Shown: piece after piece, positions 1 through 64,000 of the stretch
How positions within the stretch are numbered: the first letter of the stretch is position 1
How the letters are laid out: each line of letters begins with the position of its first letter
Source of the DNA: Candidatus Omnitrophota bacterium
GTDB lineage: Bacteria > Omnitrophota > Gorgyraeia > Duberdicusellales > 4484-171
Assembly (NCBI GenBank): GCA_003154195.1
Contig: PMCS01000029.1
Span: 132,547 to 196,546, forward strand
Reading direction: 5' to 3'
Length of the DNA: 64,000 nucleotides
Made by a program: the position numbers and the translations under genes
The notes under the pieces: generated by a model
The model's database searches: none
Seen by the model: the letters and a program-made list of their open reading frames with translations, nothing else
What the model was told of the DNA's origin: nothing

Positions 1-475
1 TAAAAAATCTTCTTCGTCTTCGCGCCCGGGCGTACGTAAATGGGTATGCAAATCGATAAACCCGGGAAAAACATGTTTTCCTTTGGCGTCAATTACTTCG
101 TCAACCGGCTCCGGCGGCGTAATATCCTTGGCAACCTTAACAATCCGGGTATTCGCGGTTAAAATATCCGCTTCGAAGATATTATCGGCATTTACGATTG
201 TGGCATTCTTTATTAATATTTTCATAATAAATTATATCGCAGATAATCGCTGATTAGAAGAAGCTGATGATCACAGATAATCTAAAATCCCAAGCGCTAA
301 ATTTTAATGGCCTGAACAAAAACCGTCTTGGTCATTCGGTAATTGAAATTTAGGATTTTCCCGCCCCTTATAATTATGATTTAGCGGGATCCCGCAAAAG
401 GCGGGAATTTGGAATTTGGTATTTAATCATTTATCCGCGATCATCTGCATCTTTTCATCTGTGATCATCTGCATT

Positions 476-1420
476 TTATTCCACTTCCACCAATTCTCTC
501 TTCTGCGTCCCGACTAAATATAAAACGGCCATACGCACAGCAAGCCCGTTTTCCGCCTGTTTCAAAATAAGCGGGTGGACTTGTTCTTTTAAAGAAGAGC
601 TTATCTCGATATCCCAATTGATCGGGCCAGGATGCATAATAATCACGTCTTTTTTTGCCCGGCGCAAACGCTCCGGCGTCAGGGCAAACCGATCCAGATA
701 CTCGCGCATCGTGGGGAAAAAACAGGAAGTCTGGCGTTCTTTTTGGATGCGCAACATGATGACCACGTCGGCGTCTTCGATCGCCTTATCAAAATCGTAG
801 GATATTTTTACGCCTAAATTTTGGAACTCGTAAGGGATAAGGGTCGATGGACCGCAAACTGTAACCTTGCCGCCGAAACGTTGAAACCCGAAAATATTCG
901 AGCGCGCCACGCGGGAATGCATAATATCGCCGACAATCAAAACGTTGAGATTTTCGACGTTTCCCCTTACTTCCTTAACCGTAAACATATCCAACAACGC
1001 CTGGGTGGGATGCTCGTTTCTTCCATCTCCGGCGTTGACGATACTGGCCTGGGTGTATTTGGTAAGCGTATGCAGGGATGTGCTCGATTCGATACGGATA
1101 ATCATAATATCGGGGTGATACGTCTCTAAATTTTTTATCGTGTCGATAATGGATTCTTCTTTGGCCAGGCTCGATGTAGAAACGGAAAAGTTGACCACGT
1201 CGCCGCTTAAACGCTTGGCCGCCAGTTCAAAGGAAGTACGCGTGCGGGTGGAGTTTTCAAAAAATAGATTAAGCACGGTTTTGCCCCGTAACGCCGGGAC
1301 TTTCTTGACTTCGCGCTGGGAAATCTCTTTAAACGACGCAGCCAGATTAAAAACAGTTTCGATCTCGTCGCGCGATAAGTCCTTGATCCCTAAAATGTGT
1401 TTTTTCGTCCACTGTTCCAT
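476..1420 (-). CDS. pyrB: aspartate carbamoyltransferase catalytic subunit
   Basis: 314 aa; STRTR and HPTQ carbamoyl-phosphate/aspartate binding motifs; adjacent to pyrR. Confidence 0.9.
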   Translation of the reverse strand: MEQWTKKHILGIKDLSRDEIETVFNLAASFKEISQREVKKVPALRGKTVLNLFFENSTRTRTSFELAAKRLSGDVVNFSVSTSSLAKEESIIDTIKNLETYHPDIMIIRIESSTSLHTLTKYTQASIVNAGDGRNEHPTQALLDMFTVKEVRGNVENLNVLIVGDIMHSRVARSNIFGFQRFGGKVTVCGPSTLIPYEFQNLGVKISYDFDKAIEDADVVIMLRIQKERQTSCFFPTMREYLDRFALTPERLRRAKKDVIIMHPGPINWDIEISSSLKEQVHPLILKQAENGLAVRMAVLYLVGTQKRELVEVE

Positions 1421-1533
1421 ATAATTTATTAAACGCAGATGATCACAGATTAGAAGAAGCTGATGACCGCAGATAAAACAATTAAACTATATTATTATTT
1501 TAATGATTATCCGCGATCATCTGCATCATTTAA

Positions 1534-2082
1534 TCAGCGATTATCAGTGTTTCTCAAAACAACCACTTCATCCTTCCCATCCACTTCCTGCAAATGAACC
1601 TCCACGCGTTCGCCCGCATTGGTAGGGATGTTTTTCCCGACAAAATCCGCTCTTATCGGCAGCTCACGATGGCCCCGGTCAACTAAAACCAAAAGCTCGA
1701 TTCGTTTCGGCCGGCCGAAATCCAAAATCGCGTCTAAAGAAGCTCTCACGGTGCGACCGGTAAAAAGCACGTCGTCTACCAGAATCGCCACTTTCCCGCT
1801 TAAATCAAAATCTATTTTAGTTTCTTTTACTACCGGCTTAGGCCCGATGGCCGTAAGGTCGTCGCGGTATAAAGTTATATCTAAAATCCCTAAATCAATA
1901 TCGTAATTTTCCAACTCTTTTATGATATTTTTAATACGTTTAGCCAGATGCACGCCGCGGGTCTGGATCCCGATTAAAACGATATTCTTCGGGTCGAGGT
2001 CTTTTTCCAAAATCTCGTGGGTAAGCCGGTAGAGCGTGCGTTTGATATCTTCGCCGGTAAGGATTTCTTTTTGATTATTCAT
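1534..2082 (-). CDS. pyrR: bifunctional pyr operon regulator / uracil phosphoribosyltransferase PyrR
   Basis: 182 aa; PRTase signature VAILVDDVLFTGRT; typical PyrR length; upstream of pyrB. Confidence 0.85.
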   Translation of the reverse strand: MNNQKEILTGEDIKRTLYRLTHEILEKDLDPKNIVLIGIQTRGVHLAKRIKNIIKELENYDIDLGILDITLYRDDLTAIGPKPVVKETKIDFDLSGKVAILVDDVLFTGRTVRASLDAILDFGRPKRIELLVLVDRGHRELPIRADFVGKNIPTNAGERVEVHLQEVDGKDEVVVLRNTDNR

Positions 2083-2484
2083 ATAATGAGACTTAGCCGA
2101 ACTAGCATGTACTCATGCTTAGTGAGGCTGTAGTCGAATTACCCAGCACTAATTTTGCCGTAGCAAAATTAGTGCTGGGTTTGAAACTTCGTAAAAAATA
2201 TCGGCACCCGCTTCGCGGATGAAAAACAACAAAAATAACCGAGTATTAAAAAATTTATTCGAGACGCAAAAAAATAACCCCGTCCTGAAAATTTCCAGAA
2301 CGGGGCTGTTTTATCGGGTTGATAAACCGCATTGTATGCATTTAAATTATCCTTGCCGGCCTCGCAGGACCAGCTTAAAGGTTAGTTAGTTTTCCCGACA
2401 AAATACCGCAAGAAAACTAACTAAATATACACTACCAAAGGCTGTATGTCAAGACAAATGAAAAAAAAAATGTTTTTGGTGTAA

Positions 2485-3135
2485 CTATTTATCTAGAAGT
2501 TTTCCCAAGGTCGCAACGGCGACATCGCGGCCGAGCAAATAATGCCATTGGTGAGTGCAACCATCCCAGAGTACCCGAAACCCGCATTTAATAAAAAAAT
2601 CGCGGCCCTGGTCGGAAAAAGTGCTTAAATGGACGCCGTGGATATCGTTGGCTTTTAAATAATCGAAAAATGCCTGCATCAATTTCTCGCCCACGCCGAT
2701 CCGGCGGAAATCTTCCTCGACGTTAATATGCAGGTGCGCGGGATAAAGGGGGGGGATTTTGTAACTATGTTTTTCGGTCAAAAAACTCCGGACGGCATTA
2801 AAAACAAACTTGAGGTTTTTCTTTTTAAAAATATACCCTTTAAAAATAAATTTCGCCAATACCTTGGGGAAAATGGAAGATAAAAATATTTTATTTTTCC
2901 GGTTGGTATCTTTACTGCCGGTCAAATACCCTATTATTTTCCCGCCGCACGCGCAGGCGACAAAAATGGATTGCGGTTCGTAATCGGTATAATATGAGGT
3001 AAAAACGTCCTGTAGTATTTCTCTTCCCTCGAAAAATACCTCAAGTGGTTCGCCCCGGAACGCGGTTTCGGCAAAAATCCGGCGGATTTCCCCCCTGTCC
3101 CAACGCTGATATTTTCTGATTGTGATCTCTTCCAT
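2485..3135 (-). CDS. GNAT family N-acetyltransferase
   Basis: 216 aa; acetyl-CoA binding motif RRIGVGEKLM; followed by hairpin terminators at ~2300-2450. Confidence 0.65.
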   Translation of the reverse strand: MEEITIRKYQRWDRGEIRRIFAETAFRGEPLEVFFEGREILQDVFTSYYTDYEPQSIFVACACGGKIIGYLTGSKDTNRKNKIFLSSIFPKVLAKFIFKGYIFKKKNLKFVFNAVRSFLTEKHSYKIPPLYPAHLHINVEEDFRRIGVGEKLMQAFFDYLKANDIHGVHLSTFSDQGRDFFIKCGFRVLWDGCTHQWHYLLGRDVAVATLGKLLDK

Positions 3136-3301
3136 GGAGAAATTATTTTACTCTTTAACCGGGATTTTGCAATAGAAACAGGGTTATGGCGGGAAAATAA
3201 TATATTATAAAAGGTAAGCGGCTTATGCCGCTTACCTTTGTATATAATAAGGCGCGCCCTCAGCATCTACGTGCCGAGGGCGAAGCCGGAAAAAAACTTT
3301 T

Positions 3302-3769
3302 CTATTCAGTTATATTACCTCGCTTGTTTTCCTGCCGGTGTGTCTTATTTTCCGAATGTTGCTGCTTATGGTGCGCTACCCGTTCGCTCTTTTGTTGCCG
3401 GTGGAATTGGGCATTTTTTTGATGCTGGGTTTTCCGGTGTTGGACATTTTCCTGGTGCTGGGTTTTACGATGCTGGGCAATCGCGGCTCTTTTTTGTCCG
3501 GCCGTCGTATTCGAATTGGCCAGCCCTTGCCTGAATTCCTGATTTTCGTTTTTCTGGGTTCCGCGGAAGTCTTTGTTTTCTTCATGTTGAGCGGCATAGT
3601 GATTGTTTCTCTCCGTTCCTTGCTCCTGGCGAAAATCCTTGTTCTCCTGGCCCTGCGTCTTCCGGTAGCCAGAATTATCGGCCTGGCTGCTGTCCTGGGC
3701 GTAGGCCGGTATGATTATCCCCCAACCTATAAATAGTGCTATTATTAGAAATTTAGTCCAGATGCGCAT
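3302..3769 (-). CDS. secreted low-complexity Q/H/K/N-rich repeat protein (hypothetical)
   Basis: Signal peptide MRIWTKFLIIALFIGWGIIIPAYA; repeated ENKDFRQ / HRKTQHQEN units; RBS GGAGGT 7 nt upstream of ATG; overlapping plus-strand ORFs judged spurious. Confidence 0.5.
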   Translation of the reverse strand: MRIWTKFLIIALFIGWGIIIPAYAQDSSQADNSGYRKTQGQENKDFRQEQGTERNNHYAAQHEENKDFRGTQKNENQEFRQGLANSNTTAGQKRAAIAQHRKTQHQENVQHRKTQHQKNAQFHRQQKSERVAHHKQQHSENKTHRQENKRGNITE

Positions 3770-3775
3770 AACTTA

Positions 3776-3965
3776 CCTCCTTATTTAAGACTCGGTTAGG
3801 ATAAGGGTAACGATGCCGGTATGAGCTATGGTTAAGGTAATGGTTTTATTTTTTAGCCTTAACCCTTACCTTAACCTAAACCGGCCTTCCGCCTTCGCCA
3901 AAGGCTTCGGCGAGACTTCTCCGAAGCTCAAAGAGCGAAGGAGAGCCTAACCCTAGCCTTAACCA
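3776..3965. repeat. GGTTAAGG/CCTTAACC-type ~190-bp intergenic repeat (family 1), copy 1
   Basis: Near-identical in reverse complement to 28868-29062; related copies at 19062-19182, 61603-61731, 62747-62880. Confidence 0.8.
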
Positions 3966-3971
3966 TATTTT

Positions 3972-4547
3972 TTACAGCCCTTCCTCATCCATCGGCCCAC
4001 GGCCTTCTCCGGAGCCGTTACTTTTTTGACGGTTCACCCCGCCATGCCCTTCTTTTCCTTGAAAACCACCAGAACGGCCCTGTTTATCCTGCTTACGGTT
4101 TTGCAGGTGCTCTTTCATCCTCGCCTGCATTTTAGCAAATTGTTCCGGCGTCAAAATCTCTTTTAAGGTTAAAATATGGTCTACTCTGGCATCAATAAGC
4201 TGTCCCTGAAGCGCCTTTAACTGAGCGACAACGGGTTCGATGGCCGCGCGCGTCGCGGAAGGATTTTGCAGCGCCGCTTTTAATTCCTGCCGTTTTTGCT
4301 TCACCGCTTCGCGAAGTTTTTGCATTTTCTCGCGGCGGCCCTGGCGGCCTTCCTGAAGTTTCTGGCGCTGCGCGTCCGTCAAATTAAGCTCGCTCGCCAG
4401 ACGGCCGGCCGGCCCCTTATCTTCGCCCTTTGCTTCTTCTTTGATTTGTCCTTTACCCGGCGCGGGGTTTCCCGCCCAAGCCAAGGCAGTAACCGTTAAC
4501 GCCATAAACACCAGAGCTGCTTTGATTATCTTGGTTTTATTATTCAT
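3972..4547 (-). CDS. periplasmic Spy/CpxP-family (LTxxQ motif) protein
   Basis: Signal peptide after internal Met (MNNKTKIIKAALVFMALTVTALA) with GGAGG RBS; LTDAQRQKL and LTPEQFAKM motifs; ORF-track N-terminal extension likely not translated. Confidence 0.6.
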   Translation of the reverse strand: MNNKTKIIKAALVFMALTVTALAWAGNPAPGKGQIKEEAKGEDKGPAGRLASELNLTDAQRQKLQEGRQGRREKMQKLREAVKQKRQELKAALQNPSATRAAIEPVVAQLKALQGQLIDARVDHILTLKEILTPEQFAKMQARMKEHLQNRKQDKQGRSGGFQGKEGHGGVNRQKSNGSGEGRGPMDEEGL

Positions 4548-4665
4548 CTTCGCCACCCTCCTCGCCTTCTTAGACAACCCCGAAACCTGTAAAAGTTTCC
4601 TGGATTTTTCTTGGAACCGGAAAAATACTCTGCGCCGGCGCGGCCGGCATGCAGGCATTTTCCGG

Positions 4666-5040
4666 CTAACTTTTAATAAGTTGGTTGATTCCGTTAAATA
4701 AATCCTCCGGTTTAAAAGGTTTGGTCAAATAAATATTCGCTCCGATTACCCTGCCGACGACCCTATCAACATCATCCGTTTTGCCGGTGAGCATGATAAC
4801 GGGGATCTTTGCCGTCGTTTCGTTTTTGCGTATTTGCCGGCAGATCTCTTCGCCGGGCAAGGCGGGCAATTTTAAATCAAGGATCACTAAATCCGGCGGA
4901 TTATGGAAAATCTTATCCAACCCGCTTTTGCCGTCACGCGCGATATCCGTATCAAAGCCCCAGCTCTTTAAACGCGAATCGAGGAGCTTACAAATATTCT
5001 CGTCATCATCAATGATAAGGATTCTTTTTTTATTTTCCAT
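4666..5040 (-). CDS. single-domain response regulator (CheY-like receiver)
   Basis: 124 aa; IIDDD...ILDLKLP...LTGK...KPF receiver signature. Confidence 0.75.
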   Translation of the reverse strand: MENKKRILIIDDDENICKLLDSRLKSWGFDTDIARDGKSGLDKIFHNPPDLVILDLKLPALPGEEICRQIRKNETTAKIPVIMLTGKTDDVDRVVGRVIGANIYLTKPFKPEDLFNGINQLIKS

Positions 5041-5080
5041 GGCCGCACTATGTAAAAAATATTCGCTCTAACCAAAAAAT

Positions 5081-5566
5081 TTATAAAAAATTATCCGCCG
5101 CCTCATTTTCCACAGTATCGGTCTCACCAAGACGGTCACTATCCAACGACGCGAGAAACTGCGCCGCTTCATAAATCGACTCGCCCACCTCATAATTCTG
5201 GCGGGTAATCCTTCTCTGGGAAAATACCGTCAAGCTGATCATCAAAGCAAAGGTAACGCCCGCGGCCACAAGCTTGGGTACCGTAAAAAAGCTTATTAGC
5301 CCTGAACAAAAATAATCAAATCTATCTTTCAGGCTGATTTTGCCCAGAGTTATTTCCTCTTTTATGTTATGCCATACCGCTTCCGGCGGCTCGAGTTCAG
5401 GCGCGTTCCGGAAAGGAAAACGCGCGGCCTGCTCCAGGTTCGCGAGAAAATCGCGGCAGGCATTACACCGGGATATATGTTCATCGATATTCTTGCGCCG
5501 GTCCGGGGAACACCGGCGGTCAAAATAATCACCCAGTAACCATTCTTGTATTTTTCTACACTCCAT
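5081..5566 (-). CDS. putative anti-sigma factor (zf-HC2-like Cys/His motif, C-terminal TM)
   Basis: CRKIQEW...HISRCNACRDF motif; start chosen at MECRK with GGAGG RBS 9 nt upstream; downstream of ECF sigma. Confidence 0.5.
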   Translation of the reverse strand: MECRKIQEWLLGDYFDRRCSPDRRKNIDEHISRCNACRDFLANLEQAARFPFRNAPELEPPEAVWHNIKEEITLGKISLKDRFDYFCSGLISFFTVPKLVAAGVTFALMISLTVFSQRRITRQNYEVGESIYEAAQFLASLDSDRLGETDTVENEAADNFL

Positions 5567-5636
5567 CGGGCACCGCCTCCCTAGCCGGAAAAATGCGTTT
5601 CCGCATTTTTTCCTATTTAGCCCAGAAAATTCTTGC

Positions 5637-6197
5637 TTACCGACAGGCATTTTCTGGGCTAACAGCATATGCCATCAATGCCTGACGCGCCCGTTTAAGG
5701 CGGGAACGTACGGTATTGATCGGTATCGATAACGCTTTGGCGATTTCTTCATAACTCAACCCTTCGATTTCCCGCAACATAATCACCGTCCGCTGGTCGG
5801 GATTAAGCCTATCTAGAAGAGGCTTGAGCTTCTCCTGACGATCATGTAATTCTAACTGGGCGGTTTGTGGTTCAACCGAGACTTCCCGAGGTGATACATC
5901 ATCGATATTTACCTGGCGCTTGCGTTCTTTCGCCGTCCGCCGATAATGGTTGATCGCCGTGTTAACCGCGATGCGGTAAACCCAGGTTTTAAAAGAAGCG
6001 CGAAAAGCGAAACTCTTTAAATTACGGTAAATCTTAACGAATACTTCCTGCGTTACGTCCTGGGCGTCATGGCGGTTGTTAGTGACCCGCATTGCCAGGG
6101 TATACACAAACGAGCTGGCTGTCCGGTAAATTTCTTCAAACGCTTCGATGCCGCCGCCTGCCGCTTTTATCAATACATCCCGGCTAATTGTATCCAT
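5637..6197 (-). CDS. ECF (sigma-70 family, sigma-24 type) RNA polymerase sigma factor
   Basis: 186 aa; region 2 (VFVKIYRNL...WVYRIAVN) and region 4 (LSYEEIAKALSIPINTVRSRL) signatures. Confidence 0.85.
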   Translation of the reverse strand: MDTISRDVLIKAAGGGIEAFEEIYRTASSFVYTLAMRVTNNRHDAQDVTQEVFVKIYRNLKSFAFRASFKTWVYRIAVNTAINHYRRTAKERKRQVNIDDVSPREVSVEPQTAQLELHDRQEKLKPLLDRLNPDQRTVIMLREIEGLSYEEIAKALSIPINTVRSRLKRARQALMAYAVSPENACR

Positions 6198-6354
6198 ATC
6201 CTTTTACCGTTCAATATCTTAGACAATATGGTTATTAAAAAAGTTCCTTCCGGCGGCGCGGGATTCCCCTCTTCCACAGCTAAACAGCTCTTTCCTGAAA
6301 AAATGCGCCATGTCTGCTTATCGGCCCGCTTCGCCCGCGAAGCGAGGCGAGCAG

Positions 6355-6633
6355 TCAGGCCTTTTCCCTGTTAAGATTACCCAATTGCTTTTCTACAACC
6401 CATTTCTCCGGTTTTACTTTCGCCAGAAACCAGGGAGCGCCGTTGGCGAGCCAGCGTTTGCGGAAAACGGCGAACGCCTCGCGGCCGTCAGCCACGTCAA
6501 AGCCGAATTCAAAACCGCAGCAGGGACAAATCTCATAGGAAGGTATATTACTTTCGCCATAAGGCGGCTCTTTTAACCCGTCAAAGCCGCACACCGGACA
6601 GATATATTTTTTTTCCCTCATTGTTTCGACCAA
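6355..6633 (-). CDS. zinc-ribbon protein (hypothetical)
   Basis: CPVCG...CPCCG paired CxxC motifs; overlaps upstream lipoprotein gene by 16 nt (operon). Confidence 0.4.
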   Translation of the reverse strand: MVETMREKKYICPVCGFDGLKEPPYGESNIPSYEICPCCGFEFGFDVADGREAFAVFRKRWLANGAPWFLAKVKPEKWVVEKQLGNLNREKA

Positions 6634-7028
6634 TACCGGTAATCGGTTTTAAAATAGGTTCGAATCCGGCCGCCGGCGGTCATCACCGCGAACTCGCCGC
6701 TGCTGACCCGGTAGCGTAAGATGTCGCCGTTAGATCTGGACTTGCCCAACACATCGTTATCCGGCGGCGTGTTCAACAAGGCGCGGGCGTTATCTAAATA
6801 TTGCTCCTGGGTAATCCCGCCGAATTGATCGCCGTGTTTTAAATAATGCGCCTCCAATTCGCCGGGCGCAAAATCCCCTGCCGGAACACCGGCCACATAA
6901 GTAGTATCGGTTTGTGGGATAGAAGACACCGGGGCATTGGACGGGGAACAAGCCGCCGTAAAAAAAGATATAAAAACAAGAAAAAGATACCCGGCGGCAA
7001 TTTTACGCGCGCGATTTTTTGTCGGCAT
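6618..7028 (-). CDS. lipoprotein, hypothetical (weak barnase-like C-terminal resemblance)
   Basis: Lipobox LVFISFFTAAC after internal Met; C-terminal RIRTYFKTDYRYW segment vaguely like microbial RNase; unassigned. Confidence 0.35.
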   Translation of the reverse strand: MPTKNRARKIAAGYLFLVFISFFTAACSPSNAPVSSIPQTDTTYVAGVPAGDFAPGELEAHYLKHGDQFGGITQEQYLDNARALLNTPPDNDVLGKSRSNGDILRYRVSSGEFAVMTAGGRIRTYFKTDYRYWSKQ

Positions 7029-8841
7029 ATTCAACCTCATTGATATAATCCCCCACCACATTTAAAAAAATACCGCCATACTGATTGAGCTTAACTTCGC
7101 CTACGCCAAATACGCCTTTAAATTGTTCCGCCGTGGTTGGTTTTTTCAAAGCAATATCTTTTAAGGTTTTGTCGCTAAAGATAATATACGCGGGAACATT
7201 TTTTTCCTGGGATAGCTCGGAGCGTTTTTGACGCAACACTTCGAAAAGCTGTTCATCCACGCCTTCCCAGTCTTTAGCGCGTTTAATTTTAACTTTCTTT
7301 TCAACTTCTTTTTTTGCCTGGCCCAAAACCGGCTTAGCCAGAGTAGGCACGGCCTCTCCTCCCAGAGCTTTCAAACCGGAGTCGGAAATACCAAGGGTTA
7401 CGAACTCGCCCTCTCTTATCAAATAACCCTGGCCTACGAGTTGTTCAATAATATTCCTTATAAAAACTTTTGTTTCATTGTTCATTTTCGCGAATGTCGC
7501 CAATGTATCGTGGCCCCAGTTTTTTACTTTATCGGTATTGTTCCCTTTCAAAATATCCGCGATATGATCCGCGCCAAATTTTTCTTCTACCCCGGCGACA
7601 CAGGAAATAATCGTTTGGGCGATAAGCAACGGATTATCGATAACTTCAACCTCGCCGAGGCAAAAATCACACGCCGCGCAATTATTTTCCTTATAGCTCT
7701 GGCCGAAATAACTTACAAGATATTTATGCCGGCACTGCGGATGCGAACAAAAATCATATAAGGTTTTAAGCTTTAGAAGCGCGTTGTTTTTCTGGGAAGA
7801 ATCTTTCAATATATATTCCCAGGTCTTATAATCATTCCAGGAATAAAACATATAGCATTCACTCGGCAAGCCATCGCGCCCGGCGCGGCCTGTTTCCTGC
7901 TGGTAATGTTCGATTGATTTAGGCATCGCGGCATGAATTACATAGCGTATATTTGACCGGTCGATACCCATACCAAAAGCTATCGTAGCAACGATGAGGG
8001 AAATTTTTTCGCGGGAAAATTCATCCTGATTTCTTTTACGGTCTTCATCGGACATGCCGGCGTGATAAGGGACATTTTTATAGCCCAAACTATTTAATTT
8101 TTCGGAAAACGCGTCCACGTCTTTGCGGCGTAAACAATAAATTATTCCCGGTTCATTCTTATATTTTTTGATAACATTTACGATATTTCCCGTAATATTT
8201 CCCGAACGCGCGATGATTCTATATACAAGGTTGGACCGGTCAATCGGGCCAAAATACAGATGCGGAGAATCTAATTTCAGCTGCTCTACAATGTCTTTCC
8301 GGACATCCTCGGTGGCAGTAGCGGTAAAGGCGTGAATATTACATTGATTAAATTCATCCTTAAGGCAGCCGAGCCTTCTATATTCTGACCGGAAATCATG
8401 CCCCCAGTGGCTGATGCAATGCGCTTCATCAATGACAAAAAAAGAAATTTTCACGCCGCGTAATAACTCTAAAATATCCGGCGTCATAAGCCTCTCCGGC
8501 GATATATACAACAATTTTAAACCGCGTGATTGGATTTTTTCAATGATTGCCTTTTGCGCGGAAACGGTAAAGCTTGAGTTTAAACACTCGGCATTAATGC
8601 CTATTTCCTTTAAATAATCAACCTGGTCCTTCATCAGCGAGATCAAAGGCGAAATAACCACCACCATCCCTTCGCACAACAACGCCGGAACCTGAAAACA
8701 AATTGATTTTCCCCCGCCTGTCGGCAAAATAGTAAGGGTATCTTTACAGTCAAGAATAGACAAAATCGCCTCTTCCTGAAACGGCCTAAAACTGTCATAC
8801 CCCCAATATTTGGATAGGGTTTTTAAAATTACGTTTTTCAT
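7003..8841 (-). CDS. recQ: ATP-dependent DNA helicase RecQ
   Basis: RPFQEEAI, LPTGGGKS (Walker A), DEAH box, RecQ-Ct Zn-binding cysteines and C-terminal HRDC-like region; start set at MKNVILK. Confidence 0.9.
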   Translation of the reverse strand: MKNVILKTLSKYWGYDSFRPFQEEAILSILDCKDTLTILPTGGGKSICFQVPALLCEGMVVVISPLISLMKDQVDYLKEIGINAECLNSSFTVSAQKAIIEKIQSRGLKLLYISPERLMTPDILELLRGVKISFFVIDEAHCISHWGHDFRSEYRRLGCLKDEFNQCNIHAFTATATEDVRKDIVEQLKLDSPHLYFGPIDRSNLVYRIIARSGNITGNIVNVIKKYKNEPGIIYCLRRKDVDAFSEKLNSLGYKNVPYHAGMSDEDRKRNQDEFSREKISLIVATIAFGMGIDRSNIRYVIHAAMPKSIEHYQQETGRAGRDGLPSECYMFYSWNDYKTWEYILKDSSQKNNALLKLKTLYDFCSHPQCRHKYLVSYFGQSYKENNCAACDFCLGEVEVIDNPLLIAQTIISCVAGVEEKFGADHIADILKGNNTDKVKNWGHDTLATFAKMNNETKVFIRNIIEQLVGQGYLIREGEFVTLGISDSGLKALGGEAVPTLAKPVLGQAKKEVEKKVKIKRAKDWEGVDEQLFEVLRQKRSELSQEKNVPAYIIFSDKTLKDIALKKPTTAEQFKGVFGVGEVKLNQYGGIFLNVVGDYINEVEYADKKSRA

Positions 8842-8943
8842 GAGTAATCCATTATATCTGAAACTTACAAAAAAACATATTTTGTTTACAGCCACATAAT
8901 CAAACTATTTTCCCTGTAAACATTAAGCATGTTCACATCATCC

Positions 8944-9837
8944 TTAATATAAAGTTCCGCTTTTATTTATTGTTTTCTTTTTTGGTTTTCGTTCTTCTGC
9001 CGGCTGGACCGAAGGCAACACGTTATCTTCTAAAATCGTGATTTCTTCCGGCATGCTTACAATTATCTCCGGCTTATCCTTATAATCCCTGACCCGCCCC
9101 GATACTTCTATCGCTTTACCGGTATAAAAATTTGCCGGGTTGATATTTTTCTTACAAAAAAATTGCCGGGCATCGTCAAAAATTACTACGGTAAAGGATT
9201 TTTTACGCTTTTTCCCGAAATTAAGTAAAATCACCTTCCCTGAATCGTAAGTTTTTTCGACCCTTCCGCGAACAGTACGAATCTGGTTGATGTATTCTTT
9301 GGCGTCGGAAGCATCGATTGCTTCATAATTACCCCACAGATTTTTTCTATTCTCCCGGGCTCTTGTCTGCGCCGCGATAAACACATCGGCATGTTTTACA
9401 TTGGGAGCTTTAATAAATAACGTGGCAAACCCCTCTTCCAGCATTTTAGCGTTGACCATCTCGCCGCCGGGTAAATAGCAATAACCCAATAACCGGTTAT
9501 ACTTATCATTTTTCTGAACATCAAATTCCACCCTGATAATTTTACCTTCGACTAACCGGCGGTTGAATTCCGTGGCTTCTTTGCCGAATGGCTGAAACGC
9601 TTCCCGCCACGTTCCATCGGGATTCTTTAGGTGAGTTTCCGGAGTGTCAATGCCTAAATAGCGCAAATATTTTCCGTTAGCCAGAACTATGGTATCGCCG
9701 TCGACAACACGGACAACGTTGACTTGATAATAGTCGGAAAAGTTTGCGTAATTGCGGCAGGCGCAGAAGAAACCGATCGCGGTTAAAATTACTAACTGCT
9801 TTATCGGATGAGATAAACGAAAAAAATACTTAGGCAT
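8944..9837 (-). CDS. staphylococcal (micrococcal) nuclease-like thermonuclease with C-terminal OB-like domain, secreted/lipoprotein
   Basis: VVDGDTI...GIDTPE SNase motif; N-terminal hydrophobic/Cys lipobox-like segment. Confidence 0.7.
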   Translation of the reverse strand: MPKYFFRLSHPIKQLVILTAIGFFCACRNYANFSDYYQVNVVRVVDGDTIVLANGKYLRYLGIDTPETHLKNPDGTWREAFQPFGKEATEFNRRLVEGKIIRVEFDVQKNDKYNRLLGYCYLPGGEMVNAKMLEEGFATLFIKAPNVKHADVFIAAQTRARENRKNLWGNYEAIDASDAKEYINQIRTVRGRVEKTYDSGKVILLNFGKKRKKSFTVVIFDDARQFFCKKNINPANFYTGKAIEVSGRVRDYKDKPEIIVSMPEEITILEDNVLPSVQPAEERKPKKKTINKSGTLY

Positions 9838-9909
9838 TGTTTATAACCTTAATCATTCCGGAGAATTTTCGAGAGTTTTGCTATCCTAATATCCCAACGC
9901 AGTTGTTGT

Positions 9910-10260
9910 TTAATTTACCGCTATTCCATATGTACGAATTTCATACGAAAAAGTACTGTAGGGGTCTGTTAAGCCTGCGGGTGAAAGCGGGATAGGTTCT
10001 ATATGCGAATCTATTTGCATAGCAAGCCGGCGTAAAAGCATCATTTCTTTTATAGCATCACGGCCAAATTGCCTCGAAATAATCGCTATGTCAATATCGC
10101 TGTCTTTGGCCGCATTACCTTTAGCGTGTGAACCAAACAAAATCATCTTTGACACACGAATACCTTGCTTACGCAACAATACGGCAAATTTACGTATAGT
10201 TGTTTTATCTTTTGTTTTTATAGATGTTTTTGAAGCCATACCAATAATCCTCCGGTACAT
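9910..10260 (-). CDS. nucleotidyltransferase (MNT-type) antitoxin-like protein
   Basis: LFGSHAKGNAAKDSDIDIAI minimal NTase motif; overlaps HEPN partner. Confidence 0.75.
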   Translation of the reverse strand: MYRRIIGMASKTSIKTKDKTTIRKFAVLLRKQGIRVSKMILFGSHAKGNAAKDSDIDIAIISRQFGRDAIKEMMLLRRLAMQIDSHIEPIPLSPAGLTDPYSTFSYEIRTYGIAVN

Positions 10261-10559
10261 TTAATATATTTTGCCGAAAATACTTTTGTGGCTTTCTTAG
10301 CAAATTGAAGTTTATAATCATCGTACCGCGCCGCAATATTAAACGTACTGATTTCGGATAGATCAGTCTTATTTTTATCGTCAAGAACAATACCCGCTTT
10401 TTCCGCCAACCGCACTAAATCGTGCACAAACGGCGGCGCGCTATTGGTCTTTTTAACGATAACCGCCTTAAGCATTTTCTCAATGCATAAGTGACAGAAA
10501 AATAATGCGTGACTATAATTACCGCCGCGGCAAAATCTTCTTGCGATGATGTGCGCCAA
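10218..10559 (-). CDS. HEPN domain protein (HEPN/MNT pair)
   Basis: AEKxLKAVI...PPFVHDL...ARYDDY pattern typical of HEPN (PF05168-like) proteins paired with MNT. Confidence 0.6.
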   Translation of the reverse strand: MAHIIARRFCRGGNYSHALFFCHLCIEKMLKAVIVKKTNSAPPFVHDLVRLAEKAGIVLDDKNKTDLSEISTFNIAARYDDYKLQFAKKATKVFSAKYIKCTGGLLVWLQKHL

Positions 10560-10589
10560 TATTTTACGATATCCTGCTGTTTCATGTTG

Positions 10590-10880
10590 AAATTATAGTA
10601 TCATACCGGTTTCATCGGTCAAGATTTTTATCAAGGATTGACGTAAAAGTCTATAAAGATTATTAAATCTGTAAAGATCATAAAAATTGTAAAAACCACA
10701 TAAAACAAAAAAGCTTAATAAAATCAAAGATGCTTGATTTTATTAAGCTTTTTTGTTAAAAATGGCGGGGACGAAGGGACTCCATCCGTTAAATCAAAAT
10801 AAGCGTTGATTTCATTAGTTTATTTTACGTTTCATCGCTTTGGTGTGTAGTAAATTGGGTAGTAAAATCGATGTAATTTT
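10590..10880. repeat. ~230-bp direct repeat carrying a 17-nt copy of the tRNA-Asp 3' end (10763-10779) plus terminator hairpin; att-like boundary, copy 1
   Basis: Shares AAAAAGCCTAACAAAATCAAAAGATGCTTGATTTT(A/G)TTAGGCTT...AAAAATGGCGGGGACGAAGGGA and ~100 further nt with 13430-13660; left part also shared with the intact tRNA-Asp locus at 15590-15790. Confidence 0.8.
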
Positions 10881-10968
10881 TATTTAGCAGTTAGCAGTAA
10901 TTCTTCGATTTTATAGTATCGCGTACGCGGCGCGTTTTTGCAAGTTTCTTTGCCTACGTATCCTATAA

Positions 10969-11679
10969 TTATTGCTTTTCAAATATAAAATAGTTTTGAT
11001 AAGGCAGTAATGTCGAGTCTTCTTTTATTAATTTAAAGCCGGCCTTGCATACCAGCGATAACATTTCCTTGCCGCATATCTTTATATTTTCCGGCGGACC
11101 TTCCGGAAGCTTACCTTCTTTGAATTCGATGAGTATAAGCTTATCGCCTTTTTCCATTTCCAAATTTAATTTCGCAAGCCATTCGGCGCGTTTATTGACA
11201 TGGTGCAGTACATCACAGATAAATACTATATCCACATTTTTAGGTATTTTCGGATCTTCGTATGTAGCCAATACCGGTTCAATATTTTTAATCCCCGCAG
11301 ACATAGCTTTATGGTGGACATAACGCAGCATCTCCGGTTCCGTATCTATTACTATTACTTTCCCCTTAGGCAAGGCTCTTGAAAAACGGAAAGAAAAATA
11401 ACCCGAACCAGCGCCCAAGTCTACCAAAGTTTCGGAACCTTTTAAATTCAGTGAAGAAACTATCTCATTGGGCTTTTGCCAAACGTCTCTATCCTTTCTC
11501 TCCAAAAATTCAATGTATTTTTCTGTATCTTCGAACGGTTTCATGTTGTGTACATTGATTCCTTGTTTTCTTAGCGGGCATTCTATTGGAACTTTTATAT
11601 TCCCATTCCCGGAATAACCGCAACAAGCAGAGATAGCAAATAAGAAAACTGGCAAATATAGAACTTTTTTAATGTTCAC
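10969..11679 (-). CDS. class I SAM-dependent methyltransferase with N-terminal signal peptide/lipobox
   Basis: VDLGAGSGYFS motif I; MNIKKVLYLPVFLFAISACC leader; AT-rich islet. Confidence 0.65.
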   Translation of the reverse strand: MNIKKVLYLPVFLFAISACCGYSGNGNIKVPIECPLRKQGINVHNMKPFEDTEKYIEFLERKDRDVWQKPNEIVSSLNLKGSETLVDLGAGSGYFSFRFSRALPKGKVIVIDTEPEMLRYVHHKAMSAGIKNIEPVLATYEDPKIPKNVDIVFICDVLHHVNKRAEWLAKLNLEMEKGDKLILIEFKEGKLPEGPPENIKICGKEMLSLVCKAGFKLIKEDSTLLPYQNYFIFEKQ

Positions 11680-11722
11680 CTATACCTTTCTTTTTAGGTC
11701 TACGTTTGTGTATTATTAAGTT

Positions 11723-12121
11723 TTATATTTTAACTTCCGGATCTATATTCATTAAAAATTCGGCAGCCTTCTCAACACATCCTAAGCAAGACAGTTTCTT
11801 TAACCGCCTTATTTCCTCGCAAGTCAGGGCTCCGGCATGCCCGATAAAAAAAGCTTCGCATTCTTTACGTTTATATTTCCCGGTAAGCTCTAAAATATAC
11901 AAAGCAGAATAGAACGCACCGCAATAACCTCCCGGCGCCAAACCACCGCCACAATCAGCATGACTATCCAAATCTTTATGCGTAAAGTTACTTTTTTCAG
12001 AATAAGAACGCGACACTGATTCAGCGCAATTAAATTTTTCCCCGTTCTTTCCTAAAAAATAGTCTTTTGCTTTGTTTTTCATATTCTGCCGATTTAATGG
12101 CCGCACCCGTGTTGGGCACAA
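11723..12121 (-). CDS. Cys-rich putative redox protein (C_GCAxxG_C_C-like)
   Basis: CGGGLAPGGYCGAF...CLGCV cysteine pattern; family assignment tentative. Confidence 0.4.
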   Translation of the reverse strand: MCPTRVRPLNRQNMKNKAKDYFLGKNGEKFNCAESVSRSYSEKSNFTHKDLDSHADCGGGLAPGGYCGAFYSALYILELTGKYKRKECEAFFIGHAGALTCEEIRRLKKLSCLGCVEKAAEFLMNIDPEVKI

Positions 12122-12501
12122 GCATTTTGCATAGTTATCTCTTCAAGCCCGCCTTTGGTAAACTGGCTGACAATATCTGCAACTGTTCCCGGAATAGCCC
12201 GATAAATCTTAATCCCACCTTCGTTAAGCTTTTGAACTGCCCGAGCGCCCATCCCACCGGTAACCACGGCGTCAATTTTCTTACCCATTAACGCATTCAT
12301 TGGCTGGCACATACCGTGCTCATGATGCTGATTGGCATTATCAATGATTTCTACAGAGTCTTTCTCTGTATCGATAATTGTAAAATACGGCGCGCTGCCA
12401 AAATGTCCGTAGGCTAACGCTTTCATGCCTTCATTTGTTTCTGTTGGAATACATAATTTCATTTTATTGCTCCCTTCTTGGCTACGATAAGAGTTTGACA
12501 T
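12094..12501 (-). CDS. NifX/NifB-type dinitrogenase FeMo-cofactor-binding domain protein
   Basis: KIAIPTE-like start (KLCIPTETNEG), FGSAPYFTIID, AVVTGGMGARA motifs of PF02579; adjacent to DUF134 gene as commonly observed. Confidence 0.65.
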   Translation of the reverse strand: MSNSYRSQEGSNKMKLCIPTETNEGMKALAYGHFGSAPYFTIIDTEKDSVEIIDNANQHHEHGMCQPMNALMGKKIDAVVTGGMGARAVQKLNEGGIKIYRAIPGTVADIVSQFTKGGLEEITMQNACAQHGCGH

Positions 12502-13088
12502 ACATCCTTATAAACTTTAACAACCAATCCTGTTTTCTCTAAGTATTCCTTTACACCCAACAATGATAATTTAGACGCCTCATGCTTATGCCCATCTAAC
12601 GCATGCACCTTTTCCATAACTTTTTCGCCTTGTTTATTCAAATCGGCAATAATAAGTTTGTTTTTAGCCACCCTAATCATTTCCTTTAAACATTTAACCG
12701 GATTCTTAGCGTGATGGATAAAATTTACTGAAATCACATAATCAAAAGAGTTATCTTTGTATTTCAACCTCTCGGCATTCATAATCTTAAGCAATACAAA
12801 TTTATCGAGCTTAAGGCTTTTAAGTTTTAGCTTGGCTGCATTTTGAGCTTTTCTATCCAGATCTATAGAGACTAGCTTAAATCCATTTTTTGCCAAAACA
12901 ACCGCCATGTGGCCCCGACCCGTACCAACCTCTAACATCTTCCCCTCTGAAATTTTTGCTTTTTTAAGAATGAATTCTCTGGCTTTAGGGATATCATAAC
13001 CATGTCTCTTAAATAACTTCAGTCTATCTTGATCTTGTTTTATCAAATTATTCACCTTAACCAACCTTTTTAACAGTTCCGCCTTCAA
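12459..13088 (-). CDS. class I SAM-dependent methyltransferase
   Basis: LEVGTGRGHMAVVLA motif I; 209 aa. Confidence 0.65.
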   Translation of the reverse strand: MKAELLKRLVKVNNLIKQDQDRLKLFKRHGYDIPKAREFILKKAKISEGKMLEVGTGRGHMAVVLAKNGFKLVSIDLDRKAQNAAKLKLKSLKLDKFVLLKIMNAERLKYKDNSFDYVISVNFIHHAKNPVKCLKEMIRVAKNKLIIADLNKQGEKVMEKVHALDGHKHEASKLSLLGVKEYLEKTGLVVKVYKDVCQTLIVAKKGAIK

Positions 13089-13353
13089 TCTTTAATGCTT
13101 TAGTGTTTAAAAGAACGTCTGCTACTTTTCTATGGGCTGAATTTATAATATTACCGAACGTCTGTCGGGAAATATCCATTTTCTTAGCTGCATCCACCTG
13201 ATACAAACCTTCTAAGTCCGCAAGCCTCACTGCCTCCAATTCATCCAAGGTAAGATTAATCTCTTCCAGCACATCCAAAGGTATACCGCGAGGCTTGAAA
13301 TAATTTGCATCGGGATTACACCTTATTCTTCTACACCTACAAGGCCTAGACAT
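13057..13353 (-). CDS. DUF134 (UPF0251) predicted DNA-binding protein
   Basis: RPCRCRRI...YFKPRGIPL N-terminal signature and C-terminal HTH-like region. Confidence 0.65.
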   Translation of the reverse strand: MSRPCRCRRIRCNPDANYFKPRGIPLDVLEEINLTLDELEAVRLADLEGLYQVDAAKKMDISRQTFGNIINSAHRKVADVLLNTKALKIEGGTVKKVG

Positions 13354-13429
13354 ATACCTTCCTTTTAGTTATTGGCATATGCTAATAATACCACCTTAGC
13401 ATCATTCGTCAAGCTGAAAAGGTTTATAT

Positions 13430-13660
13430 AAAATTATAAAAATCCTGAAAATTGTAAAGATTATAAATCTAGTGAAAACCCCATAAAAACAAAAAAGCCT
13501 AACAAAATCAAAAGATGCTTGATTTTGTTAGGCTTCTTGCTTAAAAATGGCGGGGACGAAGGGAATCCATCCGTTAAATCGAAATAAGTGTTGATTTTAT
13601 TAGCTTATTTTATCTTTTTTCACTTTGGTGTGTAGTAATTTGGGTAGTAAAATTGATGAA
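13430..13660. repeat. ~230-bp direct repeat with tRNA-Asp 3'-end fragment (13548-13564); att-like boundary, copy 2
   Basis: See 10590-10880. Confidence 0.8.
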
Positions 13661-13721
13661 AATTTTTGGAGTTTTATTGCTATTGCGGTATCCGAAAAAA
13701 ATATTAATTGGAAAGGACGGG

Positions 13722-14330
13722 CTATCTCCAGCGTTCCGGACGGACAAATTGCTGATTGTCTATTTTTACAACATCGGGGAATTGACAACTGGCGAGATGC
13801 TTCTCTTTAAGTTTTATATGAAAGTCGGCAACTTGCTTTAATTCTTCCGCGCGCCTTCCGATAGGAATTACTATTCCAGTTTTTTTGGCCGGAAAAGTTT
13901 CCCTAACCGCTTTGATAGCGGGAATTAAATCACTATCGCCGGAAATAATTACCGCCGTATCCCAAATATCCATAACAGCGGTCTTAAAAAGTGATATGGC
14001 TATATTTACATCGGTTTGCTTTTCTTCAAAAGTTTGATACTTCTTTCGGCAATTTCGGCAAGTTTTATCTACACGCCTGAATGCTCCCAGCACCACGTCA
14101 ACTCCCGCCGATTCCAATATCCTTACATATTCACGATGGCGTTCCATTTTTGCAGCATCCCATGTGGCATATGTAGTAAAATAAGTTGTTTTAACAAGCT
14201 TATCATTGGGTGGGATTAATAATTCGGCGAGCCTTTTAAGATTGAGCCATTTATATTTGTGATATCTCGGCTCATCATTTAGAGAATGATAGAGATTAAA
14301 TCCGTCGACAAAAAAAGCTAGTCTGCCCAT
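13722..14330 (-). CDS. NYN (LabA-like) domain protein
   Basis: FVDGFNLYH...ISGDSDLIPA motifs typical of NYN/LabA nuclease fold. Confidence 0.65.
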   Translation of the reverse strand: MGRLAFFVDGFNLYHSLNDEPRYHKYKWLNLKRLAELLIPPNDKLVKTTYFTTYATWDAAKMERHREYVRILESAGVDVVLGAFRRVDKTCRNCRKKYQTFEEKQTDVNIAISLFKTAVMDIWDTAVIISGDSDLIPAIKAVRETFPAKKTGIVIPIGRRAEELKQVADFHIKLKEKHLASCQFPDVVKIDNQQFVRPERWR

Positions 14331-14559
14331 ATTATACCTATATAAAAAGTAAAAAACCCGAACTCACGAGAAGTTCGGGGCCAACGGGATATTATCCCAT
14401 TGGGATGATGGTTTTATTTTACATCTGGAAAGGCGATTGTCAATACCCTCGATCAATTTATACCATATAGCTTGTAAAATTGCCAACTCGTGGAAAAATT
14501 GCCCCCTTTTATACCAAGGCATAAAATTGTATGCCTTGGAATAAGAAGTATCAAGATCT

Positions 14560-15369
14560 TTATCCTTTTGGCTCTTTATTTTCTTCTTTATTACTTGACG
14601 CTATCGGTATACCTGATGACGGCATACCCACCATAATGGTATTGCCCGATGTTCCTCCAATTGTTTGAAGAATACGAAGCTGCATGAGAGCCGGATTGTC
14701 TTTTACTAAACTGGCGGCATTAGCCAAGTTTCTTAAAGCCGCTGCTTCGCCTCTGGCTTTTTCTAAAATAGCTAGCCCTTCTTTTCGCGCCTTCACTACT
14801 TGCGCGAACACATTTTTAAGTTCTCCGGGAAACATAATATCTTTAATGTCTGCGGCAATCAGCTTTACGCCTAATGCTGCAATTCGTTCTTTGGTTGATT
14901 CAGTCAGCCGCTTACCAAATTCGGAACGTTTTTCCATAAGCTCGTCGATAGCCGCTGAACCAATGATTTCCCGCGCGGCTAACTGCAGTATCAAATAAAC
15001 CGCTTCCTGGTAATTTTCAGTTTTGTTTATGGCTACAACGGGGTCGGTAATCTCATATTGAGCGGCAATGCTTATTTTTAAGGTAACGCCGTCCGAACTC
15101 AATATCTCTTGCCCTGGTACCGTCACAACTTTAGGACGTATGTCGACTTTCTGGATAACGGTATACATACGTAAAAACCAATGACAACCGGCATCAAGAA
15201 TTTTTACCAGTTTACCTTTCTGATACAACAGTCCCTTTTCATATTCAAAAACAATAGTTTTGCCGACAATTTTAAAAAAAACAATTAAAACAGCAATAAT
15301 TCCTAAGAGATAAAAAAACCACATATCGACCTCCTTTGTTTTTAAAAGGTTCTGCCTTAAAAAACCCAT
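14560..15369 (-). CDS. SPFH/band-7 (stomatin/slipin-like) membrane protein
   Basis: N-terminal TM then band-7 core (PGQEILSSDGVTLKISIAAQYEI...) and coiled-coil tail. Confidence 0.8.
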   Translation of the reverse strand: MGFLRQNLLKTKEVDMWFFYLLGIIAVLIVFFKIVGKTIVFEYEKGLLYQKGKLVKILDAGCHWFLRMYTVIQKVDIRPKVVTVPGQEILSSDGVTLKISIAAQYEITDPVVAINKTENYQEAVYLILQLAAREIIGSAAIDELMEKRSEFGKRLTESTKERIAALGVKLIAADIKDIMFPGELKNVFAQVVKARKEGLAILEKARGEAAALRNLANAASLVKDNPALMQLRILQTIGGTSGNTIMVGMPSSGIPIASSNKEENKEPKG

Positions 15370-15707
15370 ACTATAACAGCGGAGGTTTTATCCTACATAG
15401 CTGTTACCGCGTTGCCACTTAAAGCCGGGCCTTTTAAGACAGAACGTAGGGAATTGAACCCCTGGTTATCGCCAGGTGGAAGTGCAACTGCAAAACCGTC
15501 GGGAGATTCCAGACGATTGCCGGCATCTTCCAATTATTATTATCCCACGAACATCTGAAAATACAAGAATGCTGCAAGTTCTTTGTGACGTAAAATTATA
15601 CAAACCTTAAAGATTATAAAAGCTGTAAAAATCCTAAAAACCATAAAAACCAAAAAAGCCTAACAAAATCAAAAGATGCTTGATTTTATTAGGCTTTTTG
15701 TTAAAAA

Positions 15708-15786
15708 TGGCGGGGACGAAGGGATTTGAACCCTCGGTCACATGCGTGACAGGCATGGGTCTTGAACCGGGCTAGACGACGTCCCC
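15708..15786 (-). tRNA. tRNA-Asp (anticodon GTC), CCA encoded
   Basis: Cloverleaf readable by eye; anticodon loop CTGTCAC; its 3' 17 nt are duplicated at 10763-10779 and 13548-13564. Confidence 0.75.
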
Positions 15787-16049
15787 ATTTTTTCCTGCGG
15801 CTTTGCCGCAGGAAAAAATCTGTCAATCCGTCTTACGACGGATTGAAATAAAATTATAGCTTCAAATATTGTTTAGTCAACTTATCTTGTAAATTAATAA
15901 AGAACAACGTAATATTTATTTTTATGTTTTTCTGCTTCTAAAATCTATTTCGAAATGGCGGAAGGCATTTTCTCCGCAACTTGAAAAATGCGTAACCGTA
16001 TTTTTCAAGTTGCTATATTTTTTTTCGCTCTTAATAGAGCGAAAAAAAA

Positions 16050-16123
16050 TGGGCAATACAGGACTCGAACCTGTGATCCCTTCCATGTCAAGGAAGTGCT
16101 CTAGCCAACTGAGCCAATTGCCC
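16050..16123 (-). tRNA. tRNA-Val (anticodon GAC)
   Basis: GGGCAATTGGCTCAGTTGG...anticodon loop TTGACAT...GGTTCGAGTCC T-arm. Confidence 0.75.
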
Positions 16124-16338
16124 AAATGAGGCTTAGCCGAGTCCAAGTCCGAAGGACGCCGGACGAGGCTGTAGCCGAATTTGCCCGGCAAATGTTCAAA
16201 AATTGTCGAAGAGAATTTTTGAACGGTTTATGAGCCGGGACGAAAGATATGAAAACATGCCTAATATTTCAATGAGGACTTTCCCGCGTTTTTGACGCGG
16301 GAAAATTATACCATTCTTTTTGCCAAAGGCAAAAAGAA

Positions 16339-16423
16339 TGGGCGAGGAGGGAGTCGAACCCACACGTCCCTTACGGGACAGCAGATTTTAAGTCTGCGCT
16401 GTCTGCCATTCCAACACTCGCCC
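16339..16423 (-). tRNA. tRNA-Leu (anticodon TAA), class II with long variable arm
   Basis: Anticodon loop CTTAAAA; variable arm GTCCCGTAAGGGAC; GGTTCGACTCC T-arm. Confidence 0.75.
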
Positions 16424-16806
16424 AATTTTAATTTTTACTTCGTAAAAATTAAAATTGCCGCCCCCTTTTTACTGAACAAGTTCAGTAAAAAGGGGGAAAT
16501 GCATATAAAAGTGAGTAATTTTTCAATTTGTTAAACGATCGACAAGACTTTAAATATTTGCCGATTGTTATCTATTTTGGTTTTTGTTTCTTCTCTTTTC
16601 CCATCCACGAAGTGGATACCACTTTTTATTTCTGCCTATAGGCAGAAATAAAAAGGCGACGAGCGGATTTTTGAGCACCTTAATACATTATATAGCGAAA
16701 TCCCGCCGAGTATTTCAAAAATATCGAAGAGATTTTTGAAATGTTTACGAGACGGGAGAACCGCTCTCCCCCACCTTCCCGGATTCCCTATCCAAATTAC
16801 CAAACG

Positions 16807-16878
16807 AGGCGACGAGCGGATTTGAACCGCTGGATAGCGGTTTTGCAGACCGCTGCCTTACCACTTGGCTACGTCGCC
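16807..16878 (-). tRNA. tRNA-Cys (anticodon GCA)
   Basis: Anticodon loop CTGCAAA; 3' 17 nt duplicated at 16654-16670. Confidence 0.7.
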
Positions 16879-16891
16879 GATAAAAACCCGG

Positions 16892-17107
16892 TCAATCTTT
16901 ATCCTTGCCTTTATCCTTGACTCTTATTCTTCCTTCAGTAATCTCTCTTAGCGCGTTTTCTAAAGGTTTTTCTGAAGGCTTATCAATCAACGGTTTTTCA
17001 TTATCCGCCAACTGCAACGCGCGTTTTGCCGCCAGTATCGCCAGTTTATAAACCGATCCCTGGCTTGATCCCAGAAGATTTTCTACAAAAATATTGTAAC
17101 TGCTCAT
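16892..17107 (-). CDS. rpoZ: DNA-directed RNA polymerase subunit omega
   Basis: 71 aa; conserved KLAILAAKRALQL motif region; canonical yicC-gmk-rpoZ order. Confidence 0.8.
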   Translation of the reverse strand: MSSYNIFVENLLGSSQGSVYKLAILAAKRALQLADNEKPLIDKPSEKPLENALREITEGRIRVKDKGKDKD

Positions 17108-17108
17108 T

Positions 17109-17696
17109 CTATCTCCTTTTTTGTACGTCCAAAAAAATTGTTTCTAAAGTTTTCAAGGTCTCCTCTATTTTAGAGTTAATCACTAAATAGTCATAATGTT
17201 TAGCGTAGCATAACTCTTTTTTTGCCAGATGGATTCTTTCGGTTATTATTTCCGGGGAATCGGCCCGTTTTCTTAAACGCGAAAGTAATTCATGTTCGGT
17301 CGGGGCGGAGATAAAAATGGTAACTATTCTACCAAGTTTAAAATGTTTTTTCAAATACATCCCGCCCTTAACATCAATACATAAAACTAAGTCTTTTTTT
17401 TCGTCTTTAGCCTGCCGCCAGAATTTTTTAGGCGTACCGTAATAATTGTTGACGATTTTTTGGCTCTCCAATAAAAATCCCCGGCGTTTTAAATCAAGAA
17501 ATTTTGCCTGGGAAACAAAAAAATAATCTCTCCCCTCTTTTTCCCGGGGCCGCTTATGCCGGGTGGTAACGGTAATGCCTTTGATCAAGGAATTTTTAAG
17601 AGATTTTTTACGCAGGAGTTTATTCACCAGCGTGGTTTTGCCCGCTCCTCCCGGCCCGGATACTACAAAAATTTTTGAATTGTATTTGATGCTCAT
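17109..17696 (-). CDS. gmk: guanylate kinase
   Basis: P-loop SGPGGAGKTT; 195 aa. Confidence 0.85.
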   Translation of the reverse strand: MSIKYNSKIFVVSGPGGAGKTTLVNKLLRKKSLKNSLIKGITVTTRHKRPREKEGRDYFFVSQAKFLDLKRRGFLLESQKIVNNYYGTPKKFWRQAKDEKKDLVLCIDVKGGMYLKKHFKLGRIVTIFISAPTEHELLSRLRKRADSPEIITERIHLAKKELCYAKHYDYLVINSKIEETLKTLETIFLDVQKRR

Positions 17697-17762
17697 TTCT
17701 GCGGTACTTTCTTTTTCCGCGTAAGCGGTAGAGATTTATTTTTCGCTATGCTAAAAATAAAT

Positions 17763-18551
17763 CTATTCGATGTTCTGCGCTTGTTCCCTGATCCGCTCCA
17801 GATAATTTTTCGATTCGACAATCAATGAGCCTAAAGTAGCGTTGTTGGTTTTGCTGGAAGCGGTATTAAGTTCGCGCAAAATTTCCTGCATCAAAAAATC
17901 CATCGATTTACCCTGGGGGGCGCTGCCGACCGCGTTAACTTCTTTCTCCAGTTTATTGATATAGAAAGTCATCAAAGATATTTCTTCGTCAATATCGGTT
18001 TTCTCGGCGTCGTTACTTAAAATATGCGGTTTATTCTTTTGAATGTTTTGCGCGTTCTGTTTCAGGCGTTTTAAATTAGCCAGCATCTCTTTTTTAATAA
18101 TCGCCCCTTCTTTTTGTTTAAATACCAGCAGTTTATTAACCGCCTCGCGCACTGCCGGCACGATGATATTTTCTTCCCGCGACCCTTTCTCTTCCCAACC
18201 GATCACATGAGGAAGAGTGAATAATTTGTTTAATTGCAAATCGGTTTTGAGATTATATTTTTTGGAAAGGTTTTTAAGCTGCCGGATGTACATTGCCAAA
18301 ACCCGCTCATTTACATAAATATCGCCTTCTGCCGGGCCTTTTAAAAAGATGTATATTTCGATTTTCCCCCGCGATATCCTCCCTTTTACTTCCTTTTTTA
18401 TTCTCTCTTCCAAAAGTATCCTGTCCTGCGGAAGGTTGCGCACGGAAACCTCCAGATATTTAAAATTAAAAGAACGGACAATCACTTCCGCGCTGTGATC
18501 CTTGCTCTTCTTAAAAACATAAGCGTAACCGGTCATCGATCTCATGCCCAC
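17763..18551 (-). CDS. YicC/YloC family stress-induced protein
   Basis: N-terminal MRSMTGY...VRSFNFKYLEV signature; upstream of gmk as in many bacteria. Confidence 0.75.
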   Translation of the reverse strand: MGMRSMTGYAYVFKKSKDHSAEVIVRSFNFKYLEVSVRNLPQDRILLEERIKKEVKGRISRGKIEIYIFLKGPAEGDIYVNERVLAMYIRQLKNLSKKYNLKTDLQLNKLFTLPHVIGWEEKGSREENIIVPAVREAVNKLLVFKQKEGAIIKKEMLANLKRLKQNAQNIQKNKPHILSNDAEKTDIDEEISLMTFYINKLEKEVNAVGSAPQGKSMDFLMQEILRELNTASSKTNNATLGSLIVESKNYLERIREQAQNIE

Positions 18552-19048
18552 ACCTTCCTTTCTGATTTTTCTGCCACGATTATTTTCGTGGGGTAAAGTT
18601 CATATACTATTTCGTCAGGCTCAAACCAAAGCTTAATTTCCCTTTGGGCCTCATCGGGCGAACTGGAAGCATGTATTACGTTTTCATAAAGGCCGTTCGT
18701 CAAAATCCTTCCGTAGGCGCCGCGAATGCTTATCGGTTCCGCCTCTTCCGGGTTGGTCGCCCCGGCGATATCCCTTACTTTTTGTATCGCGTCCTTCCCC
18801 CAGTAAACCAACGCCATCACGCGGTTTTCACCGTGCAGAGAACCGGTAATATATTTAATGAGTTCCTGGAAAAACGGCTTATCCTTGAGATGGCTGTAAT
18901 GTTTCACCGCGAGCTCTTCTTCTACCACCATAACTCGCGCGCCGATAATTTTAAGTTTTGTTTCGGAAAGGCGGCTTAAGATATTTCCCGTGAGAGATTT
19001 CTTCAAACCGTCTGGTTTGATAATAACCAGCGTCGCTTCGTTGGGCAT
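18542..19048 (-). CDS. ndk: nucleoside diphosphate kinase
   Basis: NVIHASSSPDEA matches the NxxHxSD active-site region; 168 aa with C-terminal extension. Confidence 0.8.
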   Translation of the reverse strand: MPNEATLVIIKPDGLKKSLTGNILSRLSETKLKIIGARVMVVEEELAVKHYSHLKDKPFFQELIKYITGSLHGENRVMALVYWGKDAIQKVRDIAGATNPEEAEPISIRGAYGRILTNGLYENVIHASSSPDEAQREIKLWFEPDEIVYELYPTKIIVAEKSERKVWA

Positions 19049-19061
19049 CTGATTCTCCTTA

Positions 19062-19182
19062 ACTTGGTAAAGGTTATGGTAATGAAGCCGGTATAAAAAC
19101 TTGGTTAAGGTAAAGGTTTTAAGATTAGTATCAACCTTCGCCTTGCCTTAACCCAAACCGGCATCGTAACCTTAACCTATAT
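19062..19182. repeat. family 1 (GGTTAAGG-type) intergenic repeat, shorter copy between parB and ndk
   Basis: Shares GGTTAAGG...CCGGCATCGTAACCTTAACC ends with other copies. Confidence 0.6.
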
Positions 19183-20010
19183 TTTTATCCTGCTCAAAAC
19201 CCTCTCCAAATCCGAAAGATTAAAATACTCGATGACAATCTTTCCCCGGTTATTCTTTTTGTGGGAAATTTTTACCTTGGTGCCGAGAATTTTTTGCAGT
19301 CTTTCTTCTACTTCTAAAACATGCGGGTCATTGATTTTTTTCTTCCGGGAAACGCTTCTGACTTTTTTTTCTATTTCCCGCACCGGAAGCGGCCCGGCTA
19401 AAATCTGTTGGAATAATTTCTTCTGCTCTTCCTCGTTCGCCAGACCAAGAATTGCCCTTGCCTGGCTTCGACTGATCAGTCCCCGGCTTAACGCCTTCTT
19501 TATTTCTTCCGGAAGCTTCAGCAGCCGGAGCGTATTGGAAATGGTAGTTTTGTCTTTACTGACAAATTTGGCGACCGTATCCAGGGTAAATTCGAATTCC
19601 TCCATTAATCTTTTAAAAGCCTGCGCTTCCTCGATGGCGTTCAAATCCTTGCGCTGCAAATTTTCTATAATGGCAACCGTTAACGCCTCTTTATCGTCAA
19701 TGTCCTTAATAATAACCGGCACCTGCGTTAATTTTAATAATACCGCCGCTTGATAGCGGCGTTCTCCCGCGATAACTTCATATTTATCCTCGGATGCCTT
19801 GCGCACCACTAAGGGTTGGATAACGCCTTTTTCTTTGATGGACTGAGACAATTCCTCCAAGTCTTTTTCATTGAAATCCTGGCGCGGCTGGTATTTACCG
19901 GGTTGCAGTTTTTCTAAAGACAGGTAAGCAAATTCTCTCGGCGTAGCCGGCAGGGTAGCTTTTTTAGGAATGAGCGCGTCTAGTCCTTTACCCAATACTC
20001 TTTTTTCCAT
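19177..20010 (-). CDS. parB: chromosome partitioning protein ParB/Spo0J
   Basis: GERRYQAAVLL ParB box, KGLDALIP N-terminus, HTH region; start set at MEKRV (ORF-track upstream extension begins at TTG inside a repeat element). Confidence 0.85.
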   Translation of the reverse strand: MEKRVLGKGLDALIPKKATLPATPREFAYLSLEKLQPGKYQPRQDFNEKDLEELSQSIKEKGVIQPLVVRKASEDKYEVIAGERRYQAAVLLKLTQVPVIIKDIDDKEALTVAIIENLQRKDLNAIEEAQAFKRLMEEFEFTLDTVAKFVSKDKTTISNTLRLLKLPEEIKKALSRGLISRSQARAILGLANEEEQKKLFQQILAGPLPVREIEKKVRSVSRKKKINDPHVLEVEERLQKILGTKVKISHKKNNRGKIVIEYFNLSDLERVLSRIKI

Positions 20011-20255
20011 AATTTGGATTGCCTTAGTGAATTCCCACCGACTTTGTCGGTGGTTTAGTATAATAAAACTAAGCCCCGCCGTTTCACGGCGGGCCAAGTT
20101 TTATTACCCGGCGCTAATTTTGGTGTACCGAAATTAGCGCCGGGCTAATTCGACTACCACCTCCCACTTCGCCCCCGCCATCCCATAGATGGCGAGGTCT
20201 CGTCAATTCGTTGAACGAATTGAGGGACTTCGGGCTTGTGTTCGGTGAAGTCTCA

Positions 20256-21023
20256 TTAATTAAGCTTAATCGGTTCTTTTAAAATCTCCTGCGCAAGGTT
20301 TAGATATGCTTTAGCGCCCACGCAATATTGGTCATAAAAATGTATAGGCTGGCCAAAGCTCGGCGCTTCCGCGAGCCGGATATTACGCGGGACAATACTG
20401 TTAAAAGCTTTCTCTTTAAAAAATCCGCGCACTTCCTCTATTACCTGAAGACTCAGGCGGGTTCGGAAATCAGCCATCGTCAGCAAGATTCCTTCAATCT
20501 CCAGATCCGGATTAAAACGCTGACGCACCAACTCTATGGTGTTGACTAATTTGGCAACGCCTTCCAGGGCATAATATTCGCACTGAACCGGAATTACCAG
20601 ACTATCGCAAGCGCACAGGACATTCACAGTCAATAAACCCAGGGACGGCGGCGCGTCAATAATCAGGTAAGAAAAGTTATCTTTTATTTTATCAAGTTCT
20701 CTTTTTAATTGCAACTCTCTATTTTCCACATTAACCAATTCGATTTCCGAACCAGTCAACGCAACCGTGGAAGGCATAAGGGAAAAATGCGGCCACTGGG
20801 TAGGATAAATACTTTCCTGTAGCGTCTTGGTGCCGGCAATCACATCGTAAATAGAATTCTTATCCGTATTGTCAAACCCCACCCCGCTAGTCGCATTGCC
20901 TTGCGGGTCCATATCGATAAGAAGTACTTCTTTACCGCTTAAGGCAAGGTAAGAAGCAATATTAATCGCGGTAGTAGTTTTACCAGTACCCCCTTTTTGG
21001 TTACAAACACCGATAATTTTACC
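20256..21023 (-). CDS. parA: chromosome partitioning ATPase ParA/Soj
   Basis: Deviant Walker A KGGTGKTT; start set at MGKIIGV. Confidence 0.85.
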   Translation of the reverse strand, partial: GKIIGVCNQKGGTGKTTTAINIASYLALSGKEVLLIDMDPQGNATSGVGFDNTDKNSIYDVIAGTKTLQESIYPTQWPHFSLMPSTVALTGSEIELVNVENRELQLKRELDKIKDNFSYLIIDAPPSLGLLTVNVLCACDSLVIPVQCEYYALEGVAKLVNTIELVRQRFNPDLEIEGILLTMADFRTRLSLQVIEEVRGFFKEKAFNSIVPRNIRLAEAPSFGQPIHFYDQYCVGAKAYLNLAQEILKEPIKLN

Positions 21024-21115
21024 CATAACGCAAATCACCAGAAATACTGTCATTAATTCATAACTCATTGTGCCGCAATGAGTTATGAATATTTTAATCC
21101 TCTTCTCTATCCCCT

Positions 21116-21131
21116 GTTTTCACGTGAAAAC
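21116..21131. promoter_or_regulatory. parS-like 16-bp perfect palindrome GTTTTCACGTGAAAAC (copy 1)
   Basis: Resembles canonical parS TGTTNCACGTGAAACA around a CACGTG core; 4 copies between parA and yidC. Confidence 0.55.
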
Positions 21132-21283
21132 GGCTGGCTGGTTAGATTACCTTTCGCACAATCCCACGCACCAATAACCAAACTTTGGGGAAAATAGTTC
21201 ATCCCTTGCATAGTTGGAACAGATTACCGGTTCATTTAATTCTAAACGTAACAAGGCAATGGTTAACCAAATAACTCTGCCCC

Positions 21284-21299
21284 GTTTTCACGTGAAAAC
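21284..21299. promoter_or_regulatory. parS-like palindrome (copy 2)
   Basis: Identical 16-mer. Confidence 0.55.
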
Positions 21300-21356
21300 G
21301 TAATTATAGTTTAATACTTAATTTAGTTTTTGCAAGAAATTTCTGCGCCCTGACCA

Positions 21357-21372
21357 GTTTTCACGTGAAAAC
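21357..21372. promoter_or_regulatory. parS-like palindrome (copy 3)
   Basis: Identical 16-mer. Confidence 0.55.
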
Positions 21373-21526
21373 GGAAGCGGTTCCGCGTACGTCAGGTAAA
21401 TATTTTTCGCACGTTTCAAATAGTGGAAAACCTGTGAAAATTGTGATTTCATGCAAATCGGCAACCTGCAGGTGTGGTTTTCTGGTGCATGAATAAACGG
21501 GAAAAATACATTTCCCGGGTTACCGC

Positions 21527-21542
21527 GTTTTCACGTGAAAAC
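21527..21542. promoter_or_regulatory. parS-like palindrome (copy 4), abutting yidC stop
   Basis: Identical 16-mer. Confidence 0.55.
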
Positions 21543-21543
21543 G

Positions 21544-22980
21544 CTATTTTGACCTGGCAAGATGAATTTGATAGAGGAGAGTCAAAAAATTCTGAATAAA
21601 CCAGTAAAGGGCTAAACTGGAAGGAAAATTATAGAAAATAACCCCGATAAAAACCGAAAAAAACAGCCCCATTCGTCTTTGGTCAACAGAAACCGCAGGG
21701 GAAACGGTAAATCTTTGTTGCACTAAACCCACACCCATTATTAAAAGCGGTATGATATTGATATAATCCACAGGGGGTGGAAACCCGAGCTTGATTGCGT
21801 GATCGGGAAGAGTTAAATCTTTAATCCACAAAAACTTAGCGCCTTTTAACTCGGTAAGACTTAAAAAAACCTGATAAAGCGCAAAAAACAAAGGAAACTG
21901 CAAAAAAACCGGCAAACATCCGCCGATTGGATTTACTCGGTATGTTTTATAAAGTTCCAATATTTCACTATTTAATTTTTGGGGATTATCTTTATACTTC
22001 ACTTTCAATTCTTCAATATGCGGCTGAATTGCTTGCATTTTTTTCATCGCCCGAGTGCTTATATTCGTAAGCGGAAACAGGATGATAAAAATTAAAATTG
22101 CTAAAATTATTATGCCTAACCCCCAACTTTTGGTAAGGTCATGACAAAAAGAGAATAGTTTGACAATAATAACACCAATACCATGAAAAAAACCATAATG
22201 TATAACACTTTGTAAACCAAAGGGTTGCAACGATTTTTGTAGTTGAGGGCCCACATACAAAGTCACTTCGGGCAGAGGAGAAACAAGGAGCAATGAAACA
22301 TTATTTTTGTTATCTTTGGCCCACTGAATATCATATTCGCCTTTAATTAAAGAGGCGCAAAAATATTGGGTCCGGCTGCCGGCAAAATCAACTTTTTCTA
22401 CCAACTTATCTTTTACTTTAGGCAGCGGCATCCGTTCCATCAGCAGGTTTTGAGAATAATAAATTCCTTGATACCTGTGCTGTAACTGGTTGGCGCTCAA
22501 AATGTTATGAAATAAAACCATCGAAGAAAATGGTGAAACCTTGATGGTAATTAAGTTTCCCTCAAAAATAAACTCTTTGCGGATATTATCGGCAGTAAAA
22601 ATAAGACGGTTTTGGTTAATGTTTACGGAAAATTTCTTATCCCGGTCAGCCGGAGTAAAACCGATATCTTTGATCAATAAGTCATCTGTGGGATAAGAAT
22701 TTAATTTTACAAAACTTACGTAACCACCGATGGCAGAATAAGTTATGGTGAAATTGTCCAATTTAAGTTCAGGTAAAGATGCAGTAACTTCTTGAGGAAC
22801 ATTAACGCCGGAAGCAGGAGCGGTAGAGGATTGAACAGCTTGTTGTGGCGTAACAGGTTGCTTTGATTGCTCACCTAACGGGACAGTATTTTTAGGAAAA
22901 TATTTAGCCCCGATATAGGAATAAACAGTTAAAAAAAGAAAACTCACTACAATTGCGGCAATAAATCGTTTGGTATCCAT
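21544..22980 (-). CDS. yidC: membrane protein insertase YidC
   Basis: N-terminal TM, periplasmic domain, C-terminal 5-TM Oxa1 core (MKKMQAIQPHIEELKVKYKDNPQKLN...). Confidence 0.85.
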   Translation of the reverse strand: MDTKRFIAAIVVSFLFLTVYSYIGAKYFPKNTVPLGEQSKQPVTPQQAVQSSTAPASGVNVPQEVTASLPELKLDNFTITYSAIGGYVSFVKLNSYPTDDLLIKDIGFTPADRDKKFSVNINQNRLIFTADNIRKEFIFEGNLITIKVSPFSSMVLFHNILSANQLQHRYQGIYYSQNLLMERMPLPKVKDKLVEKVDFAGSRTQYFCASLIKGEYDIQWAKDNKNNVSLLLVSPLPEVTLYVGPQLQKSLQPFGLQSVIHYGFFHGIGVIIVKLFSFCHDLTKSWGLGIIILAILIFIILFPLTNISTRAMKKMQAIQPHIEELKVKYKDNPQKLNSEILELYKTYRVNPIGGCLPVFLQFPLFFALYQVFLSLTELKGAKFLWIKDLTLPDHAIKLGFPPPVDYINIIPLLIMGVGLVQQRFTVSPAVSVDQRRMGLFFSVFIGVIFYNFPSSLALYWFIQNFLTLLYQIHLARSK

Positions 22981-23106
22981 TTTGAATTAGAAAAATCTGT
23001 TGATCGGTTGTCAGTTTTTATGATTACCGATTGTGGTCGATCGTCGACCTACCTTTAATATGCGGCCATTTGCCCTTAAGCGGTACCCGATGAGCTTAAC
23101 ATACTT

Positions 23107-23313
23107 TCAATGTACCGGGTCGTGCCCGCCATAATTTCGCGGGTTACAGCGTCCAATGCGGCAGATGGTCAATCTAGCCGCTTTTAAAAAAGAGTGCCGC
23201 TTAAAAGATTCTTCGGCGTACTCGGAGCAGCTGGGATAATATATACAACGCGACGGAAACAAGACGGAAATCCGGCGGTAAAGGGAAATTAAAAAAATGA
23301 TAATCCCGTTCAT
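23107..23313 (-). CDS. yidD: membrane protein insertion efficiency factor YidD
   Basis: 68 aa; YYPSCSEYA...RC.P...GGHDPV motif; start ATG overlaps rpmH stop (ATGA). Confidence 0.8.
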
Positions 23314-23447
23314 ACCGTTAGTTTCTTTCTGCCCTTTTTCCGGCGCCTTGCCAAAACTTTTCTGCCGGAAGCATTATCCATCCGCGCGCGAAAGCCATGC
23401 CGCCTCTTACCTTTTAATTTAGTGGGGGTATGAAGATTTTTTTTCAT
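23310..23447 (-). CDS. rpmH: 50S ribosomal protein L34
   Basis: Not in ORF track; hand translation [45 protein letters not shown]. Confidence 0.85.
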
Positions 23448-23653
23448 AGGCAAAAGATTTTAACATAAATTAGTTTTGTGTCAACATACAAAAAATACAA
23501 AAAATAATTGCAAAGAAGAATTATTGAAGTATAATAAGGGTTACATATTTTTTAGAAAAGCCGGTAATAACTTGAAAGTATCGGAATTCCTGTTGTTCCA
23601 ACCATCCTTTAATCTGGTTGTGAATAAACTGTCTAAATTGTGAATAGACTTTT
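23448..23653. promoter_or_regulatory. AT-rich rpmH-dnaA intergenic region, candidate oriC/dnaA promoter with DnaA-box-like sites
   Basis: TGTGAATAA at 23619-23627 (1 mismatch to TGTGGATAA) and TGTGAATAG at 23639-23647; low GC. Confidence 0.35.
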
Positions 23654-24985
23654 ATGGAAAACTTGTGGGAAAATTGCAAACAAGCATTGCGTAAAAACAT
23701 CGGCGATATATCCGTGGATACCTGGATTGCGCCGTTGCATCCTAAAAAAATCGACGGCGCCGGCATTATTTTAGAAGCCCCCGACGGCTTTTTTAAAAAT
23801 TGGGTGGAATCGAACTACCTTGATCAGATAAAACAATCGTTTAAAGATTTATTCCAAAAAGATGTTGAGGTAACTTTTGAAGTCAATACCACCCTTCTCA
23901 AAAGCAGGACAAATAAAGTTTTAAAAGATATCAATAAAACATTTCAGCCTGCTTCGCCGGACTCGTTTCGCTTGAATCCGCGTTTCACGCTGGATAATTT
24001 TGTGGTCGGCGCCTCCAACCGGATGGCTCACGCCGCTTCTGTAGCAATTACCGACGCTCCGGGGAAAGCCTATAATCCGTTATTTATTTATGGCCGGGTG
24101 GGGCTGGGTAAAACGCATTTAATGCAAGCTATCGCTCACGCCATGTTTTTAAAAAATTCTCAAAGCCGGGTTAAATATACCTCTTCGGAAAAATTTACCA
24201 ATGAGTTGATTATGGCGATTCAAAACCGGACTACGGATAAATTCCGCCAGAAATATCGGGAAATCGACCTTCTTTTAATTGATGATATTCACTTTCTCGC
24301 CGGAAAGGAAACGGCGCAGGAAGAATTCTTTAATACTTTTAACGTCCTTTATGATTACCATAAACAGATTGTTATGTCCAGCGACCGGCCGCCTAAAGAA
24401 ATCCCGAAGTTGGAGGAGAGGCTGGTTTCGCGTTTTGGCTGGGGGCTAGTGGTAGACATCCAACCACCGGATTTTGAAACCAGAGTGGCGATTCTTTATA
24501 AAAAATTAGAGAAAGACCCGGTGAAAATAGATGAAGAGGTGATTTATTTTATCGCCAAGAATATCAGCACTAATATTAGAGAACTCGAGGGGGCGCTGAT
24601 AAGGATTATCGCCTATTCTTTGATTGAGGATAAACCAGTTACTTTGGAGTTGGCAAAAGACATTTTAAAAGATATGGTGAAAGAAATATACCGGCGGATT
24701 ACTCCGGAAATTATCCTGGAAAGGGTGGGGGGATATTTCAATACGCAGATCAACGACTTAAAAAGGGGTAAACGTAATAAAAATCTAGTTATTCCGCGTC
24801 AGGTCGCGATGTATTTAATAAGAGAGCTTACGGAATTATCCCTTCCTGAAATCGGCATGTTTTTTGGCGCAAAACATCATACAACAATTCTCTATGCTCA
24901 CAAAAAGATTAAAGAAGAGCTGAATAAAAACGAAAAACTAAAATTAATTATCCACACCATTACACAGGAGATTAAGGGTTTATAA
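23654..24985 (+). CDS. dnaA: chromosomal replication initiator DnaA
   Basis: AAA+ Walker A GRVGLGKTHL, box VII, C-terminal DNA-binding HTH. Confidence 0.95.
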   Translation: MENLWENCKQALRKNIGDISVDTWIAPLHPKKIDGAGIILEAPDGFFKNWVESNYLDQIKQSFKDLFQKDVEVTFEVNTTLLKSRTNKVLKDINKTFQPASPDSFRLNPRFTLDNFVVGASNRMAHAASVAITDAPGKAYNPLFIYGRVGLGKTHLMQAIAHAMFLKNSQSRVKYTSSEKFTNELIMAIQNRTTDKFRQKYREIDLLLIDDIHFLAGKETAQEEFFNTFNVLYDYHKQIVMSSDRPPKEIPKLEERLVSRFGWGLVVDIQPPDFETRVAILYKKLEKDPVKIDEEVIYFIAKNISTNIRELEGALIRIIAYSLIEDKPVTLELAKDILKDMVKEIYRRITPEIILERVGGYFNTQINDLKRGKRNKNLVIPRQVAMYLIRELTELSLPEIGMFFGAKHHTTILYAHKKIKEELNKNEKLKLIIHTITQEIKGL

Positions 24986-25084
24986 AGAATAAGCTGTGTA
25001 AAAAAATATGGTTATTGTTTTATTTTTATTGGGATCAATAATTAATAACAGTTTTCACAGGCCCTACTACAACAACTACTTTTT

Positions 25085-26184
25085 ATGAAGTTTATTATTA
25101 ACAAAGAAGAGTTAGCGCAAAAACTACAAATCATTTTTGGCCCAACCACAACCAAACAAAACTTCCCCATTTTAAACAGCGTCTTAATCTCCGCATTAAG
25201 TAATAATAAACTTAGATTTATTACTACTGATTTAGATATAACTATAATATCCTCTCAGGAAGCTACAGTTAGTGAAACCGGTGAGATAGCTATACCGATG
25301 AAACGGTTTATTTCTATCGTAAAAGAATTACCCCCGCACAATATCACCATCGAAACAACAAAAAATAACCTTTTAATAAAATGTGAAAAAATCGAATTCA
25401 AATTAAATACTTTAGATCCTAAAGAGTTTCCTATTATTGAAGAGGTGAAAAAAATATCATTAATAAAAATAAATTCTTGCGATTTAGAAGAAATGATCCG
25501 CCTAACCTCTTTTTGTGTAGGGTATGAAGACACGAATTATGTGTTAAATGGAATATTTTTTGAAATATCCAATGACAATATAAATACTATCGCTACCGAC
25601 GGTAAACGTCTTTCTTTTATAAGTAAAAAATTACCCGCCAGCCAACCAGAGGTAAAAACAAAAATTTCTTTTATTCTCCCCATAAAAGCAGTTAATGAAC
25701 TTTACAAACTAATTAAAGAAGAAAATAGTGAGATTTTCCTCTCGATAGAAGAAAATAAAATAACCTTCGATTTAAAAGGAACACAATTTATTGCCCGGCC
25801 CATCGAAGGGGAGTTCCCTAATTATTCACAATATATACCTAAAGAAAATAAAGATAAGCTTAAAATTAACCGGTTGCAGCTTATCCTGGCTTTAAGAAGA
25901 GCTGATTTATTGTCCACCCCCGATTATCAAGGGGTAAAACTGGAGTTAAAAAAAGACGGGCTGGTTGTTTCCAAAAATACGCCCCAGTTGGGCGAAGTAA
26001 AAGAACTTCTCGATGCCCAATACGCCGGCGCGGCTTTACAAATAGGGTTTAATCCTAATTATCTCATTGACGCACTGAAAAATTTAGAAGACCAGGATGT
26101 AAGTTTTGAATTTTTCGGCCCGGATAAACCCGCAGTTTTAAGAAAAGAAAATTATATCTATTTAACCCTACCCATAAAAATGTA

Positions 26185-26185
<1 letters not shown>
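25085..26185 (+). CDS. dnaN: DNA polymerase III beta sliding clamp
   Basis: 366 aa three-domain clamp; follows dnaA; conspicuously AT-rich relative to neighbours. Confidence 0.9.
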
Positions 26186-28852
<2,667 letters not shown>

Positions 28853-28867
28853 TTCGGCCGGATAATT

Positions 28868-29062
28868 AAAAGGCCGATAATAATCGGTTAAGGCTAGGGT
28901 TAGGCTCTCCTTCGCTTTTTGAGCTTCGGAGAAGTCTCGCCGAAGCCTTTGGCGAAGGCGGAAAGCCGGTTTAGGTTAAGGTAAGGGTTAAGGCTAAAAA
29001 ATAAAACCATTACCTTTACCATAGCTCATACCGGCATCGTTACCCTAACCCAATCAAAATAA
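28868..29062. repeat. family 1 (GGTTAAGG-type) intergenic repeat between gyrB and gyrA, inverted relative to 3776-3965
   Basis: Near-identical reverse complement of 3776-3965; ends ...GGCATCGTTACCCTAACCCA 5 nt before the gyrA ATG. Confidence 0.8.
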
Positions 29063-29066
29063 ACAT

Positions 29067-31514
29067 ATGCCCGACAACGTCCCTATACAAGAAAAAGTTT
29101 TGTCGCGCGATCTCGAAGAAGAGATGAAGGATTCCTACCTTTCCTATTCGATGAGCGTTATTATCGGCCGCGCCCTGCCCGACATCCGCGATGGGCTTAA
29201 GCCCGTGCACCGGCGGATCATGTACGCGATGCACGAGCTGCATCTGCATCATTCCAATCCCCATAAAAAATGCGCCCGCGTGGTCGGTGAAGTTTTGGGT
29301 AAATATCATCCGCACGGAGATATCGCCGTTTATGACGCGTTAGTGCGCATGGCTCAGGATTTTTCTTTGCGCTATCCGCTGGTCGACGGCCAGGGAAACT
29401 TTGGTTCGATTGACGGCGACCCGCCGGCAGCGATGCGATATTCTGAAGCGCGCCTGACGCGTATCGCCGATTATGCCCTGCAGGATATCGATAAGGATAC
29501 GGTTAACTTTTTCCCCAATTTTGACAATTCTTTGATGGAACCGGAGGTTTTGCCTTCGGTGATCCCGCAGCTTTTAGTCAATGGCGCCAGTGGTATCGCC
29601 GTAGGCATGGCGACTAATATTCCCAGCCACAACATCGCCGAAGTCTGCGATGCCATCGCTTATATTATCGATAATCCCGGCGCGAGCATCAAAGAGCTTT
29701 GCCGTTATATCAAGGGGCCGGATTTTCCCACCGGCGGCATCATCTGCGGCAAGAGCGAAATCATGAGGATGTATCAAGAAGGTAAGGGTAAGCTTACCGT
29801 CCGCGCTAAAGCCACAATCGAACATGAAAAAAACCGCGCGCAGATTGTGATTACCGAGATTCCCTATCAGCTTAACAAAAGCAATCTGATGGAATCTATC
29901 GCTAATCTTATTAACGAAAAGAAAATAGAAGGCATTTCTGATTTGCGCGACGAATCGGATAAGGATGGTATAAGGATTGTGCTGGAAGTCAAACGTGACG
30001 CCCAGCCGGAAATAATTCTTAACCAGCTTTATAAGCATACTAATTTAGAGACAACCTTCGGCGCGATTTGTTTGGCGATTGTCAATCGCAAACCGCAGAT
30101 TTTAAATTTAAAAGAATTTTTAAGCCATCACGTGACTTTCCGCAAGGAAGTTATTGTGCGCCGGACTAAATTCGAACTCGACAAAGCGCAGCAGCGCGCC
30201 CATATCCTGGAAGGGTTAAAAATCGCGCTGAAGTTCCTCGATGAAGTGGTTAAACTTATACGGAAATCCAAAAGCCCCGAGGAAGCCAAGGCCGGGCTGA
30301 TGGATAAATTCGACCTGTCCGATGCTCAAGCTCAGGCAATCCTGGAAATGCAATTACAGCGGCTCTGTGCTTTAGAGCGGGAGAAGATCGAACAGGAATA
30401 TCTGGAATTGATTAAGAGGATAGAATATTATAATTTGATTTTAGCGTCGGAGAAAAAACAGGAAGCTTTGATTAAAGAAGAGCTGAAAGAAGTGAAAGAA
30501 AAATTTTCCGATCCGCGCCGCACCGAGATCGTCGCGCAAAAAGAAGAGATCGAGATAGAAGATTTGATCGTGGAAGAAGATATGGTAGTAACAATCACCG
30601 GCTCCGGCTATATCAAGCGCCAGCCGCTGACCGCTTACCGGCAGCAGCGCCGCGGCGGACGCGGGGTAACAGCGATGACCACGGCGGAGGAAGATTTTGT
30701 CGAACATCTGTTTGTCGCTTCCAGCAAGGACACGCTGCTTTATTTTTCCAATGAAGGAAGGGTTTTTCCCACCAAAACCTATGAGATTCCCGTGGGCACG
30801 CGCCAGGCCAAAGGCCGCTCGCTGGTTAATTTACTGAATTTAGGAAACCAGGAGAAAATCACCGCTGTCCTTTCGGTGAAAGAATTCGACGACAAGCGGT
30901 GTATTTTTATGGCTACGCAAAAGGGTGTCGTCAAGCGTTCTTCCCTGGATTTATTCGCCAATGTGCGCAAGAACGGTATTTGCGCCATTACTTTAGAAAA
31001 AGGCGACCAGTTGATCGGCGCGGGGCCATGTTCCGAAAACGACCAGGCGATTTTGGCTACCAAAAAAGGCCTGGCCATACGTTTTAACACCAAGGATATC
31101 CGTCCTACCGGCCGCCAGTCACAGGGCGTGCGCGGAGTGAAATTAATCAAAGATAATATCGTGATCGGCATGGTGCTTTTAGAGGGGACGCTGAAAAAAG
31201 AAGATTTTTACCTTATTACCGCTACTTCCAAGGGGTTCGCCAAGAGGACCGATATCGACGAATACCGGATACAATCACGCGGCGGCAAGGGCATAATCAA
31301 TATCAAGCTTTCCGAAAAAATCGGCCAAGTAGAAGGATTAGTCCTGGCGCAGGAAAACGACGAGTTGATGTGTATCACCCAAAAAGGTATTCTTATCCGC
31401 TCCAAAGTAAAAGACATCCGTTCTTCCGGCCGTTCTACCCAGGGCGTTAAGATTATCAATCTTGACGAAGGCGATAAGCTTGCCATGATTGCCCGTATTA
31501 TACCGGAAGACTAA
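29067..31514 (+). CDS. gyrA: DNA gyrase subunit A
   Basis: Active-site Tyr region ([10 protein letters not shown]), GyrA box and C-terminal beta-pinwheel repeats. Confidence 0.95.
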
Positions 31515-31638
31515 TTTTTATTTTTTACGAAGTAAAAAATAAAAATCTGTCCGCTTGCGCGGATTATAGAGAATATAGAAAATAAAAAGCGGGAAGCCTG
31601 GTCTATCCGGGCAAGCCGCGGTCTTTTATAATTACTAC

Positions 31639-31712
31639 GTCCCCATCGTCTAGCCTGGTTTAGGACATCGCCCTTTCACGGCGACGGCGCCAGTTCAAAT
31701 CTGGCTGGGGAC
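31639..31712 (+). tRNA. tRNA-Glu (anticodon TTC)
   Basis: GTCCCCATCGTCTAGCC...anticodon loop CTTTCAC...GGGGACG; 3' 17 nt duplicated at 31815-31831; flanked by twin AT-rich hairpins. Confidence 0.75.
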
Positions 31713-31888
31713 GCTTTTTTTGGAAAAGTAGTTCTTCAGCCCAAGCGAGGCCAGTTCTCTCGCCTGCACTTCGTTCGGCGGGATTTCGCTGGATAGCGGC
31801 ATTACGGTGCTCAAAAATCTGGCTGGGGACGTTTTATTTTTTACTGCGTAAAAAATAAAACCTTTCCGCTTCGCGGGTGCAAAAACTA

Positions 31889-32602
31889 ATGAAAATTAAC
31901 CTCAGTTTCGATAAATACCTCCAATTATTCAGTAATCTTAACGTTCATGAACGATACGGGCTTATTCTGGCCGCGATACTGGTTTTAGCGGTTTTTCTGC
32001 GGATTTATCAAAGGAGAAGAAACCGAAAGGGCAAAGAAGCTGTTTCGGCCGGGCCGGACACTGAGTCACCATGCAAAACAAAGAAATTTTTCTGGCTGAA
32101 ACTGGGGCGAAAAGAAAAAACGGGAAAATTATTACCAGAAGGAGAAAACGCTCCGGCATCAAGGCCAAAACGGTTGTTGGGCGCGACGATTCTCGGCTGT
32201 GTTAATCTTTTTGTTTTTGGCCTCATCCCCTGCGGCGGCCTTATTTTTGTTTATTTTAAAACGGATTCAGAATTAGCCTCGATGCTGCAGACGATGCTGC
32301 TTGATACTTTAAATCTGGAGCTTACGGAAGTTCAATTTAAACAGGCGGTATTAACGCAGGCGATGCTGTCCCTTCCTTTTGTGCTTTCCGGGATCGGCCT
32401 CCTTTCAGGGAAAGAATGGGCAAGAAAATTTACCGTCATCTGTGCTTTTATAATCGCGCTTTTGATCGCCGCTTCCATTTTTTTCAATCCCGCACTGATT
32501 AAAGAAGGTATTTTACAGATAATTTATCCGGGAATCCTTATCTTCTATCTTACCAATAAAAATGTGACGGAATATTTTAAACAAATTATTTCGCGAAAAT
32601 AA
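31889..32602 (+). CDS. hypothetical membrane protein
   Basis: Several predicted TM helices; no recognisable domain. Confidence 0.35.
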   Translation: MKINLSFDKYLQLFSNLNVHERYGLILAAILVLAVFLRIYQRRRNRKGKEAVSAGPDTESPCKTKKFFWLKLGRKEKTGKLLPEGENAPASRPKRLLGATILGCVNLFVFGLIPCGGLIFVYFKTDSELASMLQTMLLDTLNLELTEVQFKQAVLTQAMLSLPFVLSGIGLLSGKEWARKFTVICAFIIALLIAASIFFNPALIKEGILQIIYPGILIFYLTNKNVTEYFKQIISRK

Positions 32603-32700
32603 CGCGAAATAATTAGGTTTTATTTCGTTAAAGCCGGAGATGGTGGGTAATTTAAATTCGGCCTTATGCGAAATGAAAATTTAGGACGAATCTAAATTAT

Positions 32701-34530
32701 ATGTGTGGAATATTCGGATATATCGGAAAAGGAAGACCAATGTCAGCGTTGGTTGACGGCCTGGCACGGTTGGAATACCGCGGTTATGATTCCTGCGGTA
32801 TCGCCGGCCTGGAAAACGGGAAAATTTTTTTAAAAAAAAGGCCGGGCAAGATCAACCAGTTGAGAGAGGAAATAAAAAATCACCTCAGCGATAAATTATT
32901 ATTAGGAATTTTACATACCCGCTGGGCGACCCATGGAAAACCCAACCAGGCAAACGCTCACCCCCATCTGGATTGCCACCACGATTTCGCCATAGCGCAT
33001 AACGGCATCATCGAAAATTACCTGAAATTAAAAGACGAATTAATCGGCGCCGGCCATAAATTTGCCAGTGAAACCGATACGGAAGTCATTGTCCATCTTA
33101 TCGAAAAATTCTATAAGGGGTCATTCGAGGAAGCGCTGATTAAAACCGTAGCGAAACTCGAAGGTTCTTTTGCTGTAGCGGTTATTTCCCGGTATCATCC
33201 GGAAAAGCTTATCGGCGCGAGAAAGGGAAGCCCTTTGATTGTCGGTATTGGGAAAAACGAAAATTTCTTTGCCTCAGATATCCCGGCCCTGCTGCCTTTT
33301 ACCAAAAAAGTTATATATCTTAATGACGGAGAAATCGCCGTTTTAACCAGGAACAATGTTAATATTTTTTCTTTTAGCGCAAAACCATTAAAATCCAGGA
33401 TTGAAAAGGTAAAATTAAAGGCCGAAGATGCCCAGAAAAAAGGGTACGAGCATTTTATGCTCAAAGAAATCAATGAGCAGCCGGAAGTCCTTAAGAAAAC
33501 ATTTTCGCTGTATTGCAAAAACAATAAGTTGAATTTTCCCGACCTTAGTTTCAGACCCAGTTACCTGAAAAATATCAAAAAAATTTTTATTACTGCATGT
33601 GGTACAGCTTACCATGCCGGATATGTGGCGAAGTACTTTTTGGAACAATACTGCGGCGTGGACGCCGAAATTGATACCTCCAGCGAGTTTCGCTACCGCA
33701 AACTGAATATCAAACAAGGGGATTTACTGATAACAATTTCTCAATCGGGAGAAACTGCCGATACCCTGGCGGCAGTAAGAGAATTCCGGAGGAAAGGCGG
33801 CAAGGCGTTAAGTATCTGCAATGTTTTAGGTTCCAGCCTCGTTAAGGAAAGCGACGGTCTTATTTATACTCTGGCGGGGCCGGAGATCGGTGTGGCTTCC
33901 ACCAAGGCCTATACCGCGCAGATTTTCTCGCTTTATTTATTCGCGCTATATTTAGCCGGGATAAAGAAGAGTCTTACGAAAAATCAGATACAGGCAACCC
34001 TGAACGAGCTTTCGAAAATTGCCGATTATCAAAAAGAAATTTTGGATAAATGCGTGCAAGTGCAAAGAATAGCCAATAAGTTTTCTAAGCTGGGGTCATT
34101 TTTATTTTTGGGAAGAGGAATCAATTATCCTTCGGCCTTGGAGGGAGCGCTAAAGCTTAAAGAAATTTCTTATATACCCGCCGAAGGGTACCCCGCCGGC
34201 GAGATGAAGCACGGGCCCATCGCTCTGATTGACGAATACCGTGCCGTAGTTTGTATCGCGCCCCGGGATAATTTGTATGAAAAAATGGTTTCCAATATGC
34301 AGGAAGTGAAGGCCCGGCGGGGCAATGTTTTCGGCATTTTAAATTACGGCGATAAGGAAGCGAGTTTACTCGCCGACGAAGTGATACATATTCCACATTT
34401 AAAAAACCAGTTTTTGAGCCCGCTTTTAGTAGCGGTGGCCTTGCAGTTATTCGCTTATTATGCGGCGAAACACATCGGCTGCGATATCGACCAGCCGAGA
34501 AACCTGGCGAAGTCGGTGACGGTTGAGTAG
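32701..34530 (+). CDS. glmS: glutamine--fructose-6-phosphate aminotransferase (isomerizing)
   Basis: N-terminal MCGIFGY Ntn amidotransferase domain and two SIS domains. Confidence 0.95.
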   Translation: MCGIFGYIGKGRPMSALVDGLARLEYRGYDSCGIAGLENGKIFLKKRPGKINQLREEIKNHLSDKLLLGILHTRWATHGKPNQANAHPHLDCHHDFAIAHNGIIENYLKLKDELIGAGHKFASETDTEVIVHLIEKFYKGSFEEALIKTVAKLEGSFAVAVISRYHPEKLIGARKGSPLIVGIGKNENFFASDIPALLPFTKKVIYLNDGEIAVLTRNNVNIFSFSAKPLKSRIEKVKLKAEDAQKKGYEHFMLKEINEQPEVLKKTFSLYCKNNKLNFPDLSFRPSYLKNIKKIFITACGTAYHAGYVAKYFLEQYCGVDAEIDTSSEFRYRKLNIKQGDLLITISQSGETADTLAAVREFRRKGGKALSICNVLGSSLVKESDGLIYTLAGPEIGVASTKAYTAQIFSLYLFALYLAGIKKSLTKNQIQATLNELSKIADYQKEILDKCVQVQRIANKFSKLGSFLFLGRGINYPSALEGALKLKEISYIPAEGYPAGEMKHGPIALIDEYRAVVCIAPRDNLYEKMVSNMQEVKARRGNVFGILNYGDKEASLLADEVIHIPHLKNQFLSPLLVAVALQLFAYYAAKHIGCDIDQPRNLAKSVTVE

Positions 34531-34646
34531 ATTTTTTAAAAAGATAACCGAAAGACCAAAAAACGGAAAAACGAAAAGACCATATGCCAGTGTTAAGTTT
34601 TTTGGTTTTTCAGTTTTTCGGTTCTTAGGTGCGAGCGGAGCGAGCC

Positions 34647-35054
34647 ATGAAAGTTATTGTTGCTACAGTCTGTGAACATGCCTGGGTGGAAAACGGCTGC
34701 CTTTCTCTCTGTCGCACTTTTGACAGCATCTCGGCGGATAAATTTCCCTATACTTTGCCCCGAATGGGTATCGCTATAAGGCTGTTGGCCCGGCGTAGCG
34801 AAGCCGGCGAGCATAAAATAGCGATTCATATTGCCGATGCCGACGGGAAAGAGTTGATGCGGGCCGATTGGAATTTAAACGTTGCCGTGCCTTTGGAATT
34901 AATACCCGAATCTTCTTTTTCCTTCGCTCTCAACGGGCAAAACGTTGTATTTTCGGCGGCCGGCGATTATGCCGTTGATGTGATAATCGATTCAAGAGTG
35001 GAAGTAAGTATCCCGATATATGTTAGGGAGAAAAGCGGAAGTAAGACCGGCTAA
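34647..35054 (+). CDS. hypothetical protein
   Basis: 136 aa from MKVIV; no recognisable motif. Confidence 0.3.
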   Translation: MKVIVATVCEHAWVENGCLSLCRTFDSISADKFPYTLPRMGIAIRLLARRSEAGEHKIAIHIADADGKELMRADWNLNVAVPLELIPESSFSFALNGQNVVFSAAGDYAVDVIIDSRVEVSIPIYVREKSGSKTG

Positions 35055-35055
35055 A

Positions 35056-35165
35056 ATAAATTTTAAATTTAGCATTGAACAATGGCCATTTTAAATTGTG
35101 CTGACCAGTTGGTCCCAATGATAATTGTTCAATGATCAATGTTCAATTTAAAATGAATTATTCGC
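35056..35165. repeat. family 3 intergenic repeat (TTTAAATTGAACATTGAT/CCATTGAACAAT core), copy 1
   Basis: Related copies at 36318-36420 and 43393-43492, each in a stop-to-start intergenic gap. Confidence 0.7.
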
Positions 35166-35172
35166 TGATTTC

Positions 35173-35838
35173 ATGCTATATTTAATCGCCACCCCCATCG
35201 GTAATTTAGAAGATATAACCTTGCGGGCCTTACGTGTGTTAAAAGAAGTCGATTTAATTTTAGCCGAGGATACGCGCAAAACCGGTATTCTCTTAAAATA
35301 CTTTAATATTGAAAAACCCCTGGCAAGTTTTCACGACCACAATGAAGCGCAAAAAATACCCTGGGTAATCGAAGAGTTAAAAAAAGGCAAAAATATCGGC
35401 TTGGTGTCCAGCGCCGGCATGCCGACAGTTGCCGATCCCGGGTATAAATTGATAAAAGAATGCCGTAAGCAAAATTTACCGCTTACCGCTTTACCCGGCG
35501 CCTCAAGCGTGGTCAACGCTTTAAGCTTAAGTTCGATGCCCCATGACAAATTTATTTTTCTCGGGTTCCTCCCCCGCAAGAGCGGCGAGCGGAAAAGGGT
35601 ATTGGAAACGGCGAAAAATTTCCCACACGCGATTATTTTTTTAGAATCACCGTTTAGGATCAACAAGACTTTGTCCGACTTGGCGGAAATATTTGGCGAC
35701 AAATATATCAGCGTTGCCCGGGAAATGACCAAAAAATTTGAAGAAATCAGAGAATCGGCCGTTACCGAAGCGATAGAACATTTCAAAAAAACTCAACCTA
35801 AAGGAGAATTCGTTTTGATTATCGATAACCATCAGTGA
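35173..35838 (+). CDS. rsmI: 16S rRNA (cytidine1402-2'-O)-methyltransferase RsmI (short form)
   Basis: MLYLIATPIGNLEDITLRA...LAEDTR tetrapyrrole-methylase-like N-terminus. Confidence 0.75.
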   Translation: MLYLIATPIGNLEDITLRALRVLKEVDLILAEDTRKTGILLKYFNIEKPLASFHDHNEAQKIPWVIEELKKGKNIGLVSSAGMPTVADPGYKLIKECRKQNLPLTALPGASSVVNALSLSSMPHDKFIFLGFLPRKSGERKRVLETAKNFPHAIIFLESPFRINKTLSDLAEIFGDKYISVAREMTKKFEEIRESAVTEAIEHFKKTQPKGEFVLIIDNHQ

Positions 35839-35974
35839 TGTTATTCCGCTTCGTTGCTTGGAATAAAAATATGCTTTGCGCATTTTTATTCCACTACGCG
35901 GGATTAATCCGACTACAGTTTTTTCCTCCGCGTGTGGCGCTTGGAAAAAACTAAGTCTCATTAAGGAGGGAAAG

Positions 35975-36301
35975 ATGATTACTTATGACGATTTCGCGAA
36001 ATTGGAATTCAAGGTAGGTAAAATTTTAGAAGCAACCGACCATCCCAACGCGGATAAACTGCTGGTTTTAAAAGTCGATGTCGGTGATAAAAGCTTGCAG
36101 ATGATTGCCGGCGTAAAAGGTTTTTACGCGCCGCAGGATTTAATCGGCAAATATGTCGCGGTGCTGGCTAATTTAGAGCCGCGGCCGCTGCGGGGAGTGG
36201 AGTCGCAGGGGATGGTATTGGCGGCTTCCACGGCCGATAAAACGCAACTGTGTTTTGTAGTTCCGGATAAAGAAATCGCCGTAGGGAGTGTTATAAAATA
36301 A
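35975..36301 (+). CDS. tRNA-binding (CsaA / EMAP / MetRS-C-like) domain protein
   Basis: FAKLEFKVGKILEATDHPNADKLLVLKVDVG OB-fold tRNA-binding signature; family 2 repeat abuts its RBS. Confidence 0.7.
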   Translation: MITYDDFAKLEFKVGKILEATDHPNADKLLVLKVDVGDKSLQMIAGVKGFYAPQDLIGKYVAVLANLEPRPLRGVESQGMVLAASTADKTQLCFVVPDKEIAVGSVIK

Positions 36302-36453
36302 AGGATTAGTTTAAAATAATATTAATTTTAAATTTAGCATTGGGCAATGATCATTTTAAATTGGCTTAATACTTTTTTTGATGATAATTGTTCAATGGTC
36401 AATGTTCAATTTAAAATGACAATCAATATAAAACATATTATCAAGGAGAAAAA

Positions 36454-37830
36454 TTGAACAGGTCGGTGAGCTTAAAAGTATTCGGTTGGGGGTTTATTAT
36501 TTTTTCTCTCCTCTGCGCGGCTATTGTTTTCCAGCTTGCTCGGGCCCAGAATAAATTAATGGCGGCTTTTAACTGGGAAGTTACCTATAATTTCTGGGCC
36601 GGTTTATTTTTCGGCGGTATGGCGATGGCGATATTTCTTTTTGCCACCGGCGTAGGGCTGCTTAAACGAAAATTATGGGCTTATTACGCCGCCTTGTTAA
36701 TTCCGATCATGGGAATTCTCGGTATGATCTGGAATATCTGGTTTTTTGGAGGGCAGTTTTACTCGGCCGGAGAATTGGCTGCCTTCTTTTTTGCTTACGC
36801 GCTTATCTTTTTATTTTTTACCGCTTCAAAAACAAGAAATATTTTCGGCATAACCGAAGTAGCGATAAAAAATCTGAGGTCGTTACCGAAAATATTAACT
36901 GTTACTTTAATTATATTAGTTTTCGCACACATTTTGAGTATACCCGCTTGGTTTTTATACGTTAACGCGAGGTACGGCCATTTTCCTTCCCTGGTTAGGC
37001 TTAAGCCTCTTCCGGCGGCATATTATGTGGAAGACCGAAAATTTATTTACCGAGATTGCGAACCGGTAATAATTTTTAATTATACCATCTGGCTGCCGAA
37101 AGATTTAAAGATGAAGATGCTCTATAAAAGTAAGGAATTCGGCTGGGAAGCGGTTTTAGCCAACGGCGAAGAACCTGCCGCGACAATGACTTTATTCCTC
37201 AACGATAAAGGCGCCGGATATCTTATTCCCTTCAGCAAGGCATTACGGTTTGATTCCGTATACGGCCTGGAAAAAAAGATAAATTACCCGGCCAGCAGCC
37301 CGCTTTATTTCGCCCTCAAAAGCGCGGCAAATTTAACACCCAAGTATATTGAAGAAGCAGCCGGCGCCAACTGGAAGGGATTTATCAAAAGCGATTATTC
37401 CCAAAAAAATGCAAGGAAGATTATCGACTGTTCCCTTTATGATAAAAAGGAAAAACAGATGTGCGGCATTACGTTTATTCTTAAGGATAAAACCGCGAGC
37501 CTTGAACGCGCCCGGAGCATTATCGCGTCTCTGAAGTTTAATGAAGCTAAGATATCTTCCCGCGTATTTTTCCAACAAGGGCAAAAAGCCCTGACGGAAA
37601 AAAACTATACCTTAGCCGCGTTAAGTTTTTTAAACGCGCTTTACGGGGAAGATAAAAATCCCGAATACGCTTATTGGCTGGCGCTGTCATTATCGCGGGA
37701 TGACGCCGGGCCGGGCCGAAAAACGCGCCGGGAATCGGCGAAGAACTTTTTAATTTACGCTCTCAATTTAAAACCGGATTACGCGCCGGCCGCCGCGCTG
37801 TTGAAGGAGATAGAAAGAACGCAGGGGTAA
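36454..37830 (+). CDS. hypothetical polytopic membrane protein with C-terminal TPR-like region
   Basis: Multiple TM helices in first 200 aa; C-terminal TPR-like helical repeats. Confidence 0.35.
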   Translation: MNRSVSLKVFGWGFIIFSLLCAAIVFQLARAQNKLMAAFNWEVTYNFWAGLFFGGMAMAIFLFATGVGLLKRKLWAYYAALLIPIMGILGMIWNIWFFGGQFYSAGELAAFFFAYALIFLFFTASKTRNIFGITEVAIKNLRSLPKILTVTLIILVFAHILSIPAWFLYVNARYGHFPSLVRLKPLPAAYYVEDRKFIYRDCEPVIIFNYTIWLPKDLKMKMLYKSKEFGWEAVLANGEEPAATMTLFLNDKGAGYLIPFSKALRFDSVYGLEKKINYPASSPLYFALKSAANLTPKYIEEAAGANWKGFIKSDYSQKNARKIIDCSLYDKKEKQMCGITFILKDKTASLERARSIIASLKFNEAKISSRVFFQQGQKALTEKNYTLAALSFLNALYGEDKNPEYAYWLALSLSRDDAGPGRKTRRESAKNFLIYALNLKPDYAPAAALLKEIERTQG

Positions 37831-37996
37831 TAAAACTTGGCCCACCGTTTCGCGGCGGGGCTTAGTTTTATTGTACTAAACCACTGACGAAGGCGGAGGC
37901 AATTCACTTGCGCGAAACATTTCGTGGTTTCCGAATTATATATTAACAAAACGGGGGGATAGTGTCAAAACCCATCGAGAACAGAAAGGAGGTAGT

Positions 37997-38809
37997 ATGA
38001 ACAAGTTCATAAAAAATTATATGGGATATTTTTTGGTAAGTGTAGCAGTAATGGCAGCCGGCATGATTATCGGCGTTTCCCTGATTTCCGGGGCAAAAAT
38101 CGTTGCCACGGCAATTTATGAGAAGAATTTTCCCGGCCTGGAAAAAGCCATCAGCGACTCATCGTTTAAAATGAGGCCGCCTTCGCTGCCGCCGGTCAAA
38201 ACGCTTCAACCGGGAGAAAAAAAGGTAGAAGGGGTAGGGCCGGGGACAAACGCGGTCAAGGGCGATAAAAAAGCCAAAGTTTTATTGGTTGAATTCAGCG
38301 ATTTTCAATGCCCTTTTTCCAAAAGGTTTTATAAAGATATTTTTCCCCAAATTGAAAAAAACTATATCGAGACAGGTAAGGTTCAATTTGCTTATCGGGA
38401 TTATCCTTTGTCTTTCCATCCTTTCGCGATACCCGCGGCGATTGCCGCCCGCTGCGCCGGAAAACAAAACAAGTATTGGGGGATGTTTAATAAATTAACC
38501 GAAGCGGCGTCTCTGGACGATAAATCATTGAACCAATGCGCCAGAGATATTAAATTGGATCTGGTTCAACTTGACGCTTGTCTATCCGATAAAACAATCA
38601 AAGAAGACATAGGGAAAGATTTTAAAGAAGCGAATCGGTTCGGTGTTTCCGGCACCCCGGCATTTTTTATCAACGGAAGGTTTATCGAAGGCATGTCTTC
38701 TTACGAGGTATTTCAAAAAATAATCGATGAGGAGCTTGCTAAAACAAATGCCGGCGTTGTCGCTGTGGCGAAACCAAAAGGCCAGGAAACGAAAAACCAA
38801 AATAAATAA
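37997..38809 (+). CDS. DsbA-family thiol:disulfide oxidoreductase, membrane-anchored
   Basis: Thioredoxin CPFS active site (FSDFQCPFSKRF). Confidence 0.7.
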   Translation: MNKFIKNYMGYFLVSVAVMAAGMIIGVSLISGAKIVATAIYEKNFPGLEKAISDSSFKMRPPSLPPVKTLQPGEKKVEGVGPGTNAVKGDKKAKVLLVEFSDFQCPFSKRFYKDIFPQIEKNYIETGKVQFAYRDYPLSFHPFAIPAAIAARCAGKQNKYWGMFNKLTEAASLDDKSLNQCARDIKLDLVQLDACLSDKTIKEDIGKDFKEANRFGVSGTPAFFINGRFIEGMSSYEVFQKIIDEELAKTNAGVVAVAKPKGQETKNQNK

Positions 38810-38901
38810 TACAACATTTACATGTAGAACATTTAGAACATGTAGGAAAACAGCAATGGATACTACATTCCCTAATATGTTCTACATGTGAAAAATTTAT
38901 T

Positions 38902-39312
38902 ATGAAAACCGAATACATCATTGTTAATACCAACGGCAATAACGATATCGTCGATATAACCAAGAATTTAGAAAGTATTATAAATGAGGCAAAACTAAAA
39001 GACGCCATCTTATTCTTAAACGTTATCGGTTCAACCGCGGCCCTGACTACGATGGAATATGAATCGGGCCTGGAGAAGGACTTAAAGCAGGCCATTGATA
39101 AGCTTATCCCGTTTAAAAAAGACTACGCCCATAATGCTACCTGGTCAGACGATAACGGCCACGCTCATTTGAGAAGCTCTTTTATAAAAACAAACTTTTT
39201 TGTTTCGGTAAGCGGCGGAAAACTCGATTTGGGCACCTGGCAGCAGGTGGTGCTCATTGATTTCGATACTCGGCCGCGCGAACGTAAAATTGTGGTGAAG
39301 ATTGTGATATAA
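38902..39312 (+). CDS. YjbQ/UPF0047 family protein (secondary thiamine-phosphate synthase-like)
   Basis: NATWSDDNGHAHLRS...GKLDLGTWQQVVLIDFD matches the UPF0047 signature. Confidence 0.7.
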   Translation: MKTEYIIVNTNGNNDIVDITKNLESIINEAKLKDAILFLNVIGSTAALTTMEYESGLEKDLKQAIDKLIPFKKDYAHNATWSDDNGHAHLRSSFIKTNFFVSVSGGKLDLGTWQQVVLIDFDTRPRERKIVVKIVI

Positions 39313-39504
39313 ATTTAGAGTAACGGTACCGATGGCTACGGATAAAGATACGTTAATCGTAAACCGGTTGCCCGCCTAGCCGAGCTAGGCGAGGCTGGCG
39401 TAACTCGAAACGTCAATCGTCATTCGGCTGTCGTCAAAAAGCCGATAAACGATAAACGGTAACCGTAACGAGCCGCGCAACCGATTAACGAAAGACGAGA
39501 AATA

Positions 39505-40326
39505 ATGGACTTAAAGCAGCCCATTGAAACTTATGATTTAGTTTTTCTTGACCTGGAGACTACCGGCCTTGAGGTTGTTACCGGCGATGCCATCTGCGAG
39601 ATCGGGGCAATCAAGATAAAAAGCCGCGAACCAAGAGATAAGTTTCATACCCTGGTTAATCCCGGCCGCCGCATCCCCGTCGAAGCTTACCAGATTCACA
39701 AGATTTCCGAAGCCGAGGTAAAAAGCGCCCCCCTTTTTCCGGATATTGCCGAAAAATTAATTGCTTTTCTGGCCGACAGCGTCCTTCTGGTTTACAACGC
39801 CGATTTTGACATCGGATTTCTTAACCACCACCTGAAGAAAATAAATTATCCTCCGATTGATTTGCCGGTAATCGATATTTTAATCATGGCCAGGAAAACC
39901 TTAAAGCTCGCCAAATACAATTTATCGGAAACCGCCGCCTTCTTTAATTTAAAATCCGAAGATACGCTACATCGGGCGATGGCCGATACGGCGTTAACGG
40001 CGCGGGTTTTTTTTAAATTAATCGACATCCTTAAAGCCAACAAACTGGATTGCCTGTCCGATTACCTCACTCTTTACGGGCATAACGACGATGTTTTTAA
40101 AACCAGGCAAATGTCGAAAAAATTGTTGATTAAAGAAGCGATTGCCAAAAAAATGGAATTAAAATTGCGTTATTTTTCCCCGGGAAATACAATCGAAGAA
40201 TCGCGCATCAAGCCCTTGCATATCATCGAAGAAAAAAACACCGCGAGCTTCTGGTTCAAACTGCCCGCCGGCAACAGCGTCCAGATACCGTTCAATAATA
40301 TTTTTAATATCGAGATAATTATTTGA
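39505..40326 (+). CDS. DEDDh 3'-5' exonuclease (DnaQ/PolIII epsilon-like) with extra C-terminal domain
   Basis: Exo I (VFLDLETTGL), Exo II (YNADFDIGFL), Exo III (HRAMADTALTARVF); followed by hairpin terminator. Confidence 0.75.
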   Translation: MDLKQPIETYDLVFLDLETTGLEVVTGDAICEIGAIKIKSREPRDKFHTLVNPGRRIPVEAYQIHKISEAEVKSAPLFPDIAEKLIAFLADSVLLVYNADFDIGFLNHHLKKINYPPIDLPVIDILIMARKTLKLAKYNLSETAAFFNLKSEDTLHRAMADTALTARVFFKLIDILKANKLDCLSDYLTLYGHNDDVFKTRQMSKKLLIKEAIAKKMELKLRYFSPGNTIEESRIKPLHIIEEKNTASFWFKLPAGNSVQIPFNNIFNIEIII

Positions 40327-40365
40327 GGGCCGGGTATTTCCGACCCTCAAATAATTATGTAAAAA

Positions 40366-40482
40366 ATGTCCTACGCCGACTGCTTCGCCGCCGCCCTGGC
40401 AAAAATCAATAAAGCCGAGCTGATTACGGGGGATAGGGAATTTAAGGAAGTGGAAGGGGAAGTGAAGGTGGTTTGGCTGTGA
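40366..40482 (+). pseudogene. possible 38-aa C-terminal remnant of a PIN-domain (VapC-like) toxin
   Basis: MSYADCFAAALAKINKAELITGDREFKEVEGEVKVVWL resembles PIN C-terminal strand-helix. Confidence 0.3.
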
Positions 40483-40513
40483 GCCACTTTTATTAAAATA
40501 TAACCAAGCTGCG

Positions 40514-40966
40514 TTGAATTTTAACAAGGAAGAAGAACGGCCGATTTTGTTCCGTGAAGGCAAAGAGCGGCAAGCTATTTTACGGATTCGTGTAAATCAG
40601 CAGTTTTTTAGAACAACTATTCTCGCGAGCTATAATTTTAGCTGCGCCATTACCGGACTTACGAATAATGACCTTCTAGTTGCTTCTCATATTATGCCTT
40701 GGTCAAAAGATGAAAAAAACCGATTGAATCCCAGAAACGGTATTTGTCTAAATGCTTTACATGATAGGGCGTTTGACAGAGGTTTGATTACGATTGCCCC
40801 GGACTACACAATAAAAATATCGCCCAAATTGCGAAATTATTATAATGAGCATTTTGTCTCAATGGCGCTTAAGCAATATGAGGGACTTCATATAAATCTT
40901 CTCTCAAGATTCCTTCCCGATCCAGCTTTGCTGGGATTTCATAACGCTGAAATTTTTCAAGAATAA
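40514..40966 (+). CDS. HNH endonuclease (HNH_2-like), probably N-terminally truncated
   Basis: SCAITGL...LVASHIMPWSKD...NGICLNALHDRAFDRGLITI; 150 aa vs ~280 aa typical; non-ATG start in ORF track. Confidence 0.55.
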   Translation: MNFNKEEERPILFREGKERQAILRIRVNQQFFRTTILASYNFSCAITGLTNNDLLVASHIMPWSKDEKNRLNPRNGICLNALHDRAFDRGLITIAPDYTIKISPKLRNYYNEHFVSMALKQYEGLHINLLSRFLPDPALLGFHNAEIFQE

Positions 40967-41094
40967 AGATATTTTTCCATATCTTCATGCCCAAAGACAA
41001 AACGTTAAATTTTAAAACCCGCCCTTTTATAATTTGCTATGAATTCACTCTATATTTTGGTAAAATACCTCTAGAAAAATAGATTATAGACTGA

Positions 41095-41212
41095 CCCCGC
41101 CCTTTTGGCTGGGTGGTTAGATAAAAAAGCGGTTCTATTGTAATTCCAAAGCGGTTATTATAAAGAAAAGCTTAATTTACCAATAGCGCCAAAAGGGCGG
41201 GGTTCAATTCGA
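41095..41212. repeat. long hairpin repeat (CCCCGCCCTTTTGGC...~90 nt...GCCAAAAGGGCGGGG), copy 1
   Basis: Second copy at 41815-41937; the pair flanks the Lrp/AsnC gene. Confidence 0.75.
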
Positions 41213-41273
41213 CTACACTCGTTTTCTGCGCCTTTGGCTTGAAAACGAGTAAGTTTCATTGAGGGAGGTTACT

Positions 41274-41756
41274 ATGGACGATATTTTAGAGATATTGGAG
41301 CAAAACGCGCGGACATCAATGGAAGATTTGGCTAAACTTACCGGAAAAACCAAAAAAGACGTGGCGGCGGCGATAAAAAATTATGAGAAGAAAGGGGTAA
41401 TTGTAAAATACAAGACCGTCATCGATCGAAGCAAAACAAAAAATAACGGCGGAGTAACCGCGCTCATCGAAGTCAAGGTGACGCCGCAAAAAGATGTCGG
41501 TTTTGACGGCATCGCCGAACGCATCTACAAATTTCCCGAAGTAAAAAGTTGCTACCTTCTTTCGGGGACGTACGATTTACTCCTTTTGATCGAAGGTAAA
41601 GATATCCATACGGTAGCCAATTTTGTTTCGGAAAAATTGGCGCCACTCGATTCGGTAAAGGGCACTTTCACCCATTTTATGCTTAAGAAATATAAAGAAG
41701 ACGGCGTAATGATTGCGGGCGAGGAGAAGAATAAACGATTGGCGATAACGTATTAA
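41274..41756 (+). CDS. Lrp/AsnC family transcriptional regulator
   Basis: N-terminal HTH (ILEILEQNARTSMEDLAKLTG) and RAM/ACT C-terminal domain; GAGGGAGG RBS. Confidence 0.8.
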   Translation: MDDILEILEQNARTSMEDLAKLTGKTKKDVAAAIKNYEKKGVIVKYKTVIDRSKTKNNGGVTALIEVKVTPQKDVGFDGIAERIYKFPEVKSCYLLSGTYDLLLLIEGKDIHTVANFVSEKLAPLDSVKGTFTHFMLKKYKEDGVMIAGEEKNKRLAITY

Positions 41757-42079
41757 ATGAGACTTCGATTTTTCCAAGCCCGAAGGGCGCAGGGAAAATC
41801 GGTAGTCGAATTAAACCCCGCCCTTTTGGCTGGGGTAATTGGATAAAGAAACGGTTTATTACAATTTTAAGGGAGTCATTTTTAAAAAAAGTCTAATTTA
41901 ACGATAACGCCAAAAGGGCGGGGTTTTCACCGCCTTCCTTAAATAATTATTTTAGGGAAGCGGGATCCCGCCAAAGGCGGGAAATTCGCAGACGGCCTTG
42001 GCATCTAAAATGTCAAGGCCTATGATTTAAGAAATTTGGTAAAATTTCCTAAATCATCTGCTCATTAAAGGAGGTACAC

Positions 42080-42238
42080 ATGGCGGAAGAGAATATAAAA
42101 GTACCATCGGAACAGGAAAAAAGTTGTGGTTGTGGTTGCGGAAAAGATCTCAAAACAATGCAGATACCTCTGGGGGTTAGCTTTATAGTATTGCTTATCG
42201 CCTGCGCGATAATCGGGGTTATCATCTTCAGTATATGA
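42080..42238 (+). CDS. 52-aa Cys-rich single-TM small protein (hypothetical)
   Basis: Not in ORF track; MAEENIKVPSEQEKSCGCGCGKDLKTMQIPLGVSFIVLLIACAIIGVIIFSI; AAAGGAGG RBS 6 nt upstream; 3' end overlaps aminotransferase start. Confidence 0.4.
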   Translation: MAEENIKVPSEQEKSCGCGCGKDLKTMQIPLGVSFIVLLIACAIIGVIIFSI

Positions 42239-43386
42239 TTGCGGAAAAGATTAGAAAATTAGCGCCTTCGGGAATAAGGCAATTCTTTGACCTTGTCCTG
42301 GGGATGCCGGAAGTTATTTCTCTGGGCGTGGGCGAGCCGGATTTTATTACCCCCTGGCGTATCCGGGAAAAAGCGATTACCGCTTTGGAGGAAGGCTACA
42401 CCTCGTATACTTCCAACAAAGGTTTAACGGTATTGCGCCGGGGAATCTGCGCTCATTTGCAAAAAAAGTTTTTCCTTAAGTACAATCCGGAAGAGGAAAT
42501 TCTTATTACTGTAGGTGTAAGCGAAGGCCTGGATTTAGCCATGCGGGCAATCCTGGATCCGGGCGATAAAGTCATCGTACCGGCCCCTTATTATGTAGCC
42601 TATCCGGCCCTGGTCGAGATTGCCGGAGGAAAACCCCTGCTGTTAGAAACATCCGATCGGGAGGACTTCAAGATAAATATTGGTCATTTAGAAGAATTAG
42701 TAAAACAAAACCCCAAAGCGATTATTCTTAATTATCCTTCTAATCCTACCGGCACTACCTATACTAAAGCGGAGCTTAAAAAACTGTGCCGTGTCCTGGC
42801 AAAAAAAGAAATTATTATCATAACCGATGAAGCTTACGATGAGTTGACTTACCAGAACAACCATTTTCCCGTGGCGGCATTCGATAAAAAGATACGAAAC
42901 CGGACCATCATGCTTAACGGTTTTTCTAAGGGCTACGCGATGACCGGTTTCCGCGTGGCTTACGCCTGCGCCAATAAAAAAATTATTGAGGCGATGACTA
43001 AAATCCATTCTTTTTCCATGCTCTGCGGCCCGATTCTTTCCCAGGTCGCCGCGACCGAAGCATTGCGTTGCGCGCAAGAGGTGACGGAGATGAGGCAGGA
43101 ATATAAGCGGCGGCGTGATTTTATGTTTAAGGAGCTGAACCGTATCGGTCTTGCCTGCCATTTGCCTACGGGCGCGTTTTATTGTTTCCCTTCGATAAAA
43201 AAAAGCGGCCTTTCCAGCCTTGATTTTGCCCGGCGCCTTCTTTTCGAGGAAAAAGTTGCCGTGGTCCCCGGCACGGCCTTTGGCGAAAAATACGGCGATT
43301 TCGTGCGCATGTCCTACGCCACCAGTTTTGATAATTTGAAAGAAGCGATTATCCGGATGGAAAGGTTTATGAGTAAATTAGACTAG
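42235..43386 (+). CDS. PLP-dependent aminotransferase, class I (AspC family)
   Basis: NPTGT and SKGYAMTGFRVAY (PLP lysine) motifs. Confidence 0.85.
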   Translation: MIAEKIRKLAPSGIRQFFDLVLGMPEVISLGVGEPDFITPWRIREKAITALEEGYTSYTSNKGLTVLRRGICAHLQKKFFLKYNPEEEILITVGVSEGLDLAMRAILDPGDKVIVPAPYYVAYPALVEIAGGKPLLLETSDREDFKINIGHLEELVKQNPKAIILNYPSNPTGTTYTKAELKKLCRVLAKKEIIIITDEAYDELTYQNNHFPVAAFDKKIRNRTIMLNGFSKGYAMTGFRVAYACANKKIIEAMTKIHSFSMLCGPILSQVAATEALRCAQEVTEMRQEYKRRRDFMFKELNRIGLACHLPTGAFYCFPSIKKSGLSSLDFARRLLFEEKVAVVPGTAFGEKYGDFVRMSYATSFDNLKEAIIRMERFMSKLD

Positions 43387-43515
43387 AGACCTTAAATTTC
43401 ATTTTAAATTGTTCATTGGGCATTGACCATTTTAAATTTTAGAAAATGATAAATGTCCAATGATCAATGATAATTTTAAAATGAATTAATCATCGGTTTT
43501 CGGTCAAAGAAAATA

Positions 43516-43803
43516 ATGACGATAAAACATATAAAAATTGGTAAAAAAATGATCGAAGCTTTACTTATGCCGCTGGGGGCAAAAAACCTCATCGTTTTAC
43601 GCGGCCGCCGCGGATATGTGATGTGCGGTTATCTTAATCTTTCTGCGGCCAATAAATTCCACGACACAGCGGTAAAAATTACCGGAGTCGCCACTATTAA
43701 TGAAGCCCTGGCTGCGAAAGCCCATTCCTTAAGTTCCGCCGCCAGGAAATCAGGTATCTATAAAGGCCAGCCGGTGCGGGAAGTGTTGAAAATCATCGCC
43801 TGA
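43516..43803 (+). CDS. DUF1805 (YunC-like) family protein
   Basis: GYVMCGYLN...AVKITGVATINEAL pattern. Confidence 0.45.
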   Translation: MTIKHIKIGKKMIEALLMPLGAKNLIVLRGRRGYVMCGYLNLSAANKFHDTAVKITGVATINEALAAKAHSLSSAARKSGIYKGQPVREVLKIIA

Positions 43804-43870
43804 AAGAGAATGTAGGGGCGAAACTATCATTCGACTTCACTCAGGACAAGTTGTTTTCGCCCGTAACCAT

Positions 43871-46276
43871 ATGATTTTTATTATGGGAATATTATTTTTG
43901 TTATTTTTTTACGGAACGAAACATAGATTTTTCGGGCAGCTGCATAGAGCCGCCCCTACAATATTTGTTTTATTCGGTTACTTATTTCTATCCGGCTGCG
44001 CCACTCCCCCGGCCCAGCTTTCTTTAGGGCAGATCGAATCGGCTTACAACAATGCCGTTTCTTCCGGCGAGGCAAAACTCGCTAAAAACCCCGGCGATAC
44101 CGGCTTGCGCCTTAAACTGGGCGAATTCCACTACCAATTTAATAATTATGACAAGGTAAAAGTTTTATTGAGTGGCATAGACGATAAGCGCGCGAAAATA
44201 ATTTTAGCAAAAGCTTTAACCCATCTTAAGGAATATACCGCGGCCCTGGAAATTTTTGAGCAGTTCGGGGAATTAAAAGACGATGAATATCTGTATCTTT
44301 ACGCCGCCGCTCTCGAAGGCCAGAATCTATTTCCCAAAGCGACGCTTATTTATAACAAAACCGGCGGGATTTTTAAAGAAAAAGCCCGGGAGCGCATAAA
44401 ACAGATCGGGCTTACGGTTGAAGAAGGGATTCCCCCGGATATAAAAAACACCTTGCGCAAATACGCCGATTTTATCTCCGCCATCGATAAAGAAGAAGCG
44501 GTGATTTTGCGTTCCGATGAAACGATGGAGATATTCGACAACAATACCTCGGTTTCCGAAATCCATCTGGCGCAGCAAGTGCTTAAAGAAAAAGGCAAGG
44601 ACCTGGCGGAGGTAGAGATCGGCTATGATTCTACCGATGAGCGCGTGGAGCTGGAATTTGCCCGCACTATTACGGCTGACGGTAAAATCGTTTACGCCGG
44701 CAGGGAAAATACGCGCGATGTCAGCAAATACATGAATTTTCCGCTTTACAGCAACGCCCGGGCGTTTATTATTTCCATGCCCTCGGTAGATATCGGCGCG
44801 GTTATCGAATATAAAGTAAAAGTTTATTCCTCAAAGCTTATCACCGGCGATAAATTTTCTTTTATCTACCGCTTGCGTGAACAATATCCGGTAGTTTCGG
44901 CCGATTTTCAATTAATTACTCCCGCGGCGCGCAAAATCAATTTTAAATTTTTAAACCGGGAATACGCGGGCAATTTTAACCTGAACCCTTTAATCCAGGA
45001 AAAAAACCATAAGAAAATATACCGCTGGTCTTTCGAAAAAATTGACCCGATTATTCCCGAGGAGAATATGCCGCCGGTCTGCGACGTCAACGCGGCGTTC
45101 GCCGTTTCTTCCTTCAAAACATGGGACCAGCTTTATCAATGGTGGTACCCTTTGTTCAAAGATAAAATAAATCTCAACAAGGAAATAAAAGCGTTTGTCA
45201 AAACGCTTACCCGGGATGCCGCCGGGCCCCTGGAGAAGGCGCGTAAAATTTATGAATTTTGCAGCCGCCAGGTCCGTTACGTGGGTATCGAGTACGGCCA
45301 GAGCGGTTATGAACCGCATCGTGCCGACGATATTTTTCTCAACCGTTACGGCGACTGTAAGGATAAGGCGACTCTTTTAGTGGCGATGTTAAGAGAAGCG
45401 GGATTAACCGCTTACCCGGTTTTAATCCCCACGCGTGGCCTTTACCCGATTGCGGAAGATTTTCCCCAGGTTAATTTTAATCACGCGATTGCCGTTCTTT
45501 TTTACGAAGGAAAATATATCTTTATGGACGGGACGGCGATGACCACTTCTTTTGGGGACCTACCCTTAGGTGACCAGGATAGGAAAGTCGTGGTTATCCA
45601 GGACGATACTTATAAAATCGTTACCACCCCCTTACTGGCTGATAACGAGCTTAATTTCAAGATGCGGGTAACGATTGATGAAAATGAGGATGCCCGCGTT
45701 GAAAGAGAAGTGCGTTCCCGGGGGTTTTTTTCCAGCAGCCGGCGGTATTATTTAAAATACACTCACCCTCAGGTGATCGAGGACGATATACGCGCGAAAA
45801 TGACGCAAATCAGCCCCTTTTCCAAATTGCTGTATTATAAAATAGAGAACGTCGACGATTTTACCAAAGAACCTCTTTTGCGGTATACCTTCGACGCGAA
45901 AAAGCTGCTTAACCCAGCGGATAACTTGCGCGTATTATCGATTCTGGGCGATATCGATATCGACGTCACTTACGCGGCTAAAGACCAGCGCCAATTTGCC
46001 GTAGAATTTGATGGTATTTTTAAGGAAATCGCGCAAGTAAGGGTGAATTTACCGGTTAATTTGAAAGTTAAATTTTTGCCGCACGACAAAAATATTACCA
46101 ACAACTGGTTTGTTTTTAAATCTCGCTACCGCAAAAACGAAGAACATCTGGAATTAACCAGAGAATTTTCGATAAGAAAAAGGATTGTGGAAAAGAAAGA
46201 TTACCATGAATTTAAAAAACAGATGGAAGAGGCGTTTTATTTCCTGAAAGAAGAGATTATCTTAGAGAAAATATGA
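43871..46276 (+). CDS. transglutaminase-like cysteine protease domain protein (DUF3857-type N-terminus), secreted/lipoprotein
   Basis: RYGDCKDKATLLVAMLREAGL catalytic Cys segment; N-terminal hydrophobic leader with Cys. Confidence 0.7.
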   Translation: MIFIMGILFLLFFYGTKHRFFGQLHRAAPTIFVLFGYLFLSGCATPPAQLSLGQIESAYNNAVSSGEAKLAKNPGDTGLRLKLGEFHYQFNNYDKVKVLLSGIDDKRAKIILAKALTHLKEYTAALEIFEQFGELKDDEYLYLYAAALEGQNLFPKATLIYNKTGGIFKEKARERIKQIGLTVEEGIPPDIKNTLRKYADFISAIDKEEAVILRSDETMEIFDNNTSVSEIHLAQQVLKEKGKDLAEVEIGYDSTDERVELEFARTITADGKIVYAGRENTRDVSKYMNFPLYSNARAFIISMPSVDIGAVIEYKVKVYSSKLITGDKFSFIYRLREQYPVVSADFQLITPAARKINFKFLNREYAGNFNLNPLIQEKNHKKIYRWSFEKIDPIIPEENMPPVCDVNAAFAVSSFKTWDQLYQWWYPLFKDKINLNKEIKAFVKTLTRDAAGPLEKARKIYEFCSRQVRYVGIEYGQSGYEPHRADDIFLNRYGDCKDKATLLVAMLREAGLTAYPVLIPTRGLYPIAEDFPQVNFNHAIAVLFYEGKYIFMDGTAMTTSFGDLPLGDQDRKVVVIQDDTYKIVTTPLLADNELNFKMRVTIDENEDARVEREVRSRGFFSSSRRYYLKYTHPQVIEDDIRAKMTQISPFSKLLYYKIENVDDFTKEPLLRYTFDAKKLLNPADNLRVLSILGDIDIDVTYAAKDQRQFAVEFDGIFKEIAQVRVNLPVNLKVKFLPHDKNITNNWFVFKSRYRKNEEHLELTREFSIRKRIVEKKDYHEFKKQMEEAFYFLKEEIILEKI

Positions 46277-46635
46277 AAAAAAAGAAAAAGGACCTGGAAA
46301 TATCGTTTTATGAAGGTTTGATCAAAGAACGCCCCGAATTCGTTCCGGCGCTGCATTCGCTGGGCGATGCCTACACGCGCCGGGGTTTTTATCAGGAGGG
46401 CTTGGAGGTCGATAAAAAATTAGTCCGCCTGCGGCCGGACGATCCGGTGGTGCATTATAATCTCGCCTGTAGTTTTTCTCTCACCGGAGAAATAGACCAG
46501 TCACTCGCTGAGTTAAAGAAAGCGGCGCTTTTGGGTTACGATGATTTCAGGTATATCTTAAAAGATTCCGATTTAGCCAACGTGCGCAAGCACCCGCAAT
46601 TCAGCGAGTTTTTCGCAAAACTTAAAAAAACATAA
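46273..46635 (+). CDS. TPR repeat protein
   Basis: ALHSLGDAYTRRGFYQEGLEV / HYNLACSFSLTGE TPR-like helices; start overlaps upstream stop. Confidence 0.5.
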   Translation: MKKKKKDLEISFYEGLIKERPEFVPALHSLGDAYTRRGFYQEGLEVDKKLVRLRPDDPVVHYNLACSFSLTGEIDQSLAELKKAALLGYDDFRYILKDSDLANVRKHPQFSEFFAKLKKT

Positions 46636-46640
46636 AGCCG

Positions 46641-48710
46641 ATGACACAGGATAATCGCCGAAAATATATACGAATATCCACGGTACTGCCGGTGGAGTTT
46701 TATATTTTAGATTCTAACGGCAAACAGGTTACGCCCTGGCTGCAGGGTTTCAGCCGCGACCTGAGTCGGAGCGGCATGGGCTTGATTGCCAATGACCTCT
46801 GGAGCGGTTTTGTCCCGAGGGTGAACTTTAAAGGCGCGCCGCTTAATTTAAAAATCAACCTTCCTTTTAAAAACAACTCCATTCCGATGTGCGCCCAGGT
46901 TGTCTGGTTCAGCCAAAAAAATGTCGATGATTTTACCCAATATTTCTTAGGTTTAGAATTTACCGGCCCGGACCGAATCGCGGCGGGTACAATTTTTCAA
47001 TACGCGCTTTTTAAGCAGCGCCTTCCCTGGGCGATTGGCGCGCTGATGGTGATTTTATCCGCTGCTTCCTTATCTTTTTTCTGGAAATCGGAAATCGCCG
47101 CCCGGGAAAATAAAAGGCTGGTCAGTGAGTATGTCGATATCGCCGATAAATCCGCGTCCCTGGCGAAAGTTTTAGGCAAGGAAAAAAATACGGCGCTTCT
47201 TTTCCAGAAAAGGCAGAAAGAGCTCGCCGAAGAAATATCTTTCCTTCAGAATGATTTAGCCGATTGGCAGAAAAAATACGATTCGCTTTTTCAGGAACAC
47301 CTCAAGGTTCAAAATGATCTTCAGCAAAATACTCAGGCATCGCGGCGCGAAGAAGACGGCCGGCAGAAAAACTTAGCGGAACAGAAGCTTTTGTTCCAGG
47401 CCCAGGGATTGATGAAAGAAAAAATCACTCGGCTCGGCGATGAGCTGGCGGCGGCGAAACGGGAAAATACATTTCTTAAAATTAAAGAACAGGAAATCAT
47501 TGCCCAGGCCGACGGCACGCGTAAGGCGGCCGCGGAACTCGCGGCCGACAAAACCCGATTTTCCCGGAAGGTCATCGAAGGGATGTACGCCTGGATTAAA
47601 AACCGGCAAGACCTTAAAACCGGCCTGGTTTTAAGTTATGAAGGCGACGCCGACCTCGACCAGATGTGTTTCACTTATGACCAGGCCCTGGCGGCGATTT
47701 TATTTATTGAACAGGGCGATACGGCCGCCGCCGATAAAATTTTAAGTTTTTATCTAAAAACAATAAAATCCGGAGAAGATATTTTTAACGCCTATTACAC
47801 TCAAGGGTCGGCCGCGGAATACGTCGTCCATTGCGGCCCTAACGCGTGGCTCGGCTTAGCGGTTTTAACTTATATCAAGAAAACAGGAGACGATAAATAT
47901 TTACCCATTGCCGCAAAGGTGAGCGAATTTCTTTTGAGGATGATGGATTCCGACGGAGGGCTAAAAGGTGGGCCTAAAGAATCGTGGTATTCCACGGAGC
48001 ATAATCTCGACGCCTGCGCTTTTTTTAATTTATTTTATGAGTTAAAAAAAGAGCCGCGCTATAAAACCGCCGCGCAAAAAATAAAAGGATGGATTAATAA
48101 ATATTCTTATACCCAGCACGGCCCTCCCATAAAAAGAGGCAAGGGGGATGCCACCATTGCTACCGATACTTATGCCTGGTCCGTGGCGGCATTTTATCCT
48201 CAGGAGCTTTTGGAGATGAAAATGAATCCCGACGCGATTCTTGATTTTGCCGTGGACAATTGCGAAGTCGAGGTAAAATTTCTTCGTCCCGATCAGGAAG
48301 AAATCGCGGTTAAGGGTTTTGATTTCGCTAAAGTCAGAAATACCGCCCGGGGCGGCGTTGTTTCCGGCGAATGGACGGCGCAAATGATTTTATCGTTCGA
48401 GATTATGGCTGATTTTTATAAAGATAAAGACCGGGTAAAATATAATGATTATCTGCAAAAAGCTTTGCTGTCTTTCAATGAACTCGCAAAGATGGTTATT
48501 ACTTCACCTTCCCGGCCCGGCAAGGTCGACCCCTGCCTTCCTTACGCTTCAAGGCCGTCTGCCGATACCGGCCACGGCTGGCGGACGCCCAAAGGCAACA
48601 GTACCGGTTCTTTATCGTCGACGGCATATTTTATTTTTGCTTATCGCGGCTATAACCCTTTAAAAGCGCAAAAATTAAGCCTATCGCTTGAAGATACAAA
48701 AACGGAATAA
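46641..48710 (+). CDS. PilZ-domain membrane protein with coiled coil and C-terminal alpha/alpha-toroid-like domain
   Basis: N-terminal RRKYIR (RxxxR) and DLSRSGMG (DxSxxG) c-di-GMP-binding motifs; TM segment; heptad-rich region; C-terminal helical-repeat domain of uncertain family. Confidence 0.55.
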   Translation: MTQDNRRKYIRISTVLPVEFYILDSNGKQVTPWLQGFSRDLSRSGMGLIANDLWSGFVPRVNFKGAPLNLKINLPFKNNSIPMCAQVVWFSQKNVDDFTQYFLGLEFTGPDRIAAGTIFQYALFKQRLPWAIGALMVILSAASLSFFWKSEIAARENKRLVSEYVDIADKSASLAKVLGKEKNTALLFQKRQKELAEEISFLQNDLADWQKKYDSLFQEHLKVQNDLQQNTQASRREEDGRQKNLAEQKLLFQAQGLMKEKITRLGDELAAAKRENTFLKIKEQEIIAQADGTRKAAAELAADKTRFSRKVIEGMYAWIKNRQDLKTGLVLSYEGDADLDQMCFTYDQALAAILFIEQGDTAAADKILSFYLKTIKSGEDIFNAYYTQGSAAEYVVHCGPNAWLGLAVLTYIKKTGDDKYLPIAAKVSEFLLRMMDSDGGLKGGPKESWYSTEHNLDACAFFNLFYELKKEPRYKTAAQKIKGWINKYSYTQHGPPIKRGKGDATIATDTYAWSVAAFYPQELLEMKMNPDAILDFAVDNCEVEVKFLRPDQEEIAVKGFDFAKVRNTARGGVVSGEWTAQMILSFEIMADFYKDKDRVKYNDYLQKALLSFNELAKMVITSPSRPGKVDPCLPYASRPSADTGHGWRTPKGNSTGSLSSTAYFIFAYRGYNPLKAQKLSLSLEDTKTE

Positions 48711-48952
48711 GAAATAATTTGTTAAAAACAAAACTCTTGTCCACAGATTACGCTAATTTAATCTGTGCTTTTGATTTTTTGTCCTATCGTAATTTATATT
48801 TTCAGTGTGATTGGTGTAATCTAGTGGTTAAAATTTATTTATATTGATTTTGAACAGAATCTCAAGGCTAAAAATAAAAACTGTAACCACATGATTACAC
48901 GAGATTTCACTGATTAATTGATACAATCTGAGCAATCTGTGGACTATATTGT

Positions 48953-50137
48953 TTGGAAAAAATGGACGGTCAACTAACCAAACTATTACAGGATTTGATA
49001 AGGATTGATTCCCAGAATCCGCCCGGCAACGAAACCGCTATCATCGCTTTTATCAAAAATTACCTTAAAACCCTGGGCCTCGATTGCCGAATTTATGAAT
49101 TCCAAAAAGGCCGGCCCAACCTGGTATGCTGTTTAAAGTCAAAAAACTCCCGCCGGAAACTTTTATTTACGCCCCACATCGACACGGTTCCCGCGACGGG
49201 TCAGTGGCGTTATCCGCCGCTGGCAGGAACGGTTTCCCGGGGCAGGATTTATGGCCGGGGCGCGACCGATTGCAAAAGCAATGCCGCCGTAGCCCTTTAT
49301 TTGATAAAACAATTGAAAGAAAAGAATACGCGGCTGGATAACCTTGATTTAGTTTTCGCTTTTTGCGCTGACGAAGAGACCGGCAGCCATTACGGCACGA
49401 TACCGCTGATGAAAAAATTGCGGGATATCGATTACGGGGTTGTTCTCGATGCCGACGAATTCGATATTGTCATCGCGCAAAAAGGGTTGTTGCACCTGCG
49501 CGTTGAGCTCCGGGGGAAGGAAGCTCACGGCGCTTACCCGGAGCGCGGGGTCAATGCCGTGGAAAAAGGCGTACGTATTTTAAACGAAATTCTGGCGAAA
49601 AAATTTACCCCGTTAGAGAAAAATACTGCTAAAGAACATAATTCTCTAACGGGGTTTATCTATAAACCGCATCCCATTTTGATTAAGCCTACTTTAAACG
49701 TGGGAAGGTTTTGCGGCGGGGACAAGGTAAATATCGTGGCCGGTTACGCTTTTTTCGAATTAGATATCCGCTGGCTCCCTTCGATGGACCGAGACAAGAT
49801 AATCCGGGGCATCGAGTCGATCATAAAAAAACAGAAAATACCTTATAAAATAAAAATTTTATCGGCTCAGCCGCCGGCGGAAGTAAATAGAGATAATATT
49901 GCCCTGAAAGTTTTGGCCGCTACGCTTGCCGCGCACGGGATCAAGCCTCAACTCAAAGCCAGTTTCGGAGCGACGGTGATTAATTTTGTTCAAGCCGCCG
50001 GCGCCGCCGCCTTTGCCTTCGGTTTCGGCACCAAAAACTGCGCCCATACTAAAAATGAGTATGTGGAAATAAAGAATCTGCAGAAAGGTGTAGATATTCT
50101 GGAAGATTACGTAAGGCGGTTAGATGAAAAAGTTTAA
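48953..50137 (+). CDS. M20 family metallopeptidase (ArgE/DapE-like)
   Basis: HIDTVP...GRGATDCK...EETG metal-ligand motifs. Confidence 0.8.
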   Translation: MEKMDGQLTKLLQDLIRIDSQNPPGNETAIIAFIKNYLKTLGLDCRIYEFQKGRPNLVCCLKSKNSRRKLLFTPHIDTVPATGQWRYPPLAGTVSRGRIYGRGATDCKSNAAVALYLIKQLKEKNTRLDNLDLVFAFCADEETGSHYGTIPLMKKLRDIDYGVVLDADEFDIVIAQKGLLHLRVELRGKEAHGAYPERGVNAVEKGVRILNEILAKKFTPLEKNTAKEHNSLTGFIYKPHPILIKPTLNVGRFCGGDKVNIVAGYAFFELDIRWLPSMDRDKIIRGIESIIKKQKIPYKIKILSAQPPAEVNRDNIALKVLAATLAAHGIKPQLKASFGATVINFVQAAGAAAFAFGFGTKNCAHTKNEYVEIKNLQKGVDILEDYVRRLDEKV

Positions 50138-50294
50138 AGTTTGGGCAATAGGCAATGATGGTATAATATAAGATATTTTTACCACAGAGGGCACAGAGAA
50201 TACAGAGGAAAATATTTAAAAGTAATATTTTGCTTTTACTCTGTGCGCTCCGTGTTCTCTGTGGTGAGATTTTTTTCTAGCTGTGGAGCGTCTG

Positions 50295-51110
50295 ATGAAA
50301 TTGCTAAACGCCAGAGTCAAGAAAATAGAAAAAATAAAACATGACGTCTTTCTCCTATCGTTTCATTGCCCTGCGATAGCAAAAATCGCCCAGCCGGGGC
50401 AATTCCTGCATATTAAAGTCCGGGGGCCGACGATTCTGCGCCGGCCTTTAAGTATCCACTCGGTGAAGGGAAACGATATTTACCTCCTGTTTCGTGTCCG
50501 TGGCAGAGGCACCCTCGCTCTTTCGCGCTATAAAAGCGGTGATGAATTAGATATTCTTGGCCCTCTCGGCCAAGGGTTCACTATTCGTCCCACGGCCCAC
50601 GGCCCACGGCCCACGGCAAGTATTTTAGTCGCCGGAGGGATGGGGGCGGCTCCGCTTGTTTTTTTAGCTGTTCAGCTAAAAAAACAGTCCATGGTCCACG
50701 GTCCACGGTCCACAGGAAAAAAACCGAAAAACATAGTTTTGCTGGGGGCGAAGACAAAAAGCGAGTTGTTGTGCGAGAAAGAGTTTAAAAAGCTGGGGTT
50801 TGAGGTAAAAATCGCCACCGAAGACGGTTCTCTCGGCACCCAAGGTACAGTTGTTGATGTTCTTAACAATTATCTTTCTACTTTCTACTCGCTACTCTCT
50901 ACTTTCGTATACGCTTGTGGCCCCAACGCGATGTTGTTCGAAATCAGCAAAATTCTGGAAAAACACCCCCAAACCACCGGTCAAGTTTCGTTTGAGCAAT
51001 TTATGGGCTGCGGCATCGGCATCTGCTGCGGCTGTACGATTAACACCAAAAACGGTTTCAAAAAAGCCTGCAAAGACGGTCCGGTGTTTGATATTAGAGA
51101 TGTTTGGTAA
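50295..51110 (+). CDS. pyrK: dihydroorotate dehydrogenase electron-transfer subunit-like FAD/NAD(P)-binding protein with C-terminal 2Fe-2S cysteines
   Basis: RPLSI FAD-binding, GGMGAAPL NAD-binding, CGIGICCGC cluster motif; contains two in-frame CCACGG heptamer tandem tracts. Confidence 0.7.
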   Translation: MKLLNARVKKIEKIKHDVFLLSFHCPAIAKIAQPGQFLHIKVRGPTILRRPLSIHSVKGNDIYLLFRVRGRGTLALSRYKSGDELDILGPLGQGFTIRPTAHGPRPTASILVAGGMGAAPLVFLAVQLKKQSMVHGPRSTGKKPKNIVLLGAKTKSELLCEKEFKKLGFEVKIATEDGSLGTQGTVVDVLNNYLSTFYSLLSTFVYACGPNAMLFEISKILEKHPQTTGQVSFEQFMGCGIGICCGCTINTKNGFKKACKDGPVFDIRDVW

Positions 51111-51190
51111 GTTACCAAATGATTTTACTTTTTATTTGACAAATAAATTGACTTATGGTATATATTAAATAGGAGGCAAAAGCAGAGATT

Positions 51191-51472
51191 ATGATTACTG
51201 TCCAACAAAATACCACATTGATTGGCGTGTCGGAATTACGCACCAAGATGGAGCAATTATTAAAAAAACTGCCGGGGACAAAGGTAGTCATCGAAAAACG
51301 GCATAAACCCATAGCTATTCTTATGTCTAATGAAGAATACGAAAAGACTGAACAGCTTTTAGAAATGGCCGAAGATATTGTCCTGGGCTATTTGGCCAAA
51401 TCCCGCTACGAGAATACCAAGGAAAAAGAATACATAGATATCGAAGAAGTCCTGAAGAAATTGGGACATTAA
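51191..51472 (+). CDS. Phd/YefM family antitoxin
   Basis: 93 aa; Phd/YefM fold pattern; immediately upstream of RelE-like gene. Confidence 0.7.
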   Translation: MITVQQNTTLIGVSELRTKMEQLLKKLPGTKVVIEKRHKPIAILMSNEEYEKTEQLLEMAEDIVLGYLAKSRYENTKEKEYIDIEEVLKKLGH

Positions 51473-51477
51473 CCCCG

Positions 51478-51780
51478 ATGTGGCAGGTAAAAATACACTC
51501 CCTTGTTTTAGAAGAAGATTTTAGAAAAATCAACCACCACGATCAAGCCCTCATTTTAAAGACTATTTACAAAAAATTAAGCTTATCGCCCCAGGAATAC
51601 GGCGAAAAATTAAAATATGGCTTAAAAGGCTACTGGAAATTGAAAATATCCCATTATCGGGTGATTTATCGAATAGAAAACGATAAAATTTTGGTTTTAG
51701 TCCTTAAAATAGACCTGCGCCGCGACCAAGAAGTTTACCGGGAAATGCTGAGCCACCTGAATAGACCGCAGTCAATATAG
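51478..51780 (+). CDS. RelE/ParE family toxin
   Basis: LKGYWKLKISHYRVIYRIENDKILVLVLKI matches the RelE/StbE core. Confidence 0.75.
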   Translation: MWQVKIHSLVLEEDFRKINHHDQALILKTIYKKLSLSPQEYGEKLKYGLKGYWKLKISHYRVIYRIENDKILVLVLKIDLRRDQEVYREMLSHLNRPQSI

Positions 51781-52194
51781 CTTGGACATTAATATTCCTA
51801 AAACAATATATTATAATAAGTTACAGAAGTTATGGTAAATATTGTAGGGGCGGTATTTCTTCGCCCAGATCAAGTTATCGGGTGCAAAAACCACGCTCCT
51901 TCCCCGCAATTTTATCCATTTTTTATCTTTTTAAATTTCATCGGGATTAGCCGCAAAAATGTTTTGTCCCCCAGATTATACCTTTTTTGTTCAATTCCCC
52001 TAATTTTTTACAATATTATCGGAAAAACGCCAGGAAAACGTTCCCCGATTTGTAAACGCTTGCGGTAGAGGAGTCAAACAGCCTTGTAACTACCTCTTAT
52101 ATAATGTTATGCTTAATTGTAAGGTATTCTTAGGTAAGTGAATTGCACAAAGTATGTAGGTAAGAAACAGACCAATAGTTGAGGGGATACAGCG

Positions 52195-55100
52195 ATGCTG
52201 ACAAAATTTTCTCCTCCACACCGCGACTTGTTTTTTAAGAGCCTGATATTTTTTCTCGCCTTGGTTTTTTTCACGACCAGCCTGGGCGTCCAATACATCA
52301 TGCCCGGCGCTTACGCGTCCAATCTGATTTTACCCCGGCCCAATCAATTAATCAACACGACGCCTTCGTTCGATCTGCCGTTTTTGCGCGGCTTAAAGAT
52401 TTATCCCGACGAGCCGTTTAAATTCGATTTCATCCTCGATGAGGGCAACGCCGCTTATAACAACAAAGATTTAAAAACCCAATCGAATAGCCTGATTAAA
52501 TATTTTTTAGCCAGCCTTACTATTCCCGAATCCGATTTCTGGGTGAACCTTTCGCCTTACGAAGGCGACCGCATCGCGCCGGAAGAATTGAGCCGGACTG
52601 ATCTCGGCCAGGATTTGCTGGCGCAGGATTATCTCCTCAAACAATTGGTCGCTTCGCTTACCTATCCTGATTCGCCGCTGGGAAAACAATTCTGGTCCAA
52701 GGTATACCAGCGCGCCTACGAGCTGTTCGGAACGACTAAAATCCCGCTCAACACGTTTAATAAAATCTGGATTGTGCCGGATAAAGTCACGATTTACGAG
52801 GATGAGGGCAAAGCAATCATCGGCGACGCGAAATTAAAAGTGATGCTGGAAGAGGATTATCTTTCCTTGAAAGAAAATATTTCCAACCCCCAATTCAAGA
52901 CCGATACCATCGCTAACGATAAAGCCGAAGATATCAACTCGTTTTCTTCCCGGATTATGAAAGAAGTGGTGGTGCCGGTGATTGAAAACGAAGTCAATAC
53001 CGGCAAGAACTTCGCTCCGTTAAGGCAGGTCTATTACTCGCTGATTCTGGCTACCTGGTTTAAACTAAAATTGAAGCAGACGGTTGTGGCGCAGATTTAC
53101 GCCGATAAGAAAAAAACCAACAGCGTTAACAGCGACGACCCGGCAATGAAAGAAAAAATCTACCGCCGGTATTTAGAAGCATTCCAGAAAGGGATTTATA
53201 ACTACGTCAAGCGGGATTTGGATTTAGGCACCAAGCGCTATGTCCGGCGCCGCTATTTCAGCGGCGGAGCGGATATGAGAACGGCGACCGCGACGGTTTC
53301 TTCCGGTTTGGTACCATTCGCCAAGATTATTTCTTCGCCGGCGGCTACGGCGGCGTCTAATGGCCACCTGAGAAGTGTGGAGACGGAATTAAAGGCCGGC
53401 ACTATTGGCAATCCGATTGAGAATACGGCGCCTAAACCTCTTTCTCGAAAACCCAATAATATTTTGGAACGAAGCTTTGTGGTGTTGAAAAATCTGAGAT
53501 TCAGCCAGCTCGCCGGGGATAATCATAAAGTAAAACGTCTTTTTTCCCAGGTTCGGCTGGCCGGAAACATCTTAATCGATACGGAGCATAAATTATTTCC
53601 CCATCAGAATACGGCAGAGTTTAAAAATGCGGTGTTCAAAAATTTGCTCGACCAGAATTGGGCCGCGCTGCACAACCAAAGCCCGGGGCGGGCGCTTTTG
53701 GCTAACCCCCTCTTTGTCGCCGCAATGGCCTACTGTGCTTACACCCTCGACGATGCCGCCGGTAATAGAGAATACCAGAATAAACTTGACCGATACCTAT
53801 CGGTCTTAAACTTAGGTCCCCGCCAAATCGAAGCGATAAAAACAACCGCGCGTAATCAAGTAGTCAAAGCAGAGCAAGAACGAGTTAAAAAAACGATAGG
53901 GCAAGGGCGGCTTTCGCTGCCTGCTAAACCAGCAAATAGTAAGGGAGAAATGCGTGTCGCTGTTGGTTCGTCCGCCTTATCTAAAGCTCCCGTCTCCGCC
54001 TCGCCGCTGCCGTCCATAGTTGACTCCAAGCCGTCGCTATTTAAGCGGGTCGCCGATGCAATTGTCGCGGCTGCCCCTCCCAAGGTGACGGGCCGGGCGT
54101 GGGAAAGTTCCGGTACGGCTAATCTCGCTGTAGCGGTTGACGGCTATACAATCCAGGCCAGGGTTGACGTAGATAATAAAACCGGTGAACCTTTAGTCTC
54201 GGCCGGCCGGATACATGATATCGCCAAGGAAGTGCTTTATATGACCAGTACGGATTCCCAAGCCATTTCCGCCGGAGCCCTTCCCGCGACAATTACCATA
54301 AGAGTAGCACCAGTAAAAGACAGTATTTTCCCGGTTCAGCATACACCCGGGGTGATTACGATTAACCGGGCAATCGTAGAGCGGATTCGCAACCCCCGTT
54401 TGCGCGAAATATTTATCGAGGCCAGCATATTCCACGGTTTGTCCCGGGAATTAGGGGTAGATGCCCAAACCCTGGCGCGAACAGATGCCGCTTGTTTAAT
54501 AGGATTGGCCAAGTCCCAACACGAATCGAGCGAGGTTAATATTTCCCGGGCCGAGCTGGAAACGAATTTACGCCGCATCAGCCGGATTAATAAAAGCGCG
54601 GCGGCTGATGCGCTTTTATTCAGCGCGCTAAAAGGTTATCCCGTAAATACAATTGATATGGACCCAAAAATGGGGCCGGGAAGCATGGCCGATTATCAAA
54701 AGGCGCTAAGGGGACACGCCGCTAATTTTAGAAGCTTGCTGCGCACTGGACAGAGCGCAGATAAAAGCGCAAAAATTAATGAGGCTTTAAAAAGATTTGG
54801 GGAATTTTGCCGGCTGAAAGAATTATGGTCTCGTAACTCTTTTAGCCCTGAAGAGGCCACATTGGTAGAGGCGGTTGAACAAGAGCGTCAAAAAGCATGG
54901 AAAGCAATCGAGAAAGAGTTTAACGACCAGGGCTATCATGTTTATGGTAAATTTATGGATTCGGGGAGAAAAGAAGATAGGCTTTTTGTTCTTCAGCATA
55001 TCGAAGAAAGAAGGGCTTTGCCGGAAGACTTTGGCCGTCAGGAAGTCTGGTTTGTCCGGCAGGAAACTGAGTTGCCCGGAGGCCGGGTCCCCGGCGGCGC

Positions 55101-58100
55101 GGGGTTTACCGAATTATTTTCCGGCGACGGAAGTGCCATCAGGGTTGACCGCAGCAGCATTGAACGAACCGATGATCAGCTAATTGCGCCGTATCGTGAA
55201 ACGCGAGGAGCACATGTTTCCGAGGTTGATGACAGGTTAGGCGCTTTTGCCGTTTCCTATGGGCAATTAGCGCACGTTTACGCCCAGACCGGCCAGGTTC
55301 AGCGTTTACAAGACCAGGAAGAGGAAGTATTTTTTCGTGAAGCGCTGCAGTCTATTTTGGAACGCGGTATCGGTAAAGATAATCTAGACAAACTGCGAGG
55401 AAAAAACCTGAGGGATGGCGAGGATGATTTTAAACGGCTGCAGCGCCTGGGAGAAAAATTGGTACATTTAGCGACAATGGAAAAATCCGGCAATCCCCTT
55501 GCGGTTTTTTTGGCGGAGATACGCCGAGGTTTTGACCAGAGGATAATCATAGATGACAATGGGGAGATAGACCGCGTCCCCAGCGAAGCAATCCTGACCG
55601 CTTTGGCGCAACAAGCATCTGGGCAAGATAGCGTGGCCGGCACCGAAGCCGGCAAAACAATGTGTCGTGATTGGTTTTCTTTTTTGGCGGAATCGCAATC
55701 TTCGCAAGAAGAATATAATCATCGGCTGACTAGCCTTATCACACAAGAGCTTGGACAGGTACGCCAAGCCTTTATCGCGGAATGTAGTAAGCATGATTTT
55801 TCCTCGAGATGGGAAATCGTTTTTGACCAGTTTATGGCAACCCCCACGGCAAATTTGCTTAACGTTGCCTCATCCGCCTTAACTAAAGCTCCTGCCGTTG
55901 CCTCACCAGTGCGCGCGTGGTTAACTAAGCGGTCTGCTTCGGTCAGAGCGAAGCTTACTTCCTTTGGAGTCCGGCTCGGCGATACGCGGGATTCATTAAG
56001 CCGGCGGCTCGCTCCGTTCAGGCTCAGGCTCGGCGCCGCGCGGGATTCGGCGAGCCGGCGGATTACTTCGTTTCGAGCCCGGCTTGCTTCCCTGAGGACT
56101 TCCCTGAAAAGCGGGTTCGTCAGCGCGCGGGATTATGCAAGCAACCGGGTTACTTCCGCAAGCAACAAATTGACCGGTCTAACACTTAGAGCTTACATCG
56201 CGCAGGATTCAACGCGCCGGCAGATTAATGCGTTTGGAGAAAGGGTTGCTTCCCGGTCCCGGGCAAAGTTCGTTTCCCTTGGAAAAAGGCTTGCTTCCCG
56301 ATCTCGGGAAAAATTCACTTCTCTTAGGTTAAAGATTCAAGGTGAGCCTGCCGCGCAAGGTAATCCAAGACGACTTAAACAACTCCAAGCTTTAAGCATG
56401 TGGAGCCTGAATACAGCTGTACATGCTGCCGCCAAAAAAGCAGAATTTGACCCGGACGAACAATTACCCATTGCCATGGGGGTTTTTTTCATTGGGTGGG
56501 TTTTAACACATCCCGAGCAGGCTTTAAAAACGTTGTTCTCTAAAAGAATAGAGCCGGGCACCGCGCGGGATTCCGTGAGCGGACGGGTTGCTTCCATCAG
56601 GGAAACATTGGCTTCTCTAAAAGCTGGAATCGGATCATTGTTTAGTCTAATCCTTGTGGATATGGGGTCGGCCATTGTTGGCAATCCAACCAGAGCAGGG
56701 GTAAATAATGACGTAGGTGCACCAGTAGGCGAACTGAGCATGCTTGCCGCAGAGACTTCCAGCGAGGTTTCTTCCGCGGTGGTGGAGGCCAAAGGGTTAG
56801 AATCTACCCCGATATTTGGAACTAATAATGTCGCTGTCATCGCCTCGCCGGTTTTGGCTTCTTCCGCGGCCGGGGAAGTCAGGGAAATAGAAATTAAAAC
56901 TTTATTTTCTCCTAATACCAGTGATGGCACAGCCGCTTTATCATTAGAAAATATAGCTGATATGTGGAAGAGAGAGTCTCAGAGAGGTTTACCACTGAGA
57001 TTCCGTTTAAACGGGGCAAGCCTGATGGGAAATACCACGGAATTATTATTAACCCGCGCCAAGCAGGCGTCCCAGAGGAAAGAGTTACGGCCCTTGGTCA
57101 GGATTATTTTAAGAGTGGCAGCGCGGAAAGACCCACAATTATTATTATTCCGCGCTATTCAAGCGCATAATGAGAAGTCCGATCCTTTCGCAAGGCTGAT
57201 TCTGGAAGCGGTGGCGCAGGAAGACAAAGGATTATTGTTATCACGCGCTATTCAGGCTCATGACGAAAAAACCGATCCTTTAGCCAGGCTGATCTTGGAA
57301 GTGGCAGCGCAGAAGGACCCGCAATTATTGCTTACCCGCGCCAAAGACGCATCCCGGGATGGTTTTTTCCCTTTGGCGATACTTATTCTTGAGGTGTTAA
57401 AGGACAAAAACCAGGATGAACCAGATTATCCTTATCACGCGGCTTACGCGTATTGGCATCGAGACGCCCCAAGTGGTCGCATAGAAAAAATAGATTTTCT
57501 CCAAAACGCGCAGAAAAATTTCAGAATCGCCGGGAGACTTTACAGGAAACTTTATGAGAGTGAGAGGTCAGGTAAGAATGAGCACAAGGTTCAATTGGGT
57601 CATTGCGCGGGAGAATTTAAAAATATACAAAAAGATATAGACAGAATTAAAAGCCAGTTGATGGAAAGTGAGTCTGAAGAATCTGAACAATGGGTGATGA
57701 TGAAAGATGCTTACGAAGATTTAATTTGGACGGAGAATATCAGTAAGGAACATACGCCGGGTAGAGTTGTTAGTGAAGCAATGGTGGGCCAGCTTCAAGA
57801 TCTTTTGGCAGCGTTGGATCGTTCGACATTACAACCAGTTATTATCGCGTTCGCGGCAACCTTTAATTTATTACCCGAAAATGCTAGTGATGGTACCCAA
57901 ATGTTTGACGAAAAACATATAAAAGCCATAGAAGATTCAATCGCAGACCCTAAGTCGAGTTGGGAAACGCTTAGTAGAAAATACCAAGTGGGTGGTTTAT
58001 CTACGAGGCATAATGGCGTCGCCGAAGAAGCTTTTGAAAGAATAAAAGAAACGATTGTTAAGGCTAGAAAATCCGCTTTGAGTATAGAATCCGGGGCATT

Positions 58101-59619
58101 GCAAGATGATGGCGAAGCCCTTTTAAGCGGCAGCTTCGGCAGAGATAATGGGGCTGGCAGCCTGGATTCCGCGATTGACGATTTGTTTGGTTCCGGCGGA
58201 ATTTTTGGCGGCGATGAAGCAATAACTCCCGCGCAGGAACCCGATTCCCTTGTTGTCCTTCCTCTTGCCGACGGCCAAACATCTTCGAACGCGGCGAATC
58301 ACCGGGAAATAATGCTGACGTGGGAGAAACAACGCAGGCAAGCCTCCGCTTCGCCGGCTTTGGCCTCGTCCACCGCCTTGCCGGTAGAAAGTATTGTCGA
58401 TTCTTTAAAGCGTATATTCGTGAATGGACACGCCGCGATACACGGGGAAAATATAGGCCAATCGTTGGCCTCTGCTTTCAGGGCTTCTCTCGACGCCGCC
58501 ACATTTAATAGCTTTGTACCAATGGCGGTGGCGTGGGGTACGTCTTTTATTGCCTCCTTGGTATCAGTAAGACAACAACGCAGATTTGATTCTTGGGTAT
58601 CTGAAATAGAACGAAGCAGAGAAGCGGTAAGCAATGTCCCCGATGTTGGGCATGAGTTAAGCCTGGATGATATCACAATTATCGGCGGTCATTCTACTTC
58701 TGAAAGCACCAGTGTGGAACAAGGCGTCGCCGCCTCGCCGGCGCCGGTAATGCATTTATTTGAAAATTCTTCAATAAAAGTCGAATTGGAAATATCCGCC
58801 GGGAATGTTGATGTATTGCAAGGACTTGCCGAGGCTGTTTCTATCGGATATAAGGAGGCATTATTTAGAGAAAACGGCGGCTTGATTGTCGGCCGCCTTG
58901 AAGGCAATGTGTATACTGTTACCGGGTTAATTCCTCTTGTCCGTTCGATAAGGACCGACGCTTCTATCACGTTCGATAAAGAAGAGATTAGAGAAAGGAT
59001 CGAAGGCTTGCTCCCGAATGTAATGGTATTGGGGTTGTACCATAACCATGGTTATCATCGTTCTTTTTCTGCTAACTATAAGCCTGGCCCCAGCCAAGAC
59101 GATGCCATTATCGATGATTTGAACATTGAAGAATTAAAACATCGGATTGTTGCTAATCGATTAGGTTTAATCGTGGAAGCAGCCCCGCAGTTATCATTCG
59201 AGGCTTTAGTGGCAAGCGAAGGTGAGCCAGTGAAGCCGTCGATGAGCGATGTAGGAGTATACGGTTATATTACTCCTAATCGTGGTGAAGATGGCAAGAT
59301 AAGACAACCAATTAATGAAAATGGCGTACCCATCGATGCAATAAACCGATTTTTCGCGGATAATAGAAAAAAGCCGGGAACCGTTTCTTCTCCCTCGGGT
59401 ATTAAAACCCCCGGCGGTATCGATTTGGGCGGGGATAAGATGAAAATGCAGATAATCGACCAAAGACCAAAGACCGTAGACCAAAGACAAGAAATACAGG
59501 GGGCGGCGAGCGCCATGGCGATAAAAGGATTGCCGTTTGATATCAACAAATTCGAGGGGTTTACTTTTAATATCATCAAGATCGAGAAGGTGAAAAGTCT
59601 GGCGGCGATGCTTAAGTGA
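52195..59619 (+). CDS. giant (2474 aa) secreted/surface repeat-containing protein, function unknown
   Basis: Uninterrupted 7.4-kb ORF; N-terminal signal peptide/TM; Arg/Ser amphipathic ~19-aa repeats (aa ~1250-1390); three ~38-aa LLLxRAIQAHxEKxDPxARLILE repeats (aa ~1620-1730); higher GC than surroundings; only short antisense ORFs inside. Confidence 0.7.
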   Translation: MLTKFSPPHRDLFFKSLIFFLALVFFTTSLGVQYIMPGAYASNLILPRPNQLINTTPSFDLPFLRGLKIYPDEPFKFDFILDEGNAAYNNKDLKTQSNSLIKYFLASLTIPESDFWVNLSPYEGDRIAPEELSRTDLGQDLLAQDYLLKQLVASLTYPDSPLGKQFWSKVYQRAYELFGTTKIPLNTFNKIWIVPDKVTIYEDEGKAIIGDAKLKVMLEEDYLSLKENISNPQFKTDTIANDKAEDINSFSSRIMKEVVVPVIENEVNTGKNFAPLRQVYYSLILATWFKLKLKQTVVAQIYADKKKTNSVNSDDPAMKEKIYRRYLEAFQKGIYNYVKRDLDLGTKRYVRRRYFSGGADMRTATATVSSGLVPFAKIISSPAATAASNGHLRSVETELKAGTIGNPIENTAPKPLSRKPNNILERSFVVLKNLRFSQLAGDNHKVKRLFSQVRLAGNILIDTEHKLFPHQNTAEFKNAVFKNLLDQNWAALHNQSPGRALLANPLFVAAMAYCAYTLDDAAGNREYQNKLDRYLSVLNLGPRQIEAIKTTARNQVVKAEQERVKKTIGQGRLSLPAKPANSKGEMRVAVGSSALSKAPVSASPLPSIVDSKPSLFKRVADAIVAAAPPKVTGRAWESSGTANLAVAVDGYTIQARVDVDNKTGEPLVSAGRIHDIAKEVLYMTSTDSQAISAGALPATITIRVAPVKDSIFPVQHTPGVITINRAIVERIRNPRLREIFIEASIFHGLSRELGVDAQTLARTDAACLIGLAKSQHESSEVNISRAELETNLRRISRINKSAAADALLFSALKGYPVNTIDMDPKMGPGSMADYQKALRGHAANFRSLLRTGQSADKSAKINEALKRFGEFCRLKELWSRNSFSPEEATLVEAVEQERQKAWKAIEKEFNDQGYHVYGKFMDSGRKEDRLFVLQHIEERRALPEDFGRQEVWFVRQETELPGGRVPGGAGFTELFSGDGSAIRVDRSSIERTDDQLIAPYRETRGAHVSEVDDRLGAFAVSYGQLAHVYAQTGQVQRLQDQEEEVFFREALQSILERGIGKDNLDKLRGKNLRDGEDDFKRLQRLGEKLVHLATMEKSGNPLAVFLAEIRRGFDQRIIIDDNGEIDRVPSEAILTALAQQASGQDSVAGTEAGKTMCRDWFSFLAESQSSQEEYNHRLTSLITQELGQVRQAFIAECSKHDFSSRWEIVFDQFMATPTANLLNVASSALTKAPAVASPVRAWLTKRSASVRAKLTSFGVRLGDTRDSLSRRLAPFRLRLGAARDSASRRITSFRARLASLRTSLKSGFVSARDYASNRVTSASNKLTGLTLRAYIAQDSTRRQINAFGERVASRSRAKFVSLGKRLASRSREKFTSLRLKIQGEPAAQGNPRRLKQLQALSMWSLNTAVHAAAKKAEFDPDEQLPIAMGVFFIGWVLTHPEQALKTLFSKRIEPGTARDSVSGRVASIRETLASLKAGIGSLFSLILVDMGSAIVGNPTRAGVNNDVGAPVGELSMLAAETSSEVSSAVVEAKGLESTPIFGTNNVAVIASPVLASSAAGEVREIEIKTLFSPNTSDGTAALSLENIADMWKRESQRGLPLRFRLNGASLMGNTTELLLTRAKQASQRKELRPLVRIILRVAARKDPQLLLFRAIQAHNEKSDPFARLILEAVAQEDKGLLLSRAIQAHDEKTDPLARLILEVAAQKDPQLLLTRAKDASRDGFFPLAILILEVLKDKNQDEPDYPYHAAYAYWHRDAPSGRIEKIDFLQNAQKNFRIAGRLYRKLYESERSGKNEHKVQLGHCAGEFKNIQKDIDRIKSQLMESESEESEQWVMMKDAYEDLIWTENISKEHTPGRVVSEAMVGQLQDLLAALDRSTLQPVIIAFAATFNLLPENASDGTQMFDEKHIKAIEDSIADPKSSWETLSRKYQVGGLSTRHNGVAEEAFERIKETIVKARKSALSIESGALQDDGEALLSGSFGRDNGAGSLDSAIDDLFGSGGIFGGDEAITPAQEPDSLVVLPLADGQTSSNAANHREIMLTWEKQRRQASASPALASSTALPVESIVDSLKRIFVNGHAAIHGENIGQSLASAFRASLDAATFNSFVPMAVAWGTSFIASLVSVRQQRRFDSWVSEIERSREAVSNVPDVGHELSLDDITIIGGHSTSESTSVEQGVAASPAPVMHLFENSSIKVELEISAGNVDVLQGLAEAVSIGYKEALFRENGGLIVGRLEGNVYTVTGLIPLVRSIRTDASITFDKEEIRERIEGLLPNVMVLGLYHNHGYHRSFSANYKPGPSQDDAIIDDLNIEELKHRIVANRLGLIVEAAPQLSFEALVASEGEPVKPSMSDVGVYGYITPNRGEDGKIRQPINENGVPIDAINRFFADNRKKPGTVSSPSGIKTPGGIDLGGDKMKMQIIDQRPKTVDQRQEIQGAASAMAIKGLPFDINKFEGFTFNIIKIEKVKSLAAMLK

Positions 59620-59793
59620 GAGTAGAAAGAAGACCGTAGGACGTGGGACGTTCGCGGCAGTAGCCGCTGGGACGTAGGACGAAAAAGACCAATCGTTTTT
59701 CTTGTTTTTTCCAGACTTCTAAACTTTCTGGAACATTCCTTCCCCCATAATTTCCTTGTTTTTCGCCTAACTTATGGTAAATTAATTATTCCT

Positions 59794-60789
59794 ATGATTA
59801 AAGAAATTGCTACGCCAAAATTAAAAAATCCCGTATGCATCGCCGCCTGGCCGGGGATGGGTGAAGTCGCCTACCGTGCCGCGATTTTTTTAAAAGAAGT
59901 CATGGGGTTTAAAATGTTCGCCAAGCTGGAAGCGGCGGAGTTTTTTAAACCCGCGGCGGTGTTTGTGGAAAAGGGCATTGTCAGCCTGCCTTCGATGCCG
60001 GCGGGATTCTTCTATTACCTCAAGGGAAAACATTTTCCCGATATCATCCTGTTTATCGGCGAAGCCCAGCCGCCCCTGGAATACGCCGAAGACCTCTCTT
60101 ATTCTCTGGTAAATTTCCTGAAAAAATATAAGACCAAATTTATCTTTACCTTTGCTGCCAAGCCGGAGTCGATCGACCATAAGGGTGATTCTTTGGTCTG
60201 GATGGCGGGGACGCATCCGGAAGTCCTCAAAGACTTCGAAAAATTTCATTTAAAGATTTTAAGCGAAGGCCAGATCAGCGGCCTTAACGGGATTATTCTG
60301 GGCGCCGCTAAAAGTAAAGGCATCAAGGGGACCTGCCTTTTGGGCGAGATACCTTTTTACACGGTACAGATAGAAAACCCCAAGGCTACCCACAGTATTC
60401 TTAAGATTATGAACGAGTATCTCCAGCTTAATCTGAATCTCGCGCCCTTGCAGGAAAGAGTAAAATTTATCGAACAGGAAATCGATAAACTGATCGATTA
60501 TTTAAAAGGAGAGGGCGATGGCGCCCAGCATCCTTCTGTCCCCAGCAGCGGCCCGTTGCCGTTAAGCGAAGACGATATCGAAAAAATCAAAAAAGACTTG
60601 GCCGGTTACAGCAAATTACCCCAGTCGGCGCGGGAAACCATTGAGGTGCTGTTTAAGGACGCGCAGAAAGATATCGCCAAAGCCAACCAATTAAAAGGAG
60701 AGCTTGACCGCTGGAACGCCTACAAGGAATACGAAGACCGCTTCCTCGATTTATTCAAGAAGAAAGACAAGCGCGACGAGACCCATTAA
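59794..60789 (+). CDS. PAC2-family (proteasome-assembly-chaperone-like) protein
   Basis: NPVCIAAWPGMGEVA N-terminal signature; family 2 repeat begins right after its stop. Confidence 0.55.
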   Translation: MIKEIATPKLKNPVCIAAWPGMGEVAYRAAIFLKEVMGFKMFAKLEAAEFFKPAAVFVEKGIVSLPSMPAGFFYYLKGKHFPDIILFIGEAQPPLEYAEDLSYSLVNFLKKYKTKFIFTFAAKPESIDHKGDSLVWMAGTHPEVLKDFEKFHLKILSEGQISGLNGIILGAAKSKGIKGTCLLGEIPFYTVQIENPKATHSILKIMNEYLQLNLNLAPLQERVKFIEQEIDKLIDYLKGEGDGAQHPSVPSSGPLPLSEDDIEKIKKDLAGYSKLPQSARETIEVLFKDAQKDIAKANQLKGELDRWNAYKEYEDRFLDLFKKKDKRDETH

Positions 60790-60931
60790 TGAGACTTAGA
60801 TTTTCTCAAGCGCGAAGAGCGCAGAGAAAATCTGTAGTCGAATTAACCCCGTGGAGTGCGATGAAAATATGCGAAGCAGATTTTCGTCGCGGGTAACGAA
60901 GCGGGGCAGTAAATTTGATTATTGGGTGCCC

Positions 60932-61603
60932 ATGCCTTCCCGGAAATATTTAACCGTCACCCAGATACGCAAACTTGAAGAAAAAGCGAAATGCCTCGGT
61001 TTAAGCGAACGTCTGCTTATCGAAAACGCTTCCAGTAACCTTGCCCAGATCATCGATTCCCTGAATTTAGGAAAAAATTTTTTAGCCGTTGCCGGGAAGG
61101 GGAATAACGGCGCCGATACCCTCGCTTGCGCCCGAAAATTGGCCGCTAAGGGATATGCCGCGTGCGCGGTAATCCTCGCCCATGATTCTGTAGCCTTGAG
61201 TGAAGAAGTTATTTTCCAGAAGAATATTTTAGAAAGAATCGCGCCGGTCGATTTAGTGAACGAAAGCAATTTGGCGCGATTATCCCAGGCGTTAAAGACG
61301 AGCGATTTTTTAATTGACGGCATCTTCGGCATCGGATTAAGCGGGCCAATCTCTTCCTTTTTCCTCAGCGCGATCGATTTAATCAACCGGAGCAAAAAAC
61401 CCGTTGTCGCCTGCGATATCCCCTCCGGGTTGCATCCGGATACGGGGGAAATCCTCGGCGGGGCAATAAAAGCCAAATATACCATAACATTTATCGCCCC
61501 TAAGCGGGCATTTTTTTTACCCCCGGCAAAAAAATTCTGTGGTAAAATATTGATGGCGGATATAGGGATACCTTTGTTGAAAATACGCCAAAGAAACCGG
61601 TAA
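60932..61603 (+). CDS. NAD(P)H-hydrate epimerase (YjeF N-terminal domain)
   Basis: AVAGKGNNGADTLACAR...DGIFGIGL motifs; overlapping minus-strand 259-aa ORF judged spurious. Confidence 0.7.
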   Translation: MPSRKYLTVTQIRKLEEKAKCLGLSERLLIENASSNLAQIIDSLNLGKNFLAVAGKGNNGADTLACARKLAAKGYAACAVILAHDSVALSEEVIFQKNILERIAPVDLVNESNLARLSQALKTSDFLIDGIFGIGLSGPISSFFLSAIDLINRSKKPVVACDIPSGLHPDTGEILGGAIKAKYTITFIAPKRAFFLPPAKKFCGKILMADIGIPLLKIRQRNR

Positions 61604-61731
61604 TAATCGGTTAGGGCTAAGGCCAGGAAGCCGGTTTGGGCTAAGGCAACGGTTAAGGCTGGTACGAATTTACAGCCATAACCTTTACCATAACCCATAC
61701 AGGCATCGTTACCCTAACCCAGTTTTAAATT
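61603..61731. repeat. family 1 (GGTTAAGG-type) repeat ending at an ATG
   Basis: ...GGCATCGTTACCCTAACCCAGTTTTAAATTATG; the same terminal 30 nt precede the ATG at 62881. Confidence 0.75.
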
Positions 61732-61902
61732 ATGACCAAACTCGAATTGATCATCGCTTGGGTTGCCGGCACGATTATGGCGGTAGGGTGGTTTTTATTT
61801 TACTATCCGATGTCTAGTGCCGGATATATTTTTAAATACGTGACGCCCTCCGCCATATTTTTTGCTTTAGGGTTTGTTACGTTAACCAGAAAATTTAAGT
61901 AA
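61732..61902 (+). CDS. 56-aa two-TM small membrane protein (hypothetical)
   Basis: Not in ORF track; ATG supplied at the end of the family 1 repeat. Confidence 0.35.
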   Translation: MTKLELIIAWVAGTIMAVGWFLFYYPMSSAGYIFKYVTPSAIFFALGFVTLTRKFK

Positions 61903-62100
61903 TAAGTATCAGGCCCCTTCGCGTTGCTCAGGGCAATGAAACTCGGCTCGCCGAATACGGCGGGGCTTAGTTTCATTGATTCGACCATCGCTTCGTCCGG
62001 CGCCCGCTTCGACTCGCGTCGAGCGAGGCGAGCGCTTTGCGCTTGATAATTCAACTAAGCCCGGGGCACCGGGCAAGTTTCATTACAGTGAAGTTTCATT

Positions 62101-62745
62101 ATGCGGATAAGTTTTTTCGGCCACTCATCATTTTTTATCGAGCAGGAAGGGGGCATAAGAATTATCACCGACCCCTATGAGCCGGGATGCTACAACGGAA
62201 CTCTGCAGTATGCCCCCATTGACGAATCTGCCGATATCGTCACCATTTCCCACGGCCATGCCGACCATAATTTCGCTTCCGGTTTTCCCGGCGCGAAAAT
62301 CCTGGATAAAGAAGGAAGTTATAATATTCTCAATATCGATATCGAAGGGATTCTTTCCTACCACGACCGCGCCGAAGGGAAATTCCGGGGGAGAAATGTC
62401 ATCTTTGTGATAAAAAGTGAGGGGTTAAAAGTCGCTCACTTCGGCGATTTGGGGACTACCAATATTAACTATGAAAAATTAAAAGATATTGACGTGGCGA
62501 TGATGCCGGTGGGAGGCCATAGTACCGTCAGTACGGCGGAAGTTAATTCTCTTTACGAAAAATTAAACCCGCGGATTTTTCTCCCCATGCACTACAAGAC
62601 CGGTAAGCTCGATTTTGACATCGCCACCGAAGAAGAGTTTTTAAGCGGCAAGACCGATATCGAGGTTCTCAACGACATTGAAATAACTTGCGCGACTATC
62701 AAAAGTTTCCACAAAAAAATAATTATGTTGAATTACCAGCGTTAG
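62101..62745 (+). CDS. MBL-fold metallo-hydrolase
   Basis: ISHGHADH zinc-binding motif. Confidence 0.75.
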   Translation: MRISFFGHSSFFIEQEGGIRIITDPYEPGCYNGTLQYAPIDESADIVTISHGHADHNFASGFPGAKILDKEGSYNILNIDIEGILSYHDRAEGKFRGRNVIFVIKSEGLKVAHFGDLGTTNINYEKLKDIDVAMMPVGGHSTVSTAEVNSLYEKLNPRIFLPMHYKTGKLDFDIATEEEFLSGKTDIEVLNDIEITCATIKSFHKKIIMLNYQR

Positions 62746-62746
62746 A

Positions 62747-62880
62747 TACTGGGTAAAGGCTAGGGTTACGAAGCCGGTTTGGGCTAAGGCAACGGTTAAG
62801 GCTGGTATAAATTTACAGCCCTAACCTTAACCCTGGCCAATATCGGCTTCCTAACCCTTGCCCTAACCTAGTTTTAAATT
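62747..62880. repeat. family 1 (GGTTAAGG-type) repeat ending at an ATG
   Basis: Near-identical to 61603-61731. Confidence 0.75.
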
Positions 62881-63600
62881 ATGTACCAACACCGTTTCTA
62901 CCGCGAATCCATTCCCTCGGCTTTTCGTTTGGAGATTGCCTACCAAGAAAGCGATTTGCTGATTTGTTCCGATAAGCCAATCGATAAAGAATCGGCTTTT
63001 GCCGCCGCGAAGAAGTACCATCGTCAAATAGAAACATACACAAAAATAAACCCGGCCTTTTTAAATTCTCTTTCCCCCCTGCGGCAGGATAAGACCGGCG
63101 CGCCGATTGTTCAAGATATGCTTGCCGCCTGCGCTTTAACCGGCATCGGGCCGTTTGCCTCGGTTGCCGGAGCAATCGCGATGTATGTCGGCGCAGAAGT
63201 CTTTAACGCGGCTGGCGAGTTAATCGTCGAAAACGGCGGCGATATATTTTTAAAAATAAACGAGGATAAAAAACTCGCGGTTTATTTAGGCGAACATTTT
63301 CGCGAGCAAACAATTTATCTTAAAATAAAAAAACGCGCTCAACCCTTCGGTATCGCTTCTTCTTCAGCTTATATCGGCCACAGCCTTAATTTCGGCAAGG
63401 CTGATTTAGTAACCGTGGTCGCCGATGACGCCATTTTAGCCGATGGTTTTGCCACCGCCCTTTCCAATACCGTCAAGACTCCGGAGGATATCCCCGCAGT
63501 AATCGAACGCGCTAAGGCAAGCGGTTGTATCAGCGGGCTGCTTATTGCCGTAGCGGGAAGAATTGCCTTATGGGGGGAGATGGAGATAGATGGCCGATGA
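62881..63600 (+). CDS. conserved hypothetical (UPF0280/ApbE-like resemblance, tentative)
   Basis: GIGPFASVAGAIAMYVG glycine-rich segment; family not certain. Confidence 0.35.
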   Translation: MYQHRFYRESIPSAFRLEIAYQESDLLICSDKPIDKESAFAAAKKYHRQIETYTKINPAFLNSLSPLRQDKTGAPIVQDMLAACALTGIGPFASVAGAIAMYVGAEVFNAAGELIVENGGDIFLKINEDKKLAVYLGEHFREQTIYLKIKKRAQPFGIASSSAYIGHSLNFGKADLVTVVADDAILADGFATALSNTVKTPEDIPAVIERAKASGCISGLLIAVAGRIALWGEMEIDGR

Positions 63601-63722
63601 TCAGGCGGCAGATAAACAGATTGAAATTTTTTTAAAGTTCAATAATTTTAAAAACAAAAAGGGAGTCGAAAACTCGACTCCCTTTTTGTTTGGTAGATGG
63701 TTTTCGCTGAAAGTGAAAACCA

Positions 63723-63804
63723 TGCGCGGGGTGGGAATCGAACCCACACGGGTTACCCCATGCGCCCCTCAAACGCATGCGTCTGCCAGTTCCGCCACTC
63801 GCGC
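63723..63804 (-). tRNA. tRNA-Leu (anticodon GAG), class II
   Basis: D-arm GCGG/CGC, anticodon stem TGCGT/GCGCA with loop TTGAGGG, long variable arm GGGGTAACCC, T-arm GGGTTCGATTCCC; one A-C mismatch in acceptor; 5' 18 nt duplicated at 63923-63940. Confidence 0.65.
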
Positions 63805-64000
63805 GTAATGTTTTCCTTTACTTTCAAAAGTTTTAAGCCTGGCTAATGTCTTATGCTGTCGCGTAAGCATTGCGGGAACCGCGAATTAAAAGCTTATGTC
63901 TTGCTTCGCAAGACCGCGGTTGCCGCCACTCGCGCGTTATTTTTTTGCTTCACAAAAAATAAATGAGTCATGCGTTGCATGACAATTTTCGTATCTTAGA

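Follow-up and report, generated by a model that had tools for sequence, protein, structure and literature searches.

A clade-specific variant of parS proposed for Candidatus Omnitrophota, associated with a ParB that carries lysine at residue 173

Introduction

Few protein-binding DNA sites in bacteria are as conserved as chromosomal parS. In the canonical ParABS systems of B. subtilis (where ParB is Spo0J), Caulobacter and Thermus, it is a 16-bp perfect palindrome with a CACGTG core (consensus TGTTNCACGTGNAACA), present in multiple origin-proximal copies clustered beside parA-parB, and its reader is a three-domain ParB that includes the GERR CTP-binding motif. The primary-chromosome sites in a review table of studied systems all share the GTTNCACGTGNAAC core (PMC7022226). 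With half-sites numbered after Jalal et al. 2020, the canonical arm reads T0 G1 T2 T3 N4 C5 A6 C7, and in the Caulobacter ParB-parS crystal structure Arg173 contacts guanine 1 (PMC7383237). Arg173 and Gly201 have been described as invariant among ParB orthologues, and a lysine at 179 or 184 as permissive (PMC7383237). In Noc, a Firmicutes ParB paralogue that reads the NBS site (TATTTCCCGGGAAATA), specificity was changed by the residues Q173, K179/K184 and R201 (Jalal et al. 2020, PMC7383237). Secondary replicons are known to use palindromes of other sequence; for instance, the secondary chromosome (chrII) of Burkholderia cenocepacia has a parS of its own, gTTTATGCGCATAAAc (PMC7022226, Table 1), with a dedicated ParB, beside a canonical primary system.

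Here we describe an array of four parS-like palindromes, together with the adjacent ParB, in a 64-kb stretch of DNA from a Candidatus Omnitrophota genome, hereafter called the window. In full-text literature outside subscription-only papers, we found no published description of the palindrome, as a 16-mer or a 14-mer, or of parS or ParB in Omnitrophota.

Results

Four identical palindromes occupy the spacer upstream of parA

A sequence-only reading of the window had pointed to four identical palindromes beside parAB, about 2 kb from dnaA. Exact matching across the 64 kb bore out their number, coordinates and spacings: GTTTTCACGTGAAAAC starts at 21116, 21284, 21357 and 21527, with start-to-start distances of 168, 73 and 170 bp, and no fifth copy was present in the window at up to 2 mismatches. 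The 12-mer core, TTTCACGTGAAA, returned the identical four matches. The CACGTG hexamer occurs 5 times in the 64 kb, against about 11.5 expected, and four of these five occurrences fall within the array. None of 100 dinucleotide shuffles of the window contained four palindrome matches (mean 0.03). A scan of the entire IMG/VR viral collection found the 16-mer in 10 copies, all solitary, and never as an array; since those copies are solitary, four copies in 430 bp are far beyond chance. Around the four palindromes, the flanks display only a loose CC...GG conservation, and no longer repeat unit was found. The spacings correspond to roughly 16, 7 and 16 helical turns, a phasing that we take as coincidence because the spacings of the relatives do not share it. 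The features of the locus are as follows.

19177..20010, minus strand: parB, 277 aa from the ATG at MEKRV
20256..21026, minus strand: parA, 256 aa from MGKIIGV; Pfam AAA_31, 211 bits
21027..21543: yidC-parA intergenic spacer of 517 bp, which holds the array
21116..21131: candidate variant parS site 1 (GTTTTCACGTGAAAAC, exact match), ~90 bp upstream of the parA start
21284..21299: candidate site 2 (exact match), 3 nt downstream, on the minus strand, of TATAAT
21308-21303, minus strand (that of parA): TATAAT hexamer, putative -10, read from the sequence
21357..21372: candidate site 3 (exact match)
21498..21517, minus strand: terminator-like hairpin downstream of yidC, between site 4 and sites 1-3
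21527..21542: candidate site 4 (exact match), 1 nt past the yidC stop (TAG, 21544-21546)
21544-22980, minus strand: yidC
23310-23447, minus strand: rpmH
23654..24985, plus strand: dnaA (TIGR00362, 551.8 bits), 2.1 kb from the array

The gene order on the minus strand is gmk, yicC, ndk, parB, parA, the 517-bp spacer, yidC, yidD and rpmH, and beyond rpmH the plus strand carries dnaA, dnaN, a DciA-like gene and gyrB. The spacer adjoins parA and the start of dnaA lies 2.1 kb away, as the sequence-only reading had it. Cumulative GC skew is lowest at ~22 kb of the window, which places the array in the replication origin region. Clustered beside parA-parB and near the origin, the palindromes are located where a centromere would be sought. 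Another contig of the same organism (L040) begins inside parB and does not include the spacer.

The spacer contains no ORF with family support, the small ORFs found there being unsupported, and no DnaA box within 1 mismatch; no Rfam match was obtained between 20500 and 24000. At 21423-21446, a weakly DnaA-box-like stretch is similar to the region upstream of dnaA, site 4 itself scored as terminator-like on the plus strand, and a promoter-like site was predicted in the spacer.

The two outermost bases of each arm are exchanged relative to parS

The palindrome had been described from the sequence alone as a symmetric variant of parS that retains the CACGTG core, which proved correct: the 16-mer agrees with parS at positions 3-14, and each arm has its two outermost bases exchanged, TG becoming GT. 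Seen otherwise, the guanine is shifted one base pair outward, converting TGTTNCAC into GTTTYCAC. The swap leaves T at position 1 and G at position 0, and eliminates guanine 1, the base contacted by Arg173 in the Caulobacter structure. Judged by the 16-bp consensus TGTTNCACGTGNAACA, and notably by the GTTNCACGTGNAAC core, whose position 1 is G, none of the four sites is a canonical parS: 4 of the 14 specified positions differ, and the sites are not recovered at 3 mismatches. The window holds no canonical parS at up to 3 mismatches either, except one chance-level match at 57902.

The same difference separates larger sets of half-sites. Among 82 half-sites from Omnitrophota, T occupies position 1 in 80, and position 0 holds G in 69 and A in 12; the 214 canonical half-sites, drawn from non-Omnitrophota loci, have G at position 1 in 206 cases and T at position 0 in 173. 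Half-site positions 2-7 are alike in the two sets.

All four sites lie in the upstream region of parA, site 2 abutting the -10-like hexamer, and the visible sequence amounts to 64 kb of the genome. The ParB-bound sites could hence be mainly an autoregulatory operator of parAB, the true centromere being located elsewhere in the genome. We consider this highly improbable, as neither site type is found elsewhere within 21 kb on one side and 42 kb on the other; moreover, an operator is compatible with a centromere, since ParB bound at any parS spreads into a partition complex. We favor the reading that the four palindromes are very likely the ParB-bound partition centromere of this chromosome, in the form of a clade-specific parS variant, GTTTYCACGTGRAAAC.

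The adjacent ParB departs from the parS-specificity signature

The product of parB is assigned to the ParB family by TIGR00180 (191.8 bits, cut-off 58.45). It comprises ParB_N/Srx, with the GERRY motif, HTH_ParB and ParB_C domains, with PF02195, PF17762 and PF23552 all above their cut-offs, and is encoded by the only ParB-like gene of the 64-kb window. The ParA protein has the deviant Walker A motif of ParA/Soj (KGGTGKT) and its gene is directly upstream of parB; its score against the NCBIfam ParA equivalog is below the cut-off (101 vs 180 bits).

An ungapped alignment of the window ParB to the Caulobacter ParB of structure 6T1F provided the numbering that is used throughout and located the DNA-contact residues given in PMC7383237. 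Caulobacter Q162, G170, S172 and R173 correspond to L143, S151, D153 and K154 of the window ParB, and A184, A200, G201 and H202 to K165, R181, S182 and Q183. Three segments, which include all of these positions except K165, were checked by translation.

19582..19584, minus strand: ParB L143; its Caulobacter counterpart, Q162, is conserved and contacts parS
19546..19560, minus strand: ParB residues 151-155, SKDKT, equivalent to Caulobacter G170-K171-S172-R173-S174
19462..19470, minus strand: ParB residues 181-183, RSQ, equivalent to Caulobacter A200-G201-H202

The R173/G201 signature of parS specificity is absent, with K154 and S182 in its place, and a lysine is present at position 184 (within RLLKLP). 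The protein is not a Noc by family assignment (TIGR04285, 230 bits vs a cut-off of 315), nor are the palindromes NBS sites, their core being CACGTG, not CCCGGG, and residues 173 and 201 being K and S. The outer guanine has moved and the arginine that hydrogen-bonds it in Caulobacter is replaced by lysine, suggesting that ParB and its site were re-specified together.

The array travels with the partition genes in related genomes

The closest ParB homologues, at 60-67% identity, belong to MAGs annotated as Candidatus Omnitrophota/Omnitrophica. We compared eight Omnitrophota loci (L121, L123, L125, L127 and L129-L132), plus the divergent L133. The eight are syntenic (yidC, spacer, parA, parB, ndk, yicC, gmk, rpoZ), and each carries, directly upstream of parA, 2-8 copies of [G/A]TTTYCACGTGRAAA[C/T]. 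Expressed as GTTTYCACGTGRAAAC, 2-8 copies are found in each of the nine lineages with K173 besides the window, mostly directly upstream of parA. The spacings between sites differ from lineage to lineage and none is conserved; such freedom is more readily explained by loading sites that act independently than by the set layout of an operator. Three loci do not contain dnaA, namely L131, L133 and L129 (closed genome CP070807.1), and in all of them the array is still beside parAB. The array therefore accompanies the partition genes rather than those of the origin.

These comparisons bear on the idea that the palindromes are replication-origin elements, DnaA-related or involved in unwinding, or else REP-like or terminator hairpins. 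The spacer does sit at the GC-skew minimum, site 4 resembles a terminator on the plus strand, and the stretch at 21423-21446 resembles DnaA boxes. However, Rfam returned no match, and an origin role was rejected because the spacer is devoid of a DnaA box at up to 1 mismatch. In addition, the array stays beside parAB in the loci without dnaA, and its primary sequence, not mere pairing, is kept across ParB identities of 50-67%, a range over which hairpins would drift via compensatory changes. We find this explanation hardly credible.

Site type co-varies with ParB residue 173

Co-variation between the ParB residue at position 173 and the type of site was examined in 124 loci, namely 10 non-redundant K173 lineages (the window and nine others) and 114 R173 loci, allowing up to 1 mismatch, the search spanning the 64-kb window and up to 21 kb of each relative. 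The 10 K173 lineages (201 kb) contain 35 variant sites and no canonical site. By contrast, 89 canonical sites, distributed over 46 loci, and no variant site were detected in the 114 R173 loci (1.19 Mb). Of the variant sites in the 201 kb, 34/35 are in the spacer directly upstream of parA, the remaining one being just upstream of yidC. Outside the arrays, neither the 64-kb window nor about 137 kb from the related loci contained a variant site. L001 and L002, which have R173 and a ParB 50% identical to that of the window, each possess one canonical parS between the upstream gene and parA, at the spot homologous to the window array. Since the K173 lineages probably fall into one or two deep clades, the statistical weight of this co-variation is limited: it probably reflects few evolutionary events, one or two, rather than ten independent ones.

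The sequence-only reading had proposed that the array would be the partition centromere and would define a lineage-specific ParB recognition sequence. Three expectations that follow from this proposal held in the sequence covered. The 16-mer is not a generic repeat: in the window and the nine other K173 lineages no copy lies outside the spacer that precedes parA, save for the single site mentioned above, and canonical sites are missing from the K173 loci at up to 1 mismatch. The helix-turn-helix of ParB differs at DNA-contact residues (R173K, G201S, Q162L and S172D), and this difference co-varies with site type. These results support the proposed centromere with its own recognition sequence.

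Could the palindromes instead be operators for another regulator of parAB or yidC, one that is not ParB and also reads CACGTG, their likeness to parS being coincidental? The sites flank the TATAAT hexamer and the predicted promoter-like site, and in L133 one copy precedes yidC and another precedes parA. Yet parS has the same 12 central bases, the same position holds canonical parS in R173 relatives, and the site type switches along with a base-contacting residue of ParB. Furthermore, copy number (2-8) and spacing vary freely, unlike a fixed operator architecture, and no candidate regulator gene is linked. This explanation appears very unlikely, and ParB remains the reader that we propose.

The variant is associated with K173 more than with residues 200-202

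Lysine at 173 is found in 120/120 of the nearest ParB homologues, all of which have an SR[ST]QAR-type motif. A GKDKTT-type motif is present in 117/120, and the others vary at residue 171 or 172 (GRDKTT, GQDKTT, GKNKTT/GKNKAT). Among the 150 nearest representatives of clusters at 50% identity, residue 173 is R in 143, K in 6 and H in 1. L162 accompanies K173 in 5 of the 6 K173 representatives; Q162 is combined with K173 in P0149.

The divergent locus L133 (GC content 28%) helps to separate these residues. Its ParB, 50% identical to the window ParB, has the motifs SKDKS and TPGHAR, and hence K173 and L162, with D172, but retains G201 and H202. In L133, GTTTTCACGTGAAAAC nonetheless occurs twice without mismatch; one copy precedes yidC and the other falls within the 35-bp spacer between yidC and parA. 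The identity of the 16-mer despite G201/H202 indicates that the variant tracks K173 (with L162 and D172), not the changes at 200-202.

The variant site may not be phylum-wide and the switch may lie inside the phylum, as one ParB labelled Omnitrophota (P0126, MFC1704189.1) has R173. For the H173 protein, P0124, the locus (L135) offered no more than a degenerate TTTTTCACGTGAAGAA where parA starts. A single-protein scan of genome contigs returned no ParB closer than 50% identity, and an alignment-based scan of metagenome contigs yielded ParBs 36-46% identical, none with K173. The metagenome-contig scan picked generic peptide patterns, and its ParBs served as a canonical control set.

Discussion

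The locus is best classed as a variant ParABS centromere, outside strict canonical parS and outside the R173/G201 signature. With canonical systems it shares a 16-bp perfect palindrome with the CACGTG core, multiple origin-proximal copies clustered beside parA-parB, and a three-domain ParB with the GERR motif. The sites differ by 4 mismatches, the arms ending in GT, not TG, and the ParB has K for R173, plus D172, L162, R200, S201 and Q202.

Comparison with Noc/NBS reveals a similar logic, as in both cases the helix-turn-helix of a ParB-family protein is re-specified at residue 173 and base position 1, and a permissive lysine is found at 184 in the window ParB. The two cases differ in other respects. 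Noc is a duplicated paralogue whose site is changed at position 6, whereas here a parA-linked orthologue is concerned, and position 6 and CACGTG are kept; residue 173 is Q in Noc vs K here, and residue 201 is R in Noc vs S/T or G here. The B. cenocepacia chrII parS is likewise a 16-bp palindrome with a dedicated ParB, and its GTTT...AAAC outer arms match the Omnitrophota variant. However, the chrII site belongs to a secondary replicon beside a canonical primary system and has another core, while the Omnitrophota variant would serve the dnaA-bearing chromosome and retains the canonical core.

From what is established for ParABS systems we infer the following mode of action. At each of the four sites, a dimer of the neighbouring ParB would nucleate through its helix-turn-helix domain and, as other ParB proteins do, bind CTP via its N-terminal GERR domain. 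CTP-bound ParB would then form a closed clamp and slide outward along the DNA, giving rise to a partition complex near the origin; the ParA ATPase encoded next to parB would move and segregate this complex. ParB binding to sites 1-3, located between the yidC terminator and the parA start, may in addition tune parAB transcription. That the array also autoregulates parAB is speculative, and is suggested by the fact that the sites flank the likely parA promoter.

One point against this account is that K173 would have to read T1 or G0 with a shorter reach than that of arginine. With the balance tilting slightly in its favor, we propose that a large Omnitrophota clade re-specified its otherwise near-universal chromosomal ParB-parS pair: a single conservative substitution, R173K, probably together with Q162L, would retarget ParB from TGTTNCAC to GTTTYCAC and create a natural orthogonal pair. 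If this is true, it would represent a second route of specificity change in the ParB family besides Noc, and re-specification through R173K would contradict the reported invariance of R173.

An uncultured clade in which the site and its reader changed together would offer a natural and simple test case for the evolution of DNA-binding specificity. The candidate causal residues are few (K173, L162 and D172), and the change concerns an orthologue that probably could not lose its function meanwhile, not a duplicated paralogue. In practice, parS searches by consensus will miss the proposed centromere in these genomes, and the pair formed by this ParB and the variant site could provide an extra orthogonal label for locus imaging.

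Gene order around dnaA

Upstream of dnaA, the start of yidD is overlapped by rpmH, and yidC follows (window 22980-23447):

23310-23447, minus strand, rpmH
23107-23313, minus strand, yidD

The usual place of rnpA, the gene for the RNase P protein, is between rpmH and yidD/yidC. No rnpA was found in this interval of the window, and none was called from rpmH to yidC in the related Omnitrophota loci L125 and L131. On the other side of dnaA, a small gene located between dnaN and gyrB (26185-26463) matches Pfam DciA with 30.8 bits, and this position is kept in related Omnitrophota loci. GC content is 0.37-0.39 at 10000-16000, compared with 0.42-0.50 in the remainder of the window.

Other elements of the yidC-parA spacer

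The yidC-parA spacer, which carries the putative variant parS palindromes, also contains a perfect 15-bp inverted repeat (21056-21090; ATTCATAACTCATTG / tgccg / CAATGAGTTATGAAT), flanked by parS site 1 on one side and by the parA start on the other, and overlapping an in-frame ATG at 21068, upstream of the parA start. This repeat could fold into a hairpin in the 5' UTR, or it could serve as an operator to which some other factor binds. Further along the spacer, the 24-nt stretch GTGGAAAACCTGTGAAAATTGTGA (21423-21446) shares 79% identity with 23620-23643, a segment just upstream of dnaA that includes the DnaA-box-like TTATTCACA. The two stretches may form a weak DnaA-box pair, or their resemblance may be due to chance.

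Putative parS arrays and ParB proteins in other lineages

In the related locus L130, the parS array (8666-9193) consists of a 371-bp unit duplicated in tandem, yielding 2 x 4 sites, with the degenerate copies GTTTCCACGTGGCAAT and ATTCCCACGTGGGAAC within it. The K173 ParB of the divergent, 28%-GC lineage (L133, 6001-6834) bears GHRRY, rather than GERRY, as its N-terminal CTP-binding motif. In a further lineage, the ParB P0124 has a histidine at residue 173 (Caulobacter numbering), within the motif GKDHS. Its locus, L135, displays a single degenerate site at the parA start (7165-7180, TTTTTCACGTGAAGAA), and neither canonical nor variant parS was found within 10 kb. This H173 ParB lineage may represent a third specificity state.

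Follow-up and report, generated by a model that had tools for sequence, protein, structure and literature searches.

The canonical rpmH-rnpA-yidD-yidC cluster, of the type known from E. coli and B. subtilis, holds the gene of the RNase P protein between those of ribosomal protein L34 and YidD, and the linkage of rpmH with rnpA is among the most conserved of bacterial gene pairs. To our knowledge, the Aquificaceae are the only bacteria that lack both rnpA and rnpB, and their protein-only enzyme HARP (Aq_880) is the sole RNase P of the cell. A total of 178 bacterial HARP instances has been counted in more than a million genomes (PMC12153264), and most of the bacteria bearing one keep rnpA and rnpB, among them Thermodesulfatator, Halorhodospira, Methylacidimicrobium and the Scalindua-like host of PbHARP (PMC10941002). 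Moreover, several of the bacterial HARPs lack pre-tRNA cleavage activity in vitro (PMC10941002, PMC12153264). A survey of 2025 names five bacterial orders for HARP, and Omnitrophota is not among them; nor does the phylum appear among the HARP hosts in the reviews of this enzyme (PMC10941002 and the 2025 survey). Our literature search found no paper treating Omnitrophota together with RNase P.

Here we describe a stretch of 64,000 nucleotides (hereafter the window) from a Candidatus Omnitrophota bacterium, in which rpmH runs directly into yidD. We compare this locus with those of other members of the phylum and of other bacteria, and weigh the possible fates of rnpA.

Organisation of the rpmH-yidD-yidC locus

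The rpmH, yidD and yidC genes of the window are co-oriented and adjacent to dnaA, as in the canonical cluster, and rnpA is not found between rpmH and yidD. The features of the locus, in window coordinates, are as follows.

19177-20097, minus strand: parB (Pfam), downstream of yidC, in a block conserved across the phylum
20256-21068, minus strand: parA (Pfam), downstream of yidC, in the same conserved block
21544-22980, minus strand: yidC, membrane insertase of 478 aa (Pfam PF02096, E 1.9e-49)
22981-23106, minus strand: spacer of 126 nt between yidD and yidC, from the gene coordinates
23107-23313, minus strand: yidD, membrane protein insertion efficiency factor of 68 aa (Pfam PF01809, E 1.8e-21)
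23310-23313, minus strand: ATGA overlap of the L34 stop codon (TGA) with the yidD start codon (ATG), read from the sequence; a putative translational-coupling junction
23310-23447, minus strand: rpmH, encoding L34 of 45 aa, with ATG at 23447 and TGA at 23312-23310 (Pfam PF00468, E 2.9e-17)
23457-23484, minus strand: candidate sigma-70-type promoter for rpmH, TTGACA, 16 nt, TG-n-TAAAAT (consensus scan, 11 of 12 matches plus the TG extension)
23654-24985, plus strand: dnaA (Pfam DnaA domains), divergent from rpmH and 206 nt upstream of it

L34 scores 62.8 bits against PF00468 (cut-off 25), with residues 3-45 aligned on profile positions 2-44 of 44, while YidD reaches 76.1 bits against PF01809 (cut-off 27) over profile positions 3-67 of 67. 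Sequence and Pfam both confirm the L34 gene that the initial annotation had placed at these coordinates with its stop over the yidD start. The same annotation spoke of a fusion of the two genes; they are overlapping ORFs in different frames, with the expected translational coupling, and do not encode a single fusion polypeptide. The overlap leaves no room for rnpA between them. Gene callers left out L34 and YidD on the public contigs, and neither exact sequence occurs in a collection of 15 billion proteins.

The spacer between yidD and yidC folds at -27.2 kcal/mol (z = -2.1), only mildly more stable than shuffled controls. In most relatives yidD and yidC abut, unlike in the window. Beyond dnaA, the window carries dnaN, dciA, gyrB and gyrA. 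The composition profile of the window shows a change of sign in GC skew near 22 kb, which points to a replication-origin region, and dnaA marks the same place.

The -10 hexamer of the candidate promoter ends 9 nt before the ATG of L34, with no Shine-Dalgarno sequence in between, and the rpmH mRNA is therefore probably leaderless or nearly so. This promoter geometry is found ahead of rpmH in 13 of 21 Omnitrophota loci; three of the 21 have instead a distal promoter, an AGGAGG motif and a GTG start. Translation of yidD is expected, from the overlap, to be coupled to termination on L34.

Phylogenetic placement of the window

Compared with species-representative genomes, YidC of the window is closest to proteins of Candidatus Omnitrophota MAGs, with 46-47% identity. 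In a neighbour-joining tree built on concatenated DnaA, DnaN, GyrB, YidC, ParA and ParB, the window groups at 64% identity with the clade holding Candidatus Susulua stagnicola. Seymour et al. 2023 (PMC10066038) place this species in class Velamenicoccia, order Duberdicusellales, family 4484-171, and assign the Stordalen Mire MAGs fen_1317 and fen_1318 to the same family. On the strength of these two MAGs, the label WOOD18-1 of the scaffold that carries the window is taken to denote Stordalen Mire. Judged from these comparisons, the window is from a Velamenicoccia-class Omnitrophota bacterium of family 4484-171.

Absence of rnpA from the rpmH locus throughout Omnitrophota

The initial annotation had treated the missing rnpA as a trait of a single lineage. 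The feature is in fact phylum-wide: in all 20 other Omnitrophota loci rpmH abuts yidD, and no RnpA was found there or within 10 kb. Their GC contents range from 33% to 52%, and they represent at least four deep clades; four of the loci are titled 'Planctomycetia' and were counted as Omnitrophota on the basis of their synteny and their place in the tree. A common gene order runs through all 20, with glmS-gyrA-gyrB-(dciA)-dnaN-dnaA on one side and rpmH-yidD-yidC-parA-parB-ndk-yicC-gmk-rpoZ-tRNA cluster on the other. The junction of rpmH and yidD is an overlap in 16 of the 20, in the form ATGA in 11 (and in the window) and TAATG or TGATG in five; two loci have a gap of 5-8 nt and two a gap of 17-41 nt. 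YidD was not detectable in one locus, L024.

The order L34-RnpA-YidD-YidC was found by the same scan in every one of the 58 evaluable non-Omnitrophota loci, which include Verrucomicrobiota, Kiritimatiellia, Lentisphaerota, Chlorobi, KSB1 and Bacteroidota. Moreover, 80 random metagenomic rnpA loci were sampled, 75 of them with enough upstream sequence, and L34 lies directly upstream of rnpA in 71 of these 75. The four exceptions keep rnpA and yidD together or reach a contig end, and none shows rpmH-yidD without rnpA. These controls bear out the statement of the initial annotation that the canonical order is near-universal, and with 58/58 control loci against 0/20 Omnitrophota loci, the absence of rnpA at the rpmH locus is not due to chance.

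On this gene order, the rpmH-yidC cluster has lost rnpA by excision throughout Omnitrophota, with a coupled rpmH-yidD pair left behind. A phylum-wide loss of rnpA from this linkage, with the rest of the cluster in place, is unusual, and the rnpA-less rpmH locus would provide a clear synapomorphy and a clean phylum-level marker for Omnitrophota.

Search for RNase P components

The search for RNase P components covered about 84 kb, that is the window and 10 kb on either side, on the 202,167-bp scaffold WOOD18-1_SAMN07125060_METAG-scaffold_34, to which exact-protein look-ups assign the window; the Stordalen Mire MAGs in Seymour's table suggest, by analogy, a genome of roughly 2-2.5 Mb. Six-frame phmmer and hmmsearch runs over the whole window, using the E. 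coli, B. subtilis and T. maritima sequences and a profile, gave no RnpA match better than E 0.1, and a profile enlarged by 58 RnpA sequences from related loci found none in the window either. Scanned with Pfam, the plausible ORFs of small and middle size in the window, four of them without any family match, gave no PF00825, PF08745 or PF16953. The unannotated small basic ORFs of the window were considered as RnpA candidates and rejected, as none resembles RnpA even at permissive thresholds. An rnpA overlapping rpmH in another frame, in the manner of Thermus, was likewise dismissed, no such frame being present at the window locus. The 10 kb on either side of the window also hold no RnpA. Thus the initial annotation was right that the junction has no space for rnpA and that the 64 kb contain no RnpA-like ORF.

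The Rfam search of the window reported six tRNAs and nothing else at gathering thresholds, and no RNase P RNA appeared down to E 0.5. No RNase P RNA was found in the flanks, in the 20 Omnitrophota loci or on the HARP contigs described below, which together cover a small fraction of each genome. A HARP profile made from solved structures gave no match, and no remnant, in the window, its 10-kb flanks or the 20 Omnitrophota loci.

A database search with a synthetic RnpA consensus returned no sequence named Omnitrophota among its best 120 matches, which come from Firmicutes, Deltaproteobacteria, Poribacteria and others. Three possible sources of an Omnitrophota rnpA were set aside: two RnpA matches on long contigs lie in canonical Firmicute-type gene contexts, the 80 rnpA loci from metagenome contigs are essentially all canonical, and a low-GC 'orphan' rnpA (L106) is from Poribacteria. 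In the data examined, namely the 84 kb and the consulted portion of the published tables, rnpA was not found for the source species or for any member of family 4484-171.

The need for RNase P activity is indicated by the tRNA genes. In one locus (L010), those of the conserved Cys-Leu-Val-Asp cluster are 2-7 nt apart, so that the tRNA 5' ends must be cut endonucleolytically. Leaderless tRNAs that would need no RNase P, as in Nanoarchaeum, were considered and rejected, since promoter boxes stand at no fixed distance from the tRNA 5' ends and the tRNAs of relatives are separated by 2-7 nt.

HARP in Omnitrophota

The initial annotation had named two alternatives, a move of rnpA or a replacement such as HARP, and this framing proved correct. 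A HARP gene was found in a relative of the same family. The full-length protein, P0372 (196 aa), is NCBI OQX80046.1, an 'RNA ligase partner protein' of 'Candidatus Omnitrophica bacterium 4484_70.1'. This MAG is listed in family 4484-171, with a CheckM2 contamination of 23%, in the consulted tables of Seymour et al. 2023 (PMC10066038). P0372 scores 191 bits against TIGR03875 (cut-off 95.3) and matches PDB 7E8K with E 6.5e-53 over residues 3-187 and 7F3E (Aq_880) with E 1.1e-40. The motifs of the catalytic region are conserved in these alignments, and identity to Aq_880 and PbHARP is in the 44% range. P0372 is, as far as its alignments tell, a genuine HARP.

The P0372 gene lies tail-to-tail with genes for a TPR protein, a DUF3857/transglutaminase protein, an aminotransferase, AsnC and YjbQ, in the order found at 38902-46635 of the window, and these proteins are respectively 76%, 52%, 65%, 73% and 67% identical to their window counterparts. 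This synteny, with identities of 52-76%, indicates that the contig is truly from Omnitrophota and that the HARP gene is that of a close relative. In the window, an ORF of 689 aa with a PilZ domain stands at the syntenic site instead. Furthermore, the P0372 gene sits at a break of synteny and adjoins a transposase fragment and the contig end, which suggests that HARP was acquired in this relative.

A second Omnitrophota MAG (GCA_028715525.1) carries a partial HARP at a contig end, and a scaffold from the Rifle aquifer bears a member of the same HARP subfamily. When 1.84 billion representative proteins were searched exhaustively with HMMER and the HARP profile, only 243 clusters at the 50% identity level matched. 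Another HARP, P0365, found on WOOD18-1 contigs (L185/L186), was rejected as the gene of the source species: its tetranucleotide correlation with the window is 0.56, against 0.93-0.98 for pieces of the same species. Altogether, HARP in Omnitrophota looks like a rare and patchy accessory, probably acquired horizontally.

Fate of rnpA

We favour the reading that rnpA was relocated, not lost, and that the ordinary RNase P, made of RNA and RnpA, was kept; we put its probability at roughly 60%. In such a scenario, rnpA would have been cleanly removed from the rpmH-rnpA-yidD-yidC cluster in an ancestor of Omnitrophota, and rpmH would then have become coupled, directly and translationally, to yidD, with stop and start codons overlapping as ATGA or TAATG. 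The resulting rpmH-yidD-yidC operon would be driven by a strong promoter and would probably give a leaderless L34 mRNA. The rnpA gene, which we infer to lie elsewhere in the source genome, would now be unlinked from the cluster and sit beyond the 84 kb searched, and the cell would still depend on the RNA-plus-RnpA enzyme. The HARP genes of some relatives would be patchy accessories of horizontal origin, as in most other HARP-carrying bacteria.

The principal evidence for relocation comes from the source-data tables of Seymour et al. 2023 (PMC10066038), whose consulted portion annotates RnpA in at least three Omnitrophota genomes of other classes. The entries that bear on the question are these.

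Genome 58: K03536 and PF00825 present
Genome 104 (SKK-01), class Gorgyraia, 98-100% complete: TIGR00188 present; a contaminated single-cell assembly
Genome 194 (GWA2_52_8), class Omnitrophia, 83% complete: TIGR00188 present
Genome 190 (O. fodinae single-cell genome), class Omnitrophia, 65-70% complete: TIGR00188 absent
Genome 231 (GCA_023819315.1), family 4484-171, that of the window, 92% complete with 0.6% contamination: K03536 and PF00825 absent

That these entries record RnpA in the phylum, despite an rpmH locus that is universally rnpA-less, favours an ancestral relocation. Against relocation in family 4484-171 itself stands genome 231, which belongs to that family and is 92% complete but has no RnpA annotation in these tables. 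The same entries also lack PF00829 (L21) for this genome, so that some small genes are simply missing from the MAG.

The genome 231 entry would also fit a more radical reading, which we regard as rather unlikely, namely that rnpA and rnpB were lost in family 4484-171 of Velamenicoccia and that a protein-only HARP encoded elsewhere in the genome performs tRNA 5' maturation, as in Aquificaceae. The absence of rnpA from its canonical site in all Omnitrophota examined agrees with such a loss, as do the full-length HARP of a same-family relative, whose contig follows the gene order of the window at 38.9-46.6 kb, the partial HARP of GCA_028715525.1 and the same-subfamily gene from the Rifle aquifer. 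However, neither the window nor its 10-kb flanks nor the 20 Omnitrophota loci hold a HARP, a PilZ-domain ORF occupies the syntenic site, and the transposase fragment and contig end beside the relative's gene suggest acquisition. That relative comes from hydrothermal Guaymas sediment, a kind of habitat in which HARP occurs sporadically, and its MAG is 23% contaminated (CheckM2). In addition, most hosts of bacterial HARPs retain the RNA-based enzyme, several of these HARPs being inactive on pre-tRNA in vitro (PMC10941002, PMC12153264), and the consulted tables annotate RnpA in other Omnitrophota classes that share the rnpA-less locus. A gap in annotation could also arise if RnpA were present, together with rnpB, but too diverged for the Pfam, KEGG and TIGRFAM models and for our profiles, which would be a sub-case of relocation. 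RnpA is a small, fast-evolving protein, small genes of this lineage escape gene callers, as seen for L34 and YidD on the public contigs, and the same-family MAG is negative with two HMM libraries in the tabulated data; yet standard models do detect RnpA in the three other Omnitrophota genomes of those tables, and no small basic ORF of the window resembles it at any threshold tried. We consider this improbable.

A loss of RnpA with no known replacement, RNase P RNA acting alone or with an unrecognised protein such as one with an NYN domain, appears very unlikely. We know of no bacterium in which RNase P RNA suffices without a protein. The window contains an ORF with an NYN domain at 13722-14330 (PF01936), 1.4 kb from the tRNA cluster, and the protein-only RNase P enzymes of eukaryotes (PRORP) use this fold for catalysis. 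However, the ORF has no NCBIfam assignment, and it recurs in none of the syntenic loci from 20 other Omnitrophota; on account of this lack of conservation it was rejected as a PRORP-like substitute. An artefact of assembly or binning, in which a mis-join dropped rnpA, can practically be dismissed, given that the same rpmH-yidD junction recurs, within the species, on contigs obtained independently from several samples and assemblers (L001 and L003-L005) and that an rnpA-less junction occurs in 20 different MAGs.

Comparison with known systems

Relocation of rnpA remains our preferred reading, and if the gene simply moved, the finding would be one of comparative genomics with little functional consequence. 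The Omnitrophota locus shares with the canonical cluster of the E. coli and B. subtilis type its genes, their order, the site by dnaA/oriC and the promoter-proximal position of rpmH. It differs in that rnpA is missing, the rpmH stop overlaps the yidD start and the rpmH mRNA is apparently leaderless, and in that the arrangement is fixed across the phylum. The cluster is also broken around rnpA in Poribacteria and in two further metagenomic rnpA-yidD loci without L34, but in the opposite way: in L106, L177, L100 and L127, rnpA keeps yidD and loses rpmH, whereas in Omnitrophota rpmH keeps yidD and rnpA has left.

With the bacteria that possess both kinds of RNase P (Thermodesulfatator, Halorhodospira, Methylacidimicrobium and the Scalindua-like host of PbHARP), Omnitrophota have in common a patchy HARP, probably of horizontal origin, in a PVC-related lineage. 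The likeness to Aquificaceae lies in the absence of rnpA from the rpmH locus and in the presence of the same HARP family in a relative of the window's organism. The differences are that the 84 kb of the source genome hold no HARP, that the organism comes from a cold peat fen and not from a hot spring, and that RnpA is annotated for other Omnitrophota classes in the consulted portion of the published tables. It is conceivable, if doubtful, that Velamenicoccia-class Omnitrophota, the peat-fen organism included, have lost the RNA as well as the protein subunit of the ordinary RNase P and depend on a protein-only enzyme of the HARP type. After Aquificaceae, this would be the second case of a bacterial lineage replacing the ribozyme, and the first in a lineage of non-thermophiles; the excision of rnpA from the rpmH operon across the phylum would have been the first step of that replacement. 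If rnpA and rnpB were indeed lacking, the idea that thermophily or harsh conditions underlie the replacement of the ribozyme would become testable in a lineage of cold habitats. HARP genes do occur in the window's own family, and Omnitrophota offer a test case for the replacement of the RNase P ribozyme.

The rpmH promoter and the origin region

The rpmH promoter lies very close to the gene in the window (23448-23484) and at the equivalent positions in L007-L086, the -10 hexamer ending 8-10 nt upstream of the ATG without a Shine-Dalgarno sequence, and this arrangement is found in 13 of the 21 Omnitrophota loci. The predicted L34 mRNA should be leaderless, because the promoter is so near the start codon. 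In the Omnitrophota loci L009, L010 and L019, rpmH carries an AGGAGG motif and a GTG start instead of this layout.

The parA-yidC intergenic region (window 21109-21546) contains four copies of a perfect palindrome of 16-18 nt, (C)GTTTTCACGTGAAAAC(G), spaced by 168, 73 and 170 nt. The palindrome closely resembles the parS consensus TGTTNCACGTGAAACA, and the four copies, located beside parAB at the origin, are therefore probably a parS array. On the dnaA side, a direct repeat, TTGTGAATA(A/G)ACT, occurs twice directly before the start codon (window 23618-23650), and the reverse complements of the two copies (TTATTCACA and CTATTCACA) are similar to DnaA boxes. Across the whole window, DnaA-box matches showed no significant enrichment.

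Calling of the small genes

L34 and YidD (window 23107-23447) are both uncalled as genes on the public contigs of the source species (L001-L005), and a collection of 15 billion proteins contains neither exact sequence. Tables of small-gene presence and absence, those for RnpA included, are thus unreliable for this lineage. In the Omnitrophota locus L024 (~9249-10000), L34 and YidC are present and no YidD is detectable between them.

Other elements of the window

Further features of the window are the following.

9910-10559 and 51191-51780: two toxin-antitoxin-like pairs, a HEPN protein with a nucleotidyltransferase and Phd/YefM with ParE
13722-14330, minus: NYN-domain protein (PF01936), 1.4 kb from the tRNA cluster
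15708-16878, minus: tRNA-Cys, Leu, Val and Asp genes

The four tRNA genes are 210-380 nt apart, whereas only 2-50 nt separate them in relatives. Several are flanked by T-run/A-run hairpins abutting the tRNA ends, and a T-run directly follows the 3' end of the tRNA-Asp, Val and Leu genes, as well as that of tRNA-Glu (31639-31714). No counterpart of the NYN-domain protein was found in the syntenic loci of the 20 other Omnitrophota.

A match to the PyrR-binding-site RNA (2270-2385, minus) covers the full model length and scores 52.2 bits, just below the Rfam gathering score of 54. Its position upstream of a phosphoribosyltransferase gene (1534-2082), whose product is probably PyrR, and of pyrB (476-1420) argues that this sub-threshold match is probably a real pyrimidine attenuator. 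Giant proteins are a known trait of Omnitrophota; an ORF of 2474 aa (52195-59619) has no Pfam domain and is conserved on same-species contigs.

HARP genes in Omnitrophota and in another organism

Omnitrophota are not among the phyla named as hosts of HARP, a protein-only RNase P, in the reviews examined. HARP (PIN_5) genes were found in Omnitrophota MAGs and contigs, and a further one on WOOD18-1 contigs of an organism other than that of the window.

L179 535-1125 (also L180-L182), L184 1-210 and L183 ~770-1306: HARP
L185 8040-8798 and L186 3094-3852: HARP of 252 aa with a 50-residue N-terminal extension

The gene for the 252-aa HARP and the final part of a LapB-like TPR gene overlap, and its host contigs come from Stordalen Mire, a non-extreme habitat for a HARP, and from an organism with 48% GC. 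Surveys report an Rnl3 ligase co-localised with HARP in 80% of bacterial cases (PMC12153264); there is none among the called neighbours of the Omnitrophota HARP genes, where a contig end cuts the side upstream of HARP.

Comparison with other lineages

In four Opitutales and Kiritimatiellia loci (L051, L073, L078, L032), the open frame bearing RnpA begins upstream of the L34 ORF and overlaps it, which recalls the rpmH-within-rnpA arrangement of Thermus, and which may be a mere effect of long open frames in high-GC DNA. In Poribacteria (L106 1560-1997, L177 6001-6633), the genes are HNH, a hypothetical one, then rnpA followed by yidD, and rpmH is missing upstream. Compared with Omnitrophota, the same conserved cluster is thus broken in another way, rnpA-yidD being kept without rpmH.

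Follow-up and report, generated by a model that had tools for sequence, protein, structure and literature searches.

In-frame heptanucleotide arrays recur at the same loops of pyrK in Omnitrophota and point to a recurrent insertion process

The pyrK-family gene of the Candidatus Omnitrophota bacterium analysed here contains three tandem tracts with a period of 7 nt, all in frame within the one gene (Table 1). Comparison with related sequences shows that such arrays are lineage-wide and gene-specific, and points to a recurrent insertion process in Omnitrophota pyrK. The initial annotation, made from the sequence alone, had called such tracts unexpected in a pyrimidine-biosynthesis gene. This holds, but they are not peculiar to this genome and are characteristic of pyrK across the lineage. 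In our literature search, no paper was found on heptamer arrays in Omnitrophota or on in-frame heptamer triplets in housekeeping genes.

Table 1. Features of the pyrK region. Positions are those of the window, i.e. the whole stretch of 64,000 nucleotides that was analysed.
Feature	Position	Strand	Sequence or repeat	Encoded peptide, context or gene call
pyrK-family gene	50283..51110	+		ORF from GTG 50283; database gene calls from ATG 50295, 271 aa
Tract 1 (site 1)	50586-50617	+	(CCCACGG)x4.1	RPTAHGPRPTA; FAD/NAD-domain linker, directly N-terminal to the ILVAGG strand
Perfect palindrome, 14 bp	50657..50686		TGTTTTTTTAGCTG-TT-CAGCTAAAAAAACA; inverted repeat, 100% complementary	LVFLAVQLKKQ
Tract 2 (site 2)	50687-50713/14	+	GTCCATG GTCCACG GTCCACG GTCCACA	SMVHGPRST
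Tract 3 (site 3)	50874-50906	+	degraded (CTTTCTA)x4.7; 84% matches (TRF, repeat search)	LSTFYSLLSTF, before the VYACGP strand

Pfam searches of the ORF returned DHODB_Fe-S_bind (PF10418, 9.8e-14), NAD_binding_1 (PF00175) and FAD_binding_6 (PF00970), corresponding to FAD-binding, NAD-binding and C-terminal 2Fe-2S domains. The top PDB match was the PyrK of L. lactis (1ep3_B, E = 4e-31, residues 16-269), and the cysteines of the 2Fe-2S motif C-x4-C-x2-C...C are seen in GCGIGICCGC...KKAC. Judged from its domain content and homology, the product of the ORF is a PyrK-family protein; the domains and the 1ep3_B match thus back the earlier placement of the tracts inside pyrK. An identical protein (P0001) is found on 19 contigs. 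pyrD does not adjoin pyrK in the window, where the neighbours are an M20 peptidase gene and a Phd/ParE pair. In the closest clade, pyrK is next to pabBC-like, TauE or glycosyltransferase genes, and a pyrK-pyrD or pyrK-tauE-pyrD arrangement is present in more distant relatives. We assume a PyrK-PyrD partnership in this organism.

Tract 1 has a perfect core at 50589-50617 (100% matches, TRF), which extends to the limits given in Table 1 if one mismatch is allowed, and it reads as the native CGTCCCACGGC to which 21 nt would have been added. Tract 2 (3.9 copies, 95% matches, TRF) is located past the first Rossmann helix and upstream of the IVLLGA strand. The units of these two tracts differ by one base, and H-G-P-R is present in both encoded peptides. 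A7 runs are found on the flanks of tract 2. The initial annotation had reported two tandem tracts at 50590-50617 and 50688-50713. Both are real, as seen in the sequence and by TRF, and both are in frame and HGPR-bearing, but the coordinates were one base off, tract 2 consists of two perfect and two variant units rather than (GTCCACG)x3 plus GTCCACA, and the third period-7 tract had been overlooked. Tracts 1 and 2 are the sole perfect repeats with at least three copies and a period of at least 7 in the window, for a chance expectation of 0.0 on average in 30 first-order Markov shuffles. No CCACGG-type unit occurs elsewhere in the 64 kb, either as a trans template or as dispersed copies.

All three tracts correspond to gaps in the alignment to L. 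lactis PyrK (9+2 aa for tract 2), and tracts 1 and 2 are also gaps relative to array-free Omnitrophota orthologs. Compared with L027, L034 and L041, which are more distantly related, the segment comprising tract 3 has 7 additional aa. Removing 21 nt from tract 1 leaves TIRPTASILVAGG, which gives the loop length of insert-free orthologs. In the AlphaFold (AF2) model, the three sites are in coil or at helix ends, right before strands E108, E145 and E203. Tract 1 forms the coil 92-107 (pLDDT about 65) and tract 2 a helix end plus coil at 131-144 (pLDDT 64), the confidence being lowered at sites 1 and 2. The alignments and the model agree with the initial annotation, which had placed the tracts as loop insertions in the NAD-binding half of the protein.

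Arrays of this type are frequent among the relatives. A peptide of at least 9 aa that exactly matches the three-frame reading of a perfect heptamer array was found in 36 of the 120 orthologs listed, which are 50-58% identical to the query, and 60 of the 120 are array-like when up to one mismatch per 10 aa is tolerated. In these orthologs, the array peptides cluster at residues 90-110, 120-145 and 170-215. Of 150 independent representatives from clusters at 50% identity, 14 also carried them. At the DNA level, the relatives exhibit perfect arrays, mostly of 26-35 nt, at the same offsets and with units that are unrelated among genomes, such as TCGGTCA, GACCACG, AACTCTC, AATTCGA, GAAATCC and ACGATAC. 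Site 3 carries an array in many orthologs (e.g. LSTIDYRLST, LRNTKYEIRNT). The copy number is nearly always about 4.x, with a mode of 4.4-4.7 in the relatives and 3.9-4.7 here, and the arrays exceed the native 8-14 nt by 21 nt or, in rare cases, by 42 nt (site 1 of L122, P0042). In Omnitrophota-like loci, each pyrK ORF examined is uninterrupted and of nearly full length. No array can be recognised in about half of the orthologs, and one or more sites often lack an insert in genomes that do bear arrays. The conserved E-I-R-N is encoded as GAAATCCGAAAT, which is itself 1.7 copies of a heptamer, and EIRNPKSEIRN, i.e. (GAAATCC)4.7, recurs in proteins that are only about 60% identical.

The arrays are also specific to the gene and to the period. 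With perfect arrays of at least 2.6 copies as the cut-off, the Omnitrophota-like loci contain 25 period-7 arrays in 22.9 kb of pyrK versus none in 333 kb of flanks. For period 8, two were counted in pyrK versus none in the flanks, and periods 4-6 showed no enrichment. The flanks contain only a few imperfect arrays, and the three that were checked are intergenic. Arrays occur occasionally in Omnitrophota pyrD too, and the non-Omnitrophota pyrK loci (886 kb) yielded none.

Arrays at different sites of the same gene share their unit, with at most one mismatch, in 5 of 22 pairs versus 2.7% between genes (permutation P = 0.0006). The same kind of sharing is seen in P0246, and a unit family is common to the sites of one gene in L100. 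In L104, the sequences suggest that a unit may be shared between site 1 of pyrK and pyrD. As within-gene sharing exceeds chance, the earlier proposal that the same motif at two sites reflects a templated insertion gains support.

Site 2 is preceded by a perfect palindrome, and tract 2 starts exactly at its 3' foot. Folded as DNA, the palindrome has an energy of -16 kcal/mol (z = -3.3). In L013, L014, L020, L093, L097, L098, L178 and L179, a perfect hairpin of 10-14 bp occupies the corresponding position and a site-2 array follows it, the array of L097 having decayed. In 9 genomes, the start of the array coincides precisely with the 3' foot of the hairpin. In 14 sequences, the hairpin shows 4 compensatory pairs, a covariation score reached by 1 of 500 shuffles, and some of the compensatory changes pair a non-synonymous with a synonymous substitution. 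The hairpins occur in two different registers. Site-2 arrays are also found without a hairpin (L016, L100, L104, L122, L176), and no hairpin was found beside site-1 or site-3 arrays. At site 3, L115 carries a 60-nt perfect palindromic insertion, which shows another product of the template-switch type at these loops. The loci searched contain no dispersed family of the GC palindrome GCCTGCCGGCAGGC. A known RNA family was considered for the hairpin and rejected, as the only Rfam matches in the window are tRNAs and none lies in pyrK.

We see an even chance that the tracts are fixed, frame-filtered micro-expansions, produced by slippage or template switching at permissive loops. A native heptanucleotide proto-repeat, i.e. 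a 3-5-nt match spaced 7 nt, would gain three units (21 nt, or 7 aa) in a loop immediately N-terminal to a beta-strand of the Rossmann-type NAD domain. Such period-7 arrays would arise at a few sites of pyrK, and occasionally in pyrD, by replication slippage or template switching, and only gains of 3n units would survive because other gains break the frame. The added residues would be nearly neutral, and the arrays would afterwards decay by point mutation, or be lost or replaced. At site 2, the conserved hairpin could stall the polymerase and lead to repeated cycles of slipping and recopying. Some arrays, including the twin HGPR tracts, were apparently seeded by a unit copied from another array of the same gene.

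Several points stand against this reading. With 7 nt gained per slip, the frame is lost, and stepwise growth from 1 to 4 units must pass through two null alleles; neither null alleles nor arrays of 2 or 3 units were seen in the loci examined, and the 21 nt would have been gained in one event. This reading also does not account for the preference for 7 nt, as units of 4, 5, 10 or 11 nt are equally rescued by tripling. Nor does it account for the roughly hundredfold excess of arrays in pyrK over some 300 neighbouring genes, as 7-nt-spaced microhomologies are ubiquitous. The site-1, site-3 and several site-2 arrays that have no hairpin beside them also count against it, as does the near-clonality of the assemblies behind the stability data. 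The many perfect arrays in lineages with proteins that are 55-60% identical need either a high birth rate or a homogenising or selective force. A G-quadruplex was rejected as a general cause, as four GGG runs are present in tract 1 only, on the antisense strand, and most units in the relatives are not G-rich. The preservation of helix phase, 7 aa being about two helical turns, is not supported as the reason for the period, as site 1 is coil and 4- and 11-nt units, which would suit it as well, are not enriched.

The hairpin and the strictness of the period invite a reading in terms of a dedicated mechanism, which we consider unlikely. Either the hairpin and the array would together form a functional element of pyrK, for example a structure in the mRNA or DNA for sensing the supply of pyrimidines or for polymerase pausing, or the arrays would be the work of a templated-insertion activity that is specific to the lineage and measures out about 7 nt, such as a primase-, reverse transcriptase- or repair-polymerase-like stutterer. 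The compensatory changes, the array starts at the hairpin foot, the specificity for period 7 (rarely 8) and the unit families common to the sites of one gene agree with this, as does the preference for four units in other bacteria with heptamer repeats (PMC4692102). In contrast, the two registers and the lack of a hairpin in many array-bearing genes fit self-correcting palindromes equally well, and pyrK matches no Rfam family. The units differ between genomes, which implies no sequence-specific binder, and no conserved neighbouring gene accompanies the arrays. Translation must also run through the arrays, because they never disrupt the frame or bring in a stop.

The initial annotation had described the tracts as phase-variation-like. 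Under this reading, the gain or loss of one unit would switch pyrK off or on, so that a host-dependent nanobacterium could stop de novo pyrimidine synthesis, and frequent excursions of one unit would homogenise the arrays and keep them perfect while selection restores the frame. The arithmetic is favourable, as a 7-nt unit shifts the frame. Perfect arrays specific to DHOD genes are present in many divergent lineages, the tract being conserved while the unit is not is typical of contingency loci, and stepwise growth via OFF states is possible only if the gene is sometimes dispensable. The A7 runs beside tract 2 may also count in its favour, as may two short contigs from other samples that begin at most 15 nt from tract 2 and could reflect heterogeneity of the assembly graph.

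The lengths observed nevertheless make a contingency locus quite unlikely. No variation in tract length was found across 12 assemblies, which are nearly clonal (0-2 SNPs per 10-20 kb), so the stability data for this species represent essentially one clone. Within 11 clusters at 90% identity, with about 30 members in all, no member is 7 aa longer or shorter than the others, no frame-shifted pyrK was found in about 50 Omnitrophota-like loci, and all 120 orthologs listed are full length. A variable-gap pattern with the exact flanks of both tracts had no match in metagenome_contigs, a collection without this organism, so that this result speaks neither for nor against variation. Two candidate frame-shifted alleles were rejected: P0123 is truncated at tract 2 because its contigs end there, and P0131 is a short gene call whose DNA is identical to the intact allele. 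An apparent 30-nt indel in the antitoxin gene of L007 proved to be a run of N, i.e. a scaffold gap. The copy number stays at about 4.x instead of showing a broad distribution. By comparison, neuO, the O-acetyltransferase gene of the CUS-3 prophage of E. coli K1, has 3-53 copies, is OFF in 65.6% of the alleles of different genomes and shows minority lengths that can be measured within a culture (PMC13001214), and the heptanucleotide tracts of H. influenzae have 13-38 units (PMC2651432). Of the hallmarks of a contingency locus, pyrK thus displays a non-multiple-of-three tract in an ORF, but neither length variation nor common OFF alleles nor a long tract. With four units per tract, constant length and no OFF alleles, phase variation is not supported by the sequences.

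Selection on the protein is another possibility, which we judge rather improbable. A lengthening by about 7 residues of three loops on one face of the NAD domain could be favoured in this lineage, for example for contact with a partner or the membrane, with the tripling of a heptamer as the readiest route. All sites precede parallel strands of one sheet in the AF2 model; Rossmann topology would therefore put them together on one edge, remote from the C-terminal edge that binds the cofactor. The higher density of arrays in pyrK than in the non-coding flanks suggests more than mere tolerance, a gene for a TauE-like membrane protein often adjoins pyrK, and the activity of NeuO is reportedly tuned by repeat number (cited in PMC13001214). 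Nevertheless, the inserted peptides have no common sequence (e.g. HGPRPTA, EIRNPKS, LSTLNSQ, YTLHATR), and the many orthologs without an array, or without an insert at one or more sites, speak against a favoured length. Selection on loop length would also not preserve perfect DNA repeats, and other routes to an additional 7 aa are not seen at comparable frequency. Finally, a sequencing or assembly artefact, for which only the general difficulty of assembling repeats speaks, is effectively refuted by the identical sequence in 10-12 contigs from different metagenome samples and assemblers, the preserved frame, the same phenomenon in dozens of unrelated assemblies and the length of the repeats (28-33 nt), which is well within a read.

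Repeats whose unit length is not divisible by three are usually taken for phase switches or set aside as noise. In pyrK, a frame-breaking unit is found only as frame-restoring triplets, in the same loops of one housekeeping gene across an uncultured phylum, beside a self-maintaining palindrome, and this calls for caution before contingency loci are inferred from tract anatomy alone. There is a low probability that Omnitrophota possess a lineage-specific, site-directed micro-insertion process, by hairpin-stalled stuttering or by templated copying with a ruler of about 7 nt, that places 21-nt triplets into loops of DHOD genes in one event, or that the hairpin and array form a cis element. Either would be a previously undescribed route for the repeated remodelling of a housekeeping enzyme. 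If three units are really added at once, this would be a new mutational mechanism for loop insertions in proteins, and it might bear on the over-representation of heptamers among bacterial repeats. If growth is stepwise, these putatively host-dependent nanobacteria must at times be able to do without pyrK. The arrays may in addition serve as a sequence-only marker for the birth and death rates of in-frame insertions.

Among the known systems, neuO resembles pyrK in that a 7-nt unit is repeated inside the coding sequence and three units equal seven residues; its full-length protein is made only at one copy-number class modulo 3 (PMC13001214). The neuO unit is fixed (AAGACTC) and located at the 5' end of a gene for surface modification, whereas pyrK has about 4 copies, units that differ per genome, three internal loops as sites and a housekeeping flavoprotein as product, with no OFF or length variants seen. 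The contingency loci of Haemophilus and Neisseria share with pyrK a non-multiple-of-three tract in an ORF and slipped-strand mispairing as the presumed generator. The heptanucleotide tracts of H. influenzae proposed to be phase-variable are strain-variable and located in or near surface-protein and iron-receptor genes (PMC2651432). The pyrK tracts are neither long nor strain-variable, nor are they in genes of these types.

Heptamers are over-represented among bacterial SSRs, and several heptameric families are known, namely the cyanobacterial STRR, GGGAATC in Xanthomonas, GGGGA(C/T)T in Nostoc and TAACTGA in Beggiatoaceae, with four units being preferred (PMC4692102). These dispersed families lie mainly between genes and are scarcer than expected within coding regions (PMC4692102; PMC4679880). 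The pyrK arrays are similar in their period and in having about four units (lengths mostly of 26-36 nt), although in pyrK the reading frame alone could explain the number four. A dispersed family has one unit sequence genome-wide, whereas the pyrK arrays have locus-specific units, are almost confined to one gene and are translated. The SDRs of Nostoc, reportedly described by Elhai et al. in 2008, are said to be mobile repeats of 21-27 nt associated with heptamer repeats and small palindromes. Like the pyrK inserts, they measure about 21-27 nt and can be in frame inside conserved genes. They are dispersed near-identical copies, whereas the pyrK inserts are tandem copies of local sequence, with no dispersed family detected. 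Quasi-palindrome or template-switch mutagenesis, with its palindrome-associated duplications and deletions, was reportedly studied by Ripley in 1982, Glickman and Ripley in 1984 and Dutra and Lovett in 2006 as rare events in laboratory reporters. It is not known to recur in one gene throughout a lineage, and it has no fixed 7-nt unit. Nevertheless, it resembles site 2 in that the palindrome is kept perfect by paired changes, the endpoint of the duplication is at the foot of the hairpin and a nearby template is copied.

The ORF at 50283/50295-51110 (+) has Pfam matches to DHODB_Fe-S_bind, NAD_binding_1, and FAD_binding_6, and the best solved relative of its product is the PyrK of L. lactis (1ep3_B, E = 4e-31). 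Its nearest named homologs all belong to Candidatus Omnitrophota/Omnitrophica. Apart from identical copies, the next-closest PyrK shares 58% identity, so no intermediate relatives are present in the databases searched. All three period-7 tracts are read in frame in this ORF. Apart from tracts 1 and 2, the whole window contains no perfect repeat with 3 or more copies and a period of at least 7, and 30 first-order Markov shuffles of the window gave a mean of 0.0 such repeats. The initial annotation had described two in-frame tracts encoding HGPR; both exist and encode that motif in frame, but their coordinates were one base off, tract 2 contains two variant units, and a third array, detected by TRF, had been overlooked.

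Coordinates of the tracts and of other features, in the window unless a locus (L number, a DNA contig around pyrK) is named
Feature	Position	Strand	Description
Tract 1	50586-50617	+	CGT CCCACGG x4 C, encodes RPTAHGPRPTA; TRF: 50589-50617, period 7, 4.1 copies, 100% matches
Tract 2	50687-50714	+	GTCCATG GTCCACG GTCCACG GTCCACA, encodes SMVHGPRST; TRF: 50687-50713, 3.9 copies, 95% matches
Tract 3	50874-50906	+	CTTTCTA x4.7, 84% matches (TRF), encodes LSTFYSLLSTF
Inverted repeat	50657-50686		Perfect, 14 bp, 2-nt loop; within LVFLAVQLKKQ codons, directly upstream of tract 2
A7 runs	50680-50686; within 50717-50733		Either side of tract 2; upstream run part of the palindrome
Stretch 3' of tract 2	50717-50733		GGAAAAAAACCGAAAAAC (KKPKN)
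Phd/YefM-ParE toxin-antitoxin pair	51191-51780		Directly downstream of pyrK
Giant ORF	52195-59619		2474 aa; no Pfam match on record in gene tables
93-nt tandem repeat	57114-57341		x2.5, in the giant ORF; 31-aa units, RLILEVAAQKDPQLLL-like
Heptamer array	59458-59488		GACCAAA x4.4, 83% matches; DQRPKTVDQR, near C-terminus of the giant ORF
Four-tRNA gene cluster	15711-16878	-	Interleaved with eight perfect hairpins, 10-17 bp stem
tRNA gene	31639		Flanked by perfect hairpins
tRNA gene	63723		Preceded by perfect hairpins
GC skew sign change	~20000-22000		Negative over 1-20 kb, positive from 22 kb; cumulative minimum near 21 kb
pyrD array	L100 6800-6830; also L101		SPVTCHLSPV, few residues past NISCPN active-site motif
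pyrD array	L104 3818-3844		LSALSSQLSA, few residues past NISCPN active-site motif
Complementary arrays outside pyrK	L022 7453-7508		(AGAAACC)3.6 then directly (GGTTTCT)4.4; would form a hairpin
Paired arrays outside pyrK	L015 34-66; 6196-6228		GTTTAGA x4.7 and reverse complement, 6.1 kb apart
Palindrome at pyrK site 3	L115 10560-10619		Perfect, 60 nt, 27-bp arms, in frame; reads LFHCVSGNPVPLTQWNRVY
GC-rich palindrome at pyrK site 1	L104 2498-2511		GCCTGCCGGCAGGC (ACRQAG), between repeated units

The three tracts correspond to the three NAD-domain alignment gaps of L. lactis PyrK (3 aa, 9+2 aa, and 1+4 aa). Array-free Omnitrophota orthologs have fewer residues at sites 1 and 2 (e.g. DINRT--TNILVAGG and LNA--IRNTVLLG in P0008), and the site-3 segment exceeds that of three more distant loci (L027, L034, L041) by 7 aa. 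Removing 21 nt from tract 1 gives TIRPTASILVAGG, which is the insert-free length. These alignments bear out the earlier proposal that the tracts are insertions in the NAD-binding half. In an AlphaFold model built from a 32-sequence input (mean pLDDT 79.9), site 1 lies in coil 92-107 (pLDDT about 65) before strand E108-114 (ILVAGG), site 2 at the end of helix 118-134 and the following coil (pLDDT 64) before E145-152 (IVLLGA), and site 3 at the end of helix 186-196 plus coil (pLDDT about 78) before E203-208 (VYACGP). As the sites precede these strands, Rossmann topology would place all three on the sheet edge opposite the cofactor-binding edge. In the window (48953-51780) and in the closest clade (L093, L176-L179), pyrK is not adjacent to pyrD, so that a continuing role of this PyrK in DHOD is only assumed; its neighbours there are an M20 peptidase, pabBC-like genes, TauE, and a glycosyltransferase. 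More distant relatives show a pyrK-pyrD or pyrK-tauE-pyrD order. At the cumulative GC-skew minimum, some 30 kb upstream of pyrK, there may be a replication origin.

Peptides with a 7-aa period recur at the same three sites in the ortholog alignment, including PQSTVHSPQ from (CCACAGT)n, TDYRLQTTD from (ACAGACT)n, LSTIDYRLST from (CTATCGA)n, and PTSNVQRPTSNVQRPTS. Proteins were scanned against the three-frame reading of all stop-free heptamers. Exact matches of at least 9 aa were found in 36/120 orthologs and matches with at most one mismatch in 10 aa in 60/120, the corresponding values for 150 independent 50%-cluster representatives being 6/150 and 14/150. The matches among the 120 orthologs cluster at residues 90-110, 120-145, and 170-215. 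The DNA of GTDB genomes and metagenomes bears this out with perfect arrays, mostly 26-35 nt long (about 4.1-5.0 copies). Their offsets are close to 300, 390-420, and 550-590 nt, and for a few about 705-820 nt. Their units are unrelated between genomes. Longer arrays also occur (7.9 copies at site 1 of L122, at least 7 in P0042), and L030 carries an octamer x4.4, likewise a 3-unit gain.

With regard to specificity, perfect arrays with 2.6 copies or more were counted in 26 Omnitrophota-like loci, comprising 22.9 kb of pyrK and 333 kb of flanks. The counts in pyrK versus flanks were 25 and 0 for period 7, 2 and 0 for period 8, 1 and 25 for period 4, 2 and 7 for period 5, and 0 and 3 for period 6. 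With random placement over 355.6 kb, the probability that all 25 arrays fall in pyrK (6.4%) is ~0.064^25, a value that exaggerates the enrichment because orthologous arrays are not fully independent. The enrichment of period 7 in pyrK is not in doubt, and period-7 arrays reaching 24 nt were absent from 886 kb of non-Omnitrophota pyrK loci. The few imperfect period-7 flank arrays checked are intergenic, except in the giant ORF and pyrD. The array in the giant ORF is a fourth coding heptamer array of this genome, which indicates that the process is not strictly limited to pyrK. Most Omnitrophota pyrD genes lack arrays; those of L100 and L104, which are unrelated contigs, are at one identical site, and we read the pyrD and pyrK site-1 units of L104 as AGCTCTC and AGCTATC, a single-base difference.

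Identical arrays occur in proteins that are only ~60% identical: EIRNPKSEIRN, or (GAAATCC)4.7, in P0039, L014, L098, and L093; EGRRTKDEGR in P0036 and P0092; and SPQSTVHSPQ in P0007 and P0110. At site 2, a conserved E-I-R-N, also found in array-free orthologs, is encoded as GAAATCCGAAAT, already 1.7 heptamer copies, which explains the same site-2 array in divergent proteins. The site-3 R-N-T-I (CGAAATACGAT) is similar to this proto-repeat. Perfect lengths of 31-33 nt, equal to 21 + 10-12 nt, point to 3-5-nt matches at a 7-nt spacing in the native sequence, on which slippage would be expected to act. The stretch 3' of tract 2 resembles an older site-2 array of the AAAACCG/CGAAACC type that has decayed; P0026 and P0087 have such an array intact. 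The common core of tracts 1 and 2 (CACGGCC and CACGGTC), noted in the initial annotation, has counterparts in other genes: sites 1 and 2 carry GCTACAC/GCTCCAC in L100, CCACAGT/CCACAGA in L176 (P0007), and CTATCCG at both in P0246; sites 1 and 3 carry CGAAATT/CGAAATA in L026 and an identical 35-nt stretch in L022; and sites 3 and 4 of L020 share GCCGTAC. Site 3 of L100 contains related and inverted copies of its site-1/2 units. Of 22 different-site pairs within genes, 5 differ by at most one base; between genes, 2.7% of pairs do so (binomial 2.5e-4, permutation P = 0.0006). The units of most different-site pairs are unrelated, and copying from one site to another is therefore only occasional.

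The palindrome upstream of tract 2, folded as DNA, has a predicted energy of -16 kcal/mol (z = -3.3). Perfect 10-14 bp stems occupy the same place in one register in seven loci (L013, L014, L020, L093, L098, L178, L179), and one codon downstream in L097 and the window; in every case, the site-2 array begins at the 3' foot (decayed in L097). In an alignment of 14 sequences, 82.7% of cells pair, a value reached by 0/500 shuffles, and four pairs show compensatory changes (covariation score 0.263 versus 0.209 +- 0.016; 1/500 shuffles). The signal is lost when the register is slid. As the sequences are related, this covariation is supportive rather than conclusive. Some site-2 arrays lack the hairpin, and none was found at site-1 and site-3 arrays. 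We consider a functional hairpin-plus-array element, or a dedicated 'stuttering' activity, improbable. The palindromic insertion in L115 indicates that the pyrK loops also accept other products of template-switch type. The divergent P0014 has the ACRQAG peptide at its site 1 as well. The palindrome that encodes it in L104 recalls very small mobile inserts of palindromic sequence; a dispersed family of this palindrome was not found in the loci compared.

The tracts are not an artefact. The identical 271-aa PyrK is encoded on 19 contigs, and in 10 loci, which come from several metagenome samples, the three tracts are 100% identical. The conspecific contigs approximate one clone, with 0-2 mismatches over up to 20.8 kb; among them, a single real indel was seen, in L010 (~1475), where parE has lost 31 nt between short direct repeats. 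Two short contigs from other samples, L011 (1-30) and L012 (1-45), start within 15 nt of the tract 2 start, at the A7 run/palindrome, which may reflect coincidence, low coverage, or heterogeneity of the assembly graph. Every pyrK ORF looked at in Omnitrophota-like loci is open and near full length, and the lengths of the arrays are consistent with 21 nt, rarely 42 nt, added to a native 8-14 nt. One short gene call, considered as a frameshift allele, was rejected, its DNA being identical to the intact gene. No +-7-aa variant at an array was found in ~30 members of 11 clusters at 90% identity. Over a longer scale, in a clade at 72-88% identity, the arrays do turn over, site 1 being present or absent (a 7-aa length difference) and site 3 having different units. 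The tracts, previously termed phase-variation-like, have the anatomy of slippage tracts, but neither length variants nor broken pyrK ORFs, and hence no contingency-locus behaviour, are seen in the assemblies, of which the conspecific ones are clonal. A contingency switch that operates at a low rate in a gene dispensable under some conditions is unlikely, as is selection for longer loops, in which the added length itself would be favoured.

The best-supported reading is mutational: slippage or template switching would expand native proto-repeats in permissive pyrK loops, and a frame filter would leave the in-frame expansions, which would have become fixed in this population as one outcome of a process that recurs in Omnitrophota DHOD genes. 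At site 2, the hairpin could plausibly act as a stalling point, and arrays already present may occasionally template new ones. Our confidence in this reading is about evenly balanced, because it leaves over the passage from one to four units without two frame-shifted states, the 7-nt unit, and the excess in pyrK, which bears arrays far more than neighbouring genes and even more than non-coding DNA.

The known kind is that of coding tandem repeats made by slippage, with a modest chance of a new mechanism behind the pyrK arrays. Full-text searches of the literature turned up no account of gene-specific heptamer triplets with variable units in a housekeeping gene, and none of heptamer repeats of this kind in Omnitrophota. 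Quasi-palindrome and template-switch mutagenesis is among the closest parallels. Classical SSR contingency loci (PMC2651432) are another. In the phase-variable neuO, the heptanucleotide VNTR has 3-53 repeats, and 65.6% of the alleles in 64 genomes are OFF (PMC13001214); it shares its modulo-3 logic with the pyrK arrays, which behave differently. The heptamer families of cyanobacteria, Xanthomonas, and Beggiatoaceae share period 7 and, in Xanthomonas and Nostoc only, a reported preference for four units; unlike the pyrK arrays, they are dispersed, with fixed units, and mostly intergenic (PMC4692102, PMC4679880).

What the first reader, a model, noticed from the sequence alone, without database searches (positions are those of the whole stretch)
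52195..59619. Giant 2474-aa secreted repeat-rich protein with a long structured leader, downstream of a Phd/RelE pair
A single 7.4-kb uninterrupted ORF encodes a signal-peptide-bearing protein with no recognisable catalytic motif. It has a ~330-aa N-terminal globular region, Ser/Ala-rich linkers, an array of Arg/Ser amphipathic ~19-aa repeats (DNA 55920-56340 shows the corresponding nucleotide repeats) and three 38-aa LLLxRAIQAHxEKxDP-ARLILE repeats. The GC content is visibly higher than that of flanking genes. A 415-nt leader with three TAGGTAAG-like direct repeats (52120-52170) precedes it, and a RelE/Phd addiction module sits immediately upstream. Giant surface proteins of this kind are hallmarks of episymbiotic or ultrasmall bacteria, but the architecture here does not match a family I can name.
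Basis: partly seen in the sequence, partly recalled or inferred. Interest (0 to 1): 0.75.

Follow-up and report, generated by a model that had tools for sequence, protein, structure and literature searches.

The report
Omnitrophota exported modular cargo protein
The 2474-residue gene is real and belongs to a very large, apparently undescribed family of exported Omnitrophota proteins that keep the same head and tail but swap everything in between; here the middle is an orphan that includes a JAMM-type metalloprotease domain.

Summary
The ORF (52195-59619, +, 2474 aa) is genuine. The identical protein is recorded on 4 public contigs, and an independent assembly carries it intact with one substitution and the same gene order.

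It is not a one-off giant adhesin. It belongs to a family of thousands of proteins (900 to >4000 aa), almost all from Candidatus Omnitrophota, built on a fixed frame:
- a Sec signal peptide;
- a ~320-aa conserved N-module (43-56% identity);
- a ~65-aa C-terminal 'GGID(L/F)...GF.P.II.I' module.

Neither module is in Pfam, NCBIfam or the PDB. The region between them is hypervariable. In other members it holds verified enzyme domains (phosphoglucomutase, hexokinase, PGK, protein kinase).

In this protein the 1961-aa middle has no homolog in 5.8 billion proteins, apart from one divergent JAMM/MPN+ metalloprotease domain (aa ~2223-2331) directly before the C-module. Seven [AS]SP linkers divide the protein into modules. 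The 31-aa helical and ~18-aa Arg/Ser repeats are real.

N- and C-module subtypes co-vary (r 0.62-0.80) although cargo is unrelated.

Not supported: 'structured leader', GC anomaly, '38-aa' repeat, 'no catalytic motif'.

Best reading: an exported cargo-carrier frame. Its function is inferred, not shown.

The parts
52195..59619 (+). Complete ORF, 2474 aa plus stop. It is a member of the Omnitrophota N/C-framed family.
   Evidence: ORF list. Identical protein P0241 on 4 contigs. Independent assembly L082 is 2473/2474 identical.
52181..52186 (+). Shine-Dalgarno-like GAGGGG, 8 nt upstream of the ATG at 52195.
   Evidence: Read directly from the sequence.
52195..52317 (+). Sec-type signal peptide, aa 1-41. 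It has a basic n-region, the hydrophobic core LIFFLALVFFTTSLGV, and a predicted cleavage at AYA|S.
   Evidence: Hydropathy. A41 is a nearly invariant column. Family-wide features: hydrophobic core in 98%, n-region net charge >= +1 in 95%, small-x-small site in 98%.
52318..53268 (+). Conserved N-module, aa 42-358, ending in the Y-F-S-G-G motif.
   Evidence: Covered by all 120 best hits at 43-56% identity. 42 invariant columns. AF2 model pLDDT 70.9. No structural or sequence relative in the PDB.
53332..53340 (+). [AS]SP linker 1 (IISSPAAT, aa 380), just after the N-module.
53998..54006 (+). [AS]SP linker 2 (VSASPLPS, aa 602).
55900..55908 (+). [AS]SP linker 3 (AVASPVRA, aa 1236).
55912..56334 (+). 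Arg/Ser-rich amphipathic ~18-aa repeats (aa 1240-1380). One further copy lies at aa 1455-1480.
   Evidence: Self-similarity scores 56-67 against a shuffle maximum of 41. Weak Apolipoprotein-like match, E 0.021. No DNA tandem repeat by TRF.
56623..56682 (+). Marginal hydrophobic segment, aa 1477-1496 (KD19 1.82). Possibly a TM or buried helix.
56842..56850 (+). [AS]SP linker 4 (VIASPVLA, aa 1550).
57052..57399 (+). About four copies of a 31-aa (93-nt) helical repeat, LLLxRAIQAHxEKxDPxARLILExxAQxD (aa 1620-1735).
   Evidence: TRF 57114-57341, period 93, 2.5 copies. Protein self-similarity 70-97 against a shuffle maximum of 41.
58348..58356 (+). [AS]SP linker 5 (ASASPALA, aa 2052).
58513..58569 (+). 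Marginal hydrophobic segment, aa 2107-2125 (KD19 1.68).
58732..58740 (+). [AS]SP linker 6 (VAASPAPV, aa 2180).
58861..59187 (+). Divergent JAMM/MPN+ (Prok-JAB-like) metalloprotease domain, aa ~2223-2331. Motif residues are E2226, H2283, H2285, S2300 and D2303.
   Evidence: 13 remote relatives in 1.84 billion representatives. Motif residues invariant or near-invariant in alignment A3. The profile hits only JAMM/MPN chains in the PDB, best E 1.9e-5. Prok-JAB matched by 11 of 12 members; the query alone reaches E 0.018, below the gathering score.
59386..59394 (+). [AS]SP linker 7 (TVSSPSGI, aa 2398), 9 residues before the C-module.
59413..59616 (+). Conserved C-module, aa 2407-2474: GGIDL...PFDINKFEGFTFNIIKIE....
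   Evidence: Present 58-108 aa from the C-end in nearly all complete family ORFs. GG 100%, I 97%, the G of GF 99% conserved. Its HMM hits only N-module genes or their fragments.
51781..52194 (+). 414-nt AT-rich intergenic region. There is no evidence for a structured RNA leader.
   Evidence: Fold z = -0.75. No Rfam hit. TAGGTAAG count not above chance.
51191..51780 (+). Phd/YefM antitoxin (51191-51472) and ParE/RelE toxin (51478-51780). They are neighbours of the gene, not part of the system.
   Evidence: Pfam PF02604 and PF05016. A ParE-like gene lies directly upstream of a family gene in only one other of the 80 loci.

Best explanation
The gene encodes one paralog of a very large family of modular proteins, restricted or nearly restricted to Candidatus Omnitrophota, that share a constant frame around a replaceable cargo.

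SHOWN
- The frame has three parts: a Sec-type signal peptide, a ~320-aa N-module, and a ~65-aa C-terminal GGID(L/F) module.
- Between the N- and C-modules lies a region whose length (about 400 to >3500 aa) and content are unrelated between paralogs.
- That region is often broken into modules by [AS]SP linkers.
- In this protein the cargo is an orphan made of helical and amphipathic repeat modules. It ends in a divergent JAMM/MPN+ metalloprotease domain placed directly before the C-module.

INFERRED
- The protein is exported across the cytoplasmic membrane by Sec, and the signal peptide is removed at AYA|S.
- The matched N- and C-modules perform a step common to all paralogs: retention, sorting or delivery of the protein outside the cytoplasm.
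- The cargo supplies the paralog-specific activity, here probably Zn-dependent peptide or isopeptide cleavage together with protein- or membrane-binding repeats.

SPECULATIVE
- The JAMM domain, or a protease acting in trans, releases modules. Cleavage could occur at the linkers or after the invariant Gly-Gly that opens the C-module. JAMM enzymes characteristically cut after a C-terminal Gly-Gly (established knowledge of the MPN+ family).
For: FAMILY AND FRAME
- 2333 and 3574 clusters with E<=1e-3 among the capped candidates of two searches.
- At least 574 loci in species-representative genomes, all named ones Omnitrophota.
- Only aa 1-380 and the last ~70 aa of the query are shared with the hits.
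- Nearly all complete ORFs carry GGID 58-108 aa from the C-end.
- The C-module HMM hits only N-module genes or their fragments.

EXPORT
- Signal-peptide features across 226 members: hydrophobic core 98%, positive n-region 95%, small-x-small site 98%.
- 142 of 222 members have no further hydrophobic segment.

CARGO REPLACEMENT
- The query's middle has no homolog other than itself.
- Other members carry PGM, hexokinase, PGK or Pkinase domains between the modules.
- Precomputed Pfam lists show many other domain types.

N/C COUPLING
- Pairwise identities of the N- and C-modules correlate at r = 0.80 for pairs with unrelated cargo.
- Within each hit set r = 0.62 and 0.64, against permutation maxima of 0.13-0.18.

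MULTI-COPY AND TANDEM
- Up to 7 genes from one MAG among the best 80 loci.
- Tandem arrays in 10 of 80 loci.

JAMM DOMAIN AND LINKERS
- JAMM evidence.
- In P0265 and P0268 the same domain also sits directly before a C-module.
- Linkers: [AS]SSP[VILA] occurs 46 times observed against 3 in shuffles in the family. The query has 7 sites against 1.69 expected.
Against: - No experiment or dedicated predictor (SignalP, DeepTMHMM) was available. Export and cleavage are inferred from sequence rules.
- There is no conserved partner gene near family loci.
- The AF2 model of a whole 795-aa member was too poor to show whether the N- and C-modules interact (pLDDT 58; C-module blocks 42-57).
- N/C co-variation could reflect plain co-inheritance rather than functional coupling.
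- Cytoplasm-type enzymes (glycolytic enzymes, kinases) as exported cargo is counter-intuitive.
- The query's JAMM match to Pfam is below the gathering score (15.4 against 25 bits). Most family members lack a JAMM domain, so self-processing cannot be general.
- Two marginal hydrophobic segments might make parts of the protein membrane-embedded.
Confidence: 0.55

Rival explanations
1. Giant surface adhesin or coat protein. The protein is displayed on the cell surface and mediates attachment to a host or prey cell. The repeats act as binding surfaces.
For: - Signal peptide, large size and repeats.
- The lineage is thought to be host-dependent, and giant ORFs there have been proposed as adhesins (PMC10066038, read; 10.1101/2023.11.21.568195, read).
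Against: - No adhesin, Ig-like, dockerin, discoidin, SLH or anchor domain at E<=1-10.
- The repeats are helical or amphipathic, not beta-rich adhesin repeats.
- Family members carry enzymes rather than adhesion modules.
- A JAMM domain is present.
Confidence: 0.15
2. Self-processing polyprotein. After export, the protein is cut at the [AS]SP linkers and/or after the Gly-Gly of the C-module, by its own JAMM domain or by a protease acting in trans. This would release separate functional modules, in a MARTX-like logic.
For: - Seven regularly placed [AS]SP linkers bracket the N-module, the cargo modules and the C-module. The motif is enriched 15-fold in the family.
- The JAMM domain is adjacent to the C-module here and in P0265 and P0268.
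- GG is invariant at the start of the C-module.
- JAMM enzymes cleave after Gly-Gly (established knowledge).
Against: - Most family members have no JAMM domain.
- Only about 30% have an [AS]SP within 25 aa upstream of GGID.
- Ser/Pro-rich linkers may simply be flexible or glycosylated spacers.
- There are no proteomic data.
Confidence: 0.2
3. Membrane-tethered cytoplasmic scaffold. The N-terminal hydrophobic helix is an uncleaved anchor and the bulk of the protein stays in the cytoplasm. That would explain why paralogs carry cytoplasm-type enzymes.
For: - Cargo domains such as PGM, hexokinase, PGK, kinases, response regulators and HTH domains normally work in the cytoplasm.
- The hydrophobic core of the query is long, about 20 aa.
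- AF2 models residues 10-35 as one helix.
Against: - The n-region is positively charged in 95% of members (mean +2.8). The core is followed by a helix-breaking P/G and a small-x-small or AxA site. By the positive-inside rule this predicts N-in/C-out, that is, export of the bulk.
Confidence: 0.1
4. Assembly artefact, chimera or decaying pseudogene.
For: Internal repeats could mislead assemblers. One public scaffold (L001) splits the gene.
Against: - L001's breaks are N-gaps with junk at their edges.
- The identical 2474-aa product is on 4 contigs from several sources.
- A separate assembly of another sample gives the same ORF with one substitution.
- Both conserved modules are intact and in frame at the two ends.
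Confidence: 0.01

Closest known systems
Giant ORFs of Omnitrophota: 'Archaeovorins' and Dockerin-type giant proteins (West-Roberts et al. 2023 preprint 10.1101/2023.11.21.568195; Seymour et al. 2023, PMC10066038; 2026 preprint 10.64898/2026.06.07.730766)
   Same: - Same phylum.
- Very long proteins that mostly bear a signal peptide or TM segment and have few annotated domains.
- Helical (HEAT-type) repeats are common, and enzyme domains are embedded.
   Different: - Those papers treat ORFs of >= 20 kb or >= 10,000 aa. They describe them as preceded by a T2SS/T4P-like locus and followed by pilZ genes.
- This gene is 7.4 kb and sits among ordinary chromosomal genes with no secretion locus.
- The conserved N-module / GGID C-module frame is not mentioned in the passages I could search.
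MARTX toxins (multifunctional autoprocessing repeats-in-toxin). This comparison rests on my own knowledge.
   Same: - Conserved N- and C-terminal regions flank a variable set of effector modules.
- A protease domain lies just before the C-terminal conserved region.
- Modules are separated by linkers.
   Different: - MARTX toxins have glycine-rich repeat regions, are exported by a type I system without a Sec signal peptide, and use a cysteine protease domain.
- Here there is a Sec signal peptide, unrelated N- and C-modules and a JAMM metalloprotease, and most paralogs have no protease at all.
- This is an analogy of architecture only; no homology was detected.
Polymorphic toxin / effector families, and cargo families with a common sorting tag (T9SS C-terminal domain, PEP-CTERM or GlyGly-CTERM exosortase/rhombosortase signals). 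This comparison rests on my own knowledge.
   Same: - Many paralogs share constant trafficking parts and differ in the functional part.
- The family is multi-copy, with tandem arrays.
   Different: - In polymorphic toxins the variable part is the C-terminal tip and is followed by an immunity gene. Here the C-terminus is the conserved part and no conserved neighbour exists.
- The C-module lacks the TM helix plus basic tail of exosortase or rhombosortase signals.
- No NCBIfam or Pfam sorting-signal model matches.
JAMM/MPN+ metalloproteases (Pfam Prok-JAB PF14464 and JAB PF01398; for example PDB 2kks, 2kcq, BRCC36, Rpn11, CSN5)
   Same: - The E...H-x-H...S-x-x-D zinc-site residues are conserved across the 12-member alignment.
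- The profile retrieves only JAMM/MPN chains from the PDB.
- 11 of 12 members match Prok-JAB.
   Different: - It is a divergent subgroup with a ~7-residue insertion between H-x-H and S-x-x-D (consensus YHNHxxxRLxxxQxPGPSxxD).
- It is embedded in giant exported proteins.
- The query alone stays below Pfam's gathering score.
- No ubiquitin-like partner is evident.

Membership tests
Omnitrophota N/C-framed modular protein family (unnamed; defined here) | N-terminal Sec-type signal peptide | tested here: met
   aa 1-41: n-region net charge +2, hydrophobic core, AYA|S site. Sequence rules only; no SignalP.
Omnitrophota N/C-framed modular protein family (unnamed; defined here) | Conserved ~320-aa N-module (motifs WVNLSPYE, NTFNK[VI]W, LRQ[IV]Y.SLIL, YFSGG) | tested here: met
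   All 120 best hits align over aa ~40-380 at 43-56% identity, E down to 3.6e-130. There are 42 invariant columns.
Omnitrophota N/C-framed modular protein family (unnamed; defined here) | C-terminal GGID(L/F)...GF.P.II.I module within ~60-110 aa of the end | tested here: met
   GGIDL at aa 2407-2411, 68 aa from the end. It belongs to the 'PFD...FEGFTF.IIKIE' subtype shared with P0001-P0005, P0008, P0009, P0020 and P0022.
Omnitrophota N/C-framed modular protein family (unnamed; defined here) | Cargo between the modules that is unrelated between paralogs | tested here: met
   The middle (aa 430-2390) has no homolog but itself. No similarity to about 200 family members with phmmer --max.
JAMM/MPN+ metalloprotease (Prok-JAB, PF14464) | Catalytic motif E ... 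H-x-H ... S-x-x-D | tested here: met
   E2226, H2283, H2285, S2300 and D2303. The columns are invariant or near-invariant in alignment A3.
JAMM/MPN+ metalloprotease (Prok-JAB, PF14464) | Significant match to the family model | tested here: inconclusive
   The query alone scores E 0.018, 15.4 bits, against a gathering score of 25. However, 11 of 12 aligned relatives match (best E 2.5e-5), and the profile hits JAMM chains in the PDB at 1.9e-5.
JAMM/MPN+ metalloprotease (Prok-JAB, PF14464) | MPN fold and Zn-dependent (iso)peptidase activity | not tested
Activity needs an experiment.
   No such Pfam or NCBIfam match, either for the whole protein at E<=1 or for ten segments at E<=10.
Archaeovorin / Dockerin-type giant Omnitrophota proteins (West-Roberts et al. 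2023) | Giant ORF preceded by a T2SS/T4P-like secretion locus and followed by small pilZ genes | tested here: not met
   The gene is 7.4 kb. Upstream are PyrK-like, Phd and ParE genes; downstream are PAC2, YjeF_N and MBL-fold genes. The only PilZ protein (694 aa) ends about 3.5 kb upstream.
Polymorphic toxin system | Variable C-terminal toxin tip followed by a cognate immunity gene | tested here: not met
   The C-terminus is the conserved part. No recurrent downstream gene was found in 80 loci.
Exosortase / rhombosortase / T9SS sorting signals | C-terminal motif plus TM helix plus basic tail, or a T9SS CTD model match | tested here: not met
   No NCBIfam or Pfam match for the tail. The tail has no TM-grade hydrophobic segment.
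Type II toxin-antitoxin-linked cargo | Recurrent linkage of family genes with a Phd/ParE pair | tested here: not met
   A ParE-like gene was found in 2 of the 80 other loci. It lies directly upstream of a family gene in only one of them (L062).

The most novel reading that the evidence does not exclude
The matched N-module and GGID C-module are the two recognition parts of a previously unrecognised, phylum-wide export, sorting or delivery route. Omnitrophota would use it to place hundreds of different cargos outside the cytoplasm, possibly in or on host cells. These cargos include complete cytoplasm-type enzymes (phosphoglucomutase, hexokinase, PGK, kinases). Cargo would be exchanged between frames by recombination at the linkers and, in some members, released by an embedded JAMM protease cutting after the invariant Gly-Gly.
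Probability: 0.25. Interest if true: 0.85.

Novelty: new variant of a known kind. Interest (0 to 1): 0.66.

Why it matters
Omnitrophota are ultrasmall, uncultured bacteria thought to depend on hosts. Their long proteins are recognised as a hallmark of the phylum but are described as poorly conserved and hard to interpret.

This finding shows that a large share of their 1000-4000-aa proteins are not unrelated orphans. They are built on one conserved signal-peptide / N-module / C-module frame with exchangeable cargo.

That gives three things:
- a handle for classifying thousands of 'hypothetical proteins';
- two new conserved domains to model and name;
- a testable idea about how these cells export or deliver enzymes.

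If cytoplasm-type metabolic enzymes are truly exported on this frame, the picture of the Omnitrophota cell plan, or of how they exploit hosts, would change.

For this particular gene, the practical result is a candidate catalytic domain (JAMM) in a protein that looked featureless.

Tried and rejected
LED NOWHERE
- Whole-protein Pfam, NCBIfam and PDB sequence searches gave nothing.
- PADLOC gave nothing. PHROGs gave only a minor-tail-protein match at E 0.069.
- The N-module profile against PDB sequences gave only coiled-coil noise from the variable columns.
- Folding a whole 795-aa member, to see whether the N- and C-modules dock, gave pLDDT 58 and pTM 0.35. The test is inconclusive.
- The afdb50 fold library was unavailable.
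- No second copy of either module exists in this window.

CONSIDERED AND REJECTED
- A conserved operon partner or secretion system next to family genes. The most recurrent neighbour cluster is in only 13 of 81 loci, at variable distance.
- Linkage to the TA pair or to PAC2.
- A viral or mobile origin. Only 3 of 2.9 million viral contigs carry a relative, and there is no GC anomaly.
- A structured RNA leader or riboswitch, and the TAGGTAAG repeats.
- A DNA tandem repeat at 55920-56340.
- Mis-assembly.

LITERATURE
- Three Omnitrophota giant-gene papers and motif-string searches gave no description of this frame.
- The library covers open-access papers only, so absence is not proof.
Full report
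1. OBSERVATION

The window holds a single uninterrupted ORF at 52195-59619 on the + strand, encoding 2474 aa. A GAGGGG Shine-Dalgarno-like element lies 8 nt before the ATG.

The ORF is not an assembly artefact.
- The identical protein (P0241) is recorded on four contigs from NCBI, JGI, Logan and ENA. The longest is 429,721 bp.
- An independent assembly of another sample (L082) carries the same 2474-aa ORF with one substitution (G869V). Its gene order is also the same: PyrK-like, Phd, ParE, giant gene, PAC2, YjeF_N.
- A third scaffold (L001) calls the gene in two pieces. Its differences are runs of N flanked by junk, and it is otherwise 99.98% identical over the 3' 5 kb, including the internal repeats.

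- The N-terminal hydrophobic segment and the AYA|S site are present.
- The upstream Phd/YefM and ParE/RelE genes are confirmed.
- The Arg/Ser ~18-aa repeats (aa 1240-1380) and a helical repeat (aa 1620-1735) are far above shuffled controls.
- The helical repeat has a period of 31 aa (93 nt), not 38.
- No DNA tandem repeat is detectable at 55920-56340.
- The 414-nt upstream region is not structured (z = -0.75) and matches no Rfam family. TAGGTAAG is not over-represented.
- GC of the ORF (0.485) is within about 1 SD of the window's long ORFs and equals its neighbours.

2. WHAT IT IS: A MEMBER OF A HUGE FRAMED FAMILY

The whole protein matches nothing in Pfam, NCBIfam or the PDB. A search of 5.8 billion proteins nevertheless returned at least 2333 significant hits, with the candidate cap reached. 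They are 1400-4100 aa long, and every named one is from Candidatus Omnitrophota.

The similarity is confined to aa ~1-380 (43-56% identity, all 120 best hits) and, in a few hits, the last ~70 aa. Inspecting the hits' C-termini shows a second conserved element, GGID(L/F).P..L.L...G......GF.P.II.I.P...LP.LLG, about 60-110 aa from the end. In 161 aligned tails, GG is 100% conserved, I 97% and the G of 'GF' 99%.

In species-representative genomes at least 574 loci encode the N-module. All loci with an informative title are Omnitrophota. Some TPA MAGs are labelled 'uncultured Planctomycetales', and I could not re-classify them.

Among complete ORFs in 80 fetched loci, nearly all carry GGID 58-108 aa from the end. 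Total lengths range from about 750 to more than 3600 aa.

An HMM of the C-module hits only genes that also have the N-module, or obvious fragments of such genes split by gaps or frameshifts.

The family is multi-copy. Up to seven genes come from one MAG among the best 80 loci, and 10 of 80 loci hold tandem arrays, with three in a row in L017. There is no second copy in this window. Only 3 of 2.9 million viral contigs carry a relative.

3. THE FRAME

The family N-termini look like classical Sec signal peptides. Across 226 members:
- 98% have a strong hydrophobic core;
- 95% have a positively charged n-region (mean +2.8);
- 98% have a small-x-small site shortly after the core, with a strict AxA in 49%, typically A-x-A|Q.

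In the query the site is AYA|S (aa 39-42), and A41 is a nearly invariant column. Of 222 complete members, 142 have no further hydrophobic segment, so the default is a soluble exported protein. The query has two marginal segments (aa 1477-1496 and 2107-2125). That is an even number, so the N- and C-modules stay on the same side whether or not these segments span a membrane.

The C-module matches no Pfam model. It was modelled with low confidence in the context of a whole 795-aa member. Whether it folds alone, docks on the N-module or acts as a linear signal remains open.

Pairwise identities of N-modules and C-modules are strongly correlated.
- r = 0.80 for 17,786 pairs whose cargo shares only background 4-mers.
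- r = 0.62 and 0.64 within each of the two hit lists.
- Permutation maxima are 0.12-0.18.

The two ends are therefore kept as matched pairs while the middle is replaced. This fits functional coupling but could also be simple co-inheritance.

4. THE CARGO

Across the family the middle is unrelated between paralogs. About half of the hits have no Pfam domain there. The rest carry a remarkable variety (precomputed accessions; names partly given by the sources):
- M48 peptidase plus ABC1/UbiB kinase;
- HEAT and TPR repeats;
- GNAT acetyltransferases and methyltransferases;
- response regulators and histidine-kinase ATPase domains;
- protein kinases and PP2C;
- NUDIX and guanylate kinase;
- malate synthase.

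I verified four directly. In each case the enzyme domain lies between the two modules:
- phosphoglucomutase domains I-III at aa 1949-2343 of P0016;
- hexokinase at aa 860-1304 of P0096;
- phosphoglycerate kinase at aa 401-622 of P0152;
- a protein kinase domain at aa 663-846 of P0131.

In the query, the 1961-aa middle has no homolog except partial copies of itself. It shows no similarity to about 200 family members even with unfiltered phmmer.

Seven [AS]SP sites lie in a common context ([VIA][AS]SP[VLAS]) at aa 380, 602, 1236, 1550, 2052, 2180 and 2398. They cut the protein into the N-module, six cargo modules and the C-module. The expected number is 1.69 (P about 0.0015). The stricter motif [AS]SSP[VILA] is 15-fold enriched in the family (46 against 3).

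5. A CATALYTIC-TYPE DOMAIN AFTER ALL

By eye, aa 2226-2303 carry E...H-N-H...S-Q-D-D. A segment scan gave a sub-threshold Prok-JAB match (E 0.024).

An exhaustive HMMER search of 1.84 billion representatives with aa 2196-2400 found 13 further hits. Twelve are credible remote relatives (27-41% identity over ~170 aa), mostly inside other very large proteins. The thirteenth, P0263, was set aside as a spurious match in a repeat protein.

In their alignment G-x-Y-H (with the second His near-invariant), G-P-S-x-x-D and a downstream E-x-x-P are invariant, and the upstream Glu is conserved in nearly all members (by inspection of the alignment).
- The profile retrieves only JAMM/MPN proteins from the PDB: 2kks at 1.9e-5, then BRCC36, 2kcq, Rpn11-like and CSN5.
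- 11 of 12 members match Pfam Prok-JAB on their own, best E 2.5e-5.

I therefore call aa ~2223-2331 a divergent JAMM/MPN+ metalloprotease domain. The fold and the activity are untested.

Four of the relatives (P0257, P0258, P0259, P0268) begin with a signal peptide and a divergent N-module (FWVNLRPD..., LKVMLEQDYL, LRQVYYSLILAQWFK). Three of them (P0258, P0259, P0268) end in a variant C-module that starts GGIDFRALP or GGIDLRALRP; P0257 has no GGID motif. This reveals a sister branch of the same frame. In P0265 and P0268 the JAMM domain sits directly before the C-module, as in the query.

6. SURROUNDINGS

The neighbours are ordinary chromosomal genes:
- upstream: an aminotransferase, a transglutaminase-like protein, a 694-aa PilZ protein, an M20 peptidase, a PyrK-like protein, Phd and ParE;
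- downstream: PAC2-family, YjeF_N and MBL-fold genes.

No gene cluster recurs next to family members. The best is in 13 of 81 loci, at variable distance. The TA pair and PAC2 are not linked to the family elsewhere, apart from one ParE-like gene directly upstream of a family gene in L062. No secretion apparatus is adjacent, unlike the loci described for the >= 20-kb giant genes.

7. HOW IT MOST LIKELY WORKS

Shown: the frame, the replaceable cargo, the co-varying ends, the linkers and the JAMM signature.

Inferred: Sec export with signal-peptide removal, followed by a common post-export step carried out through the N- and C-modules (retention, sorting or delivery). The cargo supplies the paralog-specific function. 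Here that is a metalloprotease plus helical and amphipathic repeat modules that could bind proteins or membranes.

Speculative: processing at the linkers, or after the invariant Gly-Gly of the C-module, by the embedded JAMM domain. This idea is suggested by the known preference of JAMM enzymes for cleavage after Gly-Gly and by the adjacency of JAMM and C-module in three proteins.

Architecturally the closest analogue I know is the MARTX toxin: conserved ends, variable effector modules, and a protease next to the C-terminal region. There is no homology, however, and the export route differs.

Rivals are an adhesin or coat protein, a cytoplasm-facing tethered scaffold, and an artefact. They are weighed in the rival section. 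The scaffold idea is the only one that naturally explains cytoplasm-type enzyme cargo, but it conflicts with the charge distribution and cleavage-site pattern of the N-termini.

8. NOVELTY

Neither module is in Pfam (2025 copy) or NCBIfam (2026). The motif strings and the three Omnitrophota giant-protein papers I could search do not describe the frame.

The general kind is known: large modular exported proteins of Omnitrophota, and families with constant trafficking parts and variable cargo. This particular frame, its scale and its enzyme cargo appear to be new. I rate it a new variant of a known kind, with a 0.25 chance that it marks a distinct export or delivery system.

Noticed in passing
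P0257, P0258, P0259, P0268 (proteins): A sister branch of the family. These proteins have a signal peptide plus a divergent N-module (FWVNLRPD..., LKVMLEQDYL, LRQVYYSLILAQWFK). P0258, P0259 and P0268 end in a different C-module that starts GGIDFRALP or GGIDLRALRP and continues in P0258 and P0259 with ...IVPSSERIKEY...CIA.ILRLEE (P0268 has a more divergent version); P0257 has no GGID motif. SSSSPV linkers separate many modules (methyltransferase-like, HATPase-like and others).
   Followed up: partly
P0016, P0096, P0152, P0114, P0074 (family members): Complete cytoplasm-type central-metabolism enzymes sit behind a Sec-type signal peptide, inside the N/C frame. PGM, hexokinase and PGK were verified directly. 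ICL, aldolase, malate synthase and iPGM are known only from precomputed accessions. Whether these are the only copies in their genomes is unknown.
   Followed up: partly
P0007, P0008: The precomputed Pfam lists give PF14890, which is an intein splicing domain by my knowledge of Pfam, inside two family members. Not verified.
   Followed up: no
L017:2320-12811 (+); also L005, L036, L038, L044, L051, L052, L071, L075, L080: Tandem arrays of two or three family genes in the same orientation. The first two L017 paralogs are 55% identical over their full length. Most other tandem pairs share only the frame.
   Followed up: partly
window 59794-60789 (+): A PAC2-family gene ('proteasome assembly chaperone family'; JGI name 'ATP-grasp superfamily carboligase') lies 175 nt downstream of the JAMM-bearing giant gene. 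It is syntenic in both other assemblies. No linkage to family genes was seen elsewhere, so this is probably coincidence.
   Followed up: partly
window 46626-48707 (+): A 694-aa protein with an N-terminal PilZ domain ends about 3.5 kb upstream of the giant gene. The giant-gene preprint reports small pilZ genes downstream of the >= 20-kb giant genes. The arrangement here is different.
   Followed up: no
L062:1591-1869 and L062:1903-4605 (+): A second case of a ParE/RelE-like gene directly upstream of a family member. That member's N-module has the variant motif WVNLSPN.
   Followed up: no
L001:501-611 and L001:7617-7658: A public ENA scaffold of the same locus contains 10-N gaps flanked by unrelated sequence. 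These split the giant gene and alter the end of the YjeF_N gene. It is a scaffolding artefact that makes the cluster representative (P0121) a truncated 1644-aa protein.
   Followed up: yes
window 15708-16878 (-), 31639-31714 (+), 63723-63804 (-): A cluster of four tRNA genes (Asp-GTC, Val-GAC, Leu-TAA, Cys-GCA), a tRNA-Glu, and a tRNA-Leu(GAG) at the window end. The last one underlies the spurious ORF 63590-63808.
   Followed up: no
L083, L084, L085 (IMG/VR contigs): Three contigs classified as viral encode a family N-module at 48-50% identity. They are probably host fragments or prophage flanks. Not examined.
   Followed up: no
window 62881-63600 (+): The precomputed annotation for the identical gene in L001 lists PF27030 (AbpE_bact). 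My Pfam scan at E<=0.001 returned nothing. The difference is presumably one of Pfam version or threshold.
   Followed up: no
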